Shown one piece after another: positions 1 through 64,000 of a DNA stretch of 64,000 bases. This DNA comes from an uncultured Bacteroidia bacterium (GTDB taxonomy: Bacteria > Bacteroidota > Bacteroidia > Bacteroidales > Prolixibacteraceae), in assembly GCA_903897145.1 (NCBI GenBank), contig CAIUAN010000018.1, forward strand, positions 50,889-114,888, written 5' to 3'. The position numbers were made by a program, and so were the translations under genes. Every line of letters starts with the position of its first letter. The stretch's first letter is position 1. The notes beneath the pieces are model-generated. The model ran no database searches. It was not told where the DNA came from and saw nothing but the letters and a program-made list of their open reading frames with translations.

Positions 1-1743
1 GCAAAGAAATAATGCGCAAATCGAAAACCCGATTGATGCCATTCCCAGAATCGCACGGTCTCCATATTAAACTTTAGTCTATTGGTAGCTTTGGTTTGAA
101 GCGAGAAGTAATCACGTATCCCAAATTTATGGTTAACCATCAGGTATTCTTCGGGATAACGATTGATTCCTGACAGGAGTTCAAAATTGATAAAGAAACG
201 ATAAGGATGACTATTGATGTAGACAAAGTTAGAGAAGTAGTTTCCGCTGATCAGAATAGCACCTTGCTCAATACTAGAGTCGTGAAAATACCCACCTAAG
301 CCTAATTTCCATTTGAAATAACTCCCCCCGTTTGCGATGTGAGCTTTTGAATAGTTGAAATGTATATATGGCCGCACCCTCGTGGCATTTAGGTCAAATC
401 CTGCTGCCAGCTCAGCATATCTTCCATAAGGAATGTCTTCAGTTACGCCATAGCCGTATATTCTGTTGTCTTTAAATAGCTCTCGTTTGCTAAAACCAAT
501 GGACCCAAGGAAAAAGTCATGACTTCTAAAAATGCTGTTCTCTGGAAGAATGCTCTGATTCTTAAAGTAGTTTTCATGGACGTATCTACCCGATAAAATA
601 GTATTTCCTAATGTTGGACTATTACTTTTAAGTCTTCGGCCATACCATGCATCCGAATGCAGGTAAGAGACTGCGGTGTCAAGTCGGGTATAGGAATAAG
701 GTGTAGCGAAATGATCTGAGAAAACGCGGTCGACATTTATCCCACCTGCCCAGTCTTCTTTGGAAGCGATAAATCGTTTCTCAACAAATGTTATAAGTTC
801 ATTTTTGCGATAATCATCAGTGTATTCAAGCCCTATTTGGATAAACTTGCGATCTAAATTGCTGATATGATAATTGAAGCTGCCTCCCCATTTATTTATT
901 TCATTGGGATAATAGTCACCTCTTGCTGAAAATTGGTGCCCTAAGCCAAACATATTCTGATCCGTTAGCTCAAGTTCTTGATTATCTTTATTCAAGTCTC
1001 CTCTTAGCCCATATTCAAATTTTTCCTTTATAATCACTAAAACATCGACAGTCTCAGGCTCGACTTTTGAATAAGATAAGGTAATGGCAACGTCTTGTAT
1101 GTAGGGTAAATCTCTGATAAACTTTTCATTCTCTGCCATTAATTTAGGGTTTATGAGCTCTCCTGGATTAAATAGAAGCTGACTCATTAATCTCTTTTCG
1201 GTAGTTTTTGTGTGAATTCTATTTCCTACTTTACTGAGCCATTGAGTGGTCTTCCCAAGTGTGTCTTGCAAAGTTGGCCCCCAAATATCGAGTTGTAATA
1301 TTCGTATTTTGCCAATTTTCTTGCCATTGTACTCTGTGAAATAAAGTGAACTATTGACACCAAGAAGTTCTTTTGTGCTTTTATTTTCTCGAATAATGGC
1401 TGCCAGCAAATTGCGAGACAAGAAATTTCTATCTCCTTTTGTTTTGAAATTTGAAAGCCCATTAATTTTTAGATTATCACTGTTTTTATCACTTGACATC
1501 CGAATGCTGTCTTTTGAACTATTCGTGTATTCTAGCTTCGTAACTTTAGGATTGGCAAGTTCTTCTTTATGTAAAAGCAGCTCCGGTAAACTATCACCTT
1601 TGAAAACTGATTTATTTTCAAATTTATCGCTTGTATCAAGCCCATAACGATAACTGCATAAGTCTATAGCGAATGTCGGACTTATGATAGTCATACCAAA
1701 TAGAATGACCAAAAAACCATATTTACGAATGATAATTTTCAAC
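1..1743 (-). CDS. Omp85/BamA-family-like outer membrane protein, partial (C-terminus outside window)
   Basis: Not in the ORF track because it runs off the left edge. My translation of the minus strand is stop-free from about 1743 (TTG; alternative ATG at 1694) to position 1. The N-terminus looks like a signal peptide (KIIIRKYGFLVILFGMTIISPTFA). It is followed by a POTRA-like segment and a long Tyr/Gly/Phe-rich beta-strand-type sequence. Confidence 0.5.
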
Positions 1744-1891
1744 TGTACTTTGAGAGATCTGTAGTAGACTGAATTTTTAAATGGTTTTCAGTTCAAAGTT
1801 ATGATTTAAAAGAAAAAATATAGAAACAATATACTAAATTGGCCGTTATATATTTAAAGAGATTGTACATTGTGAGAATTTCAATTTTGTT

Positions 1892-2557
1892 ATGACGCAA
1901 CTTAAGGCAGTAATATTTGACATGGATGGTGTTTTGATTGATAGTGAGCCTCTTCATTATCTAATCGAACGTGAGATTTTTGAAAAATTAGGACTTGATG
2001 TATCCCCAGAGATCCACCGAACCTACTTAGGCACTGCGACGGATTTTATGTATCTCGACTTAATAGCACGATTTGGTCTTTCTCAAACTCTTGCTGATCT
2101 GCTAAAGTTGGATGAGTTATTTCGGTGTGAGTATTTTAACTCCTTGCCTTCTTTGGTTCTAAATCCAGGTGTTCGTGTGATTTTAAATGAGTTAAGAAAC
2201 GCTGGAATAAAAATGGGCGTAGCAACCTCTTCTTCACCCTCAATCGCTAATATCTTACTCGAACGAGGAGATATTAAATCATATTTCGAAGTGGTTATGA
2301 CAACAAGTGAAGCAGGGAAAAGCAAGCCAGAGCCAGTTGTTTACCAGGCTGCAGCTAATAAACTAGGTGTAGTGCCCCACGAATGTTTGGTTTTTGAAGA
2401 TTCCCCCAATGGTTTGTTGGCTGCCAAAAGAGCCGGCATGACTTGTATTGTGTTGCGCACTGAAACAGTATCAGCGGAGGAATTAATCTTAGCTGATTAT
2501 TCGATTGGATCTTTTGAAGAAATTACATTAGATCAATTGAAGAGATATTTAAAATAA
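1892..2557 (+). CDS. HAD-superfamily hydrolase (beta-phosphoglucomutase-like subfamily IA)
   Basis: N-terminal DMDGVLIDSE motif (DxDGxL), a later SSS/T motif and a FEDSPNG motif typical of HAD-IA phosphatases. Confidence 0.85.
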   Translation: MTQLKAVIFDMDGVLIDSEPLHYLIEREIFEKLGLDVSPEIHRTYLGTATDFMYLDLIARFGLSQTLADLLKLDELFRCEYFNSLPSLVLNPGVRVILNELRNAGIKMGVATSSSPSIANILLERGDIKSYFEVVMTTSEAGKSKPEPVVYQAAANKLGVVPHECLVFEDSPNGLLAAKRAGMTCIVLRTETVSAEELILADYSIGSFEEITLDQLKRYLK

Positions 2558-2569
2558 CCCATTATAAGA

Positions 2570-3832
2570 ATGAATAACAACTTTTCGGGAGAAGCATTTA
2601 AAGTCTTACGGAATAAAGATTTTAGTCTTTTCCTTTCGTATCGTTTTTTATTGACTGTGGCTAACTTGATGCAGTCGGTTATTGTCAGTTGGCAACTTTA
2701 TTCGATCACTAAGAATGTTCTTTCACTTGGAATGATTGGTTTGACGGAGGTCATACCTCAAGTGAGTATCGCCTTGTTTGCTGGTCATTTTGTGGATGTA
2801 TGGGATCGTAAGAAGATAATATTCTACACCACCTTTTTATTGCTTATTAGCTCTGTTATACTTACAATTTACAGCTTGCCAGATTCGTCTATGCAGCAAT
2901 TGTATGGCGTAGCTCCAATTTTCGTAACCATATTTATTACTGGAATTGTCCGAGGGATATTGATGCCAGCGCATACTGCTTTGTTAGGACAGTTAGTGAC
3001 ACGCGATTTGCTAACTGCTGCTTCTACTTGGAGCAGCACTGTCTGGCACATCGGCGCCGTGGTTGGACCAGCATTGGGCGGTTTAGTCTATGGATTTTGG
3101 GGCATAGTGCCTGCATATAGCTTAGTGCTTGCTTTGTACCTTATTTGCTCCATCTTGCTTTTGATGATTAAGAGTCCAGGAAAAGTGGCACTTGTTAAGG
3201 GTGCAGTTGAAGGGATCTTTGCTCGGATTAAAGAGGGTATCTACTATGTTTTTGAGCGAAAGATTCTGCTAAATGCCTTTGCATTAGATATGTTTGCAGT
3301 CCTTTTTGGAGGTGCTGTGGCAATGCTTCCTGTTTTTGCCTCTGATATTTTAAATGTGGGTCCCGAAGGATTAGGATTTTTGCGTGCTTGTCCAGCTATT
3401 GGCGCAATTATTATGTCTGTGATTCTAACTTTTAAGCCACCCGTTTCCAGATCAGGATATCATATGCTAATCAGTGTGTTCGGATTTGGCCTTTGTATGA
3501 TTGTGTTTGCCTTGTCGACAAGCTTCATCTTATCGGCATTTTGCCTTTTCTTAAGCGGAGTTTTTGATAATGTAAGCGTAATTATCCGTTCGAGTATTCT
3601 TCAACTCTATACGGCAGATGAGATGAAAGGACGTGTGGCGGCTGTTAATAGCATCTTTATAGGTTCTTCCAATGAGCTAGGAGCTTTTGAATCAGGTGTT
3701 GCTGCTCGTTTTATGGGTATTATCCCTTCGGTGGTTTTTGGCGGTATAATGACCTTGTTAATCGTTTCAGTTACGGCTTGGAAAGCCCCTGTGCTTCGAA
3801 ATCTTGCATTAAAGGACCACGATCAACACTAA
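2570..3832 (+). CDS. MFS transporter
   Basis: 420 aa with about 12 hydrophobic helices. The general layout is that of EntS/MFS_3-type exporters. Confidence 0.8.
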   Translation: MNNNFSGEAFKVLRNKDFSLFLSYRFLLTVANLMQSVIVSWQLYSITKNVLSLGMIGLTEVIPQVSIALFAGHFVDVWDRKKIIFYTTFLLLISSVILTIYSLPDSSMQQLYGVAPIFVTIFITGIVRGILMPAHTALLGQLVTRDLLTAASTWSSTVWHIGAVVGPALGGLVYGFWGIVPAYSLVLALYLICSILLLMIKSPGKVALVKGAVEGIFARIKEGIYYVFERKILLNAFALDMFAVLFGGAVAMLPVFASDILNVGPEGLGFLRACPAIGAIIMSVILTFKPPVSRSGYHMLISVFGFGLCMIVFALSTSFILSAFCLFLSGVFDNVSVIIRSSILQLYTADEMKGRVAAVNSIFIGSSNELGAFESGVAARFMGIIPSVVFGGIMTLLIVSVTAWKAPVLRNLALKDHDQH

Positions 3833-4477
3833 TCAGAACTTAACTATCCTGCGACCATGGTACTCCTTGTTTGGAATGGTTTGGAAAATTGTGTCGAGAT
3901 TCTCCCAAGTTACCTTGCCCGCTACAATGATTTGTAATTCAGTCCCGGCTGTTTCAATCATATGAAGTAAATTCTCCTTCCCTTCTAAGGCCGTTGGCTT
4001 GCCACCTGAGGTAAGTATTCGGTGTACCCCTAGGTCTTTTAATTGTTGCACGGATTGAACTAAGTCAGGAGTTTCATCAATCGCTTTGTGAAAAGTTACC
4101 TGCATTGGACTGGCTAGTTGGACGAGTTTTTTCGTTCGATCTAGATCAATGGTTTGGTCTGTGTTTAAGATTCCAAAAACCACGCCGTCTATTTCATGCT
4201 GATGACACATAGCTAACTCATCGCACATCAATTTAAACTCTTCTTGGGTATAACAGAAATCACCTCCTCGTGGCCTTATCATAACCATAATCGGAACCTT
4301 AAGTTCTTTAATTATTCGATCTACAATCTCAAAGGATGGGGTGGTGCCTCCACAGAATAGATCAGCACATAACTCGATTCGCATTGCACCTGCTTTCACC
4401 GCTGCTTCTGCTTCTTGGAATGTCTCAACGCAAACTTCAATCGTGCGATTCATAATTGTTTTTTTGTAAAAATACAA
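3833..4477 (-). CDS. cutC: Copper homeostasis protein CutC family
   Basis: IEVCVETFQEAEAAVKAGAMRIELC and GGTTPS motifs typical of CutC TIM-barrel proteins. The real start is probably the internal Met at 4453 (MNRTIEVC). Confidence 0.8.
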   Translation of the reverse strand: MYFYKKTIMNRTIEVCVETFQEAEAAVKAGAMRIELCADLFCGGTTPSFEIVDRIIKELKVPIMVMIRPRGGDFCYTQEEFKLMCDELAMCHQHEIDGVVFGILNTDQTIDLDRTKKLVQLASPMQVTFHKAIDETPDLVQSVQQLKDLGVHRILTSGGKPTALEGKENLLHMIETAGTELQIIVAGKVTWENLDTIFQTIPNKEYHGRRIVKF

Positions 4478-4654
4478 ATCCTTTGCTTTGGTAGGAGCAA
4501 GAGACTGGTTTATTGACTTGAAGTATCACTTTTTTTATACCACAAAATTGAATAGTTTTAACAAGTGATAATTTTTTTTCTTGAAGGATCATGAAGCTCA
4601 ATTGCGATCTTTCAGATCTTAAAGAAAATACGACATTAAATCAAAGATATATTT

Positions 4655-4966
4655 GTGATGGAAGCGATACAACATATGGTGATATTTGATTTAAAACATG
4701 CGGCAGAATCACCTCTAACGGATAAGTTTCTTAAAGATGGTTTGACTATTTTAAGTCAAATCCCAGGAGTTAAAAATTTCCAAGTCTTTAATCAGATAAG
4801 TCCGAAGAACGATTTTAGGTATGGTTTTTCAATGGATTTTGATCATAAAGATGCTTTTGAAAACTATAATAATCATCCTGCACACGTTTTATTTGTTCAA
4901 GATCGGTGGATGAATGAGGTCTCTAGATTTCAGGAAATTGATTTTAAAGCATTGATAATTAAATAG
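4655..4966 (+). CDS. Dabb (stress-responsive A/B barrel) domain protein
   Basis: About 100 aa with a HMVIFDLKH start typical of Dabb proteins. The likely true start is the ATG at 4676. A TATATTTG box (4647-4654) fits the Bacteroidota -7 consensus TAnnTTTG. Confidence 0.7.
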   Translation: MMEAIQHMVIFDLKHAAESPLTDKFLKDGLTILSQIPGVKNFQVFNQISPKNDFRYGFSMDFDHKDAFENYNNHPAHVLFVQDRWMNEVSRFQEIDFKALIIK

Positions 4967-4969
4967 TTT

Positions 4970-5431
4970 ATGGGTATCGAAATCGAACGAAAGTTTTTAG
5001 TTACCCAGAATGTTTGGCGAGATTTAGGCCTGCCAGTGCCTTATAAACAAGGCTATCTTGTTTCAGATGGTAAGCGCACAGTCCGTGTTAGATTGGCTGG
5101 TGATCACGGTTTTATCACAATCAAAGGTCCGACTACCGGTGCCAGTCGATCGGAATATGAATACGAGATTCCCGCAGATGAGGCAATGGAATTATTTGAC
5201 TTATGTGCCTTGCCGATCATTGAGAAATTTCGTACGGAGGTGATTTTTGATGGCAAACTTTGGGAGGTGGATGAATTTCTAGGTGAAAATCATGGTCTTG
5301 TGATCGCAGAGATTGAACTAACTTCGGAAGATGAATCTTTTAATATTCCACCATGGATTGGAGCTGAAGTAACGAGTGATCGTCGCTATTATAATTCGCA
5401 GTTGGCACTTAATCCATACCTGAATTGGTAG
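4970..5431 (+). CDS. CYTH domain protein (CyaB/ThTPase-like triphosphate tunnel metalloenzyme)
   Basis: N-terminal EIERKFLV signature (ExExK) of CYTH domains; about 150 aa. Confidence 0.8.
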   Translation: MGIEIERKFLVTQNVWRDLGLPVPYKQGYLVSDGKRTVRVRLAGDHGFITIKGPTTGASRSEYEYEIPADEAMELFDLCALPIIEKFRTEVIFDGKLWEVDEFLGENHGLVIAEIELTSEDESFNIPPWIGAEVTSDRRYYNSQLALNPYLNW

Positions 5432-5457
5432 CCTAATCTAGATAAATAACGATAGTA

Positions 5458-7092
5458 ATGTTTAATAAAGTATTCTCTTTTATTCTTTTTCTCTCTTTGC
5501 CCATCTTGACTTTCTCGCAAGGGCATACAACCGTATCAACAAATTTACCTCGCCTGGTGATTGGATTGGTTATTGAAGATTTTAATCCCGATTACATCGA
5601 TCGCTATTGGGATAAGTTTGGTGAAGGTGGTTTCCAACGGCTATATCGCTCTGGATATGTCTGCACAAATCATCATTACGACCATTTAATTCAGCGTCCT
5701 TCTGTTAACATGGCAACTTTGTCGACCGGAACAAATCCTTCCAGGCATGGCATTGTAAACGATAGCTGGATTGATCGATTAAAAAATAAAGAGGTCAATG
5801 CGATCAGAGATGAATTTTATACCACTGTTGGATCCGATTCCGATGAAGGTGATCGATCTGCTATGAAATTAATGACGCCAACTTTAGGGGATCAACTGAA
5901 GATTGTTACGAATGGTCGGTCAAAAGTTTTTAGTATCGCCATGAACGATAATTCTGCTGTTCTAGCTGCAGGTCATGCTGCTGATGGCGCCTATTGGCTT
6001 GATAATTTATCTGGCAAAATGATTTCAAGCTCTTATTATGTCGAGACATTTCCCAAGTGGGCTTTTGATTTCAACGGCTTTAAGATGGCTGATATTTATA
6101 TCGGAGCCGATTGGTCCTTACTTAAGGACATAAATTATTATTCAGAGAGTATTGATTTACCCAAGGAGAATGGCTACCCGGGTCGCCAACGGAGTTTCCC
6201 ATACGATCTCGGCAAATTAAAGAAAGAGGCGGGAGGATCGTATAAGATACTTAAGTCAACCCCTTGGGGAAATACTTTAGTGAAAGATTTTGCCTTGCAA
6301 ATGATTCCCAAAGAGCAGTTAGGTGCTGATCTTTCACCTGATATGCTTACTTTGGTGTTTTCTTCAATGGATTATTACCGTTATTCATTTGGCTCTTTCT
6401 CAGTTGAGATGGAAGATACGTATCTGAGACTAGATCGCGATATTGCCGAAGTATTAAAGTACCTGGAGACAGGTTTCGGAACCAATGAGATTTTGATCTA
6501 TCTAACTGGCTTAAATAGCGTATCCTATTCTGCTAATCTTTTAAAGGAGAAGTATCGTATGACTGCGGGGATATTTAACCCGGAAAGTGCCATTGCTTTG
6601 CTGAAATCATATTTGAATATTAAATATGGAGAGGCTAACTGGATTGAGTTATTTGCAAATCAAATGATCTATCTTGATCATGAGCTCATAGATAAAAAGA
6701 AAGTCAATCTTCAGGAGATCCAAAATAGTGTAGCTTCATTCTTAAATCAATTTGAAGGTATTTCATCGGCTAAGTCGGCCATGGAAATAGATGCGAATAA
6801 TTTTGTGACCTCTGAGGCTGCTCCTTTTCAAAATAGTTTTCATGTTAAGAGGTCTGGCGATGTATTGATAAAATACGAAGATGGCTGGCAGCCAAAAGAT
6901 AAATACAATCCGCTAGATTATACCGATAATAATCAAGTTCCATTAGTCTGGTATGGAGCTGGGATTAAGAAAGGAACCTTAACTCGAAGAACAAATGCAA
7001 CAGATGTAGTGCCAACTATTGCTGCATTTCTTGGAATCACACCACCCTCTTCGGTGTCTGGTAAGGTGATCGACGAGGTGATAAAACATTGA
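5458..7092 (+). CDS. Secreted alkaline phosphatase / nucleotide pyrophosphatase superfamily protein
   Basis: Signal peptide, 544 aa, and general similarity to AlkP-core (type I phosphodiesterase) proteins common in Bacteroidota. Confidence 0.6.
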   Translation: MFNKVFSFILFLSLPILTFSQGHTTVSTNLPRLVIGLVIEDFNPDYIDRYWDKFGEGGFQRLYRSGYVCTNHHYDHLIQRPSVNMATLSTGTNPSRHGIVNDSWIDRLKNKEVNAIRDEFYTTVGSDSDEGDRSAMKLMTPTLGDQLKIVTNGRSKVFSIAMNDNSAVLAAGHAADGAYWLDNLSGKMISSSYYVETFPKWAFDFNGFKMADIYIGADWSLLKDINYYSESIDLPKENGYPGRQRSFPYDLGKLKKEAGGSYKILKSTPWGNTLVKDFALQMIPKEQLGADLSPDMLTLVFSSMDYYRYSFGSFSVEMEDTYLRLDRDIAEVLKYLETGFGTNEILIYLTGLNSVSYSANLLKEKYRMTAGIFNPESAIALLKSYLNIKYGEANWIELFANQMIYLDHELIDKKKVNLQEIQNSVASFLNQFEGISSAKSAMEIDANNFVTSEAAPFQNSFHVKRSGDVLIKYEDGWQPKDKYNPLDYTDNNQVPLVWYGAGIKKGTLTRRTNATDVVPTIAAFLGITPPSSVSGKVIDEVIKH

Positions 7093-7097
7093 TTTTA

Positions 7098-7142
7098 ACT
7101 TATAAAAAAAGCGAAACAAAATGTTTCGCTTTTTTTATAAGT
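7098..7142. terminator. Bidirectional intrinsic terminator
   Basis: Long palindrome ACTTATAAAAAAAGCGAAAC-AAAAT-GTTTCGCTTTTTTTATAAGT between convergent genes. It has a GC core stem flanked by A/T runs on both sides. Confidence 0.7.
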
Positions 7143-7151
7143 GGATCTCAT

Positions 7152-8177
7152 CTAGTTTAATAGATCTAGTTTCACCAAATCTTGAATGTCTAACATGCCA
7201 ATTGGTAACCCATTCTCAGTAACAATGATGTTGTCTACTTTATTGGCATTGAAAATATCAGCTGCTTTTTGAAGCAGTGCGTCTCCTTCAACTGAAATTG
7301 GATTTGGAGTCATACATTCTCCCACAGTCGCAGAGCTGATCTTATCGCCTAAATTGCGCAATTGACGACGAAGATCTCCGTCAGTAAAGATTCCAGCAAG
7401 CTTACCATCTTTAGAGATAACAGATACTGCACCCATGCCTGATTCAGTCATTTTCAACAATGCATCAGTAACCTTACAGTTGATATCAACTGTTGGATTC
7501 ACATCGGAGATTACACTCTTCACTTGAATGGTCATCAGACGTGTATGTTGGAAGAATTGATCTGTACCTAGTTTTGTAAGGTGATTATCGCCTAGCTTTT
7601 TCATGATACTCCAAGGCAATGTTATGTTATGCGCTCCTAGTGTTAACGCATCTTTTACATGCTCAGGGTATCTAACTGATGAGAACATCACTTTGCAATC
7701 GTATTTGTACTCTTTGATCACGTCAACAATCTGCTTAACTAGCGATAGCGCATCGTGACCTTGATCTTGCATACGGCCAACCAATACACAAACATAGTTA
7801 GCTCCGGCAGTTAAGGCCATATAAGCTTGTTGGATATTATAAACAAGATGGAGATTAACTAAAAATCCTTCGTTGTGAAGTCTCTTGCATGCTTTAACAC
7901 CTTCGAAATTAACTGGGATCTTGAAGACCGTTTTTTTCTTGTCGAGTCCAAGTTTTAATAAGCGATGAGCCTCTGCAACAATTTCTTCAGCAGTTTCACC
8001 AAGTGCTTCAATCATCAGCACAGGAACCATTTTAGATAACTTAATGATTGCACCGTCTATGTCGGTAATCCCGTTCTTATGCATAAATGTTGGCGTAGTT
8101 GTTACACCATCAATGATTCCCAATTTAAGGGCTTCTTCAATTTCTGCAAGATTTGCGGAGTCAAGAAAAAATTCCAT
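7152..8177 (-). CDS. Fructose-6-phosphate aldolase/transaldolase (type 3) domain fused to a C-terminal CBS pair
   Basis: The N-terminal ~220 aa are collinear with FSA/TalC: MEFFLDSANL...GVTTTPTF, Schiff-base Lys context FKIPV, and AGANYV..VGR..DQG. The C-terminal ~120 aa is a CBS pair with GIFTDGDLRR, as in KdsD/KpsF. Confidence 0.75.
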   Translation of the reverse strand: MEFFLDSANLAEIEEALKLGIIDGVTTTPTFMHKNGITDIDGAIIKLSKMVPVLMIEALGETAEEIVAEAHRLLKLGLDKKKTVFKIPVNFEGVKACKRLHNEGFLVNLHLVYNIQQAYMALTAGANYVCVLVGRMQDQGHDALSLVKQIVDVIKEYKYDCKVMFSSVRYPEHVKDALTLGAHNITLPWSIMKKLGDNHLTKLGTDQFFQHTRLMTIQVKSVISDVNPTVDINCKVTDALLKMTESGMGAVSVISKDGKLAGIFTDGDLRRQLRNLGDKISSATVGECMTPNPISVEGDALLQKAADIFNANKVDNIIVTENGLPIGMLDIQDLVKLDLLN

Positions 8178-8189
8178 ATAATTAATGAT

Positions 8190-9026
8190 TTAAATTTTAG
8201 TTCTATATTTTACTTCTGTATTGTGAATCTCGAGCAATGGCTTAAGGAATTCGGTCACATCATCAATGCACATCTGGCTCGCAGCATCACATAACGCTTT
8301 TGAAGGATCAGGGTGTACTTCGAGGAATAGTCCATCAATACCAGCTGCCACTCCAGCGCGAGCTAAAGTAGGTATAAATTCGCGTGATCCACCTCTTGGG
8401 TCAGAACTTGGAATGCCATACTTACGGATTGAATGGGTCACATCAAAAATCACCGGATAACCAGTCGAGCGCAGATGATAGAAACTTCGTGGATCAACAA
8501 TTAGATCGTTGTATCCAAAAGCATACCCGCGCTCAGTTACCATGATATTTTCATTGCCTGCCATCTCAACTTTCTTAACAGGCTTGATCATATTCTCAGG
8601 AGAAAGGTATTGAGCATGTTTTAGGTTGATCACCTTTCCTGTTTTAGCTGCTTCTACAACTAAAGTTGTCTGCATAACCAAATAAGCCGGTATCTGAATA
8701 ACATCAACAACTTGAGCCGTTGCAGCAATTTGATCTGGATAATGGATGTCGGTAAGGATCGGAACTTTAAATTGCTCTTTGATTTTCTGAAGTATGGCAA
8801 GTCCTTTATCGATCCCTGGACCAGAGTAGAACTCAGAAGAACTTCTGTTGTCTTTTTGAAAAGACGATTTGAAAATCAATGGGAGGTCAAGTTTTTCAGA
8901 TAGACGGACTAGAAATTCAGCCGTCTCCATCATCAATTTCTCATCCTCAACAACGCAAGGTCCTGAGATAAGAAAAAGCTTGTCAGCTCCACAATCAATA
9001 TTTCCTACTTTAATTATTTTAGTCAT
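8190..9026 (-). CDS. kdsA: 3-deoxy-8-phosphooctulonate (KDO8P) synthase, metal-dependent type
   Basis: Collinear with KdsA: FKSSFQKDNRSS, DVIQIPAYL, FDVTHS, HPDP..ALCD. A Cys in the GPCVVE motif replaces the Asn of E. coli, which marks the metal-dependent class. Confidence 0.85.
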   Translation of the reverse strand: MTKIIKVGNIDCGADKLFLISGPCVVEDEKLMMETAEFLVRLSEKLDLPLIFKSSFQKDNRSSSEFYSGPGIDKGLAILQKIKEQFKVPILTDIHYPDQIAATAQVVDVIQIPAYLVMQTTLVVEAAKTGKVINLKHAQYLSPENMIKPVKKVEMAGNENIMVTERGYAFGYNDLIVDPRSFYHLRSTGYPVIFDVTHSIRKYGIPSSDPRGGSREFIPTLARAGVAAGIDGLFLEVHPDPSKALCDAASQMCIDDVTEFLKPLLEIHNTEVKYRTKI

Positions 9027-9036
9027 TCTTTTTGAA

Positions 9037-10119
9037 TTACATTTTCATGAATAGTCCGCGAAGCTTGTCGCGTGTGATGATTTTCTGCCACTCTGGACCA
9101 CAAACGTGTTGCCACATAAAGACCAAGGTTAGTGAAACATCAATCATAATGTCGATCTCTTCTGGAGTGCAATTTGCTGTTACACCTCTAGGGATCTCAA
9201 TGTTGTTAAGAGTCATCATCTCTCTAAATTCTTTTACAGCATCAGGGTAGAACTCATCTAGCTGATTGAATACCACACAATTTCCAACTCCATGGTGTAT
9301 GTTGGTCACTGTAGCTAAACCATATGACATGGCATGACAAGCACCAACTTCCGAATAGGTTAATGATAAGCCTCCTAGATAAGATGCAACCATCAGTTTT
9401 TCTTCGTTTTCTGGTGTGCGCGTATCTTTACTTAGATAAATTTCTCTGAATATACGAAGCGACTCAATACCTAATGAATCACCCATAACAGATCTTCTGT
9501 ATCCGTTTAAGGCTTCAACATTGTGAATGTAACAATCCATCGCGGTGTAGAATCGTTGTGGCTCAGGAACAGAGGTGATCAATTCTGGATCTAAAACGAT
9601 CTGATCGGCAGCGGTAAAGTTTCCTTTGATGCCTAACTTTTTTACTGGACCAGTAAGTACAGTTGTAATCGATACTTCAGCACCAGTGCCAGATATGGTT
9701 GGGATAACGGTGCAATGAACACCTTTATTTTTAATAAAATCAAGACCTTGGTATTGCACTGAAGAGCCTTCGTTGGTGAACATTAGACGAATAGCCTTCG
9801 CATAATCCATGACGCTTCCACCACCAATGCCGACCACTGAAACGGGGAATCCAATGCCAAGATTTTTAATCTCAGCAACCATCTCGTCAACAGTCTTTGT
9901 TTTAGGCTCGTCTGTGATATCGATAATTTTTAAAATGTCTTGCGCTTTCATCGGAATACGTTTTAGGAAATCTTTTCCTTCAAAGTATTCATCGACAAGA
10001 AATAGAACGAATGAGTTTTTTTCAACTCTTAATTCATCAAGTACATCTCCAAGCTGATCGAAACTGTTTCGACCATATAAAATTCTACCGACTGGTTTTA
10101 AATTTCTGAACATATGCAA
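9037..10119 (-). CDS. Iron-containing alcohol dehydrogenase family oxidoreductase (KdnB-like candidate)
   Basis: GIGGGSVMDYAKA nucleotide-binding motif and His-rich metal site (HNVE, HGVGN) of the Fe-ADH / DHQS-like fold. Its start abuts the stop of the upstream aminotransferase gene. Confidence 0.75.
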   Translation of the reverse strand: MHMFRNLKPVGRILYGRNSFDQLGDVLDELRVEKNSFVLFLVDEYFEGKDFLKRIPMKAQDILKIIDITDEPKTKTVDEMVAEIKNLGIGFPVSVVGIGGGSVMDYAKAIRLMFTNEGSSVQYQGLDFIKNKGVHCTVIPTISGTGAEVSITTVLTGPVKKLGIKGNFTAADQIVLDPELITSVPEPQRFYTAMDCYIHNVEALNGYRRSVMGDSLGIESLRIFREIYLSKDTRTPENEEKLMVASYLGGLSLTYSEVGACHAMSYGLATVTNIHHGVGNCVVFNQLDEFYPDAVKEFREMMTLNNIEIPRGVTANCTPEEIDIMIDVSLTLVFMWQHVCGPEWQKIITRDKLRGLFMKM

Positions 10120-11313
10120 TTATTTAAGTGCTTTTTTTAATGCTGACCTCATTTTTGAGGCAATCGTATTTAATTCCTCTTCACTCCAATTAACCATAAT
10201 CTGAGTCATCATTAATCGTTGCATGATCTCATCCGATTGTGGAACTTCTAAATTGGTGTAATCTGGAACATTCTTTAATTCCATCACCGGTAGGTTGTAA
10301 ATCGATTTCATCTCTTTGAAATGGCCCCATTGCCGGTGGTAATGAAAATTGTTGCGGTACCAATAGGATGCGCTTAATTCTTCTTTTTGGAATTCATCAA
10401 AGACCTTGATAGCCTTCGCAGGATCTGGCAAGAAAAACGATAAGAAAGTTGCAGAGTCACCCGCTTCATCAGGAACATGTCTTAGTCTGATTTCTGGAAA
10501 CTCGCGCAAAACTTCTTTTAGCCGATGTTGATGTGCTCTCTGTTTTTCAATGATATAAGGTAGTTTTCGCAATTGAGCTAGCACTACCGCAGCTCCTAAT
10601 TCAGAGCCTCTAAAGTTATATCCAAGGATAGGATGCTGCTCTGCACCTCTGGCACTTCCAATATGATCGTGACCATGATCGGAATATTTATGAGCTCTAT
10701 CGTAAAGTTCGTCGTCGTTGGTGGCTACTGCTCCACCTTCACCTGCCGTAATAATCTTGTAAAAGTCGAATGAAAATGCCGACATATGACCGAAGTTACC
10801 AAGCATCTTTCCTTTGTAACTTCCTCCAAGTGCAGGAGCTGCATCTTCAATTAAGATTAAGTTATGCTTTTTACAAACAGCCATAATCTCATCCATTCGA
10901 CCCATCGAGCCAAAGACTTGAACTAGCATGACTGCCTTTGTGCGCGGCGTGATTGCTTTTTCAATCCCTTCTGGACTTAAGCATAATGTTTCGTCAATCT
11001 CTCCAAAAACAGGTATTGCACCGGCCACTAAAACGGCTTCGATGGGTGCGATAAATGTATAGGGAGGCACGATCACCTCATCGCCATACCCAATACCACA
11101 ACATGCTAATGAAAGGGAATCTGCTGCTGTTCCACTTGAACAGAAATGGGTGTGTTTTACTCCAAGATAAGCGCTAAATTCTTGTTCGAAAGTCTTCGCT
11201 TTCCATACGCCATTGCGCTGTGAGTCATGTCCGTACCGAAATAATATACCGGTATCAAGTACGTCCATAACCTCTTTCCGTTCTTCATCTCCGAAGAGCT
11301 CGGTGCCTGCCAT
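10120..11313 (-). CDS. DegT/DnrJ/EryC1/StrS family PLP-dependent aminotransferase (KdnA-like candidate)
   Basis: SSGTAA, IEDAAPALG and SFDFYKIITAGEGG (PLP lysine context) motifs of sugar aminotransferases. Confidence 0.8.
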   Translation of the reverse strand: MAGTELFGDEERKEVMDVLDTGILFRYGHDSQRNGVWKAKTFEQEFSAYLGVKHTHFCSSGTAADSLSLACCGIGYGDEVIVPPYTFIAPIEAVLVAGAIPVFGEIDETLCLSPEGIEKAITPRTKAVMLVQVFGSMGRMDEIMAVCKKHNLILIEDAAPALGGSYKGKMLGNFGHMSAFSFDFYKIITAGEGGAVATNDDELYDRAHKYSDHGHDHIGSARGAEQHPILGYNFRGSELGAAVVLAQLRKLPYIIEKQRAHQHRLKEVLREFPEIRLRHVPDEAGDSATFLSFFLPDPAKAIKVFDEFQKEELSASYWYRNNFHYHRQWGHFKEMKSIYNLPVMELKNVPDYTNLEVPQSDEIMQRLMMTQIMVNWSEEELNTIASKMRSALKKALK

Positions 11314-11559
11314 ATATATTCTTTTAAGCTATTAAAATTTAGTTAGTCAATCGGTGTTCAAGACGATTCAAAATCAATCTGATTTCTTTTAAATCCTAGT
11401 GTTGCATGCCAATTTCTTACTTTTTTATAAACCTTGTAAAATTACATTTATTATTGAAAATAAAACCCGAAAAATTCCATTATTCAGTGCGAATAGCCCA
11501 ATCTATCATCTTAAGCATCTAAACACCTAAATTTTCAAAAGATTTCAGGGTGCATTTTG

Positions 11560-12459
11560 TTAGATAAAAAAGACAACCATCCCCATCACAGCAAGAATCG
11601 CTCCAATTATTTCTTTCCAGTTTAATTTTTCATGAAAGATTAATACAGAGGGGATTAGTATGAACAATGGTACAGTGGCAATCAATGTAGAGGCGATCCC
11701 TACAGTGGTATATTGGAAGGCAAATAAGCTTAATGAAACACCTAGGAATGGTCCAAAAAATGAGCCAATAAATAAAGGGGTTAAAGCTTTGTTGTTTTTC
11801 AAGGAATACCCTACTGATCGCCATTGTCGAGCAAAAGTTATGATCACCACAAACCCAATGATTCCTGTTAAAACTCTTATTTGTGTAGACGAAAACGGAT
11901 CGTAATCACCCATGCCTAATTTCGAAAAGACAGCCCCAGCACCTTGGCCAACGGCTCCTCCTAATGCTAATAATAATCCTTTAAGGGGATAGTGCAAACG
12001 CGAACTATTGTCATCTGGATCTGGTTGTTTGAGGATCACGATCGCTATTCCTGATAAGACAAGCGCCATGCCGACCCCGTTGAGTAAGGTTAGCTTTTCA
12101 TGAAGAATTAGGGCTCCCATCACCGCTGCAACAGGAGGTGCTAATGACATGATTAGCATCGATAATTTTGCAGGTTGATAGGAATAGGATTTGAAGAGAC
12201 AATAATCACCTGCTACAAAACCTAAGAAACCTGATATAGAGAGCCATTTCCAGGCCTCCGATGAAGCGTCAGAAGGTGTCCAATGACCTTTCGCTATCCT
12301 CGACCAAGCCAAAAACATGATCATAGCAATCACCAATCGACCAATGTTTATAGCTAACGGTCCAGCTCTTCGAGTTGCCAAAGAAAATGAAAGCGCTGAA
12401 ATGGTCCAGCAAATGGCCGTAATAATGCCTGCTATTTCTCCTATGTGACTTATCTGCAT
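11560..12459 (-). CDS. EamA/DMT family transporter
   Basis: 299 aa, 10 predicted helices, two EamA-like halves. Confidence 0.8.
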   Translation of the reverse strand: MQISHIGEIAGIITAICWTISALSFSLATRRAGPLAINIGRLVIAMIMFLAWSRIAKGHWTPSDASSEAWKWLSISGFLGFVAGDYCLFKSYSYQPAKLSMLIMSLAPPVAAVMGALILHEKLTLLNGVGMALVLSGIAIVILKQPDPDDNSSRLHYPLKGLLLALGGAVGQGAGAVFSKLGMGDYDPFSSTQIRVLTGIIGFVVIITFARQWRSVGYSLKNNKALTPLFIGSFFGPFLGVSLSLFAFQYTTVGIASTLIATVPLFILIPSVLIFHEKLNWKEIIGAILAVMGMVVFFI

Positions 12460-12613
12460 CTCGTTTTGTGGATCCTTACAAATGTAATGATCCCAGCTAG
12501 ATTATTGACTGAATTAATCATAAAACTCCAATCCTAACTCCTTTTTAGAAGAATCTAATGGTTTATTTGTAAAAATTTAGCACTTTTAAGGCTTCATAAT
12601 AAAATTTTAAAAT

Positions 12614-13447
12614 ATGCGACTTATCGTTCAGACAGAGGCAGTTGGAGTATCAAAATGGTCTGCTGCTTATATCGCTCGTAGAATAAATGAATCAGTTAGC
12701 GCTTCTGGTAAACCATTTGTTCTTGGATTACCTACCGGAAGTACACCACTAGGAACATATACTGAGTTAATTCGACTTTATAAAGCAGGCAAAGTTTCTT
12801 TCAAAAATGTTGTCACCTTCAATATGGACGAATATGTGGGTATCCCTAAAAATCATCCTCAGAGCTATCACTCATTTATGTGGGATAACTTCTTTAGCCA
12901 TATCGATATCCTTCCTGCTAACGTAAATATTCTAGACGGAAACGCTCCAGATTTAAAAGCTGAATGCGCTGCCTATGAAGCTAAAATTTTGTCTGTAGGC
13001 GGAATCGACTTATTTATGGGTGGTATTGGTGCAGATGGACATATCGCTTTTAATGAGCCTGGTTCAAGTTTGACCTCTCGTACTAGGGATAAAGCCTTAA
13101 ATAACGACACTATCATTGTGAATAGTCGCTTCTTTGACCACGATGTAAATCAAGTACCAAAATCAGCTCTCACAGTTGGGGTGGGTACCGTTATGGATGC
13201 GCGTGAAGTTCTAATATTGGTTACCGGACATTCGAAGGCACGGGCACTTCGCCACGCTGTCGAGGAGGGTGTGAACCACATGTGGACTATTTCAGCTTTG
13301 CAACTTCATCCTAAGGGAATGATCGTTTGTGACGATGACTCGACCGATGAATTAAAGGTTGGTACTTATCGTTACTTTAAAGATATTGAAAAAGATAATC
13401 TAGAGCCCGATTCAATCTGGAAAACGGACTCAAACCTTGGTTGGTAA
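12614..13447 (+). CDS. nagB: Glucosamine-6-phosphate deaminase
   Basis: [17 protein letters not shown] and [16 protein letters not shown] motifs. Confidence 0.9.
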
Positions 13448-13521
13448 ACAGTAAGGCGAACCTTTAAATGTAATATCTGGATTGCAAATAACCTATTTAT
13501 TGCAATCTATGAATAGCAAAC

Positions 13522-13557
13522 AAAAAGAGCAGATTCATTGACGAATCTGCTCTTTTT
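13522..13557. terminator. Bidirectional intrinsic terminator
   Basis: AAAAAGAGCAGATTC-ATTGAC-GAATCTGCTCTTTTT hairpin between convergent nagB and the M13 peptidase gene. Confidence 0.7.
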
Positions 13558-13573
13558 AGTTTTAATCTATCGT

Positions 13574-15607
13574 CTACCAGATTTTAGCTCTTTTCGACTC
13601 TTCTAAGAACATTTCTTGTGATGGCTTAATGTTAAAGGCCTGATGGAATTCAGGGATGTTTTTCAATGGTCCAAGAATACGAAGTCGACCCAGCGCATGT
13701 GGATCTTCTTTGGTGCGACGTTCGATCTCTTTATCCCGAATGTTTTGAGCCCAAACGTGAGCATAAGCAAGATAGAATCTTTGATCAGGAGTAAATCCGT
13801 CGATTTTTCCTGTCTCTTTGTTTACGGATTTAAAGGCTTGATGTGAAATGTTTAAGCCACCTAGATCGGCAAGGTTTTCACCTAGGCTTAGTTTGCCGTC
13901 AGCGTGAAGTGAGTCAATCACAATGAAATTGCTGAATTGGTCAGATAGCACTTTCGCTTTTTCATCAAAAAGCTTAGAGTCTTCAGCCGTCCACCAATCG
14001 GTAAGATTGCCATTTTTATCAAATTGACGACCTTCGTCATCGAAGCCATGAGTTAATTCATGACCAATTACCACCCCAATAGCACCGTAGTTAACCGCAT
14101 CGTCACCTTTAAGGAAGAAGAAAGGAGGTTGTAAGATTGCTGCTGGGAACACGATCTCATTCATGTCGGGTGCATAATATGCATTTACAGTTTGCGGCGA
14201 CATAAACCACTGTGACTTATCGACAGGCTTATTGATCTTAGCGTAGTTGAATTTAGTTTCAAATTCATTTGATCGAATGATATTCTGAACATAAGAATCA
14301 TCAACAATATCAAGAGCTGAGTAATCTTTCCATTTATCAGGATAGCCGATTTTCACGTTGATTGCATGTAGTTTCTCTAGTGCCTTGACTTTCGTGTCTG
14401 GTCCCATCCATTCTAGGTTCTTAATCCGATCACCCAATGAAACGCGTAAATTTTCAACCAATTTCACCATTCTTTCCTTCGCCTCAGCTGGGAAATATTT
14501 AGCAACATAAAGTTGACCAATGGCTTCGCTTAAGGCTCCACTGGTAACACCTAATACTCGTTTCCAACGTGGTCGCATTTTTTCAACCCCTGTCATGGCT
14601 TTGCCATAGAAGTCAAACTGAACATTGACAAAATCATCCGATAGGTATGACGCATTTCCACTTATCAAATGATATCTTAGGTATACTTTCCACTCTTCAA
14701 CCGGAACATCTTTAAGAATTGAGCTAACCTCTTTTAGAAATAGTGGCTGGCTTAGGTTTATTTCACCTGGATCTTGAATTCCTTGAGACACAAAGTAGCG
14801 GTTCCAATTAAAGGCTGGTGCAAGTTCTGCAAGTGCCTTCGTGGTCATTTTATTGTAGGTTTTATTTGGATCGCGTTGTTCCAGACGGGTCATCGATGCT
14901 TTTGCAAGACGAGTCTCGATGGACATAATTGTCTGAGCCGATTTTTTAACGGTAGCTTCGTTATCACCCAGTAAGGCAAGTAACTTCTCCATGTAAACGA
15001 CATATTTAGCCCTTAAGTCAACAGACCTTTTATCATCCTTGACATAGTAATCGCGATCAGGCATTCCAATTCCAGATTGACTTATCTGAGCAATAACCAA
15101 CGAGCTGTTTTTTGCATCGGAGGATCCATAAAATCCAAATAAGGCAGTAAAGCCATACAGGTGAAATTTGCCAACCTCAATTTCTACATCATCGATTGTT
15201 TTGATATTCTCGATCTCTTGAAAATAGGAGGCTAAAGGTTTTATCCCTTGCTCTTTGATTTTCACGGTATCCATACCTAAGTTGAAAAGTGTAGCCGTTT
15301 TATCAGCAATGGAGCCTTTTTCGTTTTTCTGAGCTGCAGTCTCTTTTACTAAGCCATTTAATTGCTTCTCTGCCAGTTCAGCAAGCTTGTCGAATGATCC
15401 GAATCTAGCGCGATCTCCTGGAAGTGGATTGAGTTTTTTCCATCCGCCATTGGCATAGGCATCAAAATCATGACCAGGATCAACCGTATTGTCTAGATCG
15501 GCTAATGAAATCGCTGGCGTCTCTTTTGAGGCTGTCGTTTTACAACCCATGCTTAATACAATTACTAATGATAAGCATAATGGAATAATTAATAATTTCT
15601 TTTTCAT
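13574..15607 (-). CDS. M13 family metallopeptidase (PepO/endothelin-converting enzyme-like), lipoprotein
   Basis: HELTHGFDD zinc motif, ENLADLGG, 677 aa, lipoprotein-type signal (LSMGC). Confidence 0.9.
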   Translation of the reverse strand: MKKKLLIIPLCLSLVIVLSMGCKTTASKETPAISLADLDNTVDPGHDFDAYANGGWKKLNPLPGDRARFGSFDKLAELAEKQLNGLVKETAAQKNEKGSIADKTATLFNLGMDTVKIKEQGIKPLASYFQEIENIKTIDDVEIEVGKFHLYGFTALFGFYGSSDAKNSSLVIAQISQSGIGMPDRDYYVKDDKRSVDLRAKYVVYMEKLLALLGDNEATVKKSAQTIMSIETRLAKASMTRLEQRDPNKTYNKMTTKALAELAPAFNWNRYFVSQGIQDPGEINLSQPLFLKEVSSILKDVPVEEWKVYLRYHLISGNASYLSDDFVNVQFDFYGKAMTGVEKMRPRWKRVLGVTSGALSEAIGQLYVAKYFPAEAKERMVKLVENLRVSLGDRIKNLEWMGPDTKVKALEKLHAINVKIGYPDKWKDYSALDIVDDSYVQNIIRSNEFETKFNYAKINKPVDKSQWFMSPQTVNAYYAPDMNEIVFPAAILQPPFFFLKGDDAVNYGAIGVVIGHELTHGFDDEGRQFDKNGNLTDWWTAEDSKLFDEKAKVLSDQFSNFIVIDSLHADGKLSLGENLADLGGLNISHQAFKSVNKETGKIDGFTPDQRFYLAYAHVWAQNIRDKEIERRTKEDPHALGRLRILGPLKNIPEFHQAFNIKPSQEMFLEESKRAKIW

Positions 15608-15723
15608 TGAGTATAGATTTTAGTTGATTCAAAATTATCCTTTTTTAGTTAACCAGAAAGTGCCTAGAAGGTTCAAAATCAATAAGAATATCAATACAAG
15701 GTTCCTTCTTTTAATTGAAAATT

Positions 15724-17109
15724 TTATTTCTGTATCACTTTTAGTTCTTCAGGATTTATTGGGATTCTCTGTCCTAAGATTCGAGCTCCAGATTCAGTAA
15801 TTAAAATATCATCTTCTAGTCTGATTCCCCCAAAATCAAGGTATTCTTTTGCTTTCTTGAAGTTTATAAACACTTCATTGGTTTTCTGTGCCTCCCATTG
15901 TTCGATCAGTGCCGGGATAAAATAGATCCCTGGTTCATTCGTAATCACAAAATCTTTCTGCAATCGGCGGCCAAATCGAAGGTATGCAGTTCCAAATTGG
16001 TCAATAGGTCTGATCTCCTCATCGTAACCTACATGTATTTGGCCATAGTCTTCCATGTCATGCACGTCTAGGCCCATCATATGACCAAGCCCGTGAGGAA
16101 AAAAGAGGGCGTGGGCTCCATTGGCTACTGCTTCTTTAACATCACCCTTCATGATGCCTAAATCTTTTAACCCATTCGCAATGACTTCGGCTGCTTTTAG
16201 GTGAATACTTAGATAAGTCTCCCCAGGGCGCATTGAGGCAGTCGCTGTATTATTTGCTTCCAGCACGATATTATAAATCTCGAGTTGTTTCTGCGAAAAT
16301 TCCCCATCTACGGGCATGGTCCGAGTAAAGTCAGAGGCATAATGCAAATTAGATTCTGCTCCAGCATCAACGAGCAAAAGTCTCCCTTTTTTTAACTGAA
16401 ACGAATGATTGTGGTTATGTAGCGTTTGACCATCCTGAGTTAAGATGATGGGAAATGAGGTTCCTTTCCCATGCGCTAATGCGATCCCTTCAATTGTACC
16501 TGCAATCTCTTGCTCGTTGGCTCCAGATTTAGTCATTTCCATGGCGGTTACATGCATTTGATAACCCGTTTGACACGCTAGTTCTATCTCGGTTATCTCA
16601 ACAGACTCTTTTGCAGAACGCAACTTTACTAGGTTGTTAATGAGCGTTATTGAAGCTTTAGCTTTTAATTCTGCAGCTTGAATGCCCAGAAGCTCTTGTA
16701 AAAGAAGCTTGTTCTCTGCTCGGTAAGGAGGGGTAAAATGCAAGGCTGCATTTTTAGATTTTAAAACCGACAATTCGAGAAACAATGATTTCGAGGGGAA
16801 TGTTCGAGTTACACCTACAGATTCTGCTAAATCTTTCATCGACGGATTATAGCCCATCCAGATAATGTCTTCCATGGTTAGATCATCACCGTAAATGGTG
16901 TCGTGCCCTGAATTCGCATCTATAATGCCAAATAACCCTGGTGCATCAAGTCCAAAAAGATAGAGAAATGTGCTATCCTGTCGGAAATGATAGGCATTGT
17001 CGGTGTAATTCATCGGTGATTCGATGTTGCCCGGAATCAGGATAACCCCACTGCCCATCGCTTTACGAAGCTGATTGCGTCGATTTGTATAGATCTGTTT
17101 ATCAAACAT
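15724..17109 (-). CDS. Xaa-Pro aminopeptidase (M24B family)
   Basis: N-terminal AMP_N-like region plus an M24 core with DAGAE, HGLGHMMGLDVHD and EPGIY motifs. Confidence 0.85.
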   Translation of the reverse strand: MFDKQIYTNRRNQLRKAMGSGVILIPGNIESPMNYTDNAYHFRQDSTFLYLFGLDAPGLFGIIDANSGHDTIYGDDLTMEDIIWMGYNPSMKDLAESVGVTRTFPSKSLFLELSVLKSKNAALHFTPPYRAENKLLLQELLGIQAAELKAKASITLINNLVKLRSAKESVEITEIELACQTGYQMHVTAMEMTKSGANEQEIAGTIEGIALAHGKGTSFPIILTQDGQTLHNHNHSFQLKKGRLLLVDAGAESNLHYASDFTRTMPVDGEFSQKQLEIYNIVLEANNTATASMRPGETYLSIHLKAAEVIANGLKDLGIMKGDVKEAVANGAHALFFPHGLGHMMGLDVHDMEDYGQIHVGYDEEIRPIDQFGTAYLRFGRRLQKDFVITNEPGIYFIPALIEQWEAQKTNEVFINFKKAKEYLDFGGIRLEDDILITESGARILGQRIPINPEELKVIQK

Positions 17110-17150
17110 AATTCGTAGCTAATTTAGTTTTAGATTACTAAAATAGGTTA

Positions 17151-18593
17151 TTATCCTGTAATCTTTGCTGGCAGACCTACTTTCAATACCTTTTTTTGAT
17201 TTTTAGCTTGCGGTATAAACATATCTGAATTGGTTAATCGAGCCTCTTTAATCGCTTTCAGACTATATTCCAGCTTGCCAAGATCGTTGTTCGAGCCATT
17301 GTTTGTGCCGCATGTGAATTTTACACCTGCTTCTTTTGCTTTTTTAATAAAGGCTATGCTAGGAATTTTAAATCGAGAGTTTATTTCAAGAGCAATGTCA
17401 TTTTTGATTAAGACTTTTATCACACGATCCATCCGTTCAGGAGTCCATAATTTATCGTAATCGGCTGCCAGTTGAGGAGGAAGAAACGTAGGATTCACAT
17501 GTATGTCAACTGGCTCTTGGCTTAAGATAGACTCAATTTTACTGACTAATAAATTCATAAACTGTTCTGGGTTACCGACAAAAGTCTCTTCAGGTATCCA
17601 TAGACGCATTCGTCGACCTTTCAGGTCAGTCCAGGTCATCGCATCGGTAAATATATAATCGAATTGTGCGATCAAGGATGGTTTGAATAGGGTAACCCAT
17701 TCACGTCCTTCGCATTGCATGGCTTTAAGTACTGGTTCGTCTTGTATTCCATGAAGATAGCTTATCAGGGTTGAGTCGTTAGTGACGGGGAATTTTAGTC
17801 CGCAATTGGCGGCAATCCCATAGTTGTACCCAAGTTTTTGAGCATGCTGGTAGGCTTGGATCATCGTCAATCCCCCTTTGAGGTGGCCATGAAAATCGAT
17901 CAGAGGAAATTCCGCCTCGTTGAGGGAGTCTATCATTGCTGTGGTGCTGTCGGGCTTATACTGCGTAAGGTCCTCCTCTTTGAGCTCCTTACTAAGCGAA
18001 ACAATGGTCATGTCACCAATGAATATCGACCCATTTTTACTTGTTTTTTCGATTTTCAGATAACCTTCTATTAGCTTTCTGTCTTTTAGGGCTTTAGATC
18101 GTTTTGGATTATTGGGTTGGTAATAGTCAACAATTGTTTTATCTTTTACCTTCACTTTAATATGATTACCATGGACGACTAACGACAGGTTGAACCACTC
18201 GTTGTCATTTGCAGTACGCACGAAATTATTCCTGATTTTCGATAAACTTCCTGTTTTTTGTGCACTTCCATTCCGGTAGTCGCTATTGTTGATTTTTATC
18301 TCATAGCCATCCGTCCTTTTCAAGGCATCTCCGGTAGCAAAAATAAGTTCTCCTTCTGCCCCTTCTGTGGTTTTAACATTAAGGGTTAGTTCAAAATTTC
18401 GAACTTTAAATCTTGAAGATAAGGACGAGTTGTTTTTTTGAAGTAAAAATCCCTCTTGGTCTATTGAGACCCCTCTTAGGAGTCCATAGCTTTCGATGTT
18501 ACTTGGATCAATCTTGGTTAATTGTCCTCTGCGGGGGCCATTTTGGCAGGATGCCAACACGACAACGATTAAAAAGAAAAAGAGTTGCTTCAT
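17151..18593 (-). CDS. Secreted DUF1080 (LamG-like jelly-roll) domain fused to a metal-dependent hydrolase-like (PHP/amidohydrolase-type) domain
   Basis: Signal/lipoprotein start (VLASC). The N-terminal half resembles DUF1080. The C-terminal half begins IDFHGHLKGG, a His-x-His metal motif. Confidence 0.5.
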   Translation of the reverse strand: MKQLFFFLIVVVLASCQNGPRRGQLTKIDPSNIESYGLLRGVSIDQEGFLLQKNNSSLSSRFKVRNFELTLNVKTTEGAEGELIFATGDALKRTDGYEIKINNSDYRNGSAQKTGSLSKIRNNFVRTANDNEWFNLSLVVHGNHIKVKVKDKTIVDYYQPNNPKRSKALKDRKLIEGYLKIEKTSKNGSIFIGDMTIVSLSKELKEEDLTQYKPDSTTAMIDSLNEAEFPLIDFHGHLKGGLTMIQAYQHAQKLGYNYGIAANCGLKFPVTNDSTLISYLHGIQDEPVLKAMQCEGREWVTLFKPSLIAQFDYIFTDAMTWTDLKGRRMRLWIPEETFVGNPEQFMNLLVSKIESILSQEPVDIHVNPTFLPPQLAADYDKLWTPERMDRVIKVLIKNDIALEINSRFKIPSIAFIKKAKEAGVKFTCGTNNGSNNDLGKLEYSLKAIKEARLTNSDMFIPQAKNQKKVLKVGLPAKITG

Positions 18594-18711
18594 TTTGTTG
18601 GATTTAGGGGAGTAGTCAGCAACAAAAATATTAAGTTTTTCCCCCTTTAACTAGTATATTCATTCTAAATACAGCCACATTTTCGAGAATGAAAATGTAT
18701 TTTAGTTTAGC

Positions 18712-19716
18712 CTATACTTCATCCTTTTTAGCACCCATGATTTTGGCTATTGTACTTCCAATTAATAGCTGAAGCGCATGGTAAATCATTAGTGGCAGCA
18801 GCACAACACCAAGAATGGCTTGATTTGGAAATAACACTTTCCCCATGACGGCCCCTTGAACAAGTGACTTTTTCGATCCGCAAAAAATTAATGTTATGCG
18901 TTCTTCCCTTTTGAATCCAAACAAAATTGCCAGTTGATTCATTAGGAAAAATACTCCGAGGAAAAATAGGAGCATCAGCAATCCTAATTTGAGAATTTCA
19001 ATAGCTGCAAAATTGCCGAACTGATCATTTGAAAATGATTCGCAAAATGAGGTGTAAATAATAAGTAAGATAACTGTCTGATCGAAGGTTTGTAGGTTAT
19101 TCTTGTTCCTAATGGTCCAGTTGTAAAGCTTTTTATGCGCAAGAAGTCCCAGTATTAATGGGGCTAAAACTTGTAGGCACAATATTCCAATGGTGTGTGC
19201 GAGTTCGAAGTCGGGTTGTGCATCTACCAAAATCTGGCTCATCCACAGAGGTGTAATGAAAATGCCAATGATGCTGGATATGCTGGCATTGAAGATTGCT
19301 GAGGCCAGATCTCCTTTTGCCAACGAAACCTTTACCACGGATGAAGAGACCGTCGATGGTAGTGTTGCAAGGAAGAATATACCAATGCCTAGATTACTTG
19401 ATAAATATTCTGGAAACAGTTGTCGTGCGAGAAGGATAATTAGTGGGAAAAGCAAAAAGGTGGCCAATTGAACGGCTAGATGTAGGCGCCATTTTCCTAT
19501 GCCATGAAGTAATTGCTCCGTACTTAGCTTTGCTCCATAAAAGAAAAAGATCAATGAAACTCCGTAGCCAGCAATCTTAGGCAGATGCAAGATCCCTTCT
19601 GAGACCCCTATTGGGGGATAAAGCCAAGCTAAGACAATAGCTCCAATCAACAGAAATAAGAATGTGTTTAATCTTATTTTTGAGCAATAGGAAGTAAGCT
19701 TGCTGATCCAACCCAT
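18712..19716 (-). CDS. Bile acid:sodium symporter (BASS/YfeH-like) family transporter
   Basis: 334 aa polytopic membrane protein with a YfeH-like helix pattern. Confidence 0.7.
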   Translation of the reverse strand: MGWISKLTSYCSKIRLNTFLFLLIGAIVLAWLYPPIGVSEGILHLPKIAGYGVSLIFFFYGAKLSTEQLLHGIGKWRLHLAVQLATFLLFPLIILLARQLFPEYLSSNLGIGIFFLATLPSTVSSSVVKVSLAKGDLASAIFNASISSIIGIFITPLWMSQILVDAQPDFELAHTIGILCLQVLAPLILGLLAHKKLYNWTIRNKNNLQTFDQTVILLIIYTSFCESFSNDQFGNFAAIEILKLGLLMLLFFLGVFFLMNQLAILFGFKREERITLIFCGSKKSLVQGAVMGKVLFPNQAILGVVLLPLMIYHALQLLIGSTIAKIMGAKKDEV

Positions 19717-19723
19717 CCTTTTA

Positions 19724-20857
19724 TTAGGATTTGGCCATTTTGCGGCGGTAGTTTTCCACTTCCCAGTTATCGATAAATTCGATCTGCTCCTTATTCATAA
19801 ACTTTGGACCACCGAAATTTTCAGTCAGCTGACTAATCAAAAGTATGTTTGAATAGACTTCTAATACGTTAAGCGTTGATTTCGTATTTTCCTCCACACC
19901 AATAATTCCTTTCCCTTCAAGTGCTAACACCTTTGGTAAATAACCGTAGCTTTTATAATAGGCATCTATTCGCTCTTGTGCAGAAGCAACTAGCTCTTGG
20001 TCGGTGTTACAAGCCGGCAAAAATAAATAGTAAGCTTTACAATAGACAATATCGTCTGGGGTAAATGCTGTGTTGGCTTTTTGAAAAGAGGTTGAATCTT
20101 TCACAAAGTGGGAGATGAGTTGACTTGATTTTCCGATCGCCACAAAATCTTTAAATCCCGGGTGCAGGTTTTGAACCTGATCAATTAGCACGGATTTTAA
20201 ATCTTGCTGTGACGCATTCAATTGATCACCCTTGATTTGATGATCTATCTTCTCCATGATCGTTGAATACAAGCCATTGATTTCGTCTGTCGTCTCTCCA
20301 GCGACAAATATTCCATGGTTTTCAAGGAAGATTATTTGCGGTGCTTTCGAGTATTTTGCTGTATAGTTGGCAATCTCTGTTAGAACTTTCTTGAATAAAA
20401 TATAGCCTGGATCGGTATATGGAATGAATAGGGCTTGATCGCCAAATAAATCGGTGCAGGTTTTTTGGGCGTTGTTCGCACACATCACCGCATTTACTCT
20501 GGTTGGATGGGTGTGGACAACAAATGGGTAATCAATAATCTCATGCATGGACGTTTCTACGGATGGTCGGTTGTTACCAGTAGAGACAATTGCATTGGTA
20601 AGGTCAGCTTTCACTTCAGCCTCCCGTTGCGTAGCATCTTGCGCATAAGTTTTTGTCGATACAATTTTTAATTTTTCTCTGGAGAGACAAACAAAACCAT
20701 TCTCGTCGATCGTTTCTAGTGCTGCACCACTGGCCTTAATCCAGATATGCGTTGCGTCTTTATACGAGGTGTTTCCTCCTCCGGCAATGACAAAGCTCTT
20801 GTCTTTCCCATATTGTCTAGAAACTTCGATTAATGTGGTGATATTTTGAGTGCTCAT
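19724..20857 (-). CDS. Class II aldolase/adducin domain protein (rhamnulose-1-phosphate aldolase N-terminal-domain-like)
   Basis: GGGNTS and VVHTHP motifs typical of the class II aldolase/adducin fold; 377 aa. Confidence 0.65.
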   Translation of the reverse strand: MSTQNITTLIEVSRQYGKDKSFVIAGGGNTSYKDATHIWIKASGAALETIDENGFVCLSREKLKIVSTKTYAQDATQREAEVKADLTNAIVSTGNNRPSVETSMHEIIDYPFVVHTHPTRVNAVMCANNAQKTCTDLFGDQALFIPYTDPGYILFKKVLTEIANYTAKYSKAPQIIFLENHGIFVAGETTDEINGLYSTIMEKIDHQIKGDQLNASQQDLKSVLIDQVQNLHPGFKDFVAIGKSSQLISHFVKDSTSFQKANTAFTPDDIVYCKAYYLFLPACNTDQELVASAQERIDAYYKSYGYLPKVLALEGKGIIGVEENTKSTLNVLEVYSNILLISQLTENFGGPKFMNKEQIEFIDNWEVENYRRKMAKS

Positions 20858-20989
20858 ATCTGGCTATTAAAAATGTTTGCTCATTAGATTTCCTCAAAAG
20901 TAAAAGAAAATTGAATGACCGCTATTGCAAGAGGCAATTATTAATGTTTTAGAATTGTTATTAACTTTGTGGCCTTAATCGAGGTTAAA

Positions 20990-21026
20990 CTCCGTGTGCT
21001 TGAATACCACGTAAAAAACAAGAAAT
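20990..21026 (+). promoter_or_regulatory. Candidate preQ1-I riboswitch
   Basis: P1 is CGUG (20993-20996) paired with CACG (21008-21011), closing the 11-nt loop UGCUUGAAUAC. A six-A tail follows. CAAG (21019-21022) is complementary to loop CUUG (20999-21002), forming an H-type pseudoknot. The element ends 4 nt before the yhhQ ATG and is collinear with the B. subtilis and T. tengcongensis aptamers. Confidence 0.6.
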
Positions 21027-21710
21027 ATGAAAACTAGAGTATCTGTCCTATTTATGTTTGCAGGCATCCTGTTTGCAATCTGTTTGTTGATCGCCAACAT
21101 TTTAGCTACAAAAATCATTTTGATTGGTTCTTGGGCTGCTCCTGCTGGAGTGCTGATTTTTCCAATTGCCTATATCCTTAACGATGTCATTGTGGAGGTT
21201 TGGGGTTATGATAAGGCTCGGCTCATTATTTGGGCAGGCTTTGCTGTTAATTTATTAGCTGTCTTATTCTTTTCGTTGGCCATTGTCGTCCCTGCTGCAC
21301 CATTCTGGACGAATCAGGATGCTTTTGCTACCATCTTAGGAAGCACTCCACGTATTATTTTGGCTAGTCTTATGGCCTATTTGATCGGGTCATTTCTTAA
21401 TGCATATGTAATGAGCAAGATGAAGGTTTTGATGAAAGGAAAGGAGTTTTCGGTTCGTGCAATTCTTTCAACATTAGTGGGGGAGACTGCTGATTCGTTA
21501 ATCTTTATTACGATAGCTTTTGCTGGAAATCTGCCTGTTAACGTTTTGTTAATTATGATTCTCACTCAGGCTTGTATCAAGACTGTTTATGAGATTATTG
21601 TCTTGCCGCTTACAATTGTTGTTGTTCGCTGGGTGAAGAAGATTGAAGGGGTTGATTCGTACGATCATCATGTGTCATATAATCCATTTCGGACTAAACA
21701 AGTTGATTAG
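21027..21710 (+). CDS. yhhQ: Queuosine precursor transporter (YhhQ/VUT family)
   Basis: 227 aa membrane protein with YILNDVIVEVWGY and GETADS motifs typical of YhhQ. It is followed by queC and queF. Confidence 0.85.
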   Translation: MKTRVSVLFMFAGILFAICLLIANILATKIILIGSWAAPAGVLIFPIAYILNDVIVEVWGYDKARLIIWAGFAVNLLAVLFFSLAIVVPAAPFWTNQDAFATILGSTPRIILASLMAYLIGSFLNAYVMSKMKVLMKGKEFSVRAILSTLVGETADSLIFITIAFAGNLPVNVLLIMILTQACIKTVYEIIVLPLTIVVVRWVKKIEGVDSYDHHVSYNPFRTKQVD

Positions 21711-21712
21711 CT

Positions 21713-22366
21713 ATGAATAAAGCATTAGTCGTTTATTCCGGTGGTCAAGATTCAACAACTTGTTTATACTGGGCTAAGAAGAATTTTGAATCGGTAGAAG
21801 CAATCGCATTTAATTACGGGCAACGTCATCTTACAGAACTTACAGCTGCCAAAGAAATTGCAGCAAAAGCAGAAGTTTCCTTGACTATTTTTAATCTTGA
21901 TCTGATGAGTGGTGTTTCTCACAACTCATTAACAGATCCCGCGATGACTGTCGAATTATCGGAGGACGATCGACCACCTAACACCTTGGTTGAGGGTCGT
22001 AACATGTTGTTTCTTACGTATGCTGCAGTTTTTGCGAAGACGAAAGAGATAAAAAATATAATTACCGGTGTGGGTCAGGCTGATTTTAGTGGCTATCCCG
22101 ATTGTCGGAATGAATTTATTCTTTCCTTAAATCAGACTCTTAATCTCTCGATGGATTATGAGTATAAAATACATACTCCTTTGATGTGGCTAGACAAGAC
22201 GGCAGTTTGGAAGATGGCTGATGATTTAGCTATTTTTGATTTGGTAAAAGATCAGACCATCACTTGCTACCATGGGATAATTGGTGCAGGTTGCGGTGAG
22301 TGTCCTTCGTGTAAACTTCGAAATAGAGGACTAGTAAACTATTTAAAATCTAAGAATAATGGATGA
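21713..22366 (+). CDS. queC: 7-cyano-7-deazaguanine synthase
   Basis: [14 protein letters not shown]-loop and a C-terminal CGxCxxC zinc cluster. Confidence 0.9.
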
Positions 22367-22829
22367 TTTAAAACATTTGGGAAAACAGACGATCTATGAA
22401 TTTGGGTATTCTCCAGCCGTCCTTGAATCTTTTGAGAATAAGCATTCAGGCAATGATTATTTCGTGAAATTTAATTGTCCTGAATTTACTTCGCTGTGTC
22501 CGATTACAGGTCAGCCTGACTTTGCAGCGATTTATATCAGCTATATTCCCGACATCAAAATGGTTGAGAGTAAAAGTCTGAAGCTTTATCTATTTAGCTT
22601 TCGCAATCACGGCGCCTTTCATGAAGACTGTGTTAACCAAATCATGAAAGATTTAATCGCCTTAATGGATCCTCGTTATATTGAGGTCTGGGGTAAGTTT
22701 ACTCCCCGCGGAGGCATAAGCATTGATCCATATTGCAATTATGGCAAACCTAAAACAAAATTTGAAGAGATGGCTCAATTTCGTTTGATGAACCACGATC
22801 TATCACCTGAGAAAATAGACAATCGGTAA
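22359..22829 (+). CDS. queF: NADPH-dependent 7-cyano-7-deazaguanine reductase (type I)
   Basis: [14 protein letters not shown] catalytic Cys motif and FHE motif; 156 aa. It overlaps queC by 8 nt. Confidence 0.9.
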
Positions 22830-22864
22830 TCTGATCGTTTAAGCGATTTGCGATATACGATAAT

Positions 22865-22897
22865 AAAAAAAGGTGCCCCATTGGAGCACCTTTTTTT
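22865..22897. terminator. Bidirectional intrinsic terminator
   Basis: AAAAAAAGGTGC-CCCATTGGA-GCACCTTTTTTT between convergent queF and eno. Confidence 0.7.
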
Positions 22898-22912
22898 ATA
22901 TGATAGCTATAA

Positions 22913-24226
<1,314 letters not shown>

Positions 24227-24430
24227 TTATTTTATTAAACAATAATATTCATTTGAGCCGATCGTATTAACTATGAAAGGTATACAAAATCGTAAAAACC
24301 GCACAAAGATAATCATTCATCTTTTGATCTGAAATAAAATTTAGAATCAACTGTTAAGAGGAGGTTAAATTTCGAAGCAATCAGCTCTATTATGTTAAGC
24401 CTGTATGGAATTTATTGATCTTACAAATGA

Positions 24431-25729
24431 CTATTTTTCTTGTTCTATTTTCTTTTGGATCTTCTTTATGGCATTACTTATTGGCTTTTCGGGCTCAATG
24501 ACGTTGTATTCGCCCCAGAAACTTCTATCTGCAAAGCCAGATATTTGATCACTTAAAATCGCATTTGGTTTTATCTTATCGACTAATGGCATATCAATAG
24601 CCGTATCCGCTTTCCAATCGGTGATAGCCATCTCGATGGTGGATTCATAATTAGAATTAAACAAGCGTCTTTTCCAATCTATTTTAAACATGATATGTCC
24701 TCTGGCATAGCTAAGATGCCATTTCCCATTTTTTTCACGGTAATCGATATGATAGCTCGCTAAGGTTGGATAGACACTTGAGCTTTGGGGTTTCCTTTTG
24801 ATGAACATCTCAGAAGCCAGAACTTTGTTCGCGATGTTTAAGTTGAAAGTTGCACTGGTGATCGCATAACTCTCTGTATCGATATATAATTTCCCAAAAT
24901 ACAGCGGATCGGAGGTGAAGGAGTGCTGCTTGAATGATAAAACATAGATAAGTCGATCATTTATTTTTGTCATATTGTCAAGTTTAAACTCATAATTGCC
25001 AAGCATATCCTCCGTAAAGATTAGTTCAGGATATTTCATAATGTCAAGGTAGATGGCACTGAAGGGACCTCCTTGCAGTTTGAATTCTAAGGTATCTAGC
25101 TTCGTATAATCTGTGCTTTTTCTGGCTTTATAAAGCTGAATAGCATCCTCTTTTATCGATGAATAGGGCTGTTTCGAAAGCTGAATAACAGCCTCCGCTA
25201 ATGAAACATACGTTTTTCTTTTTTTGATTGTTTCGCGGTAAAAAGTAATCATCTCTGTCGGCACGTCTAGGTAGTTCTTGACTCTGTTGTGCATCGCCGT
25301 TCTGATGATTAGCTCAGGACTTTCAGGTGTGATCTTAATCTCATGCAGCGTAATGATCATCGGTTCGAGTTCTATTTTTATCTTTTCGTTTTTGAAAAAG
25401 TCAAGATCAATTAGTTTGTCTTTGTAGCCAATAAAGGAGATTGTAATCGAATTTTTTCGCGTTGACTTAGGGATCTTCAATAAAAATTCACCCTCGGAAT
25501 TAGTTACAGTAGCGATGTTGCTTCCATCGACCGATACTGAAGCATAGGCCAACGGCTCTTTTGAAAGATGGTCGATGACCGAGCTCTTAAACTGATAATA
25601 GGTCAGTGTGTCTGTTGCCTGAGCGCGATCTTTAGTGCTGTGATCGTTTGTAGCTTCGGTATTTGTGCAAAAGATGAATAGCTCTAATAGAAGCAATAGT
25701 GTTGTGAAGCACGAATAGTTCTTTGTCAT
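24431..25729 (-). CDS. Secreted carboxypeptidase-regulatory-like domain protein, function unknown
   Basis: Signal peptide followed by a CarboxypepD_reg-like segment (ASVSVDGSNIATVTNSEGEFLLKIP). The rest is unrecognised. Confidence 0.5.
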   Translation of the reverse strand: MTKNYSCFTTLLLLLELFIFCTNTEATNDHSTKDRAQATDTLTYYQFKSSVIDHLSKEPLAYASVSVDGSNIATVTNSEGEFLLKIPKSTRKNSITISFIGYKDKLIDLDFFKNEKIKIELEPMIITLHEIKITPESPELIIRTAMHNRVKNYLDVPTEMITFYRETIKKRKTYVSLAEAVIQLSKQPYSSIKEDAIQLYKARKSTDYTKLDTLEFKLQGGPFSAIYLDIMKYPELIFTEDMLGNYEFKLDNMTKINDRLIYVLSFKQHSFTSDPLYFGKLYIDTESYAITSATFNLNIANKVLASEMFIKRKPQSSSVYPTLASYHIDYREKNGKWHLSYARGHIMFKIDWKRRLFNSNYESTIEMAITDWKADTAIDMPLVDKIKPNAILSDQISGFADRSFWGEYNVIEPEKPISNAIKKIQKKIEQEK

Positions 25730-25937
25730 ATCTTTTAGTTTAAATTATCGGATGTTTCTTTCGAAACTTACTTTGCTAAAAGTGTATTGTGTTTCTTGCG
25801 ATATGGTTTTATTATAGCTATTTTGTGACTCAATTTCAAAAAAATTTAACTTGCTTTAAAACTTCGTTTGACGTTTTAATTGGGTCATCTAAAGTTAACA
25901 AAAAAGGATTGCTTCGTAACTGATTTATATCTTATAA

Positions 25938-27380
25938 ATGAGAAGAATTTTAATATATATTTTCTTAATCGTTTGTGGTCTAACCGCTTTGGGTTCTTCC
26001 AAGAAAGGATCGGCAGCTAAATTAATAGATCATGCAAGTTATGGCGCATATGCCTTAAATGCCGAAACAGGAGAGGTTGTTAGTCAAACTTCGCAGGTTA
26101 GCTTGGTCCCTGCTTCAGTGATGAAGATTATTACAACGGCTACGGCTCTTCAGATTCTAGGTCCTGATTTCACTTTTCATACCCGATTGGGATATTCTGG
26201 AAAAGTTGATCGGCAAAATGAAACTTTAACAGGAAATCTAATACTAAAAGGGGGGTGTGATCCGGCATTTTATTCGGAGTATTTTACAGATCATTACAGG
26301 GGAACTTTCGAGCAATGGGCTAAGGCTATCGCTGATGGGGGCATGAAAAATATCACCGGAGATTTAATTGTAGACCTATCTGCGCTGGAAGGTCCGATGG
26401 TGCCAGGCGGTTGGCTTTGGGAAGATATTGGAAATTATTACGGCGCTCCAGTTTCGGCTTTGAGTTATCTCGATAATACTTACTCTATCCACCTTTCTAC
26501 ATCACATGAGATAGGTAGCCCGGCTCAGGTTTTAAGCACAACACCTCAAATTGAAAACCTGTTACTCAGCAACCAGGTGCACTCAAGTATCGAGAATGGA
26601 GATCATACCTTGGTGTTTGGGGCTCCTGGATCAACGGATCAGGTTATTGAGGGGACGATCCCCATTGATCAGCACGATTTTTCTGTCAAAGCTGCTATGC
26701 CAAATCCTTCCCGACAAGCCGCACTTGAATTTATACGTATTTTAAAGTCACAAGGGGTTACCCTAGCAGGGACTGTCGTATTAAAAAATCAAGATATTTC
26801 GTCTGAAATGGTTGTGGTTGCGGATAAACTTTCACCTCCATTAAAACAGCTAATGATTCCATTGAATCAAGAGAGTATTAACCTATTTGCCGAACATCTC
26901 TTGCGTGAGATTGGACGCAAACAAAAGGGATCCTCTACATTGACGAAGAGTTTGGAGGCTGTGCGTGAGTTTTGGACTGATCGGAAAATTTCTCTCGATG
27001 GATTTTATCAAACCGATGGGAGCGGATTGTCCCGCTCAAATGGCATCTGTCCTCGCACTTTAGTCGAAATATTGCGTTTCATGTATGCCGATCCTAATCG
27101 AACCATATTTTTCAATTCACTTCCTCTTGCGGGTCAAAGTGGAACGTTGAAAAACTCATTTGTAAGTAGCCCACTAAAACTTAATCTTCAAGCCAAAACA
27201 GGTTCAATGACCCGAGTTAGAAGTTTAGCTGGCTTGTTTGCTGCAAAATCTGGCGAGAAGATAATTTTTGCAGTGATGCTGAATAATTTCCAAGGTTCTC
27301 AAGCAAATGCTGGGCACCTATTTGAAGATCAACTTAACCGTTGGTTTAATGGGGAGAAATTAAAGGTCGAATCCAAATAA
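25938..27380 (+). CDS. dacB: D-alanyl-D-alanine carboxypeptidase/endopeptidase (PBP4, peptidase S13)
   Basis: SVMK (SxxK) active site, DGSGLSR and KTGS motifs; 480 aa. Confidence 0.85.
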   Translation: MRRILIYIFLIVCGLTALGSSKKGSAAKLIDHASYGAYALNAETGEVVSQTSQVSLVPASVMKIITTATALQILGPDFTFHTRLGYSGKVDRQNETLTGNLILKGGCDPAFYSEYFTDHYRGTFEQWAKAIADGGMKNITGDLIVDLSALEGPMVPGGWLWEDIGNYYGAPVSALSYLDNTYSIHLSTSHEIGSPAQVLSTTPQIENLLLSNQVHSSIENGDHTLVFGAPGSTDQVIEGTIPIDQHDFSVKAAMPNPSRQAALEFIRILKSQGVTLAGTVVLKNQDISSEMVVVADKLSPPLKQLMIPLNQESINLFAEHLLREIGRKQKGSSTLTKSLEAVREFWTDRKISLDGFYQTDGSGLSRSNGICPRTLVEILRFMYADPNRTIFFNSLPLAGQSGTLKNSFVSSPLKLNLQAKTGSMTRVRSLAGLFAAKSGEKIIFAVMLNNFQGSQANAGHLFEDQLNRWFNGEKLKVESK

Positions 27381-27383
27381 AAC

Positions 27384-28220
27384 CTAAGATTCCGGTTGTC
27401 CTTTAGTCTTTTTGGCTTTGCTACCAAACCGATATCCGAAAATAAGTTTCATAATAAAGCCATCTGTCGATTGAGTTAGACCCCATCCTGTTCCAAGATT
27501 AAATTCCCAGTCGGGGTGCAGATCTAAGTCTAAAGCGGCATAAATGGCATGGCTTTGCTCTTTAACTGGAGTCTTACTGCCAATGGGACCCATGGAACCA
27601 TAATATTCAGCTCCTAAATCAACCTTTGGACTTAAATGAACGGCTACCTTACAGCTAGGGGCAAAATCGAAATTTTCACCCTGATTTAATCCTCTGAATG
27701 ATTTGCCTAATACAGGATTAAAAGAGATGTAAAAACTTTTGAAATCTTTATCAAAGATTGGTCTAATCTCAGTTGTCCAGGTATCTGCTGAGTATTCTCT
27801 TCGTTGATATCCTATTTCGGTGGACAAACTAATGCCCAAAGGCCAATTCCACTCTTTTGGGATGCTAATTCGAGGCCGTATATGCGTTCCAACCCATTGT
27901 GCACCAAACCCACTCTGAATATTTATAAATTGATAAAATCCAACTTCAAAATTTGAGGTAAAGCCATGCGTAATCTCAAATGTTTCACGAAAGGCTTTTT
28001 GCGTGGGCCGAACACCATCTATTATTCCTCTACCCTTAAACGAAGTATTACTGTGCAGCTCAACCATGGTAAAGCCTTTTTCTATCGTCTGCGAAGGATA
28101 GACTTGAATCTCATAATCCTCTTGTGCAAAACTTCGGGATGGGGCGATTACGAACAAAAGAGCGATTAGTAAAATTGAAAATGGAAAGAAGAGAGCTGAA
28201 TTCAGTTGTTTTATTGTCAT
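27384..28220 (-). CDS. Putative outer-membrane beta-barrel protein
   Basis: The ORF in the track extends to 28310. The Met at 28220 gives a clean signal peptide (MTIKQLNSALFFPFSILLIALLFVIAPSRSFAQ). The sequence has an alternating aromatic/Gly-rich beta-strand character. Confidence 0.4.
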   Translation of the reverse strand: MTIKQLNSALFFPFSILLIALLFVIAPSRSFAQEDYEIQVYPSQTIEKGFTMVELHSNTSFKGRGIIDGVRPTQKAFRETFEITHGFTSNFEVGFYQFINIQSGFGAQWVGTHIRPRISIPKEWNWPLGISLSTEIGYQRREYSADTWTTEIRPIFDKDFKSFYISFNPVLGKSFRGLNQGENFDFAPSCKVAVHLSPKVDLGAEYYGSMGPIGSKTPVKEQSHAIYAALDLDLHPDWEFNLGTGWGLTQSTDGFIMKLIFGYRFGSKAKKTKGQPES

Positions 28221-28363
28221 TGTAGAAAGCACAATATAGCGTGTTGAACTAATTAAAATTGAATCTGCAACAAAGATAAGTAATCTTATTTTTACTGCGT
28301 TTGTTTTCAAAGTGTATCTTTGGATTTTTGATTTTAAGATCTTAGCGACGCAATATTTACCCT

Positions 28364-29425
28364 ATGGTTGATTTTCTTATCGTTGGACAAGGTTTAGCAG
28401 GCAGTTTACTTGCCTGGGAACTTATGCAGCGAGGTGCTAAGGTGTTATTAGTTGATAACGGTATGCCGAATGCCTCCCAGGTGGCCGCGGGCTTGATTAA
28501 TCCCATTACAGGTATGCGTTTTGTTAAAACAACCGACGTGGATGTTTTACTCCCTGCTGCCAAAGCTCATTATTCACATTTAGAACAGACTTTTGGACAG
28601 ACGTTTTATGTTGAGAAGCCAATGGTGAGAATTTTAAAAGATAAGTTAGAGATCGAAAATGTCACCAAACGTTTTGATGATATTGCCTATAGCTCTTACA
28701 TCAAAGAAGGTCTTGTGCAAATCGAATCTTCTGGCAGTCTGAATGCTCCATTAGGTGTTGTAGAGCAAGAGCAAACCGGTTACTTGTTAACTCAGCCTCT
28801 GCTGGAGTGCTTGAAAGCTTTTTTTATTGATAAAGGGGTTTATTTAAAAGCTGATTTTGACATCGATCAGCTTCAATTAGAACCAACTTTGCGCTGGAAA
28901 GATATTGAGGCCAAAAAAATTATTTTTTGCGAGGGGTATCAGGCGATTCAGAATCCTTGGTTCTCTTGGCTTCCCTTTCAGCCAGTGAAAGGTGAGATTA
29001 TAACAGTTGAACATTCACATCAGCTGGCCGATAAAATGCTAAATTTTGGAAATTGGCTTATCCCCTTAAATGATCATCAAGCTCGAATAGGTGCAACTTT
29101 TGATCGCGAAAATCTCAACGCTATTCCAACGGTTTCAGCTAGAGATGAGTTGTTTTCTGCAATTAATCAATTAATGACTGTCCCATTCGAGTCACGCGTT
29201 ATACGTCATGAAGCAAATGTTCGGCCTACCACGCTTGATCGTAACCCATATCTTGGACTCCATCCTGAAAATAATAAAATTGCGATTTTTAACGGCTTTG
29301 GATCAAAAGGGAGTCTGCAAATACCATGGTACAGTCAACACTTTGCTGATTTTTTACTTGAATCAGCTCCGCTTAAACCCTCTTGTGACATTAAACGACA
29401 TATCAAGAAATTCTTTGTGGGATAA
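28364..29425 (+). CDS. FAD-dependent oxidoreductase (DAO family)
   Basis: N-terminal dinucleotide-binding motif DFLIVGQGLAGSLLAWEL; 353 aa. Confidence 0.75.
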   Translation: MVDFLIVGQGLAGSLLAWELMQRGAKVLLVDNGMPNASQVAAGLINPITGMRFVKTTDVDVLLPAAKAHYSHLEQTFGQTFYVEKPMVRILKDKLEIENVTKRFDDIAYSSYIKEGLVQIESSGSLNAPLGVVEQEQTGYLLTQPLLECLKAFFIDKGVYLKADFDIDQLQLEPTLRWKDIEAKKIIFCEGYQAIQNPWFSWLPFQPVKGEIITVEHSHQLADKMLNFGNWLIPLNDHQARIGATFDRENLNAIPTVSARDELFSAINQLMTVPFESRVIRHEANVRPTTLDRNPYLGLHPENNKIAIFNGFGSKGSLQIPWYSQHFADFLLESAPLKPSCDIKRHIKKFFVG

Positions 29426-29465
29426 TGGATTAAAGGCAGACGACACTCTAAATGTCGAGCTCGAA

Positions 29466-31019
29466 TTACCAGCTTATTGGAAAATAATCTTTTAGAAATT
29501 GGCCACTCCAATGTTTGCCTGTATTAATGCCGTCGATGAATGGATCGCATACCCGTGCAGCACCATCTACGATATCGAGAGGTGGTTGGAAATCATGAAT
29601 CTCTTGCTTATGTTTTGATAGTTCGATCGGATCTTCATCGGTCACCCAACCTGTATCTACCGCATTCATATATATGCCATGTTTTGCTAAATCACTTGCG
29701 GCAGTATGGGTGAGCATATTGAGAGCTGCCTTTGCCATATTGGTATGCGGATGACGATCGGCTTTTGTGAAGGTATGAAACTTACCTTCCATCGCTGATA
29801 CGTTAACCACATGTTTCTTCCCTGTAAAATCTTTTTTCATCAAGGCGGTAAGCCTGTTGCAAAGCACAAAGGGGGCAACGGCGTTCACAAGCTGAACCTC
29901 TACCATCTCAAGCGTTTCAATCTCTCCAAGTTTCAATCTCCAGCTGTTTGTTTTGCGTAAGTCAACTTGCTGAAGATCGGCATCTAATTTTCCTTCTGGA
30001 AAAACCTCTCTGGCCTCAATGGAATTATCAAATTTATAAGGTACCTGCGAAAGTTGTGCCGAAGCTCGAATACCAATTCCAGGCTTTTGTCCACTCCAAG
30101 TTACAGCAACTGATTTTTGCGATGAAGCCTCTGAATGGTCAAAATTTTCAAGCTCTTTCAGACATTGTTGGTGGTGATTGAGTAAGAGCTGAACTTCTTT
30201 TGAATGTTCGTGATGGGGGAGAAGCTCATTGGCCATCAGGTGAGTATAGAATCCCGATGGTCTGCGCACAGTCTGAGCTGCATTGTTAATTAATAAATCG
30301 AGTCTCTCATAGTTTTGTTCCACATAGGTTGCAAATAATTCCACGCTAGGGATATGTCTCAGATCAAGACCATAGATATGCAGACGATTTCCCCAAGTGG
30401 TAAAGTCTTTTTCTTTTGCAAACCGAATGGCCGAGTCTGCAGGGAATCGCGTTGTCGCAATCACGGTAGCTCCTGAACGAAGTAACATTAAGGTGGCATG
30501 ATAGCCAATCTTTAGCCTTGAACCAGTGATCAAAGCAATCTGACCAGTTAGATCGCAGGTTTGAAATCGTTTCATGTAGTTTAAATCACCACATGAAGTG
30601 CACATCGCATCGTAGAAATGATGAATCTCGGTATACAGTTTCTTGCAAACGTAACAGTTTTGGGCCGATGACAAGAATTTCTTATCTTTTGTGGCATTTG
30701 ATTCGGGAAGCGCCATTTGTGATGGGGCTTCAAAGATCGCTGCTGTTCGAGCACTACGAATACTTGTGGAGGCCTTCGCTAGTTTATTCTGTTCGATCTC
30801 TGCCTTTCTTCTAGCGACTTTTACACTCTTATTCCGTTTGTAAATTTCAACTTTGTCTGGACGTGTGAGCTGCCCAGCTGACTTCATTAGTCGTAAGATC
30901 TGCTCTTTAGATAGATGCACGAGTTGATCGCCATTTTCCAACAAGTGTTCCAAGACCGATATGCAATTATCGACCTCGATGTTTGTTAATTTCTTTGACT
31001 GTTCTTCGTGATGCTCCAT
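29466..31019 (-). CDS. SDR family oxidoreductase with ~170-aa N-terminal extension containing a CxxC...CxxC zinc-ribbon-like motif
   Basis: Rossmann motif [17 protein letters not shown] motif and downstream catalytic-type residues. The N-terminal extension contains [24 protein letters not shown]. Confidence 0.65.
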
Positions 31020-31083
31020 CGTATCTTTTGCACGTTCTTAAGTCGCAAAGATAAGTATGTTTCGGATTTGACTTCGAATTTTA

Positions 31084-32091
31084 TTACTCAACTTTTTTTC
31101 GAATCAGCACAAGGTTATCTAAAAGTAAATTTGTCGACCATATAAAACTTGCATTGTTGCTGCTATTGTCAAAAATATCTGCAAAATTTGTATACGATGG
31201 TTTTCCTATAACACCGACTGTTTCGTTGGTGAATGTTGTTGCTGATGGCCACAATGTGTCATCGAATGAGGTACTAAACCAGTTTGCCGGCAGACTCCAA
31301 TGGGCTCCATAACTGGTTGTTGAAGCTGTTGAGGTTGAACAAGTATTCGAATAACGATAGTTTCCAGATTCAACTAGGCAGGATAAATCGGAGATAGGTG
31401 AAATGTAATAGGTTTGTGCTTTCCAAGTGTTATTGGTCGTAGTTTCTATTGTTCCTGCTCCATTTTTTATCACCGCCACAAATCCTCCATCGCCAATATG
31501 ATTGGCTGTAGAGCCTTGCATTTCGGTCCCCAGACCTAGATTCTCTTCCCAGTCAACACATTTAACCGCGATCGTAAATGGTTTCTTTGCCTTAAAACGT
31601 ATGATAGAAGCATTAAAGTCTGTATATGGAATGGCATCTTTACCCACTGGTGTGCCATTGACATACATCTCAAAATAATTGTCGCAAAATACGTAGGCCG
31701 TGTAGATTTCACCTGTGTTGTCTATCGTAATAACATCTGTTCCATTTAATGCTGCAGTGGCACTCGAGGCTGTGCCATATGAATGTCCTGAAACATAACT
31801 GTTGTATAAGTCTGAAGCAAAAGGAAAGGACGAATTTGTAAAGTTTACCTCCGCTGGTACGGTCCAAATTTTAGCATCTTTCGACGTTATAGTGCCTAGC
31901 CCAGCTAGTCGCATACCCGCAGTGAAAAGATTGGATGTTGTAGTTGTTGCCTTCCCCTGTGTAATCGATGCAGTTCCTGAATAAGTGGTGCTCGCAGATC
32001 CTGTTGTATCTTCTATCGTTGTTTTTTTACATTGACAAAACCCAACTGTCAATAAAACAAAGAACAGGCTAAAGTTGAATATTTTTTTCAT
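31084..32091 (-). CDS. Hypothetical secreted/lipoprotein
   Basis: Signal peptide and a Cys-containing lipobox-like region (TVGFCQC), then a Thr/Ser-rich mature N-terminus. No recognisable catalytic motif. Confidence 0.4.
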   Translation of the reverse strand: MKKIFNFSLFFVLLTVGFCQCKKTTIEDTTGSASTTYSGTASITQGKATTTTSNLFTAGMRLAGLGTITSKDAKIWTVPAEVNFTNSSFPFASDLYNSYVSGHSYGTASSATAALNGTDVITIDNTGEIYTAYVFCDNYFEMYVNGTPVGKDAIPYTDFNASIIRFKAKKPFTIAVKCVDWEENLGLGTEMQGSTANHIGDGGFVAVIKNGAGTIETTTNNTWKAQTYYISPISDLSCLVESGNYRYSNTCSTSTASTTSYGAHWSLPANWFSTSFDDTLWPSATTFTNETVGVIGKPSYTNFADIFDNSSNNASFIWSTNLLLDNLVLIRKKVE

Positions 32092-32103
32092 GATAACTAA
32101 AGG

Positions 32104-32697
32104 TTAAGGTGTTACAGCATTAAAAACAAGCGTTGCCTTGTCTATGATCGTTACAGTAGATAGGGCATTCACTAGAGTACTATAGGTGACATTCATTGAA
32201 TTTTGTTTTGGCAATGATGCATGTGTTGCTGATAGCGCATAAATAGTTATCGTATATTGATGCGTCCCAGCCCCAGCTGAACAAGGGGAAGTATATGAAA
32301 TGGTATTCAAATCCTTGTTCGGGCCCATAAACCAAGGTCCTTCATCAGCTTTCCCATAGGCTATGCTTGTAACTGATTTATCGATACCCCAAAGCTCTAG
32401 GTAGCTACTGATATTTGTCAGATCATTTGGATTGGGATAATGTATCATCGTTATCGCAAAAGCATTGGCAGTTGCTGGGGCATTTGACCAGGCCAATGGA
32501 ATAGAGTTCTCAGCACCATTCACTTTGGTTTCACATTTATATGCATTTAAAAGAAGTCCATTTGCGACGGCTATACTGGTCAAAGTGAATTTTGATCCAG
32601 TGGTTGTTGTCGTGGTCGTTGTTGTGCTCTCTTTTTTGCAATTAGCAAGGGACCATAAGCAAATCAGTACGAGTGGAAATATCTTACGTGTATTCAT
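32104..32697 (-). CDS. YbhB/YbcL (PEBP/Raf-kinase-inhibitor-like) family lipoprotein
   Basis: The start is re-assigned to the Met at 32697 (MNTRKIFPLVLICLWSLANC lipobox) to remove the overlap with the upstream gene. It has a poly-Thr linker and a PEBP-like IPLAWSNAPATANAFAITMIH segment. Confidence 0.65.
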   Translation of the reverse strand: MNTRKIFPLVLICLWSLANCKKESTTTTTTTTTGSKFTLTSIAVANGLLLNAYKCETKVNGAENSIPLAWSNAPATANAFAITMIHYPNPNDLTNISSYLELWGIDKSVTSIAYGKADEGPWFMGPNKDLNTISYTSPCSAGAGTHQYTITIYALSATHASLPKQNSMNVTYSTLVNALSTVTIIDKATLVFNAVTP

Positions 32698-32728
32698 AAT
32701 TATAATTTTTTCTTGAGAATTTATTGAT

Positions 32729-34132
32729 TTATTTTCTTTGGTATGTTGTGGTGGACACGGCACCCGAAACATCGGTAAGTTTATAAGTATATTTATTTGA
32801 GGCATCCCAGTTATACTCCACATATCCAAATTTAGATCCAATCTGATAAGTCAGTTTATAGGCATTTGTTCCCGTTGAAGCGAAAGCTGTGATAACTGCT
32901 CCGCTTAATGGAGTAGTGGCTGGACGCAATGGAGAAGCAAAGGCTTGTGGGATGATTTGATTCTCTGGAGCCGTGGTGGTCGGGTCGAGAGTTACTTTCC
33001 CTTTCATGGATCCAACAACATAGGGGTAATTGGTTGTCCCATGATAATGATAGACGCCATTTGAAATTACATGTCCATGACATACATCTAACTCTTTCAT
33101 AATTGACCCGTCCGGTTCTTTGCTGCCGAAGACTGGAAATCCGTCAAGTGCAAATGCAATGGGCAATTCTCCTGACGTTGAGGAGAGATGGAGGGGTGCA
33201 GCATGATAATGATAGTCATCGGCTCGCCCGCAATGTCCACCCCAGGTGTCCAATTCCCCAATTAAATAGGAGTCCACACCTCGATTGTTCAAGGCATTAA
33301 AGATTGGAATTCCATTTACTGCAATGGCTACGGCACCCTTCATAAGGTTTGTTGTGGTGGGTAATGGAGTCTCAGCATAGACAGGTTGAAGCGGAATAGA
33401 CCAACTGTTCGTTCCGGTATACGATTGCGGGATAGGGACTTGTTGCTGCCAGCTTGTAATTCCGACCATCATGCCATGGGTCGGCACTCCGTTCGAGGAG
33501 ACATAGTAATAGGTATTGTCTGAACTTGTTGTTACTGTGGCCTTAAAAGGGGCAAAGGCTGAATCTATAAAGGTTGTCGAGGTTTTGGGTATTGTTGATG
33601 GGATTGTTTCGACGACACTCTCCGTACTTTTTTTACAGGCAAATCCTAAAACAAGCAATATTGAAAAACTGCAGGTTGCGAAGACCCATTTAGTCAGACC
33701 ATTCCTAAATCGTTTTAGGATAACCAAACTTTCTTTGGCAATTAGCAGGGTTAATATGAAAAGTGCGATCGAAATCCAAAGAAATCTGTAGTTGGTGCGG
33801 TGATGTGGAATAGTATAATCTGGATAGATATGGACTGGATCGTTGAAGGTTTTAAAATGCTCGATTCTAGCAGTTGCAGTTTGTTTGTCTGGATCCTTAA
33901 GGCTCTCTAATTCAATTTTCAATAGCTTACCCTCTTCTTGTTCTAATTCGATAAATCGACTATTTCCCGTGTGATAGTTGCCTGATATTAGGGTTCCATT
34001 TTTTAAATGCCATTGGGAGAATATAGTGCCATCTCCTTTGTGAAAATGACCTCCTTGATGCGCAGAAGTAAGGCCTGCACTAAAAACAATTAAGAAAATT
34101 AAGATGGCTGTAAATTTTGATGATCTTTTCAT
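32729..34132 (-). CDS. YHYH domain-containing membrane-anchored protein
   Basis: Two YHYH motifs (DDYHYHAAP, GVYHYHGTTNYPY). There is an N-terminal His-rich exported module (HQGGHFHKGD) followed by two hydrophobic segments. Confidence 0.6.
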   Translation of the reverse strand: MKRSSKFTAILIFLIVFSAGLTSAHQGGHFHKGDGTIFSQWHLKNGTLISGNYHTGNSRFIELEQEEGKLLKIELESLKDPDKQTATARIEHFKTFNDPVHIYPDYTIPHHRTNYRFLWISIALFILTLLIAKESLVILKRFRNGLTKWVFATCSFSILLVLGFACKKSTESVVETIPSTIPKTSTTFIDSAFAPFKATVTTSSDNTYYYVSSNGVPTHGMMVGITSWQQQVPIPQSYTGTNSWSIPLQPVYAETPLPTTTNLMKGAVAIAVNGIPIFNALNNRGVDSYLIGELDTWGGHCGRADDYHYHAAPLHLSSTSGELPIAFALDGFPVFGSKEPDGSIMKELDVCHGHVISNGVYHYHGTTNYPYVVGSMKGKVTLDPTTTAPENQIIPQAFASPLRPATTPLSGAVITAFASTGTNAYKLTYQIGSKFGYVEYNWDASNKYTYKLTDVSGAVSTTTYQRK

Positions 34133-34394
34133 GGCGAGGCATTTTGGGTTTGTATCTTAGTTTACCTTAAGTTGTTGGTTATACTTAGAAATAAGAACAA
34201 TATATAATGTTCATTTCATTTAACGCTTTTAACATATCTATAACCCAAAACTAAGTAGCTAAGGGTTAATTAGATTATTGAATAAGTAGAAAGGTAAATA
34301 TGTTCAGTGAATACCTAATTTTAATAAATAGGACCTATTTATCAAGTAGGGTATCTCTTAAGAAATGGGAGTAAATATTTTTTAAAGGATGTAC

Positions 34395-35390
34395 TTAACC
34401 CTTTTTTAGAGCTTCTTTTAAAATCGAAAATGATTTTAGTTTTGCGTCGAAATCGTAAATGTGACTAGTGGCCATCAATTCATCGATGCCGGTATCGGCA
34501 ATAAAAGTCCTAAGATTTTTTCGAAGGGTTGAGACGCTTCCTTTGAAGGTGCAAGCAAGCATTGAGTTAACGTATGTTTTCACGTCAGGCATATAATAGC
34601 TGGTAGGGAGGTCTCCAGGTGGCATTAGAGGCTTTCTCTCGTTGGTGATGATCCCTATAAACAAGCGGATCAGACTCGTGGCTAGAAATTCGGCTTCTTC
34701 GTCGGTGTCTGCCCCAAAGATATTGACGCAAGCCATAACGTATGGTTTTTTAAGGACCTTAGATGGTTTAAAGTTATTTCGATAAATGTCAATGGCCGCC
34801 CGAAATTGTTGAGGGGCAAAATGGGCTGCAAAAGCATACGGTAATCCAAATTCTGCAGCTAAATAGGCACTGTCGGTACTCGAGCCCAAGATCCAAATTG
34901 GAATTTCAAGTCCCTCTCCTGGAAAAGCACGCACCTTGGCAGATTCATTATCTGAACTAAAATAGGCTTGAAGCTGCTTCACATCCTGTGGAAAGTTCAT
35001 GGAGGTCTCCATGTTGTCACGTCGAAGAGCTCGAGCTGTAAGCTGATCGGTTCCTGGAGCCCGTCCTAAACCAAGATCTATTCTGCCCGGATAAATAGTT
35101 TCTAGGGTTCCAAACTGTTCGGCAATAACTAATGGACTATGGTTCGGGAGCATAATGCCACCTGATCCAACTCTGATCTTATTTGTTTGACCGGCCACAT
35201 GACCAATTATTACAGAAGTAGCAGAACTAGCAATGTGTTGAATATTATGGTGTTCAGCCATCCAGATTCGTTGGAATCCTAAGGTCTCCGCATGCTGAGC
35301 GACTTTCACGGTATTGCTAATTGCTGACCTAGAATTACCACCAGCTATCACTGTTGCTAATTCTAGAACGGAAAGAGGAATGCTACTCAT
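34395..35390 (-). CDS. LLM-class flavin-dependent oxidoreductase (luciferase-like, YhbW-type)
   Basis: [23 protein letters not shown] and [10 protein letters not shown] motifs. Confidence 0.85.
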
Positions 35391-35530
35391 TAATTGCTGA
35401 TTTGAGATTGGATTAAAGACCCTAAAGATAAAGATAATTCAATCCGAAATAGTTAAGCCTTGGCTTCGTTTTAAATCCTAGGTTTTTGAAGTGATTGTGC
35501 TTTATTTAAGCTTTGCCAAATACAACTAAG

Positions 35531-37420
35531 CTAATACTTATCAAAGTATTTATGGATAAGCGAGTAGAGTGTCTCTTTTTGAATTGGTTTGAGTAGGTAG
35601 TCGTTGCAACCTGCTTCGATTGATTTTTCTACATCTCCGGTTAACCCATGCGCTGTTTGTGAGATGATGATTACCTCCGCGTTAAACTTCCTGATCTCCC
35701 TCGTTGCTGCATACCCATCCAATTCGGGAAGTCCAATGTCCATTAAAATGAGATCAATATCTGGATGATTTCGACATGACTCAATAGCCTGAAATCCAGT
35801 TCTGGCAACCAAGGTCTCAAAACTGAAAGGTCTAACTAGAATGGTTAATAGTTTTTCGGAGGTATCATTGTCCTCTACGATTAGGATTTTTAAATTTGAT
35901 ATTTTATAACCATTATCTTCTAATGGAATTTTGGCATTAAATTTCGAGTCTGCGATAGTTTCTTTCATGTCTTTTAAGGTAAAATAAAACTGTGATCCTT
36001 TTCCTGGTTCACTCTTGACCCACATTCTTCCTCCAAGTAGCTCAACAAACCCTTTAGCAATCGATAAGCCTATTCCTGCACCTTGCCTTGCCATTTTATT
36101 TTCTAAATCGGCTTGAACGAAATGTTCAAATATGGCCTCATGTCGTTCCTTAGGAATTCCAATGCCCGTGTCTTTTACGTAAAATTCGAGGTTCTCTTCC
36201 CATTTCCTACATCCTAATTCAATGGTTCCATGGTCTGTAAATTTAAATGCATTGTTCAGCAGGCAAATTGTTATGGCTAAAAATTTCTTGCTGTCAGTTC
36301 GAATATTACAATCTTCAACATCTGAAATATTGCAGGATAAAATGAGTTCTAGACCTTTCTTATCTGCATCTTCCTTGAAGAAATGATAGAGGTAGTTTAA
36401 TCGCTCTTGAATGTTGACTTTGGTTATCGAGATTCGGCTTGAGCCAGAGGCAATTTTTGAGAGGTCTAGAATATTATTGATGATATTAAGAAGCCTCAAA
36501 CTACTTTTTGAAATTATTTCAAGATAGGATTGTTGCTTTGTTTTATCTAATTTCTGGTATTTAAGTAAATCAATAAACCCAAGTATCCCGTTCATGGGCG
36601 TACGAATTTCATGCGAAATATTGGCTAGGAAAATGGACTTTAGCCGATCGCTTTGTTCCGTTGTTTCTTTTGCAATTGCTAATTCTTTCACTTTTTCGAC
36701 TAAAAGCAGTTCTCCTGCCAGCTGTTCTTCTATTTTTTTTCGAATTAACTGATAGGCAAATAAGGAGATTAAGATGACAAGTAGGATTAAACTTGTGGAG
36801 GTAATCAAAACAATGTAGCCTGTTTTGATGTATTTCTGTGACAAACGCATATTCCTCTCTTGAATAGCGACTATGAATTGGTCAATAGGTTCCATGATTC
36901 TGCGCTTTGAATCCAAATAGTGTTTATCAAATAGGATTTTTTGTGCATATATTGGATCGGGCTCACCTTTGCTAATTTGGTGCCCTAGGGTGTCGAGGTA
37001 TTTGCCTTTAATGGCTTCAAAGGCAATGTTCTCTGTGAGTACAAGTCGATTTGATTGAAATTCAGAGGTGTGCAGTAAGCTTAATTCTTTATTCGTTAGA
37101 CCAAGCTTTTCCATCGAATCTTTTAGCGCAATGGTTCGTCCATCAGGGCGAGAAAGTTTACCATTTCTAATATCAAGCAGCTTTCTGTATTTTGTTTCCC
37201 AGGTTGAATCGCCTGTCATGACATACATCCTGCAATATAAGGTTAGATTGTCAGAGCTTTGTCTTAATTCATCGGCAATAACATACGATTTATATCTAAT
37301 TTCTTGGTTGTGTAGTATTTTTATACGGTTACCAATAACCCATAGCATGGTAAAAAACAAGATCACCATAATGCCGATTATGAACCCAAATAGGAATATG
37401 AATGTCCTTCTTATATTCAT
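35531..37420 (-). CDS. Hybrid sensor histidine kinase/response regulator
   Basis: Two TM segments flank a sensor region. HisKA H-box (SHEIRTPMNGI), HATPase N/G boxes (DTGIGI, GAGIGLS) and a C-terminal REC domain (DIGLPELDG) follow. Confidence 0.85.
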   Translation of the reverse strand: MNIRRTFIFLFGFIIGIMVILFFTMLWVIGNRIKILHNQEIRYKSYVIADELRQSSDNLTLYCRMYVMTGDSTWETKYRKLLDIRNGKLSRPDGRTIALKDSMEKLGLTNKELSLLHTSEFQSNRLVLTENIAFEAIKGKYLDTLGHQISKGEPDPIYAQKILFDKHYLDSKRRIMEPIDQFIVAIQERNMRLSQKYIKTGYIVLITSTSLILLVILISLFAYQLIRKKIEEQLAGELLLVEKVKELAIAKETTEQSDRLKSIFLANISHEIRTPMNGILGFIDLLKYQKLDKTKQQSYLEIISKSSLRLLNIINNILDLSKIASGSSRISITKVNIQERLNYLYHFFKEDADKKGLELILSCNISDVEDCNIRTDSKKFLAITICLLNNAFKFTDHGTIELGCRKWEENLEFYVKDTGIGIPKERHEAIFEHFVQADLENKMARQGAGIGLSIAKGFVELLGGRMWVKSEPGKGSQFYFTLKDMKETIADSKFNAKIPLEDNGYKISNLKILIVEDNDTSEKLLTILVRPFSFETLVARTGFQAIESCRNHPDIDLILMDIGLPELDGYAATREIRKFNAEVIIISQTAHGLTGDVEKSIEAGCNDYLLKPIQKETLYSLIHKYFDKY

Positions 37421-37627
37421 GTTCTGCCAGTATTAAGTAGCACTTGAAAGGAGTGGGTTGTTGCCTAGTAGAAGTTGTTCTTGCAACGTGTTTCCAGTCA
37501 GTTAAATATACGAAATAATAGCGTCTATGTCATGATATTTGAATTTTACTTTGCAAAAGACAAACCTTGAAGGCCTAGATTAGTGATAAATACACGAATG
37601 TAGGTAATGCAAAATGACCTGAGAAAT

Positions 37628-39622
37628 TTAATGCAGTAGATTTGATGGTTGTAGAATCTCCCTTTTATTCCTTTCTGATTCCCATTCTAATTTCAGTCCA
37701 TCACCGCCACCTGCTTGAAAAAATTCGATTTCAAGAGGGTGAAGACCTTTTTCCAAAACGACATCGATCGATTTAGCCTCCAGTCCATGTAAGCCATCAT
37801 TTGAAAGTGTTCTTCCTGAAATAATCAACTTCGATCCGTCATTCGAGCTAAGTATAAGTTTATACACCTTAGTCGCAGGAACATTAAGAAAACCTTTAAA
37901 GGTTATGGCATAGTCGTTATTCCGCTTTTTTACACTTAAGTCTAGATCTGGAGTTGTTCCTGATTTGATGGGTTTTAGAGTTTTAAAATCTGGCAGTTGA
38001 CCCCAAACTCCTTCGTAATAGCAATATGTCAATCCAGACTTAGAACTTTGAATCTTAGTACTGGCGATTGGACTCTCCTTGATTAGTGTCTTTTCAGTCA
38101 GTCCACTTACGGCTTTCCCGTTTTTAAAGCAGAGTGTTTTAATCGTAAATGTTGAGGGAGAGCTAAAGGATATTTGTCCTTTGGCAATGGCCGATTTATT
38201 TGTTGGTATTGAACCATCCGTGGTGTAATGAATACTCGCTTCTGGGATATCGGAGGTTATTTCAAATGTAGCTAGATCATTGAAAATGGCATAATTTGCC
38301 TTTATCTTAGGTCCATTATAAACCAGAACCTGTTCGCTAGTTTCTAACACGATCGTTGTTGCAAATAGTTGTTTGATGTTTTCTGGAAGATAAACATTTA
38401 GGTAATTGACAGCTAATTCAGTCTTAAACATGATCGCCTTATCTTTTAATAAATAAGCAGCATCAATTTTGCTTGCTAAGCCTGGTATTTGAAGGATTCC
38501 GTCTTTCGGAAAATCGAAAATATGAAGATAGATCAGATTTTTATCTCCAACTTTTCTAACGGTACAACGGCCCCAATCTAAATTACGAAATGGACTTGCC
38601 GTGGTGCCATAGATCCCATCTCCATTTGACTTCATCCAGGTTCCAACCTCTTTAAGTCTTTCGATAGATGGGGTAGGGATTAAGCCCTTTGAAGTTGGAC
38701 CGACATTCAGAAGATAATTTCCCCCTTTAGAGGCGATGTCAATAAGATTGCGGATTAAGGACTCTGGCGATTTCCAGTTGTGGTCGTTGGCGCCGAATCC
38801 CCAGGTGGTATTCATGGTCATGCACGACTCCCAGTTTTTGCCTGGAAAGCCTGTGGCAGGGATAAACTGCTCTGGGGTCTCTAAATCCCCAGCTATCCCT
38901 TCGCAAAGTCGATTATTGACAATTAGATTTGGATAGAGTGCTAAGGTCGGAGCAAATTTTGCCGCACGGGCTAAGGTCATTTCACAAGGGGTATCCCACC
39001 AGAGTATTTCAGGTTTGTAGCTAGCTAAGATCTCTTTTATTTGAGGGACTGCTACTTTATCGAGGTAGTCGTCGAAACTGCCCTCCTGCGCTTTGTCCCA
39101 GTGGCCTGCGCAAGCAATTCCTCCCGGGTGATTCCAGTCTTGTGCCTGTGAATAATAGAGTCCGAAATGCATTCCTTGCTTCTTGCAAGCTTCAGAAAGA
39201 GCTTTTACAATATCTCGTTTATAAGGAGTGGCATCCACGACATTAAAGGGGTCAGACGATTTAAACATGGCAAAACCTTCATGATGCTTAGAGGTTAGTA
39301 CCATATATTTCATCCCAGCATCTTTGGCAATCCGGACAAACTCATCGGCATTAAACTGAGTTGGATTAAATTGCGCAGCAAGGGCTTTATAGTCAGCAAC
39401 GGGGATCTTCATATAAGTTTGAATCCACTCAGTTGTCTCTCCAATCTTGGTCTTTGTCCCTTTCCATTCGCCCGCTGGGATACTATAGAGTCCCCAGTGA
39501 ATAAACATCCCAAACTTGGCATCTTTCCACCATTTCATCTTATCCTGAGCTGGTGTTGCGCTATAGGTTATGCTATTTATTAGAACAATAACTAATAGGA
39601 CGAGGCTAATTCTTCGTTTCAT
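37628..39622 (-). CDS. Alpha-L-fucosidase (GH29) with C-terminal carbohydrate-binding/PA14-like modules
   Basis: WWKDAKFGMFIHWGLYS and HHEGF GH29 motifs. The C-terminal ~250 aa have PA14-like features (GGGDGLKLEWE). Confidence 0.85.
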   Translation of the reverse strand: MKRRISLVLLVIVLINSITYSATPAQDKMKWWKDAKFGMFIHWGLYSIPAGEWKGTKTKIGETTEWIQTYMKIPVADYKALAAQFNPTQFNADEFVRIAKDAGMKYMVLTSKHHEGFAMFKSSDPFNVVDATPYKRDIVKALSEACKKQGMHFGLYYSQAQDWNHPGGIACAGHWDKAQEGSFDDYLDKVAVPQIKEILASYKPEILWWDTPCEMTLARAAKFAPTLALYPNLIVNNRLCEGIAGDLETPEQFIPATGFPGKNWESCMTMNTTWGFGANDHNWKSPESLIRNLIDIASKGGNYLLNVGPTSKGLIPTPSIERLKEVGTWMKSNGDGIYGTTASPFRNLDWGRCTVRKVGDKNLIYLHIFDFPKDGILQIPGLASKIDAAYLLKDKAIMFKTELAVNYLNVYLPENIKQLFATTIVLETSEQVLVYNGPKIKANYAIFNDLATFEITSDIPEASIHYTTDGSIPTNKSAIAKGQISFSSPSTFTIKTLCFKNGKAVSGLTEKTLIKESPIASTKIQSSKSGLTYCYYEGVWGQLPDFKTLKPIKSGTTPDLDLSVKKRNNDYAITFKGFLNVPATKVYKLILSSNDGSKLIISGRTLSNDGLHGLEAKSIDVVLEKGLHPLEIEFFQAGGGDGLKLEWESERNKREILQPSNLLH

Positions 39623-39677
39623 AAGTGTGTTTTATGAGGTTTTCCAGTTGTCTGATTTTTGGGGAAAGTAATCAATT

Positions 39678-40727
39678 TTAGGCTTTTATCGCCCATCGTA
39701 ATTTTGCTGAACGCGCACGGGGATTTGTGCTACACTCTTCCACCGTTGGTCGAATAGGGTCTGGTGCCACTTCCAGATATATCCCCTCTCTGAATAATCG
39801 TTGAAATGATTTTTTCACACGTCGGTCTTCGCCCGAATGAAAAGAGAGAATGGCTACTCGTCCGCCTGAGATCAATGCATCAGGTAAGTTTTCAAGAAGT
39901 TGGTCCAAGGCGCCAAACTCATTGTTGACCTCGATGCGTAACGCTTGAAAACACCGTTGGCATGCCTTTTTAACCTCTTCTTTGTGCGTCTCCTCCGGAA
40001 GGAAATCAAGCGCTTCAGCAATGATTTCTTTCAGATGTATGGTTGTGTTTACGGGTATCTTCTTTATTAATTTAGCCAGAATAGCTGTGGCGATAGGCTC
40101 GTGATAAGGTTCGTCAGAATTTAAGACCAATAGTTCTTCTAGCTCTCTCTGGTTAAGGGTTTCTAAAAGTTCTGCAGCCGATAGTCCCACTTGAGGATTC
40201 AGTCTCAGATCTAATGGTCCTTCAAACTTAAAGGAAAACCCGCGTGCCGGATTGTCGATCTGCATCGAGGAGACACCCAGGTCGGCAAGGACAAAATTTA
40301 ACGGTCCGGCTTCAGCCGTGATCTGATTAATCTGCGAAAAGTTTAGCTGTTTTGTAATCAGTATGTCTGATCCATAGCCAAATGAGGCTAGTCGTTCTTT
40401 TGTTCGCGGCAGCTCAAAGGGATCAACATCCGTCGCATAAAGTTTTCCGCCAGGAGTTAATTTCTTCAGTATCTCTAGGCTATGACCTCCATAACCCAAT
40501 GTGGCATCCAGTCCAGTCTGGCCAGGTGTTACCTGCAGAAATTCCATAATCTCGTTCACACAAATCGAACGGTGCATTCCGGCTGGCGTACGCCCTTGTT
40601 GCATCACTTTGGCGATGTCGTCGGCGTACTGCTCAGGTTTAAGTTCCTTATATTTCTCTTGAAATATTTTGGGATGCGTCCCTTTGTAACGAATCCGACG
40701 AAGTGGTTTTGGTCCTAGCTCATCCAT
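39678..40727 (-). CDS. RsmH-family (16S rRNA m4C1402-type) SAM-dependent methyltransferase paralogue
   Basis: DATLGYGGHS, DLGVSSMQIDNPARGFSF and SFHSGEDRRVK motifs. It has a ~55-aa N-terminal extension and no mraZ/ftsL neighbours. Confidence 0.75.
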   Translation of the reverse strand: MDELGPKPLRRIRYKGTHPKIFQEKYKELKPEQYADDIAKVMQQGRTPAGMHRSICVNEIMEFLQVTPGQTGLDATLGYGGHSLEILKKLTPGGKLYATDVDPFELPRTKERLASFGYGSDILITKQLNFSQINQITAEAGPLNFVLADLGVSSMQIDNPARGFSFKFEGPLDLRLNPQVGLSAAELLETLNQRELEELLVLNSDEPYHEPIATAILAKLIKKIPVNTTIHLKEIIAEALDFLPEETHKEEVKKACQRCFQALRIEVNNEFGALDQLLENLPDALISGGRVAILSFHSGEDRRVKKSFQRLFREGIYLEVAPDPIRPTVEECSTNPRARSAKLRWAIKA

Positions 40728-40818
40728 AGCTGCAAAATTAATAATTTGCTGAACCTTAAGATCGGAAACGGTTTTAATTAAAAGTTTATTCTAATTCGTT
40801 GGCTCAAAATTTATTGCC

Positions 40819-41796
40819 TTATTTGAGTTTAAGAGGATGTTTTAGTTTAACAGGCTGACTCCAGGAGTTCTTCCCATCAAATATGGAAGTGATTAAATAG
40901 GTAATTCTATTGTTTTCGATTAATAGTTGAGGTCGTTCACGTCTGTTGCAATGGAGGATTTCGCCGTTCGTAAGTTCAATGTCATGATTATAAGCGATCA
41001 CGGGCTCCTCTTTTGCCCAGGCACTAACGCCATCTTTTGAGGTTAGGTGAACTCCATATCTTACATGACCACTAACTTGACCAACATTATCTTCACAAAT
41101 CAGATGGGTTTGGTTGTTGAAACTAAAAAGGTAGAAATCCTCTAGCGGTGCATCAGGCCAGCAGTTGTCATTTAAAAGTTTGTATGGCCCTTGAAAGTTT
41201 TTTGATTGTGCTAGATGTACTTTTAATTTTGAGTCGCGGTACATCAGTTTTACTCCCTCTTTTTCAACCAATAGAGCGGGGTTATTCGATTCTGTTTCGA
41301 TCAATGGCTCGTCGGAACGTTTCCATGGACCAGCAATAGATTTTGATTTTGCATATCCTACCCTTCGCAAGAGTGCTTTGGAGTTATTCTGTAATGTTGA
41401 GAAATCACTTCCAATATAAAACAGCACATACTCATGCCCAATTTTATGGATGGTCGGGTTATGAGCCATATTGGAATCCCAAAATTTAGACTCTCGTTCG
41501 CCAATGACCACTTCCTCAAATTTCCAAGGTCCAGAGGGTGATTTTGAAGAGGCACGCACGATTTCAGAGTTTGTCCGGTAGCCCTCTGGGAACTTACCTG
41601 TCTTAGGCCACCTCGAGGCAAAGAGATGATACGTAGATCCAACTTTTATCGCCGATCCGCACCAGACCCAATACCCCTCCATTTGAAATCCGCTGTTAGG
41701 TGCGGTTTTTTCAAATTCAAATTTTAAAGTTTGGGATTTTAAACTTGTGATAAATAAGATGGCTAATAGGCCTAAAATTACTACTGTTTTGGCCAT
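40819..41796 (-). CDS. Secreted beta-propeller glycoside-hydrolase-like protein (GH43/GH117-like)
   Basis: Signal peptide plus repeated W/aromatic blades (WVWCGSAIKVGSTYHLF, WDSNMAHNPTIHKIGHEYVLFY). The family assignment is tentative. Confidence 0.4.
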   Translation of the reverse strand: MAKTVVILGLLAILFITSLKSQTLKFEFEKTAPNSGFQMEGYWVWCGSAIKVGSTYHLFASRWPKTGKFPEGYRTNSEIVRASSKSPSGPWKFEEVVIGERESKFWDSNMAHNPTIHKIGHEYVLFYIGSDFSTLQNNSKALLRRVGYAKSKSIAGPWKRSDEPLIETESNNPALLVEKEGVKLMYRDSKLKVHLAQSKNFQGPYKLLNDNCWPDAPLEDFYLFSFNNQTHLICEDNVGQVSGHVRYGVHLTSKDGVSAWAKEEPVIAYNHDIELTNGEILHCNRRERPQLLIENNRITYLITSIFDGKNSWSQPVKLKHPLKLK

Positions 41797-41832
41797 GGAG
41801 TTAATTGATTTTCTTATCAGTTATATTAGCTT

Positions 41833-42651
41833 TTAAAACAATCGATATATTATTTTTTCTTGTGCCTTAAATGGGCGGAGATAGACTGTGTCTCTATTTG
41901 TATTGAGCATCCAAAGTTTGATGTCGTCTAGTTGTTCTGTGGTATATTGCGACTTATGACAATACATGGCGGCGATCGATTTTTCTGTATCCTCGGGAGT
42001 GCATTTGATCCGAACAGTGAGATACTCTTTCTTCACCGTATTCCAATTTTCTACAATCTTGCGCACTTGTGTTTTGAAGTTAGGGGTCTGTTTCCAGTTT
42101 TCGGTGGGAATGCCAGAATAATATAGTTGGTTGGGTTTTGAGAGCTGACCTGATTGCACAAGTTCGGTCACGATATCATGCACGATACGATGATCCATAT
42201 GGCCATAGCCACCATCCGGTCCCCAGGTGATCACAATGTCGGGGTTGTAGGTGCGAAACAAACTATCTAGCTTCTCATGCAGCGGTCTTCCTGTGAAAGT
42301 TTTGGAAAGTGATCCGTCACCTAAACCTAGCAGAATAGGCGGTTTTATCCCAAGATGCTCACAGGCACAAGCTGCCTCTTCTGCCCGTGTAAGTGCTAAT
42401 GGTTCGCCTGGCGGAATATTGGCATGTTTGGCTACCCCCAGTTCCCCTTTGGTGGCAAAAACTAAATAGACATTATGTCCTTCACGTGCATATTTTGCTA
42501 ATAATGGGGTCACATTAGTCCCAGCCTCATCGTCGGGATGGGCAAACACTGCCATGATGATTTTTTTCTTGCTTTGCTCTTTTGGAACGGCATGAGCGCC
42601 AAATGAGATTAGGAATATTAAGCTCGAGAAGATTAAATTTCTAACAATCAT
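41833..42651 (-). CDS. PIG-L/LmbE family deacetylase, secreted
   Basis: AHPDDE motif and a GYGHMDH zinc site. Confidence 0.8.
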   Translation of the reverse strand: MIVRNLIFSSLIFLISFGAHAVPKEQSKKKIIMAVFAHPDDEAGTNVTPLLAKYAREGHNVYLVFATKGELGVAKHANIPPGEPLALTRAEEAACACEHLGIKPPILLGLGDGSLSKTFTGRPLHEKLDSLFRTYNPDIVITWGPDGGYGHMDHRIVHDIVTELVQSGQLSKPNQLYYSGIPTENWKQTPNFKTQVRKIVENWNTVKKEYLTVRIKCTPEDTEKSIAAMYCHKSQYTTEQLDDIKLWMLNTNRDTVYLRPFKAQEKIIYRLF

Positions 42652-42860
42652 AGAGTAAGGATTTAAAGTTTTAGTCGGTTGTTTGATCGTTATCTTATTT
42701 TACGAAGATGGTTATTTTTTTTTTATTGTTCAAATAGACTCGCTGTAAAACAGCAGTTTGATACATCTTTTGCTTCAGAATTGGCTTCAAAAATGGCTGG
42801 GTAATTCTTTCTGAATTTGTTGATATTGGTCCCTGCAAAATAACTTAACATTGTTATCAC

Positions 42861-42868
42861 TACCTTTG
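42861..42868 (+). promoter_or_regulatory. Bacteroidota-type -7 promoter box (TACCTTTG)
   Basis: Exact match to TAnnTTTG, 35 nt upstream of the phnA ATG. Confidence 0.35.
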
Positions 42869-42903
42869 CCGAAGAATTTACTGTAATGATTAAAAACTAA
42901 AAT

Positions 42904-43254
42904 ATGAGTACTGAAAATAATTGTCCATCCTGCAAATCTGAGAATACCTACCAAGATGGAAGTTTATGGGTTTGCCCCGACTGTAATGAGGAGTGGGATC
43001 CGTCGGAGTTGGCTAGCGATGCGGAAACATTAAGCGATGTTGCGTTGGATGCTAACGGCAATGTCCTAAATAGTGGTGATTCAGTTACTGTTATCAAGGA
43101 TCTGAAGGTTAAAGGCTCTACCTCAGGTGTGAAATCTGGAACCAAAGTAAAGGGTATTCGAATTATTGAAAGCAACGATGGTCATAATATCTCTTGCAAG
43201 ATTGATGGTATCGGTGCGATGTATTTAAAGTCGGAATTTGTTAGGAAAATCTAG
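42904..43254 (+). CDS. phnA: PhnA/YjdM zinc-ribbon protein
   Basis: N-terminal CPxC...CPxC ribbon and a C-terminal [14 protein letters not shown]...LKSEFVRK PhnA domain. Confidence 0.85.
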
Positions 43255-43296
43255 CTGGTTGTCTGAATTAATCTGTTCCCCGCTAGGGAATACTTT

Positions 43297-43728
43297 TTAA
43301 TTTTCAGCCGCTTTTACTAAGGTTTCAATATCAAACTTAGTCATCTGCATAAAGGCATACATGACCTTAGGAGCTTTCTCTTGGTCGTTCATGAGTGCTC
43401 CTAAAATAGATGGAACAATTTGCCACGTCACTCCAAACTTATCGTCGAGCCATCCGCATCTGTTATATTTTCCGCCTTCTCCCAGTTTATCCCAATAATG
43501 GTCGATTTCAGCTTGCGTTTCGCACGATATAACGTATGAATTTGCTGGCGAGAATTGGTAGTTAGGCCCGCCATTTAAAGACATAAATTTGGTGCTGTTA
43601 AGTTCAAAGACCACGGCCATCGGATTCGCTGAAAGTATTTTTGAATTTGGGAAGATAGAACAATAATATTCGGCTGCTTCTTTAGCTTGGTCAGTAAACC
43701 ATAAACAGGGGAAAATCTTTGATGTCAT
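43297..43728 (-). CDS. VOC-family protein (PhnB / 3-demethylubiquinone-9 3-methyltransferase-like domain)
   Basis: The start, KIFPCLWFTDQAKEAAEYYCSIFPNSKI, is typical of this family. Confidence 0.7.
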   Translation of the reverse strand: MTSKIFPCLWFTDQAKEAAEYYCSIFPNSKILSANPMAVVFELNSTKFMSLNGGPNYQFSPANSYVISCETQAEIDHYWDKLGEGGKYNRCGWLDDKFGVTWQIVPSILGALMNDQEKAPKVMYAFMQMTKFDIETLVKAAEN

Positions 43729-43780
43729 AGTTTATAAATCTCGTTACTGGTTAATTGAATTTCTAGATATCGCTTGATAA

Positions 43781-44344
43781 TTATACCCTAAGAACACCCC
43801 TGAATCCTCTGGCCGCATAATAAGACTCTGCCCCATTGTGATAGGTAAAGACCGTGTTATAGCGGCGATCACAAAATAGAGCTCCCCCCAGTTCTCGAAT
43901 CTCTGGAGGGGTGCTGATCCAAGTCGATGTTTTGGTGTCGAACACTCCTAGTTGCTGCAATTCTCGGTATTGGATTTCGCTGAGTAGCTTAATACCCATT
44001 GCTTGGGCCATGTCAATGGCATTATTTACAGGTTTGAATTCTTTTCTTGATTCAAGTGCTGCGCGATCGTAGCAAAGACTTCGTCGTTCTTTTGGACTCT
44101 CTGGTGAGCAATCAATAAAAATATATTCTCCGCTAATCTGATCCAATCCAATTACATCTGGTTCTCCGCCTGTTCTTTCCATTTCGTAAAGCGACCACAA
44201 TTTTGATTTATTGGCCTCGATCTTAACCCTAAGTTTCTCCCATTGCAAGTTTTCATGACGGGATATGTATCGGTGAAAACGGCCTTCTAAAACTGTGATA
44301 AGCTTAGTTGCCTGATCTGTTGTTAGTTCTTTAGGGTATTCCAT
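43781..44344 (-). CDS. DUF4256-like protein
   Basis: Recognition of the LWSLYEMERTGGEPDVIG segment; unverified. Confidence 0.5.
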   Translation of the reverse strand: MEYPKELTTDQATKLITVLEGRFHRYISRHENLQWEKLRVKIEANKSKLWSLYEMERTGGEPDVIGLDQISGEYIFIDCSPESPKERRSLCYDRAALESRKEFKPVNNAIDMAQAMGIKLLSEIQYRELQQLGVFDTKTSTWISTPPEIRELGGALFCDRRYNTVFTYHNGAESYYAARGFRGVLRV

Positions 44345-44351
44345 GGGTTTG

Positions 44352-44726
44352 TTATTTCGCGGTAGTGTTATTTAGGGCTACTTTAAACCGGATGATCTCA
44401 GCAATTAACTCGATAGGCAGCGGTTGGTTAAGGGGAAACTGAACAGATCCTTTTCCGTGTTTGTAATTTGAAAGTTTATTCTTGAATTTCTCGTGGCTTG
44501 TCGGCATGGCATAAAATCCGATGTGTTTTGCATAACCTCCAAAGTAGACTAATTGTTTTTTATCCGTTTTATACGCTGGCATTCCGTACGATATCGTTTC
44601 AACTGCTTCAGGCGCATTATCTTTAATTATCTGACGCATTAATTGAAGCTTTGATTGGGTGTCCAATGGAAAAGTTGAAATATATTCGTCAACGGTATTT
44701 ATAGCTTTGATCATGTTAATTGCCAT
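44352..44726 (-). CDS. DUF1801 (YdhG-like) domain protein
   Basis: ISYGMPAYK and VQFPLNQPLP segments typical of DUF1801. Confidence 0.65.
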   Translation of the reverse strand: MAINMIKAINTVDEYISTFPLDTQSKLQLMRQIIKDNAPEAVETISYGMPAYKTDKKQLVYFGGYAKHIGFYAMPTSHEKFKNKLSNYKHGKGSVQFPLNQPLPIELIAEIIRFKVALNNTTAK

Positions 44727-44764
44727 TTTCCCAATCAGTTGCTAGCTGTTCTAGTTAGTGCCTT

Positions 44765-45466
44765 TTACTTTGTTTTAGTGATTTTTTTGATTGGAGTTAA
44801 CTCCAGTTTTCTAAATTCTACTTCTGAACCTTCGGCTTGCACCGCAATCTGACCATGGTTGGCGGTGCAATTTGTTCCATAATTTACGAGGACATCGTTT
44901 ACCCATACTTTAACGACATTTCCTAAACATTCAACAACCATGCGGTTCCATTCACCAAGGGGTTTTTCAGTGCCATCGGTAAGGTTTGGGATCCGGCGTA
45001 ATTTGCCTTCAGTAATTCCCCAATTCTCTTTTTTACCCCGTCGGGCTTCCATATCTGGGACAACGATATCTTCAACGATACACCAGAAATCGCCTGCATT
45101 TTGGTGCTCCATTTGTACTTCAAGAGACTTTGGAAACATTCCGTATAATGCTCGAGGTTTAGAAGCATGAACGAGCAGTCCGCAGTTGCCTGGAGTTCCG
45201 GCAAAACGGTATTCAGCAACAATGCGGAAATTTTCGTAGACCGCGTCGGTAATCAGATGGCCTCCGGGACTGCCCAGACTCACCAGCAAAGAATTGCGGA
45301 CAATGAATGGGTTGATGGCTTTTGGATTCTTGTCCATCGCTGGAACATCGACATGCCAACCGGTTAAATCGACTCCGTTAAATAATGAACGTGTTTTTGA
45401 TTTTTTTGCGGATGCAAGAGAACAAGTGATTGCCACTAATAGGATTGCTAAGGTTAGGTTTTTCAT
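44765..45466 (-). CDS. DUF1080 (3-keto-disaccharide hydrolase-like) domain protein, secreted
   Basis: Signal peptide, LFNGVDLTGWH start and a C-terminal IAVQAEGSEVEFRKLEL. Confidence 0.8.
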   Translation of the reverse strand: MKNLTLAILLVAITCSLASAKKSKTRSLFNGVDLTGWHVDVPAMDKNPKAINPFIVRNSLLVSLGSPGGHLITDAVYENFRIVAEYRFAGTPGNCGLLVHASKPRALYGMFPKSLEVQMEHQNAGDFWCIVEDIVVPDMEARRGKKENWGITEGKLRRIPNLTDGTEKPLGEWNRMVVECLGNVVKVWVNDVLVNYGTNCTANHGQIAVQAEGSEVEFRKLELTPIKKITKTK

Positions 45467-45590
45467 GATTTGTAGGTTAAAGATCTGCTCATTGCAACAG
45501 ATTCTAAATTGATAATTGGGGTATTTCTGTGGGCACGAAAATACTAAAAGTTACTATTGAGGGTGTTTTTATTAGGCCTTAAATTTTATT

Positions 45591-46370
45591 TTAGGCTTTA
45601 CTGAGCATAATACGTGAAATCTTTAAAGTCAAAGCCCGAGGTGCAAACCGAACTGAATTGGCCATCACGCTATTGAGTAAGCCGTGAATGGCAACTATTC
45701 TCCCTTTTAGCATCGAACTATATCCATATTGGGCAACCTCTTTAGCGGAGGGTAATTTCTTCCCTTTAAAGATTTTGCTTTCGTCCATGCCTGCTGCCGC
45801 TTTGAATCCCGTTTCAGTGGCACCAGGGCAGAGAGCAGTTACGGTTATCCCTTGGTCCCCCACTTCATTGCTAATAGCTTCCGTGAAGCTTAAGACATAC
45901 GCTTTTGTTGCACAATATACGGCAAGTGTGGGTCCAGGTTGGAATGCCGCTGTAGAGGCAACGTTCATAATCTTACCACTCCTTCGTTTAATCATATCTT
46001 TAAGATATAACTTTGTAAATAGGGTCAAGGTTGTGATGTTTAAATTGATCATTTGTAACTCTTTATCCCAACTTGTTTCTGCAAACATTCCAAAATCACC
46101 AAAGCCTGCATTGTTAATTAGAACATCGATTTGAATATTTTGTTTGTTTGTTTCGTCGTAAATTTCTTGCGCTGAGTTCGTTGCAGATAGATCTTTGGAG
46201 ATATTATAAACAGTGACATTAAATTGTTTCTCTAGCTCTATTTTTAGTTCATCTAATTTAGATTTATTTCTGGCCACTAAGACTAAATCACCACCTTTTG
46301 AAGCGTGAATTTTTGCTAACTCCCATCCTATGCCATTAGAGGCGCCTGTTATTAATGCAGTATTTTTCAT
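45591..46370 (-). CDS. SDR family oxidoreductase
   Basis: TGASNGIG, NNAG and YCATK motifs. Confidence 0.85.
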   Translation of the reverse strand: MKNTALITGASNGIGWELAKIHASKGGDLVLVARNKSKLDELKIELEKQFNVTVYNISKDLSATNSAQEIYDETNKQNIQIDVLINNAGFGDFGMFAETSWDKELQMINLNITTLTLFTKLYLKDMIKRRSGKIMNVASTAAFQPGPTLAVYCATKAYVLSFTEAISNEVGDQGITVTALCPGATETGFKAAAGMDESKIFKGKKLPSAKEVAQYGYSSMLKGRIVAIHGLLNSVMANSVRFAPRALTLKISRIMLSKA

Positions 46371-46523
46371 GTGTATTGAATTTCTTTTTTTGAAAATATC
46401 AGATCTTCCTTTTCCATTTTATGTTTCATAAAGGTTATTTCGGTAATATGGAAATCAACCCTTAAATCATTTGCCATCATAACGTACCCAAAAAACCACA
46501 ATCAAGACAGTGCCCCTTAAAGC

Positions 46524-46601
46524 CTAACCTTGTTTTAGTAATTCAACAGCATAGTGCTGACCAATAAAGCCTGAAATACCTGTAAGTAATACCTTTTTCA
46601 T
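46524..46601 (-). pseudogene. Remnant of an NAD-dependent epimerase/dehydratase-type gene (N-terminal 25 codons only)
   Basis: The minus strand reads MKKVLLTGISGFIGQHYAVELLKQG followed by a stop. This is a Rossmann GxxGxxG start. The remaining ~150 nt down to the next gene has no long open frame. Confidence 0.35.
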
Positions 46602-46635
46602 GATTGTATTTTAAGTCAAAAATACTTGTTGTGGA

Positions 46636-47103
46636 TTAGATGAATTTACCAAATTTTTTCTCTAAGGCAACGGTCCGAAAGTCAAATATTTGTTTAAGTT
46701 GATTTTTTATTAGTAGTGAATTGGCAATGGCCCCAAGTGGTCCCATTGGCGGTTCATACGTTACAATGTCTGTCATTAAAACACCACCGTCAATAGGCTC
46801 AATTTTATGCTGATGGTGCCACAAGGAGTATGGCCCAATGCGCTGTTCGTCAACAAAATATTCACCTTCTTTAACGTGAGTGATTTCTGTCATCCAATTT
46901 AACTTAATGCCCAATAGTGGACTAACCTTATAGGTAATAATCATTCCAGGGTACATTTTTTCTGTCCCCGTATTGCTGGTTACAATAAAGCCCATATGAG
47001 GCGGCGTAATCTCCTTTAGGTTCGCTGGGGCTGAGATGAAGTCCCATATTTCATGGATCGAGACAGGTAGTTTTTGCGTCTTTGTTAATTGATAAAATGC
47101 CAT
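46636..47103 (-). CDS. SRPBCC (START/polyketide-cyclase-like) ligand-binding protein
   Basis: 155 aa, COG4276-like sequence character. This family is often found beside or fused to epimerase-like genes. Confidence 0.6.
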   Translation of the reverse strand: MAFYQLTKTQKLPVSIHEIWDFISAPANLKEITPPHMGFIVTSNTGTEKMYPGMIITYKVSPLLGIKLNWMTEITHVKEGEYFVDEQRIGPYSLWHHQHKIEPIDGGVLMTDIVTYEPPMGPLGAIANSLLIKNQLKQIFDFRTVALEKKFGKFI

Positions 47104-47108
47104 TGTAT

Positions 47109-47807
47109 TTATGTTTTTAAATTAGAAAATCCCCCGTCTACATGCATAATCTGCCCTGTTATCCAACTTGATTTATCGGAGAGCAAAAATTCAGCCATAT
47201 TGGCGATATCATCCGCAGTGCCAATTCGTTTGAGAGGGTGCCGTAGCGCATTGGCTTCTTTCTTCTGATCATTATTTAGCAGAGGTGCTGCTAAGGGTGT
47301 GTCGGTTAAGGATGGCGCAATGCAGTTAACTCTTATTTTCGGCGAAAACTCTGCCGCCAAAGCTCTAGTTAATCCTTCAAGAGCCCCTTTAGATGCTGAT
47401 ACCTGTGTATGAAAAGGTAGGCCTGTTTGCACTGCAACCGTTGAAAATAAAATGATTGACGCCTGATCAGATCTCTTTAATCTGGGCATTATAAATTGAA
47501 GCAGCTTGATGGCTCCAACTACTTGCATCTTGTAATCGGACTCAAAATCCTCAGGTTTAATTCGTTCAAAAGGCCTGAGATTTATACTGCCAGGACAGTA
47601 AGCAAATCCGTCTAATACTTCAGGTAGAAATTCAAAATCCGTAAGCTCTTCCAAAACATTCAACTGATGAAACAGGATGTTAGGATGCTCAATTGTTGGC
47701 TTGGTTGAATGATAGGTTCCAATTACTTGGTTGCCAGATTCAGCTAGCTTTAAGGCCAAATTTTTTCCTATTCCGCTTGAGGCCCCGATGATTAAATAAT
47801 GTTTCAT
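47109..47807 (-). CDS. SDR family oxidoreductase
   Basis: IIGASSGIG Rossmann motif, SASKGAL catalytic region and a C-terminal GQIMHVDGG. Confidence 0.85.
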   Translation of the reverse strand: MKHYLIIGASSGIGKNLALKLAESGNQVIGTYHSTKPTIEHPNILFHQLNVLEELTDFEFLPEVLDGFAYCPGSINLRPFERIKPEDFESDYKMQVVGAIKLLQFIMPRLKRSDQASIILFSTVAVQTGLPFHTQVSASKGALEGLTRALAAEFSPKIRVNCIAPSLTDTPLAAPLLNNDQKKEANALRHPLKRIGTADDIANMAEFLLSDKSSWITGQIMHVDGGFSNLKT

Positions 47808-47907
47808 AGTTGTTTCAAGGTTTTTAAATAAAAAACAATTGAAAAAGTATTTAGTTTAAGTCGTAATTTGATTTTTTCACTCCTTGTAACCTTTTGATCA
47901 GCGTTGA

Positions 47908-48249
47908 TTAGTTGAGCAGTGACATGAAAAATATAGTTCCGTTTAAAGCCATAAAAATAAATGCAGGCAAGGATACCCAGATACTATCCTTTAATTTTAT
48001 TCTTACGACAACTCCTAGAAGCATCAAAATTGAAAGACCACCAGCAGAAAGCATTAAAATAGGATTGTACTTTATCCCAACTAACAGCCCCGCACCTCCA
48101 AGTACCTCTAGAATTGCGGTAAGAGCTCCAAACTTCTCAAGTCCAAAGCGTTTAAACTCAAGTTTCATGTCTGTTGAACTAAAATAGGAAATCCCATATC
48201 CTAGGAAAGAGAGGCTTGAGACAAGAATCAAGAAATGAAGTAAGCTCAT
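47908..48249 (-). CDS. DoxX-family membrane protein
   Basis: Four hydrophobic helices. The start is re-assigned to the ATG at 48249, which overlaps the upstream stop as TAATG. Confidence 0.6.
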   Translation of the reverse strand: MSLLHFLILVSSLSFLGYGISYFSSTDMKLEFKRFGLEKFGALTAILEVLGGAGLLVGIKYNPILMLSAGGLSILMLLGVVVRIKLKDSIWVSLPAFIFMALNGTIFFMSLLN

Positions 48250-48632
48250 TAACCAATGCATTTTAAAGACTCTGCCGCAATAAATAGACAAGCAAGTAGC
48301 AGAAGGAAAGAGGGGATATGCTTTGCCCACGGATTACCTACTTTAAAATGAAAATATTGAGCAGCTACCATAAGAAAAGCTAATAGTAGTGATGGGACTA
48401 GTCTTAATTCCGGATACCAAATACCCGCTACCAGCAAAGTTGATAATGCTATTTTAGCCGCCCCAACAAGGCTTCTGGTTAATTCATTTAAGCCATACTG
48501 CTGAAATTCCTTCACAATATTGCCAAATCGAAAAATCCAAACGTATGCGATAGAACCTGCAACTAGAAGTTGCGCAGCAATTGTAAACTCATTCATTTGT
48601 ATCGTTTTAAATTGTTTATAAAAATTAAACAA
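48249..48632 (-). CDS. DoxX-like membrane protein
   Basis: 127 aa with four helices, in tandem with the preceding DoxX paralogue. Confidence 0.6.
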   Translation of the reverse strand: MFNFYKQFKTIQMNEFTIAAQLLVAGSIAYVWIFRFGNIVKEFQQYGLNELTRSLVGAAKIALSTLLVAGIWYPELRLVPSLLLAFLMVAAQYFHFKVGNPWAKHIPSFLLLLACLFIAAESLKCIG

Positions 48633-48799
48633 TCTGCGTGCGCAATTAGTTGTGGCTAATTTGATTTTGTTTTATTTTTTGTTGATACAAGTTATGGGAA
48701 TACTCGCTGTTTCTGATTCGTAATTGGCGGTTAAAGAGGTTTGTTTTCTCGTCGAAGTGATTAAATTATTTCGACAAATGAATGGGATTTCTTGAATTC

Positions 48800-49978
48800 T
48801 TAGAAGGTCATCGCTTCAAAGGCTTGAGCATACAACCAATGTCCAAAATCGTTCGGATGATTGATATTGTTTCCAAGCAACGACGATTGATCTTTTCGCT
48901 GAAGGACTTTCATCCACGTTGAATAGACGTCAACATAGGCGCATTTCGCTTCTAGGGCTGCCTGCTTAGTTGCTTCGGCATAAAGCTCCATAGAATGACT
49001 GCTATAATGCCAATCATTATTGGGAGGGAAAGAGGAGTAGAGAACCACTTCGGCATTTTTCCTCTTTTTTATCATCCCAACAAGTTTGATCAGGTTTTTC
49101 TTAAACTGTTCAGGTTTATTTCCACCTATGTTATGATCGTTCATGCCCCATCCTACGAGGACAAGATCGGGTGACGTTTTCCCGATATAGGTATCCCACC
49201 ATTCGATCCCTTGCTTGGACGAATACCCAGGTATTGAAACATCTTCAATTTTAAAGTTAGCATTGGGGAAGATGCTTTTCAAATAATTGCCGTAAAGGGA
49301 CTGAAATCTAAATTCTTTAGCAGAAGCCTCGCCACCTGCCGTGATGCTGTTTCCATAGGATACAATTGATAATGGCTCACCACTCTCTAGTTTTTTTCGA
49401 AATTTAACTAAGTATTTTCGTTGGTCATTTAGCTCAGCTAGACGTTGGCCATTTTTTGTCATGTAGTCTACCCAAACAAAATAGGGGTGGTTCGAGAAGT
49501 CGGTGAATTTTGAATGATTAAAATCTTTCTTGCCATAAAGAACATTCTTCGAATAATCGGGAATGGTTGAGTTTACTGTCCTTTGTATCTCTCCTTTTGC
49601 ATAATCAATTGTGTAGTCAACACCTTCGACATAAATCTTACAAGCCGAATTAGACCGTTGATAGGTGCTCCGAACAATGACACTTCTGCTAACCAATGAG
49701 TCGAAGGTTAGTTTTCCTGGATTGGTAGCAGCCAAAACTAGACTCTCCCCTTGGAGTTCCATGGTTATTCCCTTGGTTGAGTGGGGATTTTCGCGATTTG
49801 AACTATATACCGTGCTTACCTTCTGTCCTTTTGGATCTGGCTGGCCAAAAGTATTAGTTGAAATTCCTCCTAGAGTTAAATAACAGATTAATAGCTTAAA
49901 TGTGATGTTCGACAAATGGCAATTAATAAATAGTTTCTTCATCTTATAGTTTAATTTATTAGTTGAATCGTTATTCAA
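48800..49978 (-). CDS. SGNH/GDSL hydrolase family protein, secreted
   Basis: Block I IVSYGNSITAGG, block III GWGMND and block V NHPNDFGH. The likely start is the Met at 49942 (MKKLFIN). Confidence 0.75.
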   Translation of the reverse strand: MNNDSTNKLNYKMKKLFINCHLSNITFKLLICYLTLGGISTNTFGQPDPKGQKVSTVYSSNRENPHSTKGITMELQGESLVLAATNPGKLTFDSLVSRSVIVRSTYQRSNSACKIYVEGVDYTIDYAKGEIQRTVNSTIPDYSKNVLYGKKDFNHSKFTDFSNHPYFVWVDYMTKNGQRLAELNDQRKYLVKFRKKLESGEPLSIVSYGNSITAGGEASAKEFRFQSLYGNYLKSIFPNANFKIEDVSIPGYSSKQGIEWWDTYIGKTSPDLVLVGWGMNDHNIGGNKPEQFKKNLIKLVGMIKKRKNAEVVLYSSFPPNNDWHYSSHSMELYAEATKQAALEAKCAYVDVYSTWMKVLQRKDQSSLLGNNINHPNDFGHWLYAQAFEAMTF

Positions 49979-50112
49979 TATTTGATTTTAGGTCTATCCC
50001 ATTTTGCAAAATCTTTTCAAACACTCCCGCTATTGTCGCAATGACCAGAGATCCAAATGTAAATAGAAAACACAGGGCCAGATGCAAAATAAACTAAAGT
50101 TCTCATTATAGT

Positions 50113-50820
50113 TTAAAAATGAGTTGATAAGCTATATCTGTCATGAGGTCTAAAGTCTGTGTTTTTTTCTAAAACTTTAAAAAGAAGTTCATTAACAGCA
50201 ATAATAATATTTGAATAGATATCTAACCTCTTTCTTTGAAATACCTCAGACATTTCAATAGTGTTTTTTGTTCCATGAAAAATATTATTACGCACAATGT
50301 AAATAAATCGGATAATATCGTTTTTTAATTTCCCGATTTTAATTTCATTAGATTTTAATAAGTTTTCAAATTCTTTTTTAAAGTTTTCCCTTTCAGATTC
50401 TGTAATGCGATTGTCTGGTGTTATCTTTGAAATTGTTTCAATAGTCCTTTCAATAGCATCTTTGCCCTTTATTATTTTAATAAACAACTCTTTATCATTA
50501 TTGTCGACCTTTGAAAAGATAAAGTCAATCATTGCTTTGTACTTTTGACCTTCAGATGGCTCAATTTCCTTTCCATCTTCGACTTTTTTATGGAATGCAG
50601 TTAGTTCACTTTTTTTCAAACTTTCTTCCCAATCAAAATTATAGAATGAATTAAAAGCAAAGTAAGCATAAATGAATTTGGAGGGTTCAAATAATTTCCA
50701 CGCTCCTCTTTCGTATTCAACAATATGGTCATATTTATCCGTAATGTAGTGTAACCTATATAGGTCCTCAATTTCTTCAGCGAAATTGTTTCGATTAATT
50801 ATTGTCAATTCTTCTTCCAT
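50113..50820 (-). CDS. HEPN-motif protein (putative RNase toxin/abortive-infection-type effector)
   Basis: The C-terminal helix carries VRNNIFHG, an Rx4H HEPN signature. The sequence is all-alpha, Lys/Glu-rich and 235 aa. There is no attC-like element 3' of it. Confidence 0.45.
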   Translation of the reverse strand: MEEELTIINRNNFAEEIEDLYRLHYITDKYDHIVEYERGAWKLFEPSKFIYAYFAFNSFYNFDWEESLKKSELTAFHKKVEDGKEIEPSEGQKYKAMIDFIFSKVDNNDKELFIKIIKGKDAIERTIETISKITPDNRITESERENFKKEFENLLKSNEIKIGKLKNDIIRFIYIVRNNIFHGTKNTIEMSEVFQRKRLDIYSNIIIAVNELLFKVLEKNTDFRPHDRYSLSTHF

Positions 50821-50837
50821 GTCATTTTTTTAGAGTT

Positions 50838-50919
50838 GCTGCTAACGGTTTGCGTGTAGGCGATGTTACCTTGTGTTGCGCCTGCGGCAAGGTAATATTG
50901 CTTACACGCTGTTACAGGC
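50838..50919 (-). repeat. attC-like site A
   Basis: The left box GCTGCTAAC and right box GTTACAGGC flank a 22-bp stem (GCGTGTAGGCGATGTTACCTTG / CAAGGTAATATTGCTTACACGC) containing three G-T wobbles on the plus strand. The site starts 10 nt after the upstream stop codon and ends 17 nt before the next ATG. Confidence 0.75.
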
Positions 50920-50929
50920 TGGCGTTCTT

Positions 50930-52117
50930 TCAGTTTGCAAGTCGTTTGAGTTCATCACTATATTTTAAAAGCTCCGTTTCTACTTTATTTACTATGTCTG
51001 TAATTGTTGACCATTCAGCGTCAAGGATTTTTTTAACTTCAGCTTCATCAACTTCAGTCATTTCATCGGTTTCAAATTTCCAAGTGTGTTGAAAATGAAC
51101 AAGCCATTTTTTCCCGCTTGGTTTTTTGTGTCCTGGAATGTTTTCAAAAGCTTTGCAAAACAAATTTTGAATTTCACTATCACCTGGAGAAATTACTGTC
51201 TTAAATACTGCTTTCTTTTTAGACCATATAAAGTCAATTTCAAAAAGAAAATTTTCTTTTAAAGGCCAACCTTGTCCTTTTTTGGGGATGATGTCATTCA
51301 GTGTTTTTGTTAAAAACCTTGCATAACCTTTATGCTTAGAACCCATAACCCAATCAGATTGGGTTATTTTATCAACAAAAACTGGATAAAGTTCTAAAGC
51401 AATATCGGACTTGTTTTCAAATACAAAGTCTAAAAGTTCCCTGTGATTTTTGTATATTTTAACTGCAAGTTCATTTAGTTCATCATTTTTCATTAGTTCT
51501 CGTTTTATAGTTGTTAGGTAGTCAGAGATATACTGGTGAACTCCGACATTTAAAGATTTACCGTGAATTTGAAGAACTCTGTCGGCTTGTTCAATAATTT
51601 CTTCATATGAATATGGTGCGTAAAATTCCCTTTCTTTTGGTGCTAATGGTGTCTCGCCAGTAGGCGTTAAGTAAACAAAAACTTTTTTGTGTTTTATAAA
51701 TGTGTCATTTACGATTGTTCTATATTTTGCAAGCTGATTTGAATGATCTTGCGTATCAATTTTATTCTCAATGCAAATTACAATAGTGTCGAATACAATT
51801 AAAAGGTCAATGTTTTTCCATTCTCTACGAAGTTCTACATTATTAAAATTTAGTTCTTCTATTTCGAATTCGTCCAAATCACTTGCAATTTCTGATGTTG
51901 CAATATCACGAAGAAATTTTGTAAGGAAGAGTTTGCCAAGTCCGTGAGTTCCATTCGGATCAAGAAGCCAAGCTAAAAAATTTGAATGTCGAATTTCAGC
52001 CCGTGAAATATTAAGTATTTGAAAAATATTAGGTGTCTTTAACTGCAACTCTATTTTGTCGAAGTCAAGGTCGTTAAGCAAGTGTCGATATTTTTCTCTA
52101 ATTTCTTGTTCTGTCAT
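50930..52117 (-). CDS. PD-(D/E)XK nuclease family protein (PDDEXK_4-like)
   Basis: N-terminal NIFQIL..EIRHSNFLAWLLDPNGTHGLG segment and the core IDLLIVFDTIVICIENK (D...ExK). Confidence 0.6.
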   Translation of the reverse strand: MTEQEIREKYRHLLNDLDFDKIELQLKTPNIFQILNISRAEIRHSNFLAWLLDPNGTHGLGKLFLTKFLRDIATSEIASDLDEFEIEELNFNNVELRREWKNIDLLIVFDTIVICIENKIDTQDHSNQLAKYRTIVNDTFIKHKKVFVYLTPTGETPLAPKEREFYAPYSYEEIIEQADRVLQIHGKSLNVGVHQYISDYLTTIKRELMKNDELNELAVKIYKNHRELLDFVFENKSDIALELYPVFVDKITQSDWVMGSKHKGYARFLTKTLNDIIPKKGQGWPLKENFLFEIDFIWSKKKAVFKTVISPGDSEIQNLFCKAFENIPGHKKPSGKKWLVHFQHTWKFETDEMTEVDEAEVKKILDAEWSTITDIVNKVETELLKYSDELKRLAN

Positions 52118-52143
52118 AATTTCTTAGTTGTTTTCTTACGCTT

Positions 52144-52224
52144 GCTTATAACGTTTTGCGTGTAGGCGATTTTGCCTTGTGTTGTGCCTGCGGCAAGGCA
52201 ATATTGCTTAAACGCTGTTATAGC
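52144..52224 (-). repeat. attC-like site B
   Basis: About 85% identical to site A, with a compensatory A-T to G-C change in the stem (TTGCCTTG/CAAGGCAA versus TTACCTTG/CAAGGTAA). Boxes are GCTTATAAC and GTTATAGC. Confidence 0.75.
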
Positions 52225-52231
52225 TAGTTTA

Positions 52232-53281
52232 TTAATCTGCATTGTCGTTGTAATTAATTAATCCATCAATTGTATTTTCAAAAAATGACAATAAGATTCT
52301 TTGCAATAGTTCCCTTGGCGCATTCTCTTCAGCAATATTTTGATCTTCTCGAAACTTTATAACGCAATTATTTCTTCTAACCATCCCTCTATTAACTGCT
52401 GCCGGACTAACCGCTGAGTATAATTGCAGTATTTTAATATGACCGTCTATTGAAAGTCGCATTCTCAAAATAACCTTTGTCGTAAGTAATTTATTTAGTT
52501 CGCGTCTTGCAATATTTGTTCTGGGTCCCTCATTGATTTGACTCCAATTTTCCGGATCTTCATTTCTTGAAATTTCAATTTTGTACCCCTGATCATTTGC
52601 CCCTTTTAAAAATAACCTAAATGCATCACGATCATCTAATATATAATTTCCATGTCTATCAAATAAATGATTATTACGGTTATTTGAGCCAAAAAAGCTA
52701 GCGTTAGTAAAATATAGTCTGTCAATGTGGGCGCAACTGAAAATAAGCGAGAAAACTGAATTATTTAAAACAATATTATTCAAAAGCTTGTCCTCTGCAG
52801 TGTATGCAAAATCTCGTAGTTCTCTTTGACAAAAGGCAATTATGTCTGTGTATGCAATAAGGTTTTCTTGTAATGCATTTTTAATTTGGAGGGGTTGTTC
52901 ATTTCGAGCAAACTGTAATATGTTATCAAAATTTATAGGACAATACTTCCATAAAGAAGAATAATTGCCATGAAAATAGGGAAGGTCTGGTGGAGAAATA
53001 TTTCCGTTAAATGATAAGTTCGGTAAACCTAATTGGTCGCAGAGATATGATATTGGTGGAAATGTTCCTATCATTAAACCTGTAGTAGTGGCGCAATGAA
53101 TTTCCTCTAAATAAGGATGTTTTTCAAATGGCGGGACTATTGATAATACTCCGTTGTTATCTGCAATTACTTGAATTGAATGCTGATTTATTAATTCGTA
53201 ATTGTGTGGGTTACTATGATCTATATCTGCTAATCCTAGAGCTTCACTAAGTAGTTGTAGATTATTGTTTCGATGTATCAT
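52232..53281 (-). CDS. UDG-superfamily-like protein (hypoxanthine/uracil-DNA-glycosylase-like motifs), function unknown
   Basis: Five collinear motif resemblances to the TIGR04274-type glycosylases. These are LMIGTFPPISY (ILGSxPS), YFHGNYSSLWKY (YYxxPxNxFW), YTDIIAFCQRE (WDVxxxCxR), YFTNASF (FNGxxA) and LYSAVSPAA (LPSTSPA). There are long insertions between them. Confidence 0.45.
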   Translation of the reverse strand: MIHRNNNLQLLSEALGLADIDHSNPHNYELINQHSIQVIADNNGVLSIVPPFEKHPYLEEIHCATTTGLMIGTFPPISYLCDQLGLPNLSFNGNISPPDLPYFHGNYSSLWKYCPINFDNILQFARNEQPLQIKNALQENLIAYTDIIAFCQRELRDFAYTAEDKLLNNIVLNNSVFSLIFSCAHIDRLYFTNASFFGSNNRNNHLFDRHGNYILDDRDAFRLFLKGANDQGYKIEISRNEDPENWSQINEGPRTNIARRELNKLLTTKVILRMRLSIDGHIKILQLYSAVSPAAVNRGMVRRNNCVIKFREDQNIAEENAPRELLQRILLSFFENTIDGLINYNDNAD

Positions 53282-53299
53282 TGTAATGTAATTTAAATT

Positions 53300-53443
53300 G
53301 GCTATAACGGTTTGAAACTATATGCAGTTGCCGACTGCGTCCGCCAGCTGGCGGATGTCGAATCCCACCACCGATGTTACGGGCTGTAAACTTCACAATC
53401 AGCACAGAAACGGCAATTGTCATATAGTTTTTGTTATGGCGCG
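53300..53443 (-). repeat. attC-like site C
   Basis: Boxes are GGCTATAAC and GTTATGGCGC. The spacer GGTTT is followed by an L-type stem GAAACTATATGCAGTTGCCG / CGGCAATTGTCATATAGTTT with bulged bases and a ~75-nt GC-rich terminal structure. Confidence 0.7.
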
Positions 53444-53457
53444 TAATTCATTCAATA

Positions 53458-53769
53458 CTAAACATCTATTGAAATACTTACTTTTCCACCCAGTCCTTTT
53501 TCAACAATGTCAAAAAGCGTACTCAATGTTATATTGCTGCCATCATTCTCAACACGAGAAATATAGGTTCTTTTTTTGTCTATGATTTGTCCTAATTCCT
53601 CTTGAGTCATATGTCGCGATTCTCTTGCCTTTTTTAATAAAAGTCCGATTTTAAAAGATTCGGCTTCTCTCTCAAGATTATCGCGTCTTTCAGTCCCTTT
53701 TTCTCCGTAAACCTGATCCTTAATTTGAGGCCAGGTCGCAATGTCTTTGTTGTTATTTTCTGCTTTCAT
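53458..53769 (-). CDS. XRE-family HTH antitoxin (HigA-like)
   Basis: HTH segment TQEELGQIIDKKRTYISRVENDGSNITLSTL. It overlaps the toxin gene by 17 nt. Confidence 0.8.
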   Translation of the reverse strand: MKAENNNKDIATWPQIKDQVYGEKGTERRDNLEREAESFKIGLLLKKARESRHMTQEELGQIIDKKRTYISRVENDGSNITLSTLFDIVEKGLGGKVSISIDV

Positions 53770-54094
53770 AATACTCTTTCATTAAATTTATTGCTTTCTC
53801 AATTTCGTTTTTCGGCGTTTTCTGTGTTTTTTTCTGAAATCCATTTAGAAGGATCACTAATTTTCCTTTATCGAAGAAGCAGAAAACACGCCAAATGTCT
53901 GTCCCTAATAGAATTCTCGCTTCATAAAGTCCATTTGTCCCAGTAATTTGTTTTAAATAATTTGTCGGAATTCTCTCTAATGTCTCGATGGCTTCAATGA
54001 TTTTGAAGATCTTGTTCTGAACCTTGATTGGTTGCTTTTTCAAGAAATCTACGAAAAAGTTTTTGTATGCAATTACTTTTCGAATTTTCTCCAT
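53753..54094 (-). CDS. RelE/ParE-superfamily toxin (HigB / phage Gp49-like, DUF891)
   Basis: LYEARILLGTDIWRVFCFFDKGKLVILLNGFQKKTQKTPKNEIEKA matches the Gp49-like toxin pattern. Toxin-first gene order is as in higBA. Confidence 0.8.
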   Translation of the reverse strand: MEKIRKVIAYKNFFVDFLKKQPIKVQNKIFKIIEAIETLERIPTNYLKQITGTNGLYEARILLGTDIWRVFCFFDKGKLVILLNGFQKKTQKTPKNEIEKAINLMKEYYESRK

Positions 54095-54112
54095 CTGTCA
54101 TTAAAATAAACC

Positions 54113-54144
54113 CAAAGGTAACTTTAAAGTTACAATTTTCCAAA
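54113..54144 (-). promoter_or_regulatory. Cassette-internal promoter with overlapping palindromic operator for the TA pair
   Basis: The minus strand reads TTTG-N20-TACCTTTG, i.e. Bacteroidota -33/-7 boxes, 18 nt upstream of the toxin ATG. The perfect 16-bp palindrome GTAACTTTAAAGTTAC (54118-54133) overlaps the -7 box. Confidence 0.5.
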
Positions 54145-54174
54145 TCGAAATTGATGTGTCGGGGTATTTATTAT

Positions 54175-54310
54175 GCGCCATAACGGCTGACGCTATGGCA
54201 AGTGCGGGAATAAATTGCTGCTCAACTGTCTGCCAGCACTGAACTTAATTTGAAGCACAAAGCTTCATTTAAGCATTGAACCCGCTTTTTTGCCAAACGG
54301 CTGTTATGCG
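54175..54310 (-). repeat. attC-like site D
   Basis: Boxes are GCGCCATAAC and GTTATGCG. Imperfect stems are TGGCAA/TTGCCA and GCGGG/CCCGC. It contains a 59-nt internal module shared with site F. Confidence 0.7.
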
Positions 54311-54317
54311 TTCGTTT

Positions 54318-55142
54318 TTATTCCAGCTTAATCTTTCTTGTTTTTCCTGTTTGTAATTCTTTTAGTATGTCCAACTTCTGAATTTTTGAATTGTCAAGTT
54401 TATAAACTAAAATAAATTTCATTTCTGTCAAGTCAATGAATGTAGTATAAAGAGTTCCACCTATTTTGCCTGTCGAGTCTTTTTGAGGTAGTTGAACTGC
54501 CTTTCCAATTACATTACCTACAGCTTTTAGGTCAATAGTGTCCTTTGGATTTCTTGCGTCCAATTCATCTAAACCTTTCTGAATTATCGGGTATCTCCAG
54601 CAAGTCATTTCAGTTTGAATAGTGTCTGACAGATTAAAATTTGTCGAAACAAGTCGATTGTTTTTGATTTCAACAATATTTTTAACACCATTTATCCATT
54701 CAACAATTACCGCTTTACCATTTTTGTCACCCAATAAAATGTGTGCGTTATTTAGAGCATTTTTTTCTTGTTCTAAGTACTGGATTACTTCATCTACTGT
54801 CCTACATTTTGCCAATATCTTGTCCGTGAAATTGCCTTTTGGAGATGAATAACCTGAGGGGATTTTTTGTTCTGGTGTTACAGCTCCGTCAATTACCAAT
54901 CCTTTCTCATTAATACCTCCTTGTCCAAAATTTTTCCAGCCGTACCAAATCCGACCCAATTCGTCTTTTGAACTTGGGTTGATTTGTATATATGGCTTTA
55001 CATCATACCAGTAATCTTCATTATTTATAAAATATATTTTACCAGTCTTACTGTCTATATAGTAAATTATAGAACAAGCGAATGATTTTTCGGAAATTAT
55101 AATAATGGAAATTAAAAGTACTAGATATTTAAATGCCTTCAT
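54318..55142 (-). CDS. Secreted Ntn-hydrolase-like protein (choloylglycine hydrolase / C45 acyltransferase-like)
   Basis: The signal peptide ends ...SEKSFA, immediately followed by Cys (CSIIYY), the arrangement of an N-terminal nucleophile. A GINEKGLVIDG motif resembles the GxNEKGL motif of this fold. Confidence 0.5.
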   Translation of the reverse strand: MKAFKYLVLLISIIIISEKSFACSIIYYIDSKTGKIYFINNEDYWYDVKPYIQINPSSKDELGRIWYGWKNFGQGGINEKGLVIDGAVTPEQKIPSGYSSPKGNFTDKILAKCRTVDEVIQYLEQEKNALNNAHILLGDKNGKAVIVEWINGVKNIVEIKNNRLVSTNFNLSDTIQTEMTCWRYPIIQKGLDELDARNPKDTIDLKAVGNVIGKAVQLPQKDSTGKIGGTLYTTFIDLTEMKFILVYKLDNSKIQKLDILKELQTGKTRKIKLE

Positions 55143-55170
55143 TTGTGATGGTTGTTTCGTCTTTTAAATG

Positions 55171-55329
55171 CCGCATAACGTAGGAAGCTACACGCAGGGG
55201 CGGACTGCGGGTCCCGAATCCTCGGGATCAAGCCGAAAAGCAGCCCGGGCGGAATCGAAGATCAGCGAAGCTAAAGATGCACACCGAAAACCACCGCTGC
55301 CGCACTTGCCGGGTAGCTGAAGTTGTGCG
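55171..55329 (-). repeat. attC-like site E
   Basis: Boxes are CCGCATAAC and GTTGTGCG (one T-G wobble when paired). There is an AGCTAC/GTAGCT stem and a GC-rich terminal structure (CCCGA-ATCC-TCGGG, GCCCGGGC). Confidence 0.65.
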
Positions 55330-55337
55330 TTCGTGCT

Positions 55338-56099
55338 TTATTTTAAACAATTTGGAAGCATTTCTAAAAATCCTAAACATTTGTCGTAATTCAATTCATA
55401 ATAATTTACTCCCAAATTTATAGTCTCATAATATCGGGCTTGGTTTACTTTATAATATTCCTCTGATGATATTTTCCAATAATCACGACCCAATTTCTCT
55501 GTAATAAACCACTTTTCAAGTAATCGGGCAGCTCTGCCGTTTCCATCTCGAAACGGATGAATATGTGCAAATCTTAAATGAATCAACGAGGCAAAATAAA
55601 AGACTTCTTTTTCGCTAAGGCTTGAAGAAATCAATTCTTCAATATCGTGGAAAAATGTTTTCATTTCTTGTTTAACAAATTCAGGTTCAATTGCCATATA
55701 AGCTAAGCCTGACTTACCAAAAACGCCTACCTGCTCAATCCGATATTTCCCTCTTTTGCTTTTAATTAGTAAGGTCTCTGAAAAGATTTTATGACAAGTC
55801 AACAAATTTGCCTCATTCAAATTATTTTTTTGGGCAAATTCGTACGCTTCAATCAAATCTTCTATCTCTTCTATCTCTTTTCCAATTTTGAATTTATCTT
55901 TGTTTAATTCATAATTCATATATGAGTTCAAGTCAATGCTATTTCCCTCAATATTCGAAGAATAAATCGCTGAAGATTTTGTCAAATAGTCGAAACTTCT
56001 TTTGTTTTCAGAAAAATCAAAATCCTGAATTAATCTGGGAATTTTATTTCCAATAGTCTGAATATAAGTGTCTAAATATTTTCTTTCAGTTATTCTCAT
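55338..56099 (-). CDS. Fic/DOC family protein (class II, intramolecular inhibitory motif)
   Basis: Fic motif HIHPFRDGNGRAARLL. The N-terminal SSNIEGN matches the (S/T)xxxE(G/N) inhibitory helix. Confidence 0.9.
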   Translation of the reverse strand: MRITERKYLDTYIQTIGNKIPRLIQDFDFSENKRSFDYLTKSSAIYSSNIEGNSIDLNSYMNYELNKDKFKIGKEIEEIEDLIEAYEFAQKNNLNEANLLTCHKIFSETLLIKSKRGKYRIEQVGVFGKSGLAYMAIEPEFVKQEMKTFFHDIEELISSSLSEKEVFYFASLIHLRFAHIHPFRDGNGRAARLLEKWFITEKLGRDYWKISSEEYYKVNQARYYETINLGVNYYELNYDKCLGFLEMLPNCLK

Positions 56100-56118
56100 C
56101 TAGTCAATTTATTAAACA

Positions 56119-56126
56119 CAAATATA
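56119..56126 (-). promoter_or_regulatory. -7 promoter box (TATATTTG) inside the Fic cassette
   Basis: Exact TAnnTTTG on the minus strand, 19 nt upstream of the Fic ATG. Confidence 0.35.
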
Positions 56127-56175
56127 CTCATTTTTATTGTCAAACCCTTATGGTAGTGCAGTTTCCCATAGCATG

Positions 56176-56311
56176 GCGCACAACGGTTTGCAGCTACAAG
56201 AAGTTGGCGATTTCGGAGACGAAAACTGTCTGCCAGCACTGAACTTGATACGAAGCACAAAGCTTGATATAACCACTGAACCGCCAATTTCTTGTAGGTG
56301 CTGTTATAAGC
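56176..56311 (-). repeat. attC-like site F
   Basis: Boxes are GCGCACAAC and GTTATAAGC. The spacer GGTTT is followed by the stem GCAGCTACAAGAAGTTGGCG / CGCCAATTTCTTGTAGGTGC (one G-T wobble, one mismatch). It shares a 59-nt module with site D. Confidence 0.7.
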
Positions 56312-56319
56312 TGCCTTTC

Positions 56320-56580
56320 TTATCGTTCTCGCCATTTGCTTTCTAATCCCATAAAATCCTCCAAATGATACACAGAGTCAGAATAAGAGAAAAGAATGGT
56401 TCGGTCGTCAACAATTGTGTATTTTTTTCTTTTTTCAACCGGCAACTTTTGTATGTCTGGAAAATATTTTAATGGAACAATAATTACACGACCATCTTCA
56501 AGTTTCAGTGATATTTTTCCCACGCTATCGAAATTTAATTTTTCGATACAAATTTTGGTATTTTTAAGTGTAGTTGTCAT
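56320..56580 (-). CDS. DUF2442 domain protein
   Basis: 86 aa with LEDGRVIIVPLKYFP...L segments typical of DUF2442. Its start directly abuts the stop of the DUF4160 gene. Confidence 0.7.
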   Translation of the reverse strand: MTTTLKNTKICIEKLNFDSVGKISLKLEDGRVIIVPLKYFPDIQKLPVEKRKKYTIVDDRTILFSYSDSVYHLEDFMGLESKWRER

Positions 56581-56859
56581 TTATTTTAATTTTATAGTAG
56601 TTATTTTTTGACCATTTTTCACCTTGTTAAATGAGTCAATCAGTATTATTTGATTCTTTTTAATCAAACTAATTGCTTGATTTAATTCCTTCTCGTTTAG
56701 TGTACCTTTTTCAGCAACTTTAAAAGTCTCCAACCAAACTTTTGCAGAACGTTGTCGATTTCCTTTTTCTTTAACAATATGCAAATGCGGTGGCTCATTA
56801 AGCGCATCGTAGGCGAAAATAAAAAAAGTCAGAAATTTATAAATAGCAATTTTAGGCAT
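56581..56859 (-). CDS. DUF4160 domain protein
   Basis: MPKIAIYKF...NEPPHLHI is typical of DUF4160. The ATG at 56859 is preferred over the TTG at 56865 used in the track. Confidence 0.7.
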   Translation of the reverse strand: MPKIAIYKFLTFFIFAYDALNEPPHLHIVKEKGNRQRSAKVWLETFKVAEKGTLNEKELNQAISLIKKNQIILIDSFNKVKNGQKITTIKLK

Positions 56860-56909
56860 AATCAAATATAGATTTTAATTTTCAACTTGTCAAGTTCTAT
56901 TTTAAGGTT

Positions 56910-57053
56910 GCTTATAACGGACACACACATGCGCTGTGCTGGCTGTAAGTATCTAAATAGCAAGCAAGTATCAACCAGCACCAAAGCTACTAAATACGTA
57001 AAATGCTCAAAGTTCCGACAGCCAGCATAGCCGCTATGTGTGATGTTAGCACC
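56910..57053 (-). repeat. attC-like site G
   Basis: Boxes are GCTTATAAC and GTTAGCACC. The stem is CACACATGCGCTGTGCTGGCTGT / ACAGCCAGCATAGCCGCTATGTGTG with bulges. Confidence 0.7.
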
Positions 57054-57067
57054 ATTTTTTTTTGTCG

Positions 57068-58456
57068 TTAATTCCAAAAGTCTAATAAATTGGTTATCGC
57101 CTCGTTAAACAATTTTGGTGCTTTGATACCCAAAATCAATTCTCCGTTTTCGTTTAGCAAAAATCCAATCTCTATTTCAATGATTTCTTGCTCTTTACTG
57201 CCGTATAGAACAACCGTTCTAATAATTTTGAATTTGGGGTAATGTTTTTGTATGTAATTTTTCTCAATGTATTCATAATTATTGAGTTCCTTTATTCCGT
57301 CTTTGCGGAATTTATATTTCTTACCTTCTACATTTATAACTTCACTGCGTCCAAAATCTATCAAAATTAAGTCAGGAATATAAATTATTTGTTCTTTATC
57401 GCCGTCTTTGTATTTGGCTCTGTCTTTGTATTTTGCTAATGGAACTGGTTCTCCTTCCTTCGTATAAAAATATCCCTTTTCGCATCCTGCGTGATTTTCA
57501 AATATAGAGTAACCTTCTGTAAAATTTTCAACAACCAAATGAATGAAAATCGTTCCTAATTTTTCGCCGTCAATGTCGTATTTCCAATAATCTGAATTTA
57601 ATTCAGCTTTTGGAACAGTTAGTCCTTGTAATGAGATATTTAACTTGTTTGCTATTTGAACAAATTTATTTGTTTTTCCTACATGTTCTTGTTTTAAACC
57701 ATGTTGAGTAATAACAAGTTGATTTTTCCATTCTAATTTACGTAAAACTGCACAAATTATGCTCAATGCTCCAATATTGGGGTCGTGTGAAAGTCCGCCA
57801 CTTTTAAATAATCTGCCCGAAATTTCGATTTTATTTTTCGATTTTGTAAGCGTAATTGGAACATTTCCTTTTGGTGCTTTTCGCATATTTGCTTTTAATT
57901 CAATAATTTCGTCTACTGTTTCAAATGGCTTAAAAATAGAGAAATCTAATTTTTTGCCCAAAATCTCAACACCCAAAGTTAATAAAAGTCGTGTTCCAAA
58001 AATATACGTGTCGGTTGGATTTTCCTTTTGCTCAATTTGCAAACTGTAAAGCATTATTTTTCTTACAGTTGGATAATAGTTTTGAATGAATACAAATTTT
58101 GAACAACGTTGATAAACTCCTGTATTTCTGCTTTCTTTGTCGTCTGTCTTTGTTTCTTCAATTGCGTAAATTGGTTGGTCATTGATTGTTGGTTCGTCTT
58201 TTTGGTAAAAAATTAGAAAATCTGTGAAACTCGAATTTCCTGAAACAGTTTTTATGTAAACCTTATCAACTTTGTTACAGCGAAAACCTGTAACTTCATA
58301 AGTGAATGTAAATTTGTTGTTTTCAAGTATCGGAAATATTCGCAAAGTGTCCACAAAAACTGCAAATCTATAATCTTTGGCAAACTTTTGAAATATAGTT
58401 TGTAAGACTTCTTTTTTAGGGCGTTCTTCTGTTAAAAACCAAAGATTATTTTTCAT
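57068..58456 (-). CDS. Putative restriction endonuclease (N-terminal recognition region, C-terminal PD-ExK catalytic motif; type IIS-like architecture)
   Basis: The start is re-assigned to the ATG at 58456 (MKNNLWFLTEERP), overlapping the methylase stop by 11 nt. The C-terminal IPDLILIDFGRSEVINVEGKK fits PD...ExK. It lies last in an operon with two methylases. Confidence 0.5.
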   Translation of the reverse strand: MKNNLWFLTEERPKKEVLQTIFQKFAKDYRFAVFVDTLRIFPILENNKFTFTYEVTGFRCNKVDKVYIKTVSGNSSFTDFLIFYQKDEPTINDQPIYAIEETKTDDKESRNTGVYQRCSKFVFIQNYYPTVRKIMLYSLQIEQKENPTDTYIFGTRLLLTLGVEILGKKLDFSIFKPFETVDEIIELKANMRKAPKGNVPITLTKSKNKIEISGRLFKSGGLSHDPNIGALSIICAVLRKLEWKNQLVITQHGLKQEHVGKTNKFVQIANKLNISLQGLTVPKAELNSDYWKYDIDGEKLGTIFIHLVVENFTEGYSIFENHAGCEKGYFYTKEGEPVPLAKYKDRAKYKDGDKEQIIYIPDLILIDFGRSEVINVEGKKYKFRKDGIKELNNYEYIEKNYIQKHYPKFKIIRTVVLYGSKEQEIIEIEIGFLLNENGELILGIKAPKLFNEAITNLLDFWN

Positions 58457-59513
58457 TTTTTCGTAAAATAAAGAGTTGTTCTTGAATATATTTTTTGTGT
58501 TTGCTGTCGCTGTTGCTATTACTTTTAAAACGTAAATAATCAAACTCAACTAATTCAACTGTTCCAAATTGTTCCAAAACTGAAATTATTTTTTGTTTTG
58601 GCATAATTCCTTCTGTGTTGTAACTTAATATCAGTGTTTTATATTTACCATTTTTAGCAATTTTATGCAATTCTTGTAAACCGTTTTCTGAATTGCAGAA
58701 TAATGATTTTTGATTTTCATAATTTCGCATCCCTGAAACTCCTTTAATTTCAGGATTGTCATATTTTGCAATCGTTTCCATTAAATGATAATTCGGTGCA
58801 TATTGTCGTTGATTATATGGTGGGTCAAGGTAGAAAATATCTGCATTTACTTGTTCTAATAAATTGACAGAATTATCATTATATGAAAAATTTTGTTTGT
58901 TATTTTTTACTGTTTCTATCGGTCTTAATTGAATTTTTTTTACGGCTCTTGGGTCCCACTGTTTTTGAAACGCTGCGTAAACTCCTGAAACATTGGCATA
59001 AAAAGGAACTGTTTCGATCAAACAAGCCAATAATGCAAAATATTCATTTTCAATAATTAATTCATTGTTTTTCCAATTTTCAATCTGTTGTCTAATGGTA
59101 TCAATTATTTTTCCATTTTCGTTGTTAAAATACATTCTTGGTAATTCCAAATTTGCTGTTCCTTCCGGCGTATAATTTTGATAAATAAAACCTTCTGTAA
59201 TATCTAAATTATTCAAATATTCTACAACTAAATTCAATGGGGTTGCAAATAACGAATTACTTTTTATATTAATATTTTTCAATAATTTATCAAAAGTCAA
59301 ATCTTGATTGTTTTGAATATATGCACGCTGTAGAATATATGAAAAATACAATAAATCAGATGAATATACCTGATAATCTAATTTTTTAAAAAATCTTCCG
59401 ACATTTGTCGTTCCTGCAAAGAAATCAAAAAACGAATTTCCATTAATTGCTTTTGATTGCATTATTTGATAAATCTTTTCTACTAAGTTCTCTTTGTTTC
59501 CAATAAATCGCAT
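58446..59513 (-). CDS. D12-class N6-adenine DNA methyltransferase
   Basis: MRFIGNK start, FFDFFAGTTNVG (motif I) and YLDPPYNQRQY (motif IV, DPPY). Confidence 0.8.
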   Translation of the reverse strand: MRFIGNKENLVEKIYQIMQSKAINGNSFFDFFAGTTNVGRFFKKLDYQVYSSDLLYFSYILQRAYIQNNQDLTFDKLLKNINIKSNSLFATPLNLVVEYLNNLDITEGFIYQNYTPEGTANLELPRMYFNNENGKIIDTIRQQIENWKNNELIIENEYFALLACLIETVPFYANVSGVYAAFQKQWDPRAVKKIQLRPIETVKNNKQNFSYNDNSVNLLEQVNADIFYLDPPYNQRQYAPNYHLMETIAKYDNPEIKGVSGMRNYENQKSLFCNSENGLQELHKIAKNGKYKTLILSYNTEGIMPKQKIISVLEQFGTVELVEFDYLRFKSNSNSDSKHKKYIQEQLFILRKNEK

Positions 59514-59671
59514 TTCATTTAATTTAAATTATCAAATAATGTTTTCGCTTTTTGCTGTTCAATCGGTTCATAATTAGTAATTAAAACTTCAATACTTGCG
59601 TCTTTATCTCTAATTATAGTTTGATAATTTGAATTTGAATAATTGATGTTTATATAATTAATTCTATATTC

Positions 59672-60454
59672 TTAATTAGTATTTAACCATTTTTTTAAGA
59701 TTTCGTTTGATTTTCCTTTGTGTTCCAAAACATTAGACAAAGCAAATTTTATTTTTTGACTATTTAGTTTATCTAATGTATTCAATAATTCTCGTTCTTC
59801 TTTTTCTGTCCAACCTTTGAAACCACGTTTTCCGTCGTTGTAAGTACCTGTGGTTATTAAATATGGTGGGTCGGCGTAAACAAAATCATTTTCGGTTAAA
59901 ATTGAAAAATCAAATTCTTCAAAACTTTTACAAGTAAATTCTATACTATTCTGTTTTAAACGATTATGAAACATTTCCAAATTTTGTTTCATTGTGGCGT
60001 TAAAACTGCTGCGTTCTCTACCAAACGGATTATTAAATTCGTGGTCGTTGTTAAATCTTATTTGATGATTAAAGGAATACGAAATCAATAGAAACAAGTC
60101 CAACGGATTTTTAGTCTTGTTGTAAAATTCTCTTATTTTTTTGAAACCTTCTTCGTTTGTCAAAGACAAATTATATTCAGAAATTCTATTTTGAATATGC
60201 TGTATAATTGTTTGTAAATCTGATTTATAAAATGCTTTATACATTTCAATCAAATAAATCAAATTGTCATTAAAGTAGATTTTATTTGCATTTGTATTAA
60301 TTCCAACATTACATCCACCTGCAAATAAATCAATAAATTGATTGATATTTTTGGGAAATAAAGGCAAAATTTGATTTAATATTTTTTGCTTTCCGCCAAT
60401 ATAATTTAATGGCGACTTTATTGTATTATTTTGTTTTATTTGCGTTCCGTTCAT
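59672..60454 (-). CDS. Dam-family (D12-class) N6-adenine DNA methyltransferase
   Basis: LNYIGGKQK, FIDLFAGGCNVG and YADPPYLITTGTYNDG motifs. Confidence 0.85.
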   Translation of the reverse strand: MNGTQIKQNNTIKSPLNYIGGKQKILNQILPLFPKNINQFIDLFAGGCNVGINTNANKIYFNDNLIYLIEMYKAFYKSDLQTIIQHIQNRISEYNLSLTNEEGFKKIREFYNKTKNPLDLFLLISYSFNHQIRFNNDHEFNNPFGRERSSFNATMKQNLEMFHNRLKQNSIEFTCKSFEEFDFSILTENDFVYADPPYLITTGTYNDGKRGFKGWTEKEERELLNTLDKLNSQKIKFALSNVLEHKGKSNEILKKWLNTN

Positions 60455-60470
60455 ATTTTTTGCTTTTCTG

Positions 60471-60478
60471 CAAAATTA
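60471..60478 (-). promoter_or_regulatory. -7 promoter box (TAATTTTG) for the RM operon
   Basis: Exact TAnnTTTG on the minus strand, 16 nt upstream of the Dam-like ATG. It is preceded by the tandem 8-mer TTAACGAA x2 (60487-60502). Confidence 0.35.
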
Positions 60479-60524
60479 ATCAATTTTTCGTTAATTCGTT
60501 AATTTGGGCGTATCGTTTTTTATT

Positions 60525-60659
60525 GGTGCTAACGTTCGAGGCTATAAAACGTAGGGGTTTGCGTGCTTGCGAATGTATCAACCGATACAAACCTTGCCAG
60601 CGGGATAAAATGTTGCTAAACCTCTTAAACCCCTATGTTTTATGAGCCTTTGTTGTGCC
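60525..60659 (-). repeat. attC-like site H
   Basis: Boxes are GGTGCTAAC and GTTGTGCC. The stem is AGGCTATAAAACGTAGGGGTTT / AAACCCCTATGTTTTATGAGCCT, with one extrahelical C and one G-T wobble on the plus strand. Confidence 0.7.
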
Positions 60660-60671
60660 TTCGTTGTTTTT

Positions 60672-63600
60672 TTATTCCTTCAATTTAATTACTAATTCGT
60701 TAAGACTTTTATCTATAGTGTTTATTGCGGCATTATCATCAAAGAGTTTGTGTGCTTTGATAGACAAATCTGAAAGCTCTTTATGTACTTTGTTGTTTTT
60801 GTCAAAATCAGGAATAAAAACAGGCGGGTTAATTTTAAAAGACCTTGAATCAGATGAATTTAAAATATACGATTCAGTTACTGGAGCATTTAGGATAGCA
60901 CAAATATAATGGGCTTCTTCAAGTGTTATGAAACCCCCAGAACTATTTTGTGAAATTGTAACGGCATGGTTTTGAAATTGAGGCCTTTTCAATTCGCCCC
61001 AAGGTGTCAAAACGGAGCTTACCACACAAGACTGCCATTTTGAATTGTCTCTAAATGCAACATAATGGTCAGCAAAACTATACTCACCAACACGAGCTAA
61101 AGCATAAAATTCTGTATTATGCTTTTCTCCAATTATTTTTTCGTTGTATTGGGTTTGGGATTCAAAAACCGTTTTGAATTTATTAAAATATGTCGCTAAT
61201 AATTTTGAACCTTTAGTTAATTCTTTAATTGTTATTGGACTTCTTGTATTTGTTTTTTCATAAGGAAACGGAACTATATAATTTGACTTCAACAAATGAA
61301 ATCTTTCAATGTCCACACCTTTAATCAAAGGATGTAAATACTTCTTCTCTAAAGGAAATGATTCTAATGGTATTTTATATTTCGATTTTTTGTTTTGATA
61401 ATTCTTGATGATAACTGTATCTTTTGAAACAGGCATATCGTTGTCAACTTCCAACAAAAATAATTCTTGAGGATAAAACTCAATCCCTTCTCTTCCCTTG
61501 TAGCTGGCAACGCCCGATATTTTAGTAAAAGAGTTAAGTTCCACTTCATTTTTAGCACAAGAAAAAATTGTGCTATTTTCATTTGCTTGTCCAGCCAGCT
61601 CTATTGACTCCGTGAATACATCTTTTAACAATGAATAGTCCGTAATATTAGAATAAGTTTTCAAGTCATAACCTTTATTCTTTATGAAGTATTTCAATGG
61701 AATACCCTGCTTGTAATCAACCTTTTTATTAGAAAAAAAGAATGTTAAAAACTTATGGGTAACTGGGTCAAAAGGATGACCAGCTTTTGTCCAATCATAG
61801 AGTTGTTGAAAATACAAATTTCTATTCTCTTCAAGTTTAAATTGTCTGAACCCTTCATAGGTTTGTTGGAAAATGATTGTTTGAGGCATTAAAAATGCCA
61901 AAACGCCATTCTCTTTTAACCAATTCATAGCTGAAACATTAGAGATTAATGCACAAATATTTAAGTTAATTCCACCAGTTAAACTGTCGCCTGAGAATAA
62001 ATGTCTTTCGATACATATAGATTTTACTCGTTCTCTGTAACCTGCTGGCAAGTTCTTCCAATCAATCCAAGGAGGGTTACCTACAATTAAATCAAATTTA
62101 CCAAGGTTTGCGGTAGTCAAAAAGTTTGTAACAATTCTTGCCCAGATTCCATTCCATTCATTTCTTTCAAGGTCAACAAATTGCTCTGCTAATGAATTAA
62201 TTCTATTAGATATTTCAGTAGTTAAATCCTTTTCAGGGATAATTGCCGACAACTTTTCTTGTATTGAAACAGCATCTAAATTATGAATGTCTTGTTCAAT
62301 ACTTGTCATTGTTTTAGAAAACAAAACTGGGTCTGAAACAGCACTTTTCGGCAAGTCAATATTAATAAAACCTTTAATGGTCTTGATGCTGTAATTGATA
62401 CAATCAATATTATCAATTACAACTTTAGAAGGTACATATGAAGAGTCACCAAGATAAACTGGAATTTCAAATTCATCATCGTCTGAAATTAGGTGAGATA
62501 TATTAATAAAGTAATTAATTCTTGATGTAAGAACGGCTAATGGGTTTAAGTCTATTGCTTTAACCCTATTTAAGACCGCATTCAATCTTTCTTTATTATT
62601 GAGTTGTATTGTTTCAAGTAAAACGTGTTTTATCAAAACAGTAACGAAAGTACCAGAGCCTGCACAAGGGTCAAGTGCAGTCCAATTCTGCTTAGCCGGG
62701 TTTAGATTGATTGTTTCCCTAATTAAATTATCGGCTAACCAAGATGGTGTATAAAACTCACCAAGGCTATGTCTAACCTTGTCGGGTATTATTTTCATAA
62801 ATAATTCCCTGAATAAATCTTGGACATTTTCGCCTGTTTGAAATAGTGCTTTGTCTTCGTATTGTGTTAAAATTTTAAAGATTTCTTGAACCAATCCACC
62901 AATTTCGTTTGTCCATTGGTTTGATGAACAATACCAAGCAAAAAAGTCGCCTTCCAATAAATTACCAATTCCAAGACTTCTGAAAATTGCACCTTCTTCA
63001 AGTGAATTCATTTGATGTCTTAATGTATCAAAGTCAGTTTCGGATAATTTATTAAAGTCAATTAGGCTTTTGTTAAACCTGATTTTACTAATAACTTTAT
63101 ACGCAATTATCTTAACAATAATAGCATAAGTAGTTTGAATAGCATATAATGCTAAATATTCATCTTCGTTTGTTTTTAACTCTTCGCCTATTGTTTCTTC
63201 TAACGATTTCTTTCTATCTTCAATTGCTTTTTGCTTTGAGTTATCATCGTGTGCTAATCTGAATAACTCTTTCCATTCATTAAAAAGCATCAGGGAACGC
63301 CCAGTTGGACTGTTTTTCAAAGTGTTGAATAAACAAAGCGTTAATTTGTTTGAAAGACTTTTGTCTGATTCGCAAAAGTCTTTTACTAAATTTTCTGGCG
63401 TTAAAGCAACTTTATCAAGTAATACAATACTTTTAATAATTCTATCTATATGTTTTGAAGATAGTTTTTCAAACGCGCCTTCATTTATAAGACCATTTTC
63501 AATATTGATTAATTTACATTGAGTACCATCAGTCACAAGACCAAAATAATCTAAAGTATGTTTTTTATTTAAGCCCTTTAGATAGTCAATAAGTTGAGAG

Positions 63601-63938
63601 GAAGCCTTGTCTTTATGTTCTGTTGATAAGAGTTTAGATGTATGTTTAAATTCAATTACCAATGCACCAATTTTACTGTCAATTCTACCTTTAGAAATAT
63701 GCCTTTCGGTATTGATTGTCTTTTCTTTTTCTGGATAGTATTTTAGTCCAAGAGTATCCTTTATAAACGAAAAAAGTTCAAGTTCAAAAATTGAAACGAT
63801 ACTTGCTTCGTTTTCAGCTTTTTTTGATTCTGTATAAATATCGTTACTCACTTCAGCCAACAGTTCAGCATATTCGGTTGTCCGAATTAGTGTTTCTATT
63901 TGCTTTATTTTGAATTTGCTTTTCTTTATTTTGTCCAT
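60672..63938 (-). CDS. Type IIG/IIL restriction-modification enzyme (fused PD-ExK nuclease, gamma-class N6-adenine methyltransferase and target-recognition region)
   Basis: N-terminal GRIDSKIGALVIEFKH (D...ExK, MmeI-like), GEFYTPSWLA, motif I LDPCAGSGTF and motif IV VGNPPWIDW. It is 1088 aa with a long C-terminal region. Confidence 0.8.
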   Translation of the reverse strand: MDKIKKSKFKIKQIETLIRTTEYAELLAEVSNDIYTESKKAENEASIVSIFELELFSFIKDTLGLKYYPEKEKTINTERHISKGRIDSKIGALVIEFKHTSKLLSTEHKDKASSQLIDYLKGLNKKHTLDYFGLVTDGTQCKLINIENGLINEGAFEKLSSKHIDRIIKSIVLLDKVALTPENLVKDFCESDKSLSNKLTLCLFNTLKNSPTGRSLMLFNEWKELFRLAHDDNSKQKAIEDRKKSLEETIGEELKTNEDEYLALYAIQTTYAIIVKIIAYKVISKIRFNKSLIDFNKLSETDFDTLRHQMNSLEEGAIFRSLGIGNLLEGDFFAWYCSSNQWTNEIGGLVQEIFKILTQYEDKALFQTGENVQDLFRELFMKIIPDKVRHSLGEFYTPSWLADNLIRETINLNPAKQNWTALDPCAGSGTFVTVLIKHVLLETIQLNNKERLNAVLNRVKAIDLNPLAVLTSRINYFINISHLISDDDEFEIPVYLGDSSYVPSKVVIDNIDCINYSIKTIKGFINIDLPKSAVSDPVLFSKTMTSIEQDIHNLDAVSIQEKLSAIIPEKDLTTEISNRINSLAEQFVDLERNEWNGIWARIVTNFLTTANLGKFDLIVGNPPWIDWKNLPAGYRERVKSICIERHLFSGDSLTGGINLNICALISNVSAMNWLKENGVLAFLMPQTIIFQQTYEGFRQFKLEENRNLYFQQLYDWTKAGHPFDPVTHKFLTFFFSNKKVDYKQGIPLKYFIKNKGYDLKTYSNITDYSLLKDVFTESIELAGQANENSTIFSCAKNEVELNSFTKISGVASYKGREGIEFYPQELFLLEVDNDMPVSKDTVIIKNYQNKKSKYKIPLESFPLEKKYLHPLIKGVDIERFHLLKSNYIVPFPYEKTNTRSPITIKELTKGSKLLATYFNKFKTVFESQTQYNEKIIGEKHNTEFYALARVGEYSFADHYVAFRDNSKWQSCVVSSVLTPWGELKRPQFQNHAVTISQNSSGGFITLEEAHYICAILNAPVTESYILNSSDSRSFKINPPVFIPDFDKNNKVHKELSDLSIKAHKLFDDNAAINTIDKSLNELVIKLKE

Positions 63939-63954
63939 TATATTTTTAAAGTGT

Positions 63955-63962
63955 CAAAGATA
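63955..63962 (-). promoter_or_regulatory. -7 promoter box (TATCTTTG) for the type IIG gene
   Basis: Exact TAnnTTTG on the minus strand, 16 nt upstream of the ATG at 63938. Confidence 0.35.
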
Positions 63963-64000
63963 GACTTTCTTAATTGTTTCTTGTTTAGTTAAGTATCGCT

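Follow-up and report, generated by a model that had tools for sequence, protein, structure and literature searches.

The right end of the window analysed here, a 64,000-nt stretch of the genome of an uncultured Prolixibacteraceae bacterium (Bacteroidia), carries a block of same-strand genes with a hairpin in every gap between gene units, and this raises the question of whether the locus is a textbook sedentary chromosomal integron, as an initial annotation proposed. We consider it very likely that an integron-type element, sedentary and chromosomal, has its cassette array in this block. The textbook description holds for the array, the chimeric boxes of its sites and the presence of an adjoining recombinase gene, but not for the site geometry, and the sites, and probably the recombinase, represent a Bacteroidota variant unlike the textbook integron.

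Open reading frame calls across the 64-kb window place nine gene units in the block, all on the minus strand as had been claimed, and eight of the nine end in a hairpin site. The units measure 0.73-3.6 kb (0.6-3.5 kb in the initial annotation) and each of the eight sites starts 5-15 nt past a stop codon (previously given as 7-14 nt). The gaps do hold imperfect hairpins richer in GC than their surroundings, at 44-51% versus 25-36% for the block. The cargo consists mainly of anti-phage defence and toxin-antitoxin genes, and Pfam, PADLOC and NCBIfam matches agree with the earlier view of toxin-antitoxin, restriction-modification and defence functions.

Cassette 1 (60672..63938, minus strand like all that follow) encodes a 1088-aa type IIG restriction-modification enzyme of the Eco57I family (Pfam PF07669; PADLOC REase_MTase_IIG, 4.9e-154); its leader (63939..64000, minus strand) reaches the window edge and is extended in the related locus L025 to a GTTATGCCTC cassette start. 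The three genes of cassette 2 (57068..60454) form a type II system of two D12 methyltransferases (59672-60454 and 58446-59513; Pfam PF02086 twice, PADLOC MTase_II) and a restriction endonuclease (57068-58459; PADLOC REase_II, 1.4e-66), with no covariance model match to an internal site between sites G and H. Cassette 3 (56320..56865) is a DUF4160 (56581-56865) and DUF2442 (56320-56580) pair by Pfam, cassette 4 (55338..56099) encodes a SoFic-like Fic-domain protein (Pfam PF02661; PADLOC SoFic, 1.9e-24), and cassette 5 (54318..55142) a C45/AAT-like hydrolase (Pfam PF03417; NCBIfam NF040521, below cutoff) whose hydrophobic N-terminus may, by eye, be read as a signal-peptide-like segment. Cassette 6 (53458..54094) matches NCBIfam toxin-antitoxin models and joins a Gp49/RelE-like toxin (53753-54094; PF05973) to an HTH_3 antitoxin (53458-53769; PF01381). 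Cassette 8 (50930..52117) encodes a member of the PD-(D/E)XK nuclease family (PDDEXK_4; Pfam 6e-32) that also matches the defence candidate PDC-S26 (PADLOC, 1.3e-129). The 349-aa protein of cassette 7 (52232..53281) and the 235-aa protein of the terminal unit (50113..50820) have no family match in Pfam, PADLOC or NCBIfam.

The distal end of the array lies at 49979..50112, where a DUF2975 gene is left as a 3' remnant (49979-50082). This gene is intact in the related genome L082 and blastn homology ends at window position 50082, which places the array junction within 50083-50112. The terminal unit is missing from L082. Four cassette leaders are 24-35 nt long and thus have no room for a promoter, and most cassettes are promoterless. 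The proposal that the cassettes use Bacteroidota promoters therefore fits the toxin-antitoxin cassette, whose promoter-like leader (54095-54182) contains a TAccTTTG motif of the TAnnTTTG type and the operator palindrome GTAACTTTAAAGTTAC, but not the four short leaders.

All eight hairpins of the initial annotation were recovered at the positions it gave, one after each of eight gene units. On the plus strand, with the first A of AAC, the G of GTT and the AAC-to-GTT length in brackets, the attC-like sites are A at 50837..50920 (50844, 50911, 70 nt), B at 52143..52226 (52150, 52217, 70 nt), C at 53299..53442 (53306, 53433, 130 nt), D at 54175..54312 (54182, 54303, 124 nt), E at 55170..55331 (55177, 55322, 148 nt), F at 56175..56312 (56182, 56303, 124 nt), G at 56909..57054 (56916, 57045, 132 nt) and H at 60524..60661 (60531, 60652, 124 nt). 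Site A ends the PDDEXK_4 cassette and site H the Eco57I-like cassette; B, which shares the 70-nt class with A, is 86% identical to it, and the loops of D and F are 88% identical (loop repeat D2). Site C has one extra T on its 3' arm, site G two extra bases on its 3' arm, and site E an irregular stem. Each site reads N7-AAC, then G plus 4 nt (GGTTT, GTTTT, GGCTG, GTAGG, GGACA or GTTCG), a long imperfect stem, a variable loop, the returning stem and T-GTT-N7, with an invariant G·T pair adjoining AAC/GTT. The attC layout described earlier is thus upheld in its AAC/GTT outer boxes, long imperfect stem and variable loop, but the sites carry a one-sided 4-nt bulge where canonical attC has an unpaired spacer on both sides, and extrahelical bases occur irregularly, in only three of the eight.

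The 7 nt past GTT of one site and the 7 nt before AAC of the next are complementary at 4, 6, 7, 5, 5, 6 and 7 positions along the array, compared with 3, 4, 4, 3, 4, 3, 4 and 1 for the two boxes of the same site. The neighbour sum of 40/49 exceeds the 21.9 +/- 4.2 of random assignment and was reached in 9 of 200,000 permutations. The left box of H, TGGTGCTAAC, is the exact complement of the right box of G (7/7), the right box of C matches the left box of D at 7/7 and that of F the left box of G at 6/7; even site E keeps the rule, with 5/7 towards both D and F and 4/7 between its own boxes. This matching between neighbours is the hallmark of cassette cleavage at G|TT. In the array of locus L005 the rule was met by only two of five neighbour pairs.

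We also found that the plus strand, which is the bottom strand relative to the genes, folds better than the minus strand in all eight sites (total -196 versus -164 kcal/mol). Against dinucleotide shuffles, plus-strand DNA folds reach z scores of -5.3 (A), -4.0 (B), -3.2 (C), -3.1 (D), -3.0 (F), -3.8 (G) and -3.8 (H), and E is weak at -1.4. Across 19 related sites drawn from the window and nine loci (10 sources), 25 stem pairs are 90.7% paired and 19 of them show compensatory change. The covariation score is 0.62, while shuffles give 0.19 and slid controls about 0.1. The stems hold 62 G·T cells versus 17 A·C cells, one G·T pair is invariant, and the conserved G·T pairs are confined to the strand opposite the genes. 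These data show that the sites are under selection for single-strand folding on that strand.

Hairpins placed just past stop codons and richer in GC than their surroundings could also be dispersed REP/MITE-type repeats or transcription terminators between genes. A scanner for AAC...GTT stems, run over the 64 kb, gave 17.5-21 for six sites and 14.5 for E, and missed D; the sole other match above 14.5 (7085-7157, 18.0) is an ordinary bidirectional terminator. Covariance model R1, built from related sites with F, D and H as training members and run with filters off on the whole window, scored 127 (F), 92 (D) and 86 bits (H) on its training sites and 59 (A), 51 (C), 48 (B) and 27 bits (G) on untrained ones (E-values 1e-12 to 1e-4, the latter for G), and did not match site E, the weakest of the eight. 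A 20-bit match at 61662-61762 lies inside the 1088-aa gene and is probably a false positive. Genome-wide scatter had been named as the pattern of REP/MITE-like repeats; within the window, R1 found no match with E below 0.1 in positions 1-50000, that is, none in the other 50 kb. The hairpins have no T-run and no Rfam match, their conserved G·T pairs lie on the strand not transcribed with the genes, and their boxes are chimeric between neighbours, so that repeats or terminators are hardly a credible reading.

The same cassettes are shown to be present in other Bacteroidota arrays with different neighbours. The PDDEXK_4 cassette as a whole is 92.6% identical in L083-L092, with homology bounded by the AAC of B on one side and that of A on the other; site A also stands behind the PDDEXK_4 gene in L083 and L087, where the sequences part exactly 5' of AAC, and copies of this site agree throughout on the 3' side of AAC but not on its 5' side. 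The Eco57I-family protein recurs at 96% identity in L025, 91% in L005, 84% in L026, 80% in L002 and 71% in L024, again among different neighbours. Cassette boundaries are thereby shown to coincide with the conserved AAC, which is G|TT on the top strand, and the breaks expected at AAC/GTT are where the homology of shared cassettes ends in the arrays of related genomes. Chimeric boxes, stem covariation with opposite-strand G·T pairs and shared cassettes that break at AAC/GTT together show that the hairpins are neither terminators nor dispersed repeats but recombination sites.

Cassette orientation had led the initial annotation to place a recombinase to the right of position 64,000, and one is present there in a second assembly of this DNA. 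In the gene table of an ENA contig with the identical 1088-aa gene, a 304-aa tyrosine recombinase (PF13495 and PF00589) is separated by 197 bp from the first cassette gene, upstream of it and on the same strand as the cassettes; together with the putative attI-like site it occupies about window-equivalent 64136-65050 on the minus strand, and ilv/leu core genes lie beyond it. Upstream of the recombinase, this gene table calls no ORF6N-partner gene; in most of the sister platforms inspected, the recombinase does have such a partner before it. One recombinase, P0245, is identical in 10 contigs, in two different upstream contexts, and is followed by different genes, mostly on the same strand, with covariance model matches behind them. 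Where enough downstream sequence is available, 95 nt are conserved and divergence sets in exactly after TATAAGTAA-GTTA. Sister arrays are thus shown to share a conserved, putative attI-like site (...TATAAGTAA|GTTA...) after the recombinase, joined to different first cassettes.

In L083 a 279-aa recombinase stands directly upstream of the array that holds the shared cassette. The sister recombinase lacks the integron-integrase-specific insertion (a 43-47-aa gap relative to IntI1), has a SAM_4 N-domain, and scores 209 on TIGR02249 (cutoff 265), above the scores of XerC and XerD; its best profile is XerA/NF040815 (NCBIfam 'site-specific tyrosine recombinase/integron integrase'; 221.6 bits, cutoff 220) and its closest structures are archaeal XerA (PDB 4a8e and 5hxy). 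From these relatives, which have cassette and site type in common with our array, we infer with less certainty that the recombinase of the window's genome belongs to a compact XerA/IntI-like family without the IntI insertion.

Alternatively, the 304-aa gene could encode a true IntI with the additional domain acting on ordinary attC sites, a rare Bacteroidota member of the canonical integrons. In overall architecture the locus does not differ from an integron, the 25 aa by which the protein exceeds its 279-aa sister could leave room for the insertion, Bacteroidota integrons are on record, Salinibacter ruber for example carrying a complete integron (PMC9024848; PMC8618304), and cassette-oriented integrases are known in Spirochaetota (PMC9668308). 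We nevertheless regard a canonical integron as unlikely. Recombinases of arrays with the same cassette and site type lack the insertion and fall short of the TIGR02249 cutoff, the insertion is likewise absent from all seven relatives (294-374 aa) sampled among the 150 closest cluster representatives, and the site geometry is non-canonical. A tblastn search with IntI1 found no integron integrase in 78 loci, two control loci aside; its one weak match (26%, L066) is a generic tyrosine recombinase. A covariance model built from our sites has no match to class 1 attC sites, and we therefore call them attC-like, canonical membership being unproven and their geometry differing as well.

The similarity to XerA invites a further reading, in which the recombinase is a housekeeping Xer and the units integrated at an adjacent dif-like site in IMEX or dif-module style. 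Xer recombinases without an IntI domain can integrate folded, hairpin-forming single-stranded DNA, as in IMEX of the CTX phage type, cargo is modular between recombinase sites in Acinetobacter pdif modules, and in some single-Xer systems such as XerS/difSL the site adjoins the gene. These precedents make the reading conceivable, yet we hold it to be improbable. Archaeal XerA, like the sister recombinase, is compact (about 280 aa) and free of the insertion, but it resolves chromosome dimers at duplex dif, whereas our recombinase is linked to a hypervariable array of cassettes and is dispensable, having decayed in L088 and L090, and an identical protein occurs in two different upstream contexts. 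CTX and pdif elements use host XerC/D and 28-bp dif-like sites, which alternate in orientation in pdif modules; here a dedicated recombinase gene adjoins co-oriented hairpins of 70-150 nt. The SAM_4 domain and the TIGR02249 score of the sister recombinase point to the integron side.

A decayed, immobile relic, with an inactive or unrelated recombinase next to it, would resemble CALIN, the IntegronFinder category of attC clusters without an integron integrase; should the recombinase fall short of the IntI profile, CALIN is the most that software would call the array. Independent assemblies of the same population have identical cassette order, giving no sign of ongoing rearrangement, and the last unit has lost its site, with none found between 50000 and 50112 by sequence or covariance model. 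Relatives have decayed too. In L088 and L090 the recombinase gene is reduced to its last ~55 codons, and none is present in the L025/L105 cluster, leaving these loci truly without an intact recombinase. On the other hand, seven sites have near-intact stems and invariant AAC/GTT cores, the recombinase gene is called full length in the expected position and orientation, and cassettes more than 90% identical between genomes point to recent exchange. An intact recombinase adjoins the array and is coupled to a conserved insertion site in relatives, so the array is not orphaned, and a relic seems rather unlikely, if slightly less so than a canonical integron.

As an integron-type element, the locus resembles the sedentary chromosomal integrons of Vibrio (the superintegron) and Xanthomonas in its chromosomal platform with core-gene flanks, tandem co-oriented and mostly promoterless cassettes ending in imperfect AAC...GTT hairpins, G|TT crossover with chimeric boxes, bottom-strand folding bias and variable loop length. 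As far as is known, the integrases of Spirochaetota integrons are IntI proteins that carry the additional domain, and standard models detect the attC sites of these integrons. Toxin-antitoxin, restriction-modification and defence genes abound in the cargo of sedentary chromosomal integrons (10.1101/2024.07.02.601686), as they do in the cargo here. Unlike sedentary chromosomal integrons, the array is small, its recombinase gene is oriented like the cassettes, its sites combine the one-sided bulge with an invariant G·T pair, extrahelical bases are not general, and sister-array recombinases lack the additional domain. The orientation is shared with Spirochaetota integrons, in which the integrase typically reads with the cassettes (PMC9668308) and the insertion site lies on its 3' side.

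By analogy with integron integrases, the recombinase would bind the folded bottom-strand hairpin, with ..ATAACG paired to TGTTAT.. as the R helix and the adjacent stem as L box, and would cut at AA|C; cassettes would leave as circles and then enter the attI-like site. The one-sided 4-nt bulge and conserved G·T wobbles would suit a recombinase without the IntI insertion, and sites that lack a two-sided unpaired spacer and obligatory extrahelical bases match such an enzyme.

The block at 50.1-64.0 kb has a GC content of 25-36%, against about 40% in the remaining window, and carries nine units, all on the - strand. The eight intergenic hairpins that the initial annotation described as attC-like, which we call A to H from left to right (50838-50919, 52144-52224, 53300-53443, 54175-54310, 55171-55329, 56176-56311, 56910-57053 and 60525-60659), are all present at these positions, and our gene calls agree with its picture of gene units in one orientation, each followed shortly after the stop codon by a site, the eight sites beginning 5-15 nt past stop codons. 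The first cassette, at the right end, encodes a type IIG restriction-modification enzyme of 1088 aa. The other cargo comprises a three-gene type II system, the defence candidate PDC-S26 (in the PDDEXK_4 cassette, the last one with a site, A), a SoFic-like Fic protein, a RelE/Gp49-HTH toxin-antitoxin pair, a DUF4160/DUF2442 pair, a C45-like hydrolase and two proteins without a family match. The proposed toxin-antitoxin, restriction-modification and defence cargo was thus recovered, with restriction-modification, toxin-antitoxin, SoFic and PDC-S26 genes identified by family matches.

Read along the + strand (for the cassette genes, the bottom strand), the sites share one order: seven nucleotides of outer box, AAC, a G plus four unpaired nucleotides (together GGTTT in A, C and F), stem, loop, stem, T-GTT and seven further nucleotides. 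The stems of A-H are at least 20 bp long and their loops highly variable in length, so that the AAC-to-GTT distances from A to H are 70, 70, 130, 124, 148, 124, 132 and 124 nt. AAC and GTT are invariant in all eight window sites and in 22 related sites, and the bases flanking the core (GTTAT, GTTAG or GTTGT) fit the attC consensus GTTRRRY loosely. A variable terminal structure is present, with a loop that is partly conserved inside the 124-nt class. The loops of D (54224-54282) and F (56224-56282) are 88% identical across 59 nt, and their motif, with a small GAAGC-ACAAA-GCTTC hairpin, reappears in sites of L005 and L099; the loop of the 124-nt class therefore seems to be under constraint.

Folded as single-stranded DNA, seven of the eight sites reach z-scores of -3.0 to -5.3 against shuffled controls, and site E folds weakly (z -1.4). 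The + strand is more stable than the - strand in every site (totals -196 vs -164 kcal/mol). RNAalifold predicted no structure from a plain MAFFT alignment of all eight sites, and a usable alignment was obtained once it was limited to the 124-nt length class, combining three window sites with 16 sites of that class from nine other loci. In these 19 sequences, the 25 proposed pairs are 90.7% paired, with changes on both sides at 19 of them, and the covariation score is 0.62, compared with 0.19 in shuffles and about 0.1 with slid partners. G·T wobbles outnumber A·C mismatches by 62 to 17; three wobble positions are conserved and take the G·T form on the + strand alone, and one of the three, formed by the G that follows AAC and the T that precedes GTT, occurs in all 19 sequences. 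A single-stranded bottom-strand substrate is the defining property of attC sites. Elements A-H are recombination sites, a conclusion on which three independent tests agree.

Other explanations of the hairpins were weighed against these data. Intrinsic terminators also form hairpins, but the stems here are at least 20 bp, the loops reach about 80 nt and a T-run is absent; moreover, the restriction of the G·T pairs to the non-transcribed (+) strand makes termination of the cassette mRNAs impossible. Xer/dif modules (pdif, IMEX) were rejected as well, as Xer/dif sites are duplexes of about 28 bp and pdif modules alternate in orientation, whereas the sites here are hairpins of 70-148 nt in a single orientation. 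In an Rfam search of the elements no matching family was found, and there were two sub-threshold chance matches only.

Dispersed repeats of the REP or MITE kind, which would place the hairpins outside cassettes as well, were rejected because the remaining 50 kb of the window holds no copies. A scanner for AAC...GTT stems, run over the 64-kb window, scored six sites at 17.5-21, above background, and E at 14.5, and missed D. We also made a covariance model, R1, from the 19-sequence alignment and ran it unfiltered on both strands of the window. R1 recovered its training sequences F, D and H and, in addition, the non-training sites A (59 bits), C (51), B (48) and G (27); site E was not recovered in this unfiltered run over the whole window, and one match inside the 1088-aa gene is a probable false positive. 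On window positions 1-50000 it gave no match below an E value of 0.1. By both scanner and model the sites are confined to the array within the 64-kb window, which answers the dispersed-repeat check proposed with the initial annotation as far as the window reaches. R1 also detects arrays in L005 (a Halpernia MAG), L024 (Prolixibacteraceae), L083, L087, L093 and L097-L100, and in other loci sites were seen in arrays alone; no match was found in two class 1 integron controls (L077 and L078).

The sole non-array scanner match above 14.5 in the 64 kb, at 7085-7157 (score 18.0), is an ordinary bidirectional intrinsic terminator. Its hairpin, ATAAAAAAAGCGAAACA...TGTTTCGCTTTTTTTAT, is perfect and AT-rich and lies where the genes 5458-7092 (+) and 7152-8177 (-) converge.

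Crossover in integrons takes place inside the core, at G|TT on the coding strand. With the crossover in the core, a cassette's terminal outer box is expected to pair with the box at the start of the same cassette, which lies in the neighbouring site. When the 7 nt after GTT of each site were compared with the 7 nt before AAC of the next, 4, 6, 7, 5, 5, 6 and 7 positions were complementary, whereas the two boxes of the same site were complementary at 3, 4, 4, 3, 4, 3, 4 and 1 of seven positions. Summed over neighbours, complementarity is 40/49, a value attained in 9 of 200,000 permutations, where random assignment gives 21.9 +/- 4.2, and homology breakpoints between arrays fall at AAC. Each site is therefore a chimera of two cassettes, with the boundary in the core at G|TT. 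In the L005 array the neighbour-complement rule is kept in just two of five neighbour pairs, and three sites (6191, 13285 and 21382) break it with an identical left box, TTTTTCCCAAC; missed sites or a second kind of junction may account for this.

Cassettes are independently mobile between arrays, the Eco57I and PDDEXK_4 cassettes having other neighbours elsewhere. The 1088-aa enzyme is found at 96% identity in L025, behind another cassette and a 65-nt site, at 91% within the L005 array, at 71% within the 12-site array of L024, and at 80-84% in L002 and L026, with a site after the gene in both. Ten contigs (L083-L092) carry the PDDEXK_4 cassette at 92.6% identity, over a homologous stretch bounded by the AAC triplets of sites B and A, and the copies of its 70-nt site are shared in full 3' of AAC and wholly different 5' of it. 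The comparison with related loci suggested at the outset has thus returned the same cassettes with other neighbours and with breakpoints at AAC.

Cassette polymorphism was expected in the related genome L082; instead, the whole array is absent there, no array being present at the position corresponding to the window's beside a flanking lipase of 92% identity. The window retains about 37 of the last codons of a DUF2975 gene that is intact in L082, and this 3' remnant places the distal array junction at 50083-50112. The distal end of the array (49979-50112) adjoins this remnant, and no site follows the gene of the last unit (50113-50820, 235 aa). Four independent assemblies of the population end about 139 nt upstream of the 355-aa methyltransferase gene (~59652), in a 25%-GC spacer between two methyltransferase genes (59514-60454 region), and a fifth, the recombinase-bearing contig, ends within the 260-aa methyltransferase gene. 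A drop in coverage or strain heterogeneity could lie behind these breaks.

A tyrosine recombinase had been predicted to the right of position 64,000, and a candidate sits in the expected place. In a second assembly with an identical 1088-aa gene, the gene table lists a 304-aa gene 197 bp upstream on the same strand (about 64136-65050 in window terms), with the ilvD-ilvBN-leu genes beyond it on the opposite strand. In its annotation, this gene carries precomputed PF13495 (Phage_int_SAM_4) and PF00589 (Phage_integrase) matches. Beyond the right edge of the window, the first cassette is predicted to join attI at ...TATAAGTAA|GTTATGCC.... A tblastn search of 78 loci with IntI1 found no integron integrase outside two control loci, the sole match there being a weak one to a generic recombinase in L066, and no recombinase remnant was found in the 1.4-kb gap of L025.

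In sister platforms, a recombinase with the same two domains stands beside such arrays. In L083, which has the shared PDDEXK_4 cassette, a 279-aa recombinase immediately precedes the array and reads in its direction. It scores above the cutoff of NF040815, 'XerA / site-specific tyrosine recombinase/integron integrase' (221.6 bits vs 220), and below that of the integron integrase model TIGR02249 (209.2 vs 265, in a two-piece match). Aligned with IntI1, it shows a gap of 43-47 aa at the place of the IntI-specific domain, an insertion near patch III, and its closest solved structures are archaeal XerA and then VchIntIA. The sister recombinases combine a SAM_4-type N-domain with a catalytic domain (PF13495 + PF00589), like the window's gene. 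Many of the 150 closest cluster representatives exceed 279 aa and have some 100 residues ahead of the matched region, and the IntI insertion was absent in the seven relatives sampled from them (294-374 aa).

One exact sister protein, P0245, occurs in ten contexts, preceded in most by an ORF6N gene and followed by varying genes, mostly on the same strand. In contigs with enough downstream sequence, about 95 nt past its stop codon are conserved and divergence sets in exactly after ...GGGTATAAGTAA|GTTA, with L097 as the exception and L096 ending too early. The sequence TATAAGTAAGTT also follows a recombinase of 48% identity (L103), and a near variant, TATAAGGTAGTT, stands after what is left of a decayed recombinase in L088 and L090. 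The conserved point after the sister recombinases is an attI-like site with crossover at G|TT; it is in the sister platforms alone that such a site is demonstrated.

Several further features of the sister platforms were observed. The ORF6N-domain gene stops 6 nt before the recombinase in most of those examined (L093-L102; recombinase at e.g. L093:7001-7840). An identical recombinase stands in two upstream contexts, imuB-dnaE2 and SSB-CreD, so the platform may be mobile or present in multiple copies. In L088 (379-561) and L090 (65-226), about 55 of the last recombinase codons are left beside a Flavodoxin_2 first cassette, which is also the first cassette after the intact L083 recombinase; in both loci the platform has decayed, leaving a cluster that has no integrase. 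In L097 (1904-1960) the junction with the first cassette falls 45 nt upstream of where attI is usually joined, at AAACAG|TTAGCG rather than ...TAAGTAA|GTTAGC, suggesting that a secondary site was used or that part of attI was deleted. The contigs L103 and L104 (recombinase P0345, 6001-6930, 48% identical) end 132 nt past the stop codon, just after TATAAGTAAGTT, consistent with assembly failure at a hypervariable array.

The folding strand, crossover position, sharing of cassettes and adjacent recombinase are shown for the array itself, and the insertion site is shown in its relatives; we consider an integron-type mechanism highly probable. Its catalytic steps would follow those of integrons, in which case the recombinase would recognise the folded bottom strand and cut at AA|C in the R helix, and cassettes would be excised as circles and inserted at the attI-like site. 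There are, however, differences from the canonical system. Canonical attC sites have a two-sided unpaired spacer, whereas here four nucleotides are unpaired on the 5' arm only. Extrahelical bases, also canonical, are found in three of the eight sites (C, G and H), always on the expected 3' arm, and are absent in A, B, F and most sites of the 124-nt class. IntI possesses an additional domain that the recombinases of the relatives lack, and in Vibrio IntI this domain reads the extrahelical bases. We infer that the differences in the sites and the missing domain in the relatives fit together.

Integrons are the textbook system of gene capture and shuffling, and nearly all knowledge of them comes from Proteobacteria. 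The array described here is well preserved, lies in a Bacteroidia chromosome and stockpiles restriction-modification, toxin-antitoxin and candidate defence genes. Sites of this kind and the same cassettes are also found in MAGs that bear the labels Halpernia, Prolixibacteraceae and Bacteroidetes and in several freshwater metagenome contigs, and MAGs of Crocinitomicaceae and Fluviicola have annotated genes for close homologues of the sister recombinase. In Bacteroidota, integrons are on record but described as rare, and the phylum has no taxon-specific attC model (PMC9024848, PMC8618304, PMC8352920). A 2022 IntegronFinder census highlighted one complete integron in Bacteroidetes proper, in Salinibacter ruber, and further integrons in Chlorobi and Ignavibacteriae (PMC9024848). 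We found no description of cassette arrays with insertion-less recombinases in Bacteroidota in the literature searched, the coverage of which was incomplete.

We tentatively propose, at somewhat less than even chance, that the array belongs to a distinct, widespread and overlooked class of Bacteroidota integrons, with a compact XerA/IntI-like integrase that lacks the IntI domain and is often paired with ORF6N, and with attC sites in which a GTTT bulge on one side and invariable G·T wobbles take the place of the two-sided spacer and the extrahelical bases. In that case, the integron finders now in use would overlook the class or label it wrongly, and gene capture of the integron type would be far commoner in Bacteroidota than reported. 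Should the associated recombinase indeed lack the IntI domain, the system would show how hairpins can be recognised without it and would offer a natural experiment on the co-evolution of integrase and site, and surveys that rely on profiles would be undercounting the integrons of a major phylum.

The suggestion that the cassettes use Bacteroidota promoters holds in part. In four cassettes, the ones that come after sites A, B, C and E, the leader measures 24-35 nt, and these cassettes are therefore promoterless. The suggestion fits the toxin-antitoxin cassette, whose leader (54095-54182) contains a perfect 16-nt palindrome, GTAACTTTAAAGTTAC, beside a TAccTTTG motif of the form TAnnTTTG, which we take to be the -7 type of Bacteroidota. 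This leader looks like an autoregulated promoter within the cassette, with the palindrome as its putative operator.

Follow-up and report, generated by a model that had tools for sequence, protein, structure and literature searches.

The window examined here, a stretch of 64,000 nucleotides from a Bacteroidota-like bacterium, ends in a region in which all open reading frames (50113-63938) lie on the minus strand. Eight hairpin elements, designated A to H (50840-60658), are located between these genes in a single orientation, each delimited by AAC...GTT triplets on the plus strand. The G+C content over the region is 0.25-0.36, compared with approximately 0.38-0.43 in most of the remaining window. 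A duplex-energy scan placed the eight elements at the top of its ranking; a scan demanding ungapped arms missed every one of these real sites. Integron gene cassettes are limited by two GTTRRRY sequences, with the attC site downstream of the gene (PMC3053210). The window from 50075 to beyond 64000 is almost certainly a chromosomal integron cassette array read on the minus strand, with the eight hairpins as its attC sites, and the stretches between triplets are gene cassettes (Table 1).

Table 1. Gene cassettes and attC sites in array order (positions counted from the first nucleotide of the window; for attC sites, the outer limits of the AAC and GTT triplets on the plus strand are given with the length that they enclose).
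Feature	Position	Strand	Triplets	Content
Cassette 1	60533-64000	-		1088-aa Eco57I-like type IIG restriction-methylase (60672-63938); 5' end past the window end
attC H	60527-60658	-	60531-60654 (124 nt)	Type IIG cassette; single-G bulge on plus-strand 3' arm
Cassette 2	56918-60532	-		3615 nt, three genes (type II restriction-modification): Dam-type methyltransferase (59672-60454), second D12 methyltransferase (58446-59513), type II restriction enzyme (57068-58456)
attC G	56912-57051	-	56916-57047 (132 nt)	Three-gene type II restriction-modification cassette
Cassette 3	56184-56917	-		DUF4160 (56581-56865) and DUF2442 (56320-56580) pair
attC F	56178-56309	-	56182-56305 (124 nt)	DUF4160/DUF2442 cassette
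Cassette 4	55179-56183	-		1005 nt; Fic/SoFic-like protein (55338-56099)
attC E	55173-55328	-	55177-55324 (148 nt)	Fic cassette
Cassette 5	54184-55178	-		C45/AAT-family hydrolase (54318-55142)
attC D	54178-54309	-	54182-54305 (124 nt)	C45/AAT hydrolase cassette
Cassette 6	53308-54183	-		HigB-like Gp49 toxin (53753-54094) and HTH_3 antitoxin (53458-53769)
attC C	53302-53439	-	53306-53435 (130 nt)	HigB/HigA cassette; single-T bulge on plus-strand 3' arm
Cassette 7	52152-53307	-		349-aa protein (52232-53281)
attC B	52146-52223	-	52150-52219 (70 nt)	349-aa cassette
Cassette 8	50846-52151	-		PD-(D/E)XK nuclease (50930-52117), PADLOC candidate defence family PDC-S26
attC A	50840-50917	-	50844-50913 (70 nt)	PD-(D/E)XK cassette; last complete attC of the array
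Truncated terminal cassette	50075-50845	-		235-aa Apea-like HEPN-type protein (50113-50820)

The enzyme encoded by cassette 1 matched Pfam PF07669 and PADLOC REase_MTase_IIG (E 4.9e-154). Within the long cassette 2 the duplex-energy scan detected no attC-like hairpin, and the 349-aa protein of cassette 7 had no match in family searches that included PADLOC. The terminal HEPN-like cassette has lost a second gene together with its attC, and the array stops at approximately 50075; a homologous two-gene cassette at locus L048 closes with an attC whose R'' box matches its own start box.

An original prediction for this DNA held that the left box of each element is complementary to the right box of the next element, while the two boxes of a single element can pair poorly. 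The 12 boxes that it quoted were all found in place with the sequences given. Pairing was counted over the six positions that vary beyond the invariant triplet. Cognate pairs, each formed by the left box of one element (N) and the right box of element N-1, displayed 37/42 Watson-Crick matches, compared with 12/42 for the opposite register and 24/48 for the two boxes inside the same element. Individual cognate scores, each out of six, were 4 for BA, 5 for CB, 6 for DC, 5 for ED, 5 for FE, 6 for GF and 6 for HG. When the prediction was tested against shuffled pairings by exhaustive enumeration, the observed score was reached by only 2 of the 40,320 injective left-to-right box assignments, the second of these arising because the left box of B is identical to that of G (GCTTATAAC). 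Allowing G.T pairs on the plus strand gave 40/42 for cognate boxes versus 31/48 within elements, and again 2/40,320 assignments. The weak B/A pair contains two mismatches, with 8/9 positions paired once G.T is allowed. The pairing rule was also observed in other loci: the independent arrays L005, L031 and L043 scored 95/96 for cognate pairs versus 40/114 within sites, and L002, L028 and L048 follow the same rule. The cognate mean of 5.3/6 versus 2.46/6 for all non-cognate pairs indicates that the boxes are not equally alike, and a shared consensus is therefore not the source of the pattern.

As far as the box pattern alone is concerned, either triplet could be the crossover site; the choice is decided by the borders of the same cassettes at other loci. 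The Fic, HigBA and truncated terminal HEPN-like cassettes recur elsewhere with 97.8-99.9% DNA identity and different neighbours. Their identity begins exactly at the upstream GTT, and for Fic and HigBA it ceases at the cassette's own distal GTT(A), such that the attC body keeps with the gene upstream and the distal half of the box moves with the next cassette. The Fic protein is 100% identical in at least four neighbourhoods, with junctions at G/TT (the slash marks the crossover). The DNA of this cassette is identical from GTTGTGCGCC on, behind unrelated attC bodies, and at the 3' end it is identical through ...CCTACGTTA, after which the sequence continues with TGCGG in the window, TAGCC in L043 and CCAAC in L045. 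In all three loci an E-type attC body follows the Fic gene and the distal flank differs. In L043 the 349-aa cassette comes directly after the Fic cassette, and the flank past the E-type body is the exact start of the 349-aa cassette; in the window, this start follows a C-type body instead. The HigBA cassette in L043 likewise has other neighbours and junctions at G/TT while retaining its C-type body. For the terminal cassette, a 778-nt segment that is 99.9% identical in L040 and L042 starts at GTTAGCAGC behind a different attC, bearing out the R' junction of attC A, and it ends at window position 50075, where L040 runs on into a 283-aa gene. Borders at G/TT also delimit an ORF-less 174-nt cassette that is present three times in L005. 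One exception to the G/TT rule was encountered, with L031 and L032 parting approximately 148 nt after an attC R' box.

These junctions place the crossover at the left (plus-strand) AAC, the R' of the bottom strand, and the attC body therefore belongs to the gene at higher coordinates, upstream on the coding strand. Taken together, the pairing and the comparative borders at triplets support the earlier proposal of recombination at AAC/GTT with units carrying their own ends, and the search of metagenomes and related genomes that it called for recovered identical cassettes in other arrays and orders with borders that coincide with the triplets. Genes homologous to that of the first cassette, with 82% DNA identity, are associated with unrelated attC bodies, and the coupling of gene and attC is therefore not permanent over longer times.

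An alternative on which these data also bear would make the elements plain intergenic palindromes, either REP-like repeats or transcription terminators, that have a common consensus, with the box matches as a by-product. Each hairpin does come after a gene and has a stable fold, and there is some sharing of sequence, since attC A and attC B are 86% identical and a 124-nt type with a conserved loop is common to attC D, attC F and sites in L005 and L040. However, a consensus cannot yield the observed gap between cognate and non-cognate pairing, and the junctions of the mobile units fall on the triplets. Moreover, no T-runs follow the hairpins on the coding strand, a terminator scan called no whole attC, and the window gave no hit in Rfam or tRNA scans. 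Terminators and REP-like repeats were rejected on the box statistics and the junctions at triplets, and we regard this explanation as extremely improbable.

The elements have the anatomy of attC sites, with AAC and GTT boxes around an imperfect palindrome (the L boxes) and a variable loop; the hairpin of attC A has a folding energy of -22 kcal/mol (z -4.9). Circularising the cassettes in silico, a further check proposed with the original prediction, generated better-folding sites for 6/7 cassettes with gains of 2.6 to 7.9 kcal/mol, and the summed folding energy was -201.3 kcal/mol for the reconstituted sites versus -172.5 kcal/mol. For the attC bodies B to G, the cognate neighbour was always the best left-flank donor of the eight possible. 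Reconstituted sites contain an R stem of 9-11 bp, beyond which come a long L stem and a terminal region whose length varies from 4 to 83 nt. In minimum-free-energy predictions, six sites (A, B, C, D, F and H) have a one-sided spacer between R and L, bulging by 3-4 nt from the 5' (cleaved) arm, and the spacer is 6:3 in E and 2:1 in G; a two-armed unpaired central spacer in the style of class 1 or VCR sites was absent from most of the eight predicted structures. In class 1 and Vibrio sites the two arms contribute about equally to the unpaired spacer.

A clear strand asymmetry was observed, with the plus strand folding more stably than the minus strand in 8/8 sites and containing 29 G.T pairs versus 12. 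Four sites (C, E, G and H) have a clear single-base bulge on the 3' arm, and mismatches take its place in the other four. [quoted passage not shown]

By analogy with established integron biology, an integron-type tyrosine recombinase would fold the bottom strand (here the plus strand of the window) into a hairpin and cleave within the 5'-AAC-3' of the R' box, which corresponds to the left box on the plus strand and to G/TT on the coding strand. The recombinase would catalyse single-strand, bottom-strand chemistry with A/C cleavage, followed by replicative resolution. Each cassette thus begins with the TT of one R' box, finishes with the G of the following R' box and contains its gene or genes, its own R'' box and its attC body, such that about six bases distal to the crossover in each integrated attC are the property of the next cassette. 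Upon excision, the first bases of the circle (TTRRRY...) would be restored to the attC of that cassette, where they would pair with its R'' box, and this pairing explains why the boxes match by cassette and not inside the hairpin. Such box matching has long been published as the classical signature of integron cassettes (attC core site G/TTRRRY), and its mechanism is already known. The array is another example of a known element; the pattern described in the original prediction is correct and well supported, and it is not new.

A gene for a 304-aa tyrosine recombinase (PF13495 and PF00589) lies outside the window, 197 nt upstream of cassette 1 and on the cassette strand. It is known from the gene table of a metagenome contig alone (ERZ1426839, ENA), which encodes an identical first-cassette protein. 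With a recombinase just past the window end, the element is probably a complete integron, and the attI-type junction box beyond 64000 is predicted to be GTTGTGCC, the expected partner of the attC H R'' box. The window-end sequence had no exact match in the metagenome contigs scanned, and contigs encoding the neighbouring methyltransferases all break at approximately 59652-59691. At the loci of type IIG and HEPN-type homologues, arrays were found and a recombinase was not; an alignment scan of metagenomes with the HEPN family returned 80 loci, with a recombinase in none.

A relic array, meaning an attC cluster no longer served by an active integrase in which the box pattern is the fossil of past recombination, would be in keeping with the truncated terminal cassette, with the two mismatches in the B/A box pair and with a tblastn search that found no tyrosine recombinase inside the 64-kb window using an approximate IntI1 probe. 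Such a relic is distinctly unlikely given the recombinase gene next to cassette 1 and the content of related strains. Strains with the same chromosomal flank were observed to carry 97.8-99.9% identical cassettes in different orders, and recent re-assortment is therefore indicated. In addition, about 6 nt separate the start of the L041 contig from the border of the cassette at attC A, which is what population heterogeneity at this site would be expected to produce.

The nature of the recombinase raises another alternative, in which an Xer-like or other non-integron tyrosine recombinase acts on hairpins that resemble attC, in a system analogous to a true integron. Typical integron integrases have approximately 320-340 residues, and 304 aa is nearer to Xer recombinases. 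The gene is also co-oriented with the cassettes, the unpaired spacer is one-sided, and IntegronFinder surveys of complete genomes recorded few complete integrons in Bacteroidetes (PMC9024848). Against this, Bacteroidota integrons are on record (PMC8618304) and a co-oriented intI is known from Treponema (PMC3607928). The array fits integrons in the anatomy of its sites, the position of the crossover, the orientation of its genes, the strand asymmetry and the content of its cassettes. The domain pair PF13495 and PF00589 is that of integron integrases. A non-integron recombinase is, in our estimate, quite improbable. Xer/dif modules were rejected because hairpins of 70-150 nt form the borders here and GTT is the crossover; dif-like sites are 28 bp long with an 11-6-11 architecture. 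A further idea, which we hold to be unlikely, is that a short (304 aa) co-oriented recombinase without the integron-specific extra domain may serve attC-like hairpins with a one-sided spacer. If true, single-strand hairpin recombination would have a lineage in Bacteroidota that is separate or very divergent, and standard integron finders would score the arrays of such a lineage as orphan attC clusters only.

Read as an integron, the array resembles class 1 integron cassettes in its imperfect palindromes between ...AAC and GTT... boxes, in the placement of attC downstream of a promoterless co-oriented gene, and in the presence of the same cassette in different arrays. In contrast to class 1, the sites are long (70-148 nt between triplets), the R/L spacer is a one-sided 3-4-nt bulge, and a pyrimidine lies beside AAC but the next position is mostly A and not a pyrimidine; the cargo consists of defence and toxin genes instead of antibiotic resistance, in a Bacteroidota-like host. 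Like sedentary chromosomal integrons such as the Vibrio cholerae superintegron, it is chromosomal and located between core genes, and it is a long array with toxin-antitoxin and defence cassettes whose content varies between strains within conserved flanks. Unlike the superintegron, its attC sites fall into at least five sequence types and do not form a single homogeneous family of repeats, the array is short by comparison (eight complete cassettes and one truncated), and some cassettes are unusually large, namely the 3.6-kb three-gene restriction-modification cassette and the type IIG cassette of more than 3.4 kb. The recombinase on the cassette strand directly upstream of the first cassette recalls Treponema-type integrons, in which the integrase is directed towards attI (PMC3607928), whereas the phylum differs and the recombinase here is short and known from a gene table. 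From the 64-kb window alone the array would be classified as a CALIN (the IntegronFinder term for an attC cluster that lacks an integron integrase), but a recombinase gene lies just past the window end.

The main value of this analysis is a clean annotation, in which an integron array is identified and its cassette borders are set to the base. It describes a chromosomal integron that looks active in a genome of Bacteroidota type, a phylum in which complete-genome surveys found few complete integrons. The array constitutes a small defence island with a type IIG enzyme, a three-gene type II system, a SoFic-like protein, a PDC-S26 nuclease, a HEPN-type protein and toxin-antitoxin pairs, and two of its cassettes exceed the integron defence systems reported so far, which have at most two components. 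In public metagenomes the same cassettes occur in different orders, both within the species and in other genomes, and these re-ordered cassettes provide natural evidence of cassette shuffling outside Proteobacteria.

When all AAC...GTT pairs of the 64-kb window were scored by duplex energy, the eight hairpin elements A–H, which lie between minus-strand genes and are delimited on the plus strand by invariant AAC and GTT triplets, ranked at the top, and no comparable site was detected outside them. All twelve boxes (plus-strand sequences around the triplets) quoted in the original prediction were located at their coordinates. That prediction held that the left box of one element pairs with the right box of the preceding lettered element, and that the two boxes of a single element can be poorly complementary. 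With the invariant triplet left out and the remaining six variable positions counted, cognate pairs were complementary at 37/42 positions, and an element's own two boxes at 24/48. Pairing in the opposite register matched at 12/42 positions, and non-cognate pairs at a mean of 2.46/6. Full enumeration of the 40,320 injective left-to-right assignments yielded two that attain the observed score, the second owing its score solely to B and G having the same left box. When G.T pairs were allowed on the plus strand, the counts rose to 40/42 for cognate pairs compared with 31/48 within elements. The single pair described as weak, B-left with A-right, is indeed the weakest, but with G.T allowed only one true mismatch remains. 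The cassette-by-cassette pairing is thus genuine and not the product of a common consensus. The same rule was found in loci from other public assemblies, with 95/96 cognate versus 40/114 within-site matches in L005 (a Halpernia array), L031 and L043 together, and it also holds in L002 and L028.

Hairpin elements (AAC...GTT, plus strand) and gene cassettes, the latter numbered from high to low coordinates
Feature	Position	Length	Content	Basis
Element A	50844-50913	70 nt
Element B	52150-52219	70 nt
Element C	53306-53435	130 nt
Element D	54182-54305	124 nt
Element E	55177-55324	148 nt
Element F	56182-56305	124 nt
Element G	56916-57047	132 nt
Element H	60531-60654	124 nt
Cassette 1	60533 to beyond 64000		1088-aa type IIG restriction-methylase	PADLOC, E 4.9e-154
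Cassette 2	56918-60532		three-gene type II restriction-modification: two D12 methyltransferases and restriction enzyme	restriction enzyme PADLOC, E 1.4e-66
Cassette 3			DUF4160/DUF2442 pair	Pfam
Cassette 4			Fic/SoFic-like protein	Pfam, PADLOC
Cassette 5			C45/AAT hydrolase	Pfam, NCBIfam
Cassette 6			HigB(Gp49)/HTH pair	Pfam
Cassette 7			349-aa protein	no match in family searches
Cassette 8			PD-(D/E)XK nuclease, candidate defence family PDC-S26	PADLOC, E 1.3e-129
Cassette 9 (truncated)			235-aa protein	one relative named Apea-like HEPN by source

With GCTTATAAC as the left box of both B and G (52144-52152 and 56910-56918), the PD-(D/E)XK cassette would find the perfect partner for its start in attC F, and not in attC A, the site that belongs to it. 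The adjacent attC A (50840-50917) and B (52146-52223) are paralogues of a short 70-nt type, 86% identical.

Elements A–D and F–H fold significantly better than shuffled controls, while the folding of E was not significantly better. A terminator scan called no attC a terminator as a whole, and Rfam and tRNA scans of the window were empty. The box pattern by itself is compatible with crossover at either the left or the right triplet, as both restore complementarity on circularisation. When the predicted cassettes were circularised in silico with crossover at the left AAC, six of seven sites folded better, by 2.6-7.9 kcal/mol (summed folding energy -201.3 versus -172.5 kcal/mol), and for attC bodies B–G the cognate neighbour was the best flank donor of the eight possible. 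With the cassette genes on the minus strand, the plus strand is the bottom strand; it folds more stably than the minus strand in 8/8 sites and forms more G.T pairs (29 versus 12 over the eight sites). In sites C, E, G and H its 3′ arm carries single-base bulges. These features agree with published properties of the recombining attC bottom strand, where cleavage occurs in the AAC of one arm and the extrahelical bases are on the other (PMC5027507). Circularised folding and strand asymmetry therefore point to the left (plus-strand) AAC as the crossover triplet, and cassettes found in other contexts place it there decisively.

The 253-aa Fic protein is present at 100% identity in at least four neighbourhoods in public assemblies: after DUF4160/DUF2442 and before the hydrolase (window, L046); with another HigBA pair ahead of it and the 349-aa gene immediately following (L043/L044, a variant strain that shares the chromosomal flank of the window); with a PIN pair ahead of it and another HigBA pair following (L045/L047); and after a Phd/YoeB pair, on contigs known from gene listings without DNA. 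On the coding strand, identity of all versions starts at GTTGTGCGCC, and the attC bodies upstream are unrelated. At the 3′ border the E-type attC body (that of element E) is kept in all versions, with identity through ...CCTACGTTA, beyond which they diverge into TGCGG (window), TAGCC (L043) and CCAAC (L045). The L043 sequence past this crossover, TTATAGCCAATTTAAATTAC, is found in the window after a C-type attC, as the start of the 349-aa cassette; the distal box half thus travels with the downstream cassette, as the model predicts. Likewise, identity of the HigBA cassette extends from GTTATGGCGC through the terminal GTTA, with a different neighbour on each side. The same cassettes therefore recur in other arrays and orders, and their borders, mapped at the Fic and HigBA junctions, sit at the AAC/GTT triplet. 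Each attC body goes with the gene upstream of it and the distal box half with the downstream cassette, and the re-assortment of identical cassettes between strains has been recent. Excised as a circle, the Fic cassette would have a predicted length of 1005 nt and the junction ...CCTACG|TTGTGCGCC.

ORFs from 50113 to 63938 are all on the minus strand, and G+C is 0.25-0.36 from ~50 kb onward compared with ~0.38-0.43 in most of the remaining window, which encodes ordinary chromosomal functions. Cassettes 1 (>3.4 kb) and 2 (3.6 kb) are unusually large, and the two methyltransferases of cassette 2 each match a different half of a single fused PADLOC methyltransferase model. Contigs of four samples break at ~59652-59691 in cassette 2 (region 59514-59691), at or beside the 20% G+C spacer that separates the methyltransferase genes and contains an imperfect inverted repeat; the break at 59678 lies within the first methyltransferase ORF, ~6 nt from its 3′ end. 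These breaks could stem from low coverage, from a hairpin or from heterogeneity among strains. Just upstream of DUF4160/DUF2442, a near-consensus sigma-70-like sequence (TTGACA, 17-nt spacer, TATATT; 56865-56893, minus strand) would be consistent with a self-expressed toxin-antitoxin-like cassette, although the Bacteroidota promoter consensus differs.

A 778-nt segment containing the terminal 235-aa gene recurs with 99.9% identity in another genome (L040/L042), preceded there by a D-type attC and an IS66 element. Identity starts at GTTAGCAGC, the R′ (left box) of attC A, and stops at window 50075, past which L040 runs on into a 283-aa gene. A homologous two-gene cassette in L048 ends in an attC whose R″ (right box), GCTGGTAAC, matches its own start box, GTTACCAGC. 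This comparison with L040 and L048 indicates that the last window cassette is a truncated two-gene cassette, with the array end at ~50075. The truncation is common to the window and the variant strain L043 and thus predates their split. In the other genome the segment adjoins the IS66 transposase (window 50075; L040:10746).

No tyrosine recombinase was detected inside the window with an approximate IntI1 sequence as probe. An ENA contig with an identical first-cassette protein lists in its gene table a 304-aa protein with PF13495 and PF00589, encoded 197 nt upstream of the first-cassette gene on the same strand and followed by ilv/leu biosynthesis genes; its stop codon would fall at ~64136 in window coordinates, outside the window. 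This neighbour, known solely from the gene table, is a tyrosine recombinase and putative integrase, co-oriented with the cassettes as is the integrase of Treponema integrons (PMC3607928). By analogy with integron biology (PMC5027507, PMC3053210), it would bind the folded bottom strand and cut between A and C of the R′ AAC, with cassettes excised by attC x attC recombination and inserted at attI. The predicted attI/cassette-1 junction is GTTGTGCC, ~100 nt upstream of the ATG at 63938.

Taken together, pairing, folding and comparative junctions support the proposed reading of site-specific recombination units that carry their own ends. Integron cassettes have a core site G|TTRRRY and an inverse core site whose sequence complements the beginning of its own cassette. 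The matching boxes are this classical cassette-boundary rule, a mechanism already known; the element is a new example of an integron, whereas the phenomenon is long known, and anything more novel would have to come from the neighbouring recombinase. Compared with class 1 and Vibrio integrons, attC types are heterogeneous within this one array, the predicted spacer is a one-sided bulge, two cassettes are large and the recombinase, according to the gene table, is short and co-oriented with the cassettes. Defence systems in integrons have been reported never to exceed two components (preprint 10.1101/2024.07.02.601686). Integrons have been reported in Bacteroidota (PMC8618304), and complete ones were rare there in a survey of complete genomes (PMC9024848). 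Nearest relatives of the cassette gene are in Halpernia, Chitinophagales and Flavobacterium assemblies, and the only named relative of a core peptidase is in a Mariniphaga assembly (75% identity); these relatives assign the host, at low confidence, to Bacteroidota.

Other arrays showed further variation. A 174-nt ORF-less cassette with borders at G|TT, essentially an attC alone, occurs three times in L005 (6309-6485, 13406-13582, 21503-21756); every copy is preceded by an attC ending in GTTGGGAAAA, and the third contains an internal duplication of ~80 nt. Two arrays in L031 and L032, otherwise 99.98% identical, remain the same for ~148 nt past an attC R′ (L031:15645-15793, L032:9542-9690) and diverge there rather than at G|TT, which could reflect a leader common to both or homologous recombination within cassettes. 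In L028:3439-9902, a type III-B CRISPR Cmr gene cluster is followed directly by a PD-(D/E)XK and the type IIG cassette. The first of these cassettes begins at GTTATGGGCA in A+T-rich DNA, and the 8.6 kb upstream of it showed neither a recombinase nor an attC hairpin; its start may thus represent an attI-like site or insertion at a secondary site. Further on (13277 onward), the site of the type IIG gene seems to be interrupted immediately past the R″ AAC. Type IIG homologues with 81-82% DNA identity carry an H-type attC in the window (60527-60658) and an unrelated D/F-type in L005:13285-13408; gene and attC are thus not coupled over longer evolutionary times. A 124-nt attC family is found on different genes in different genomes (window 54178-54309 and 56178-56309; several in L005; L040:9854-9977; L042:3147-3270), with a conserved loop (…CTGTCTGCCAGCACTGAAC…GAAGCACAAAGCTT…) and variable stems and R boxes.
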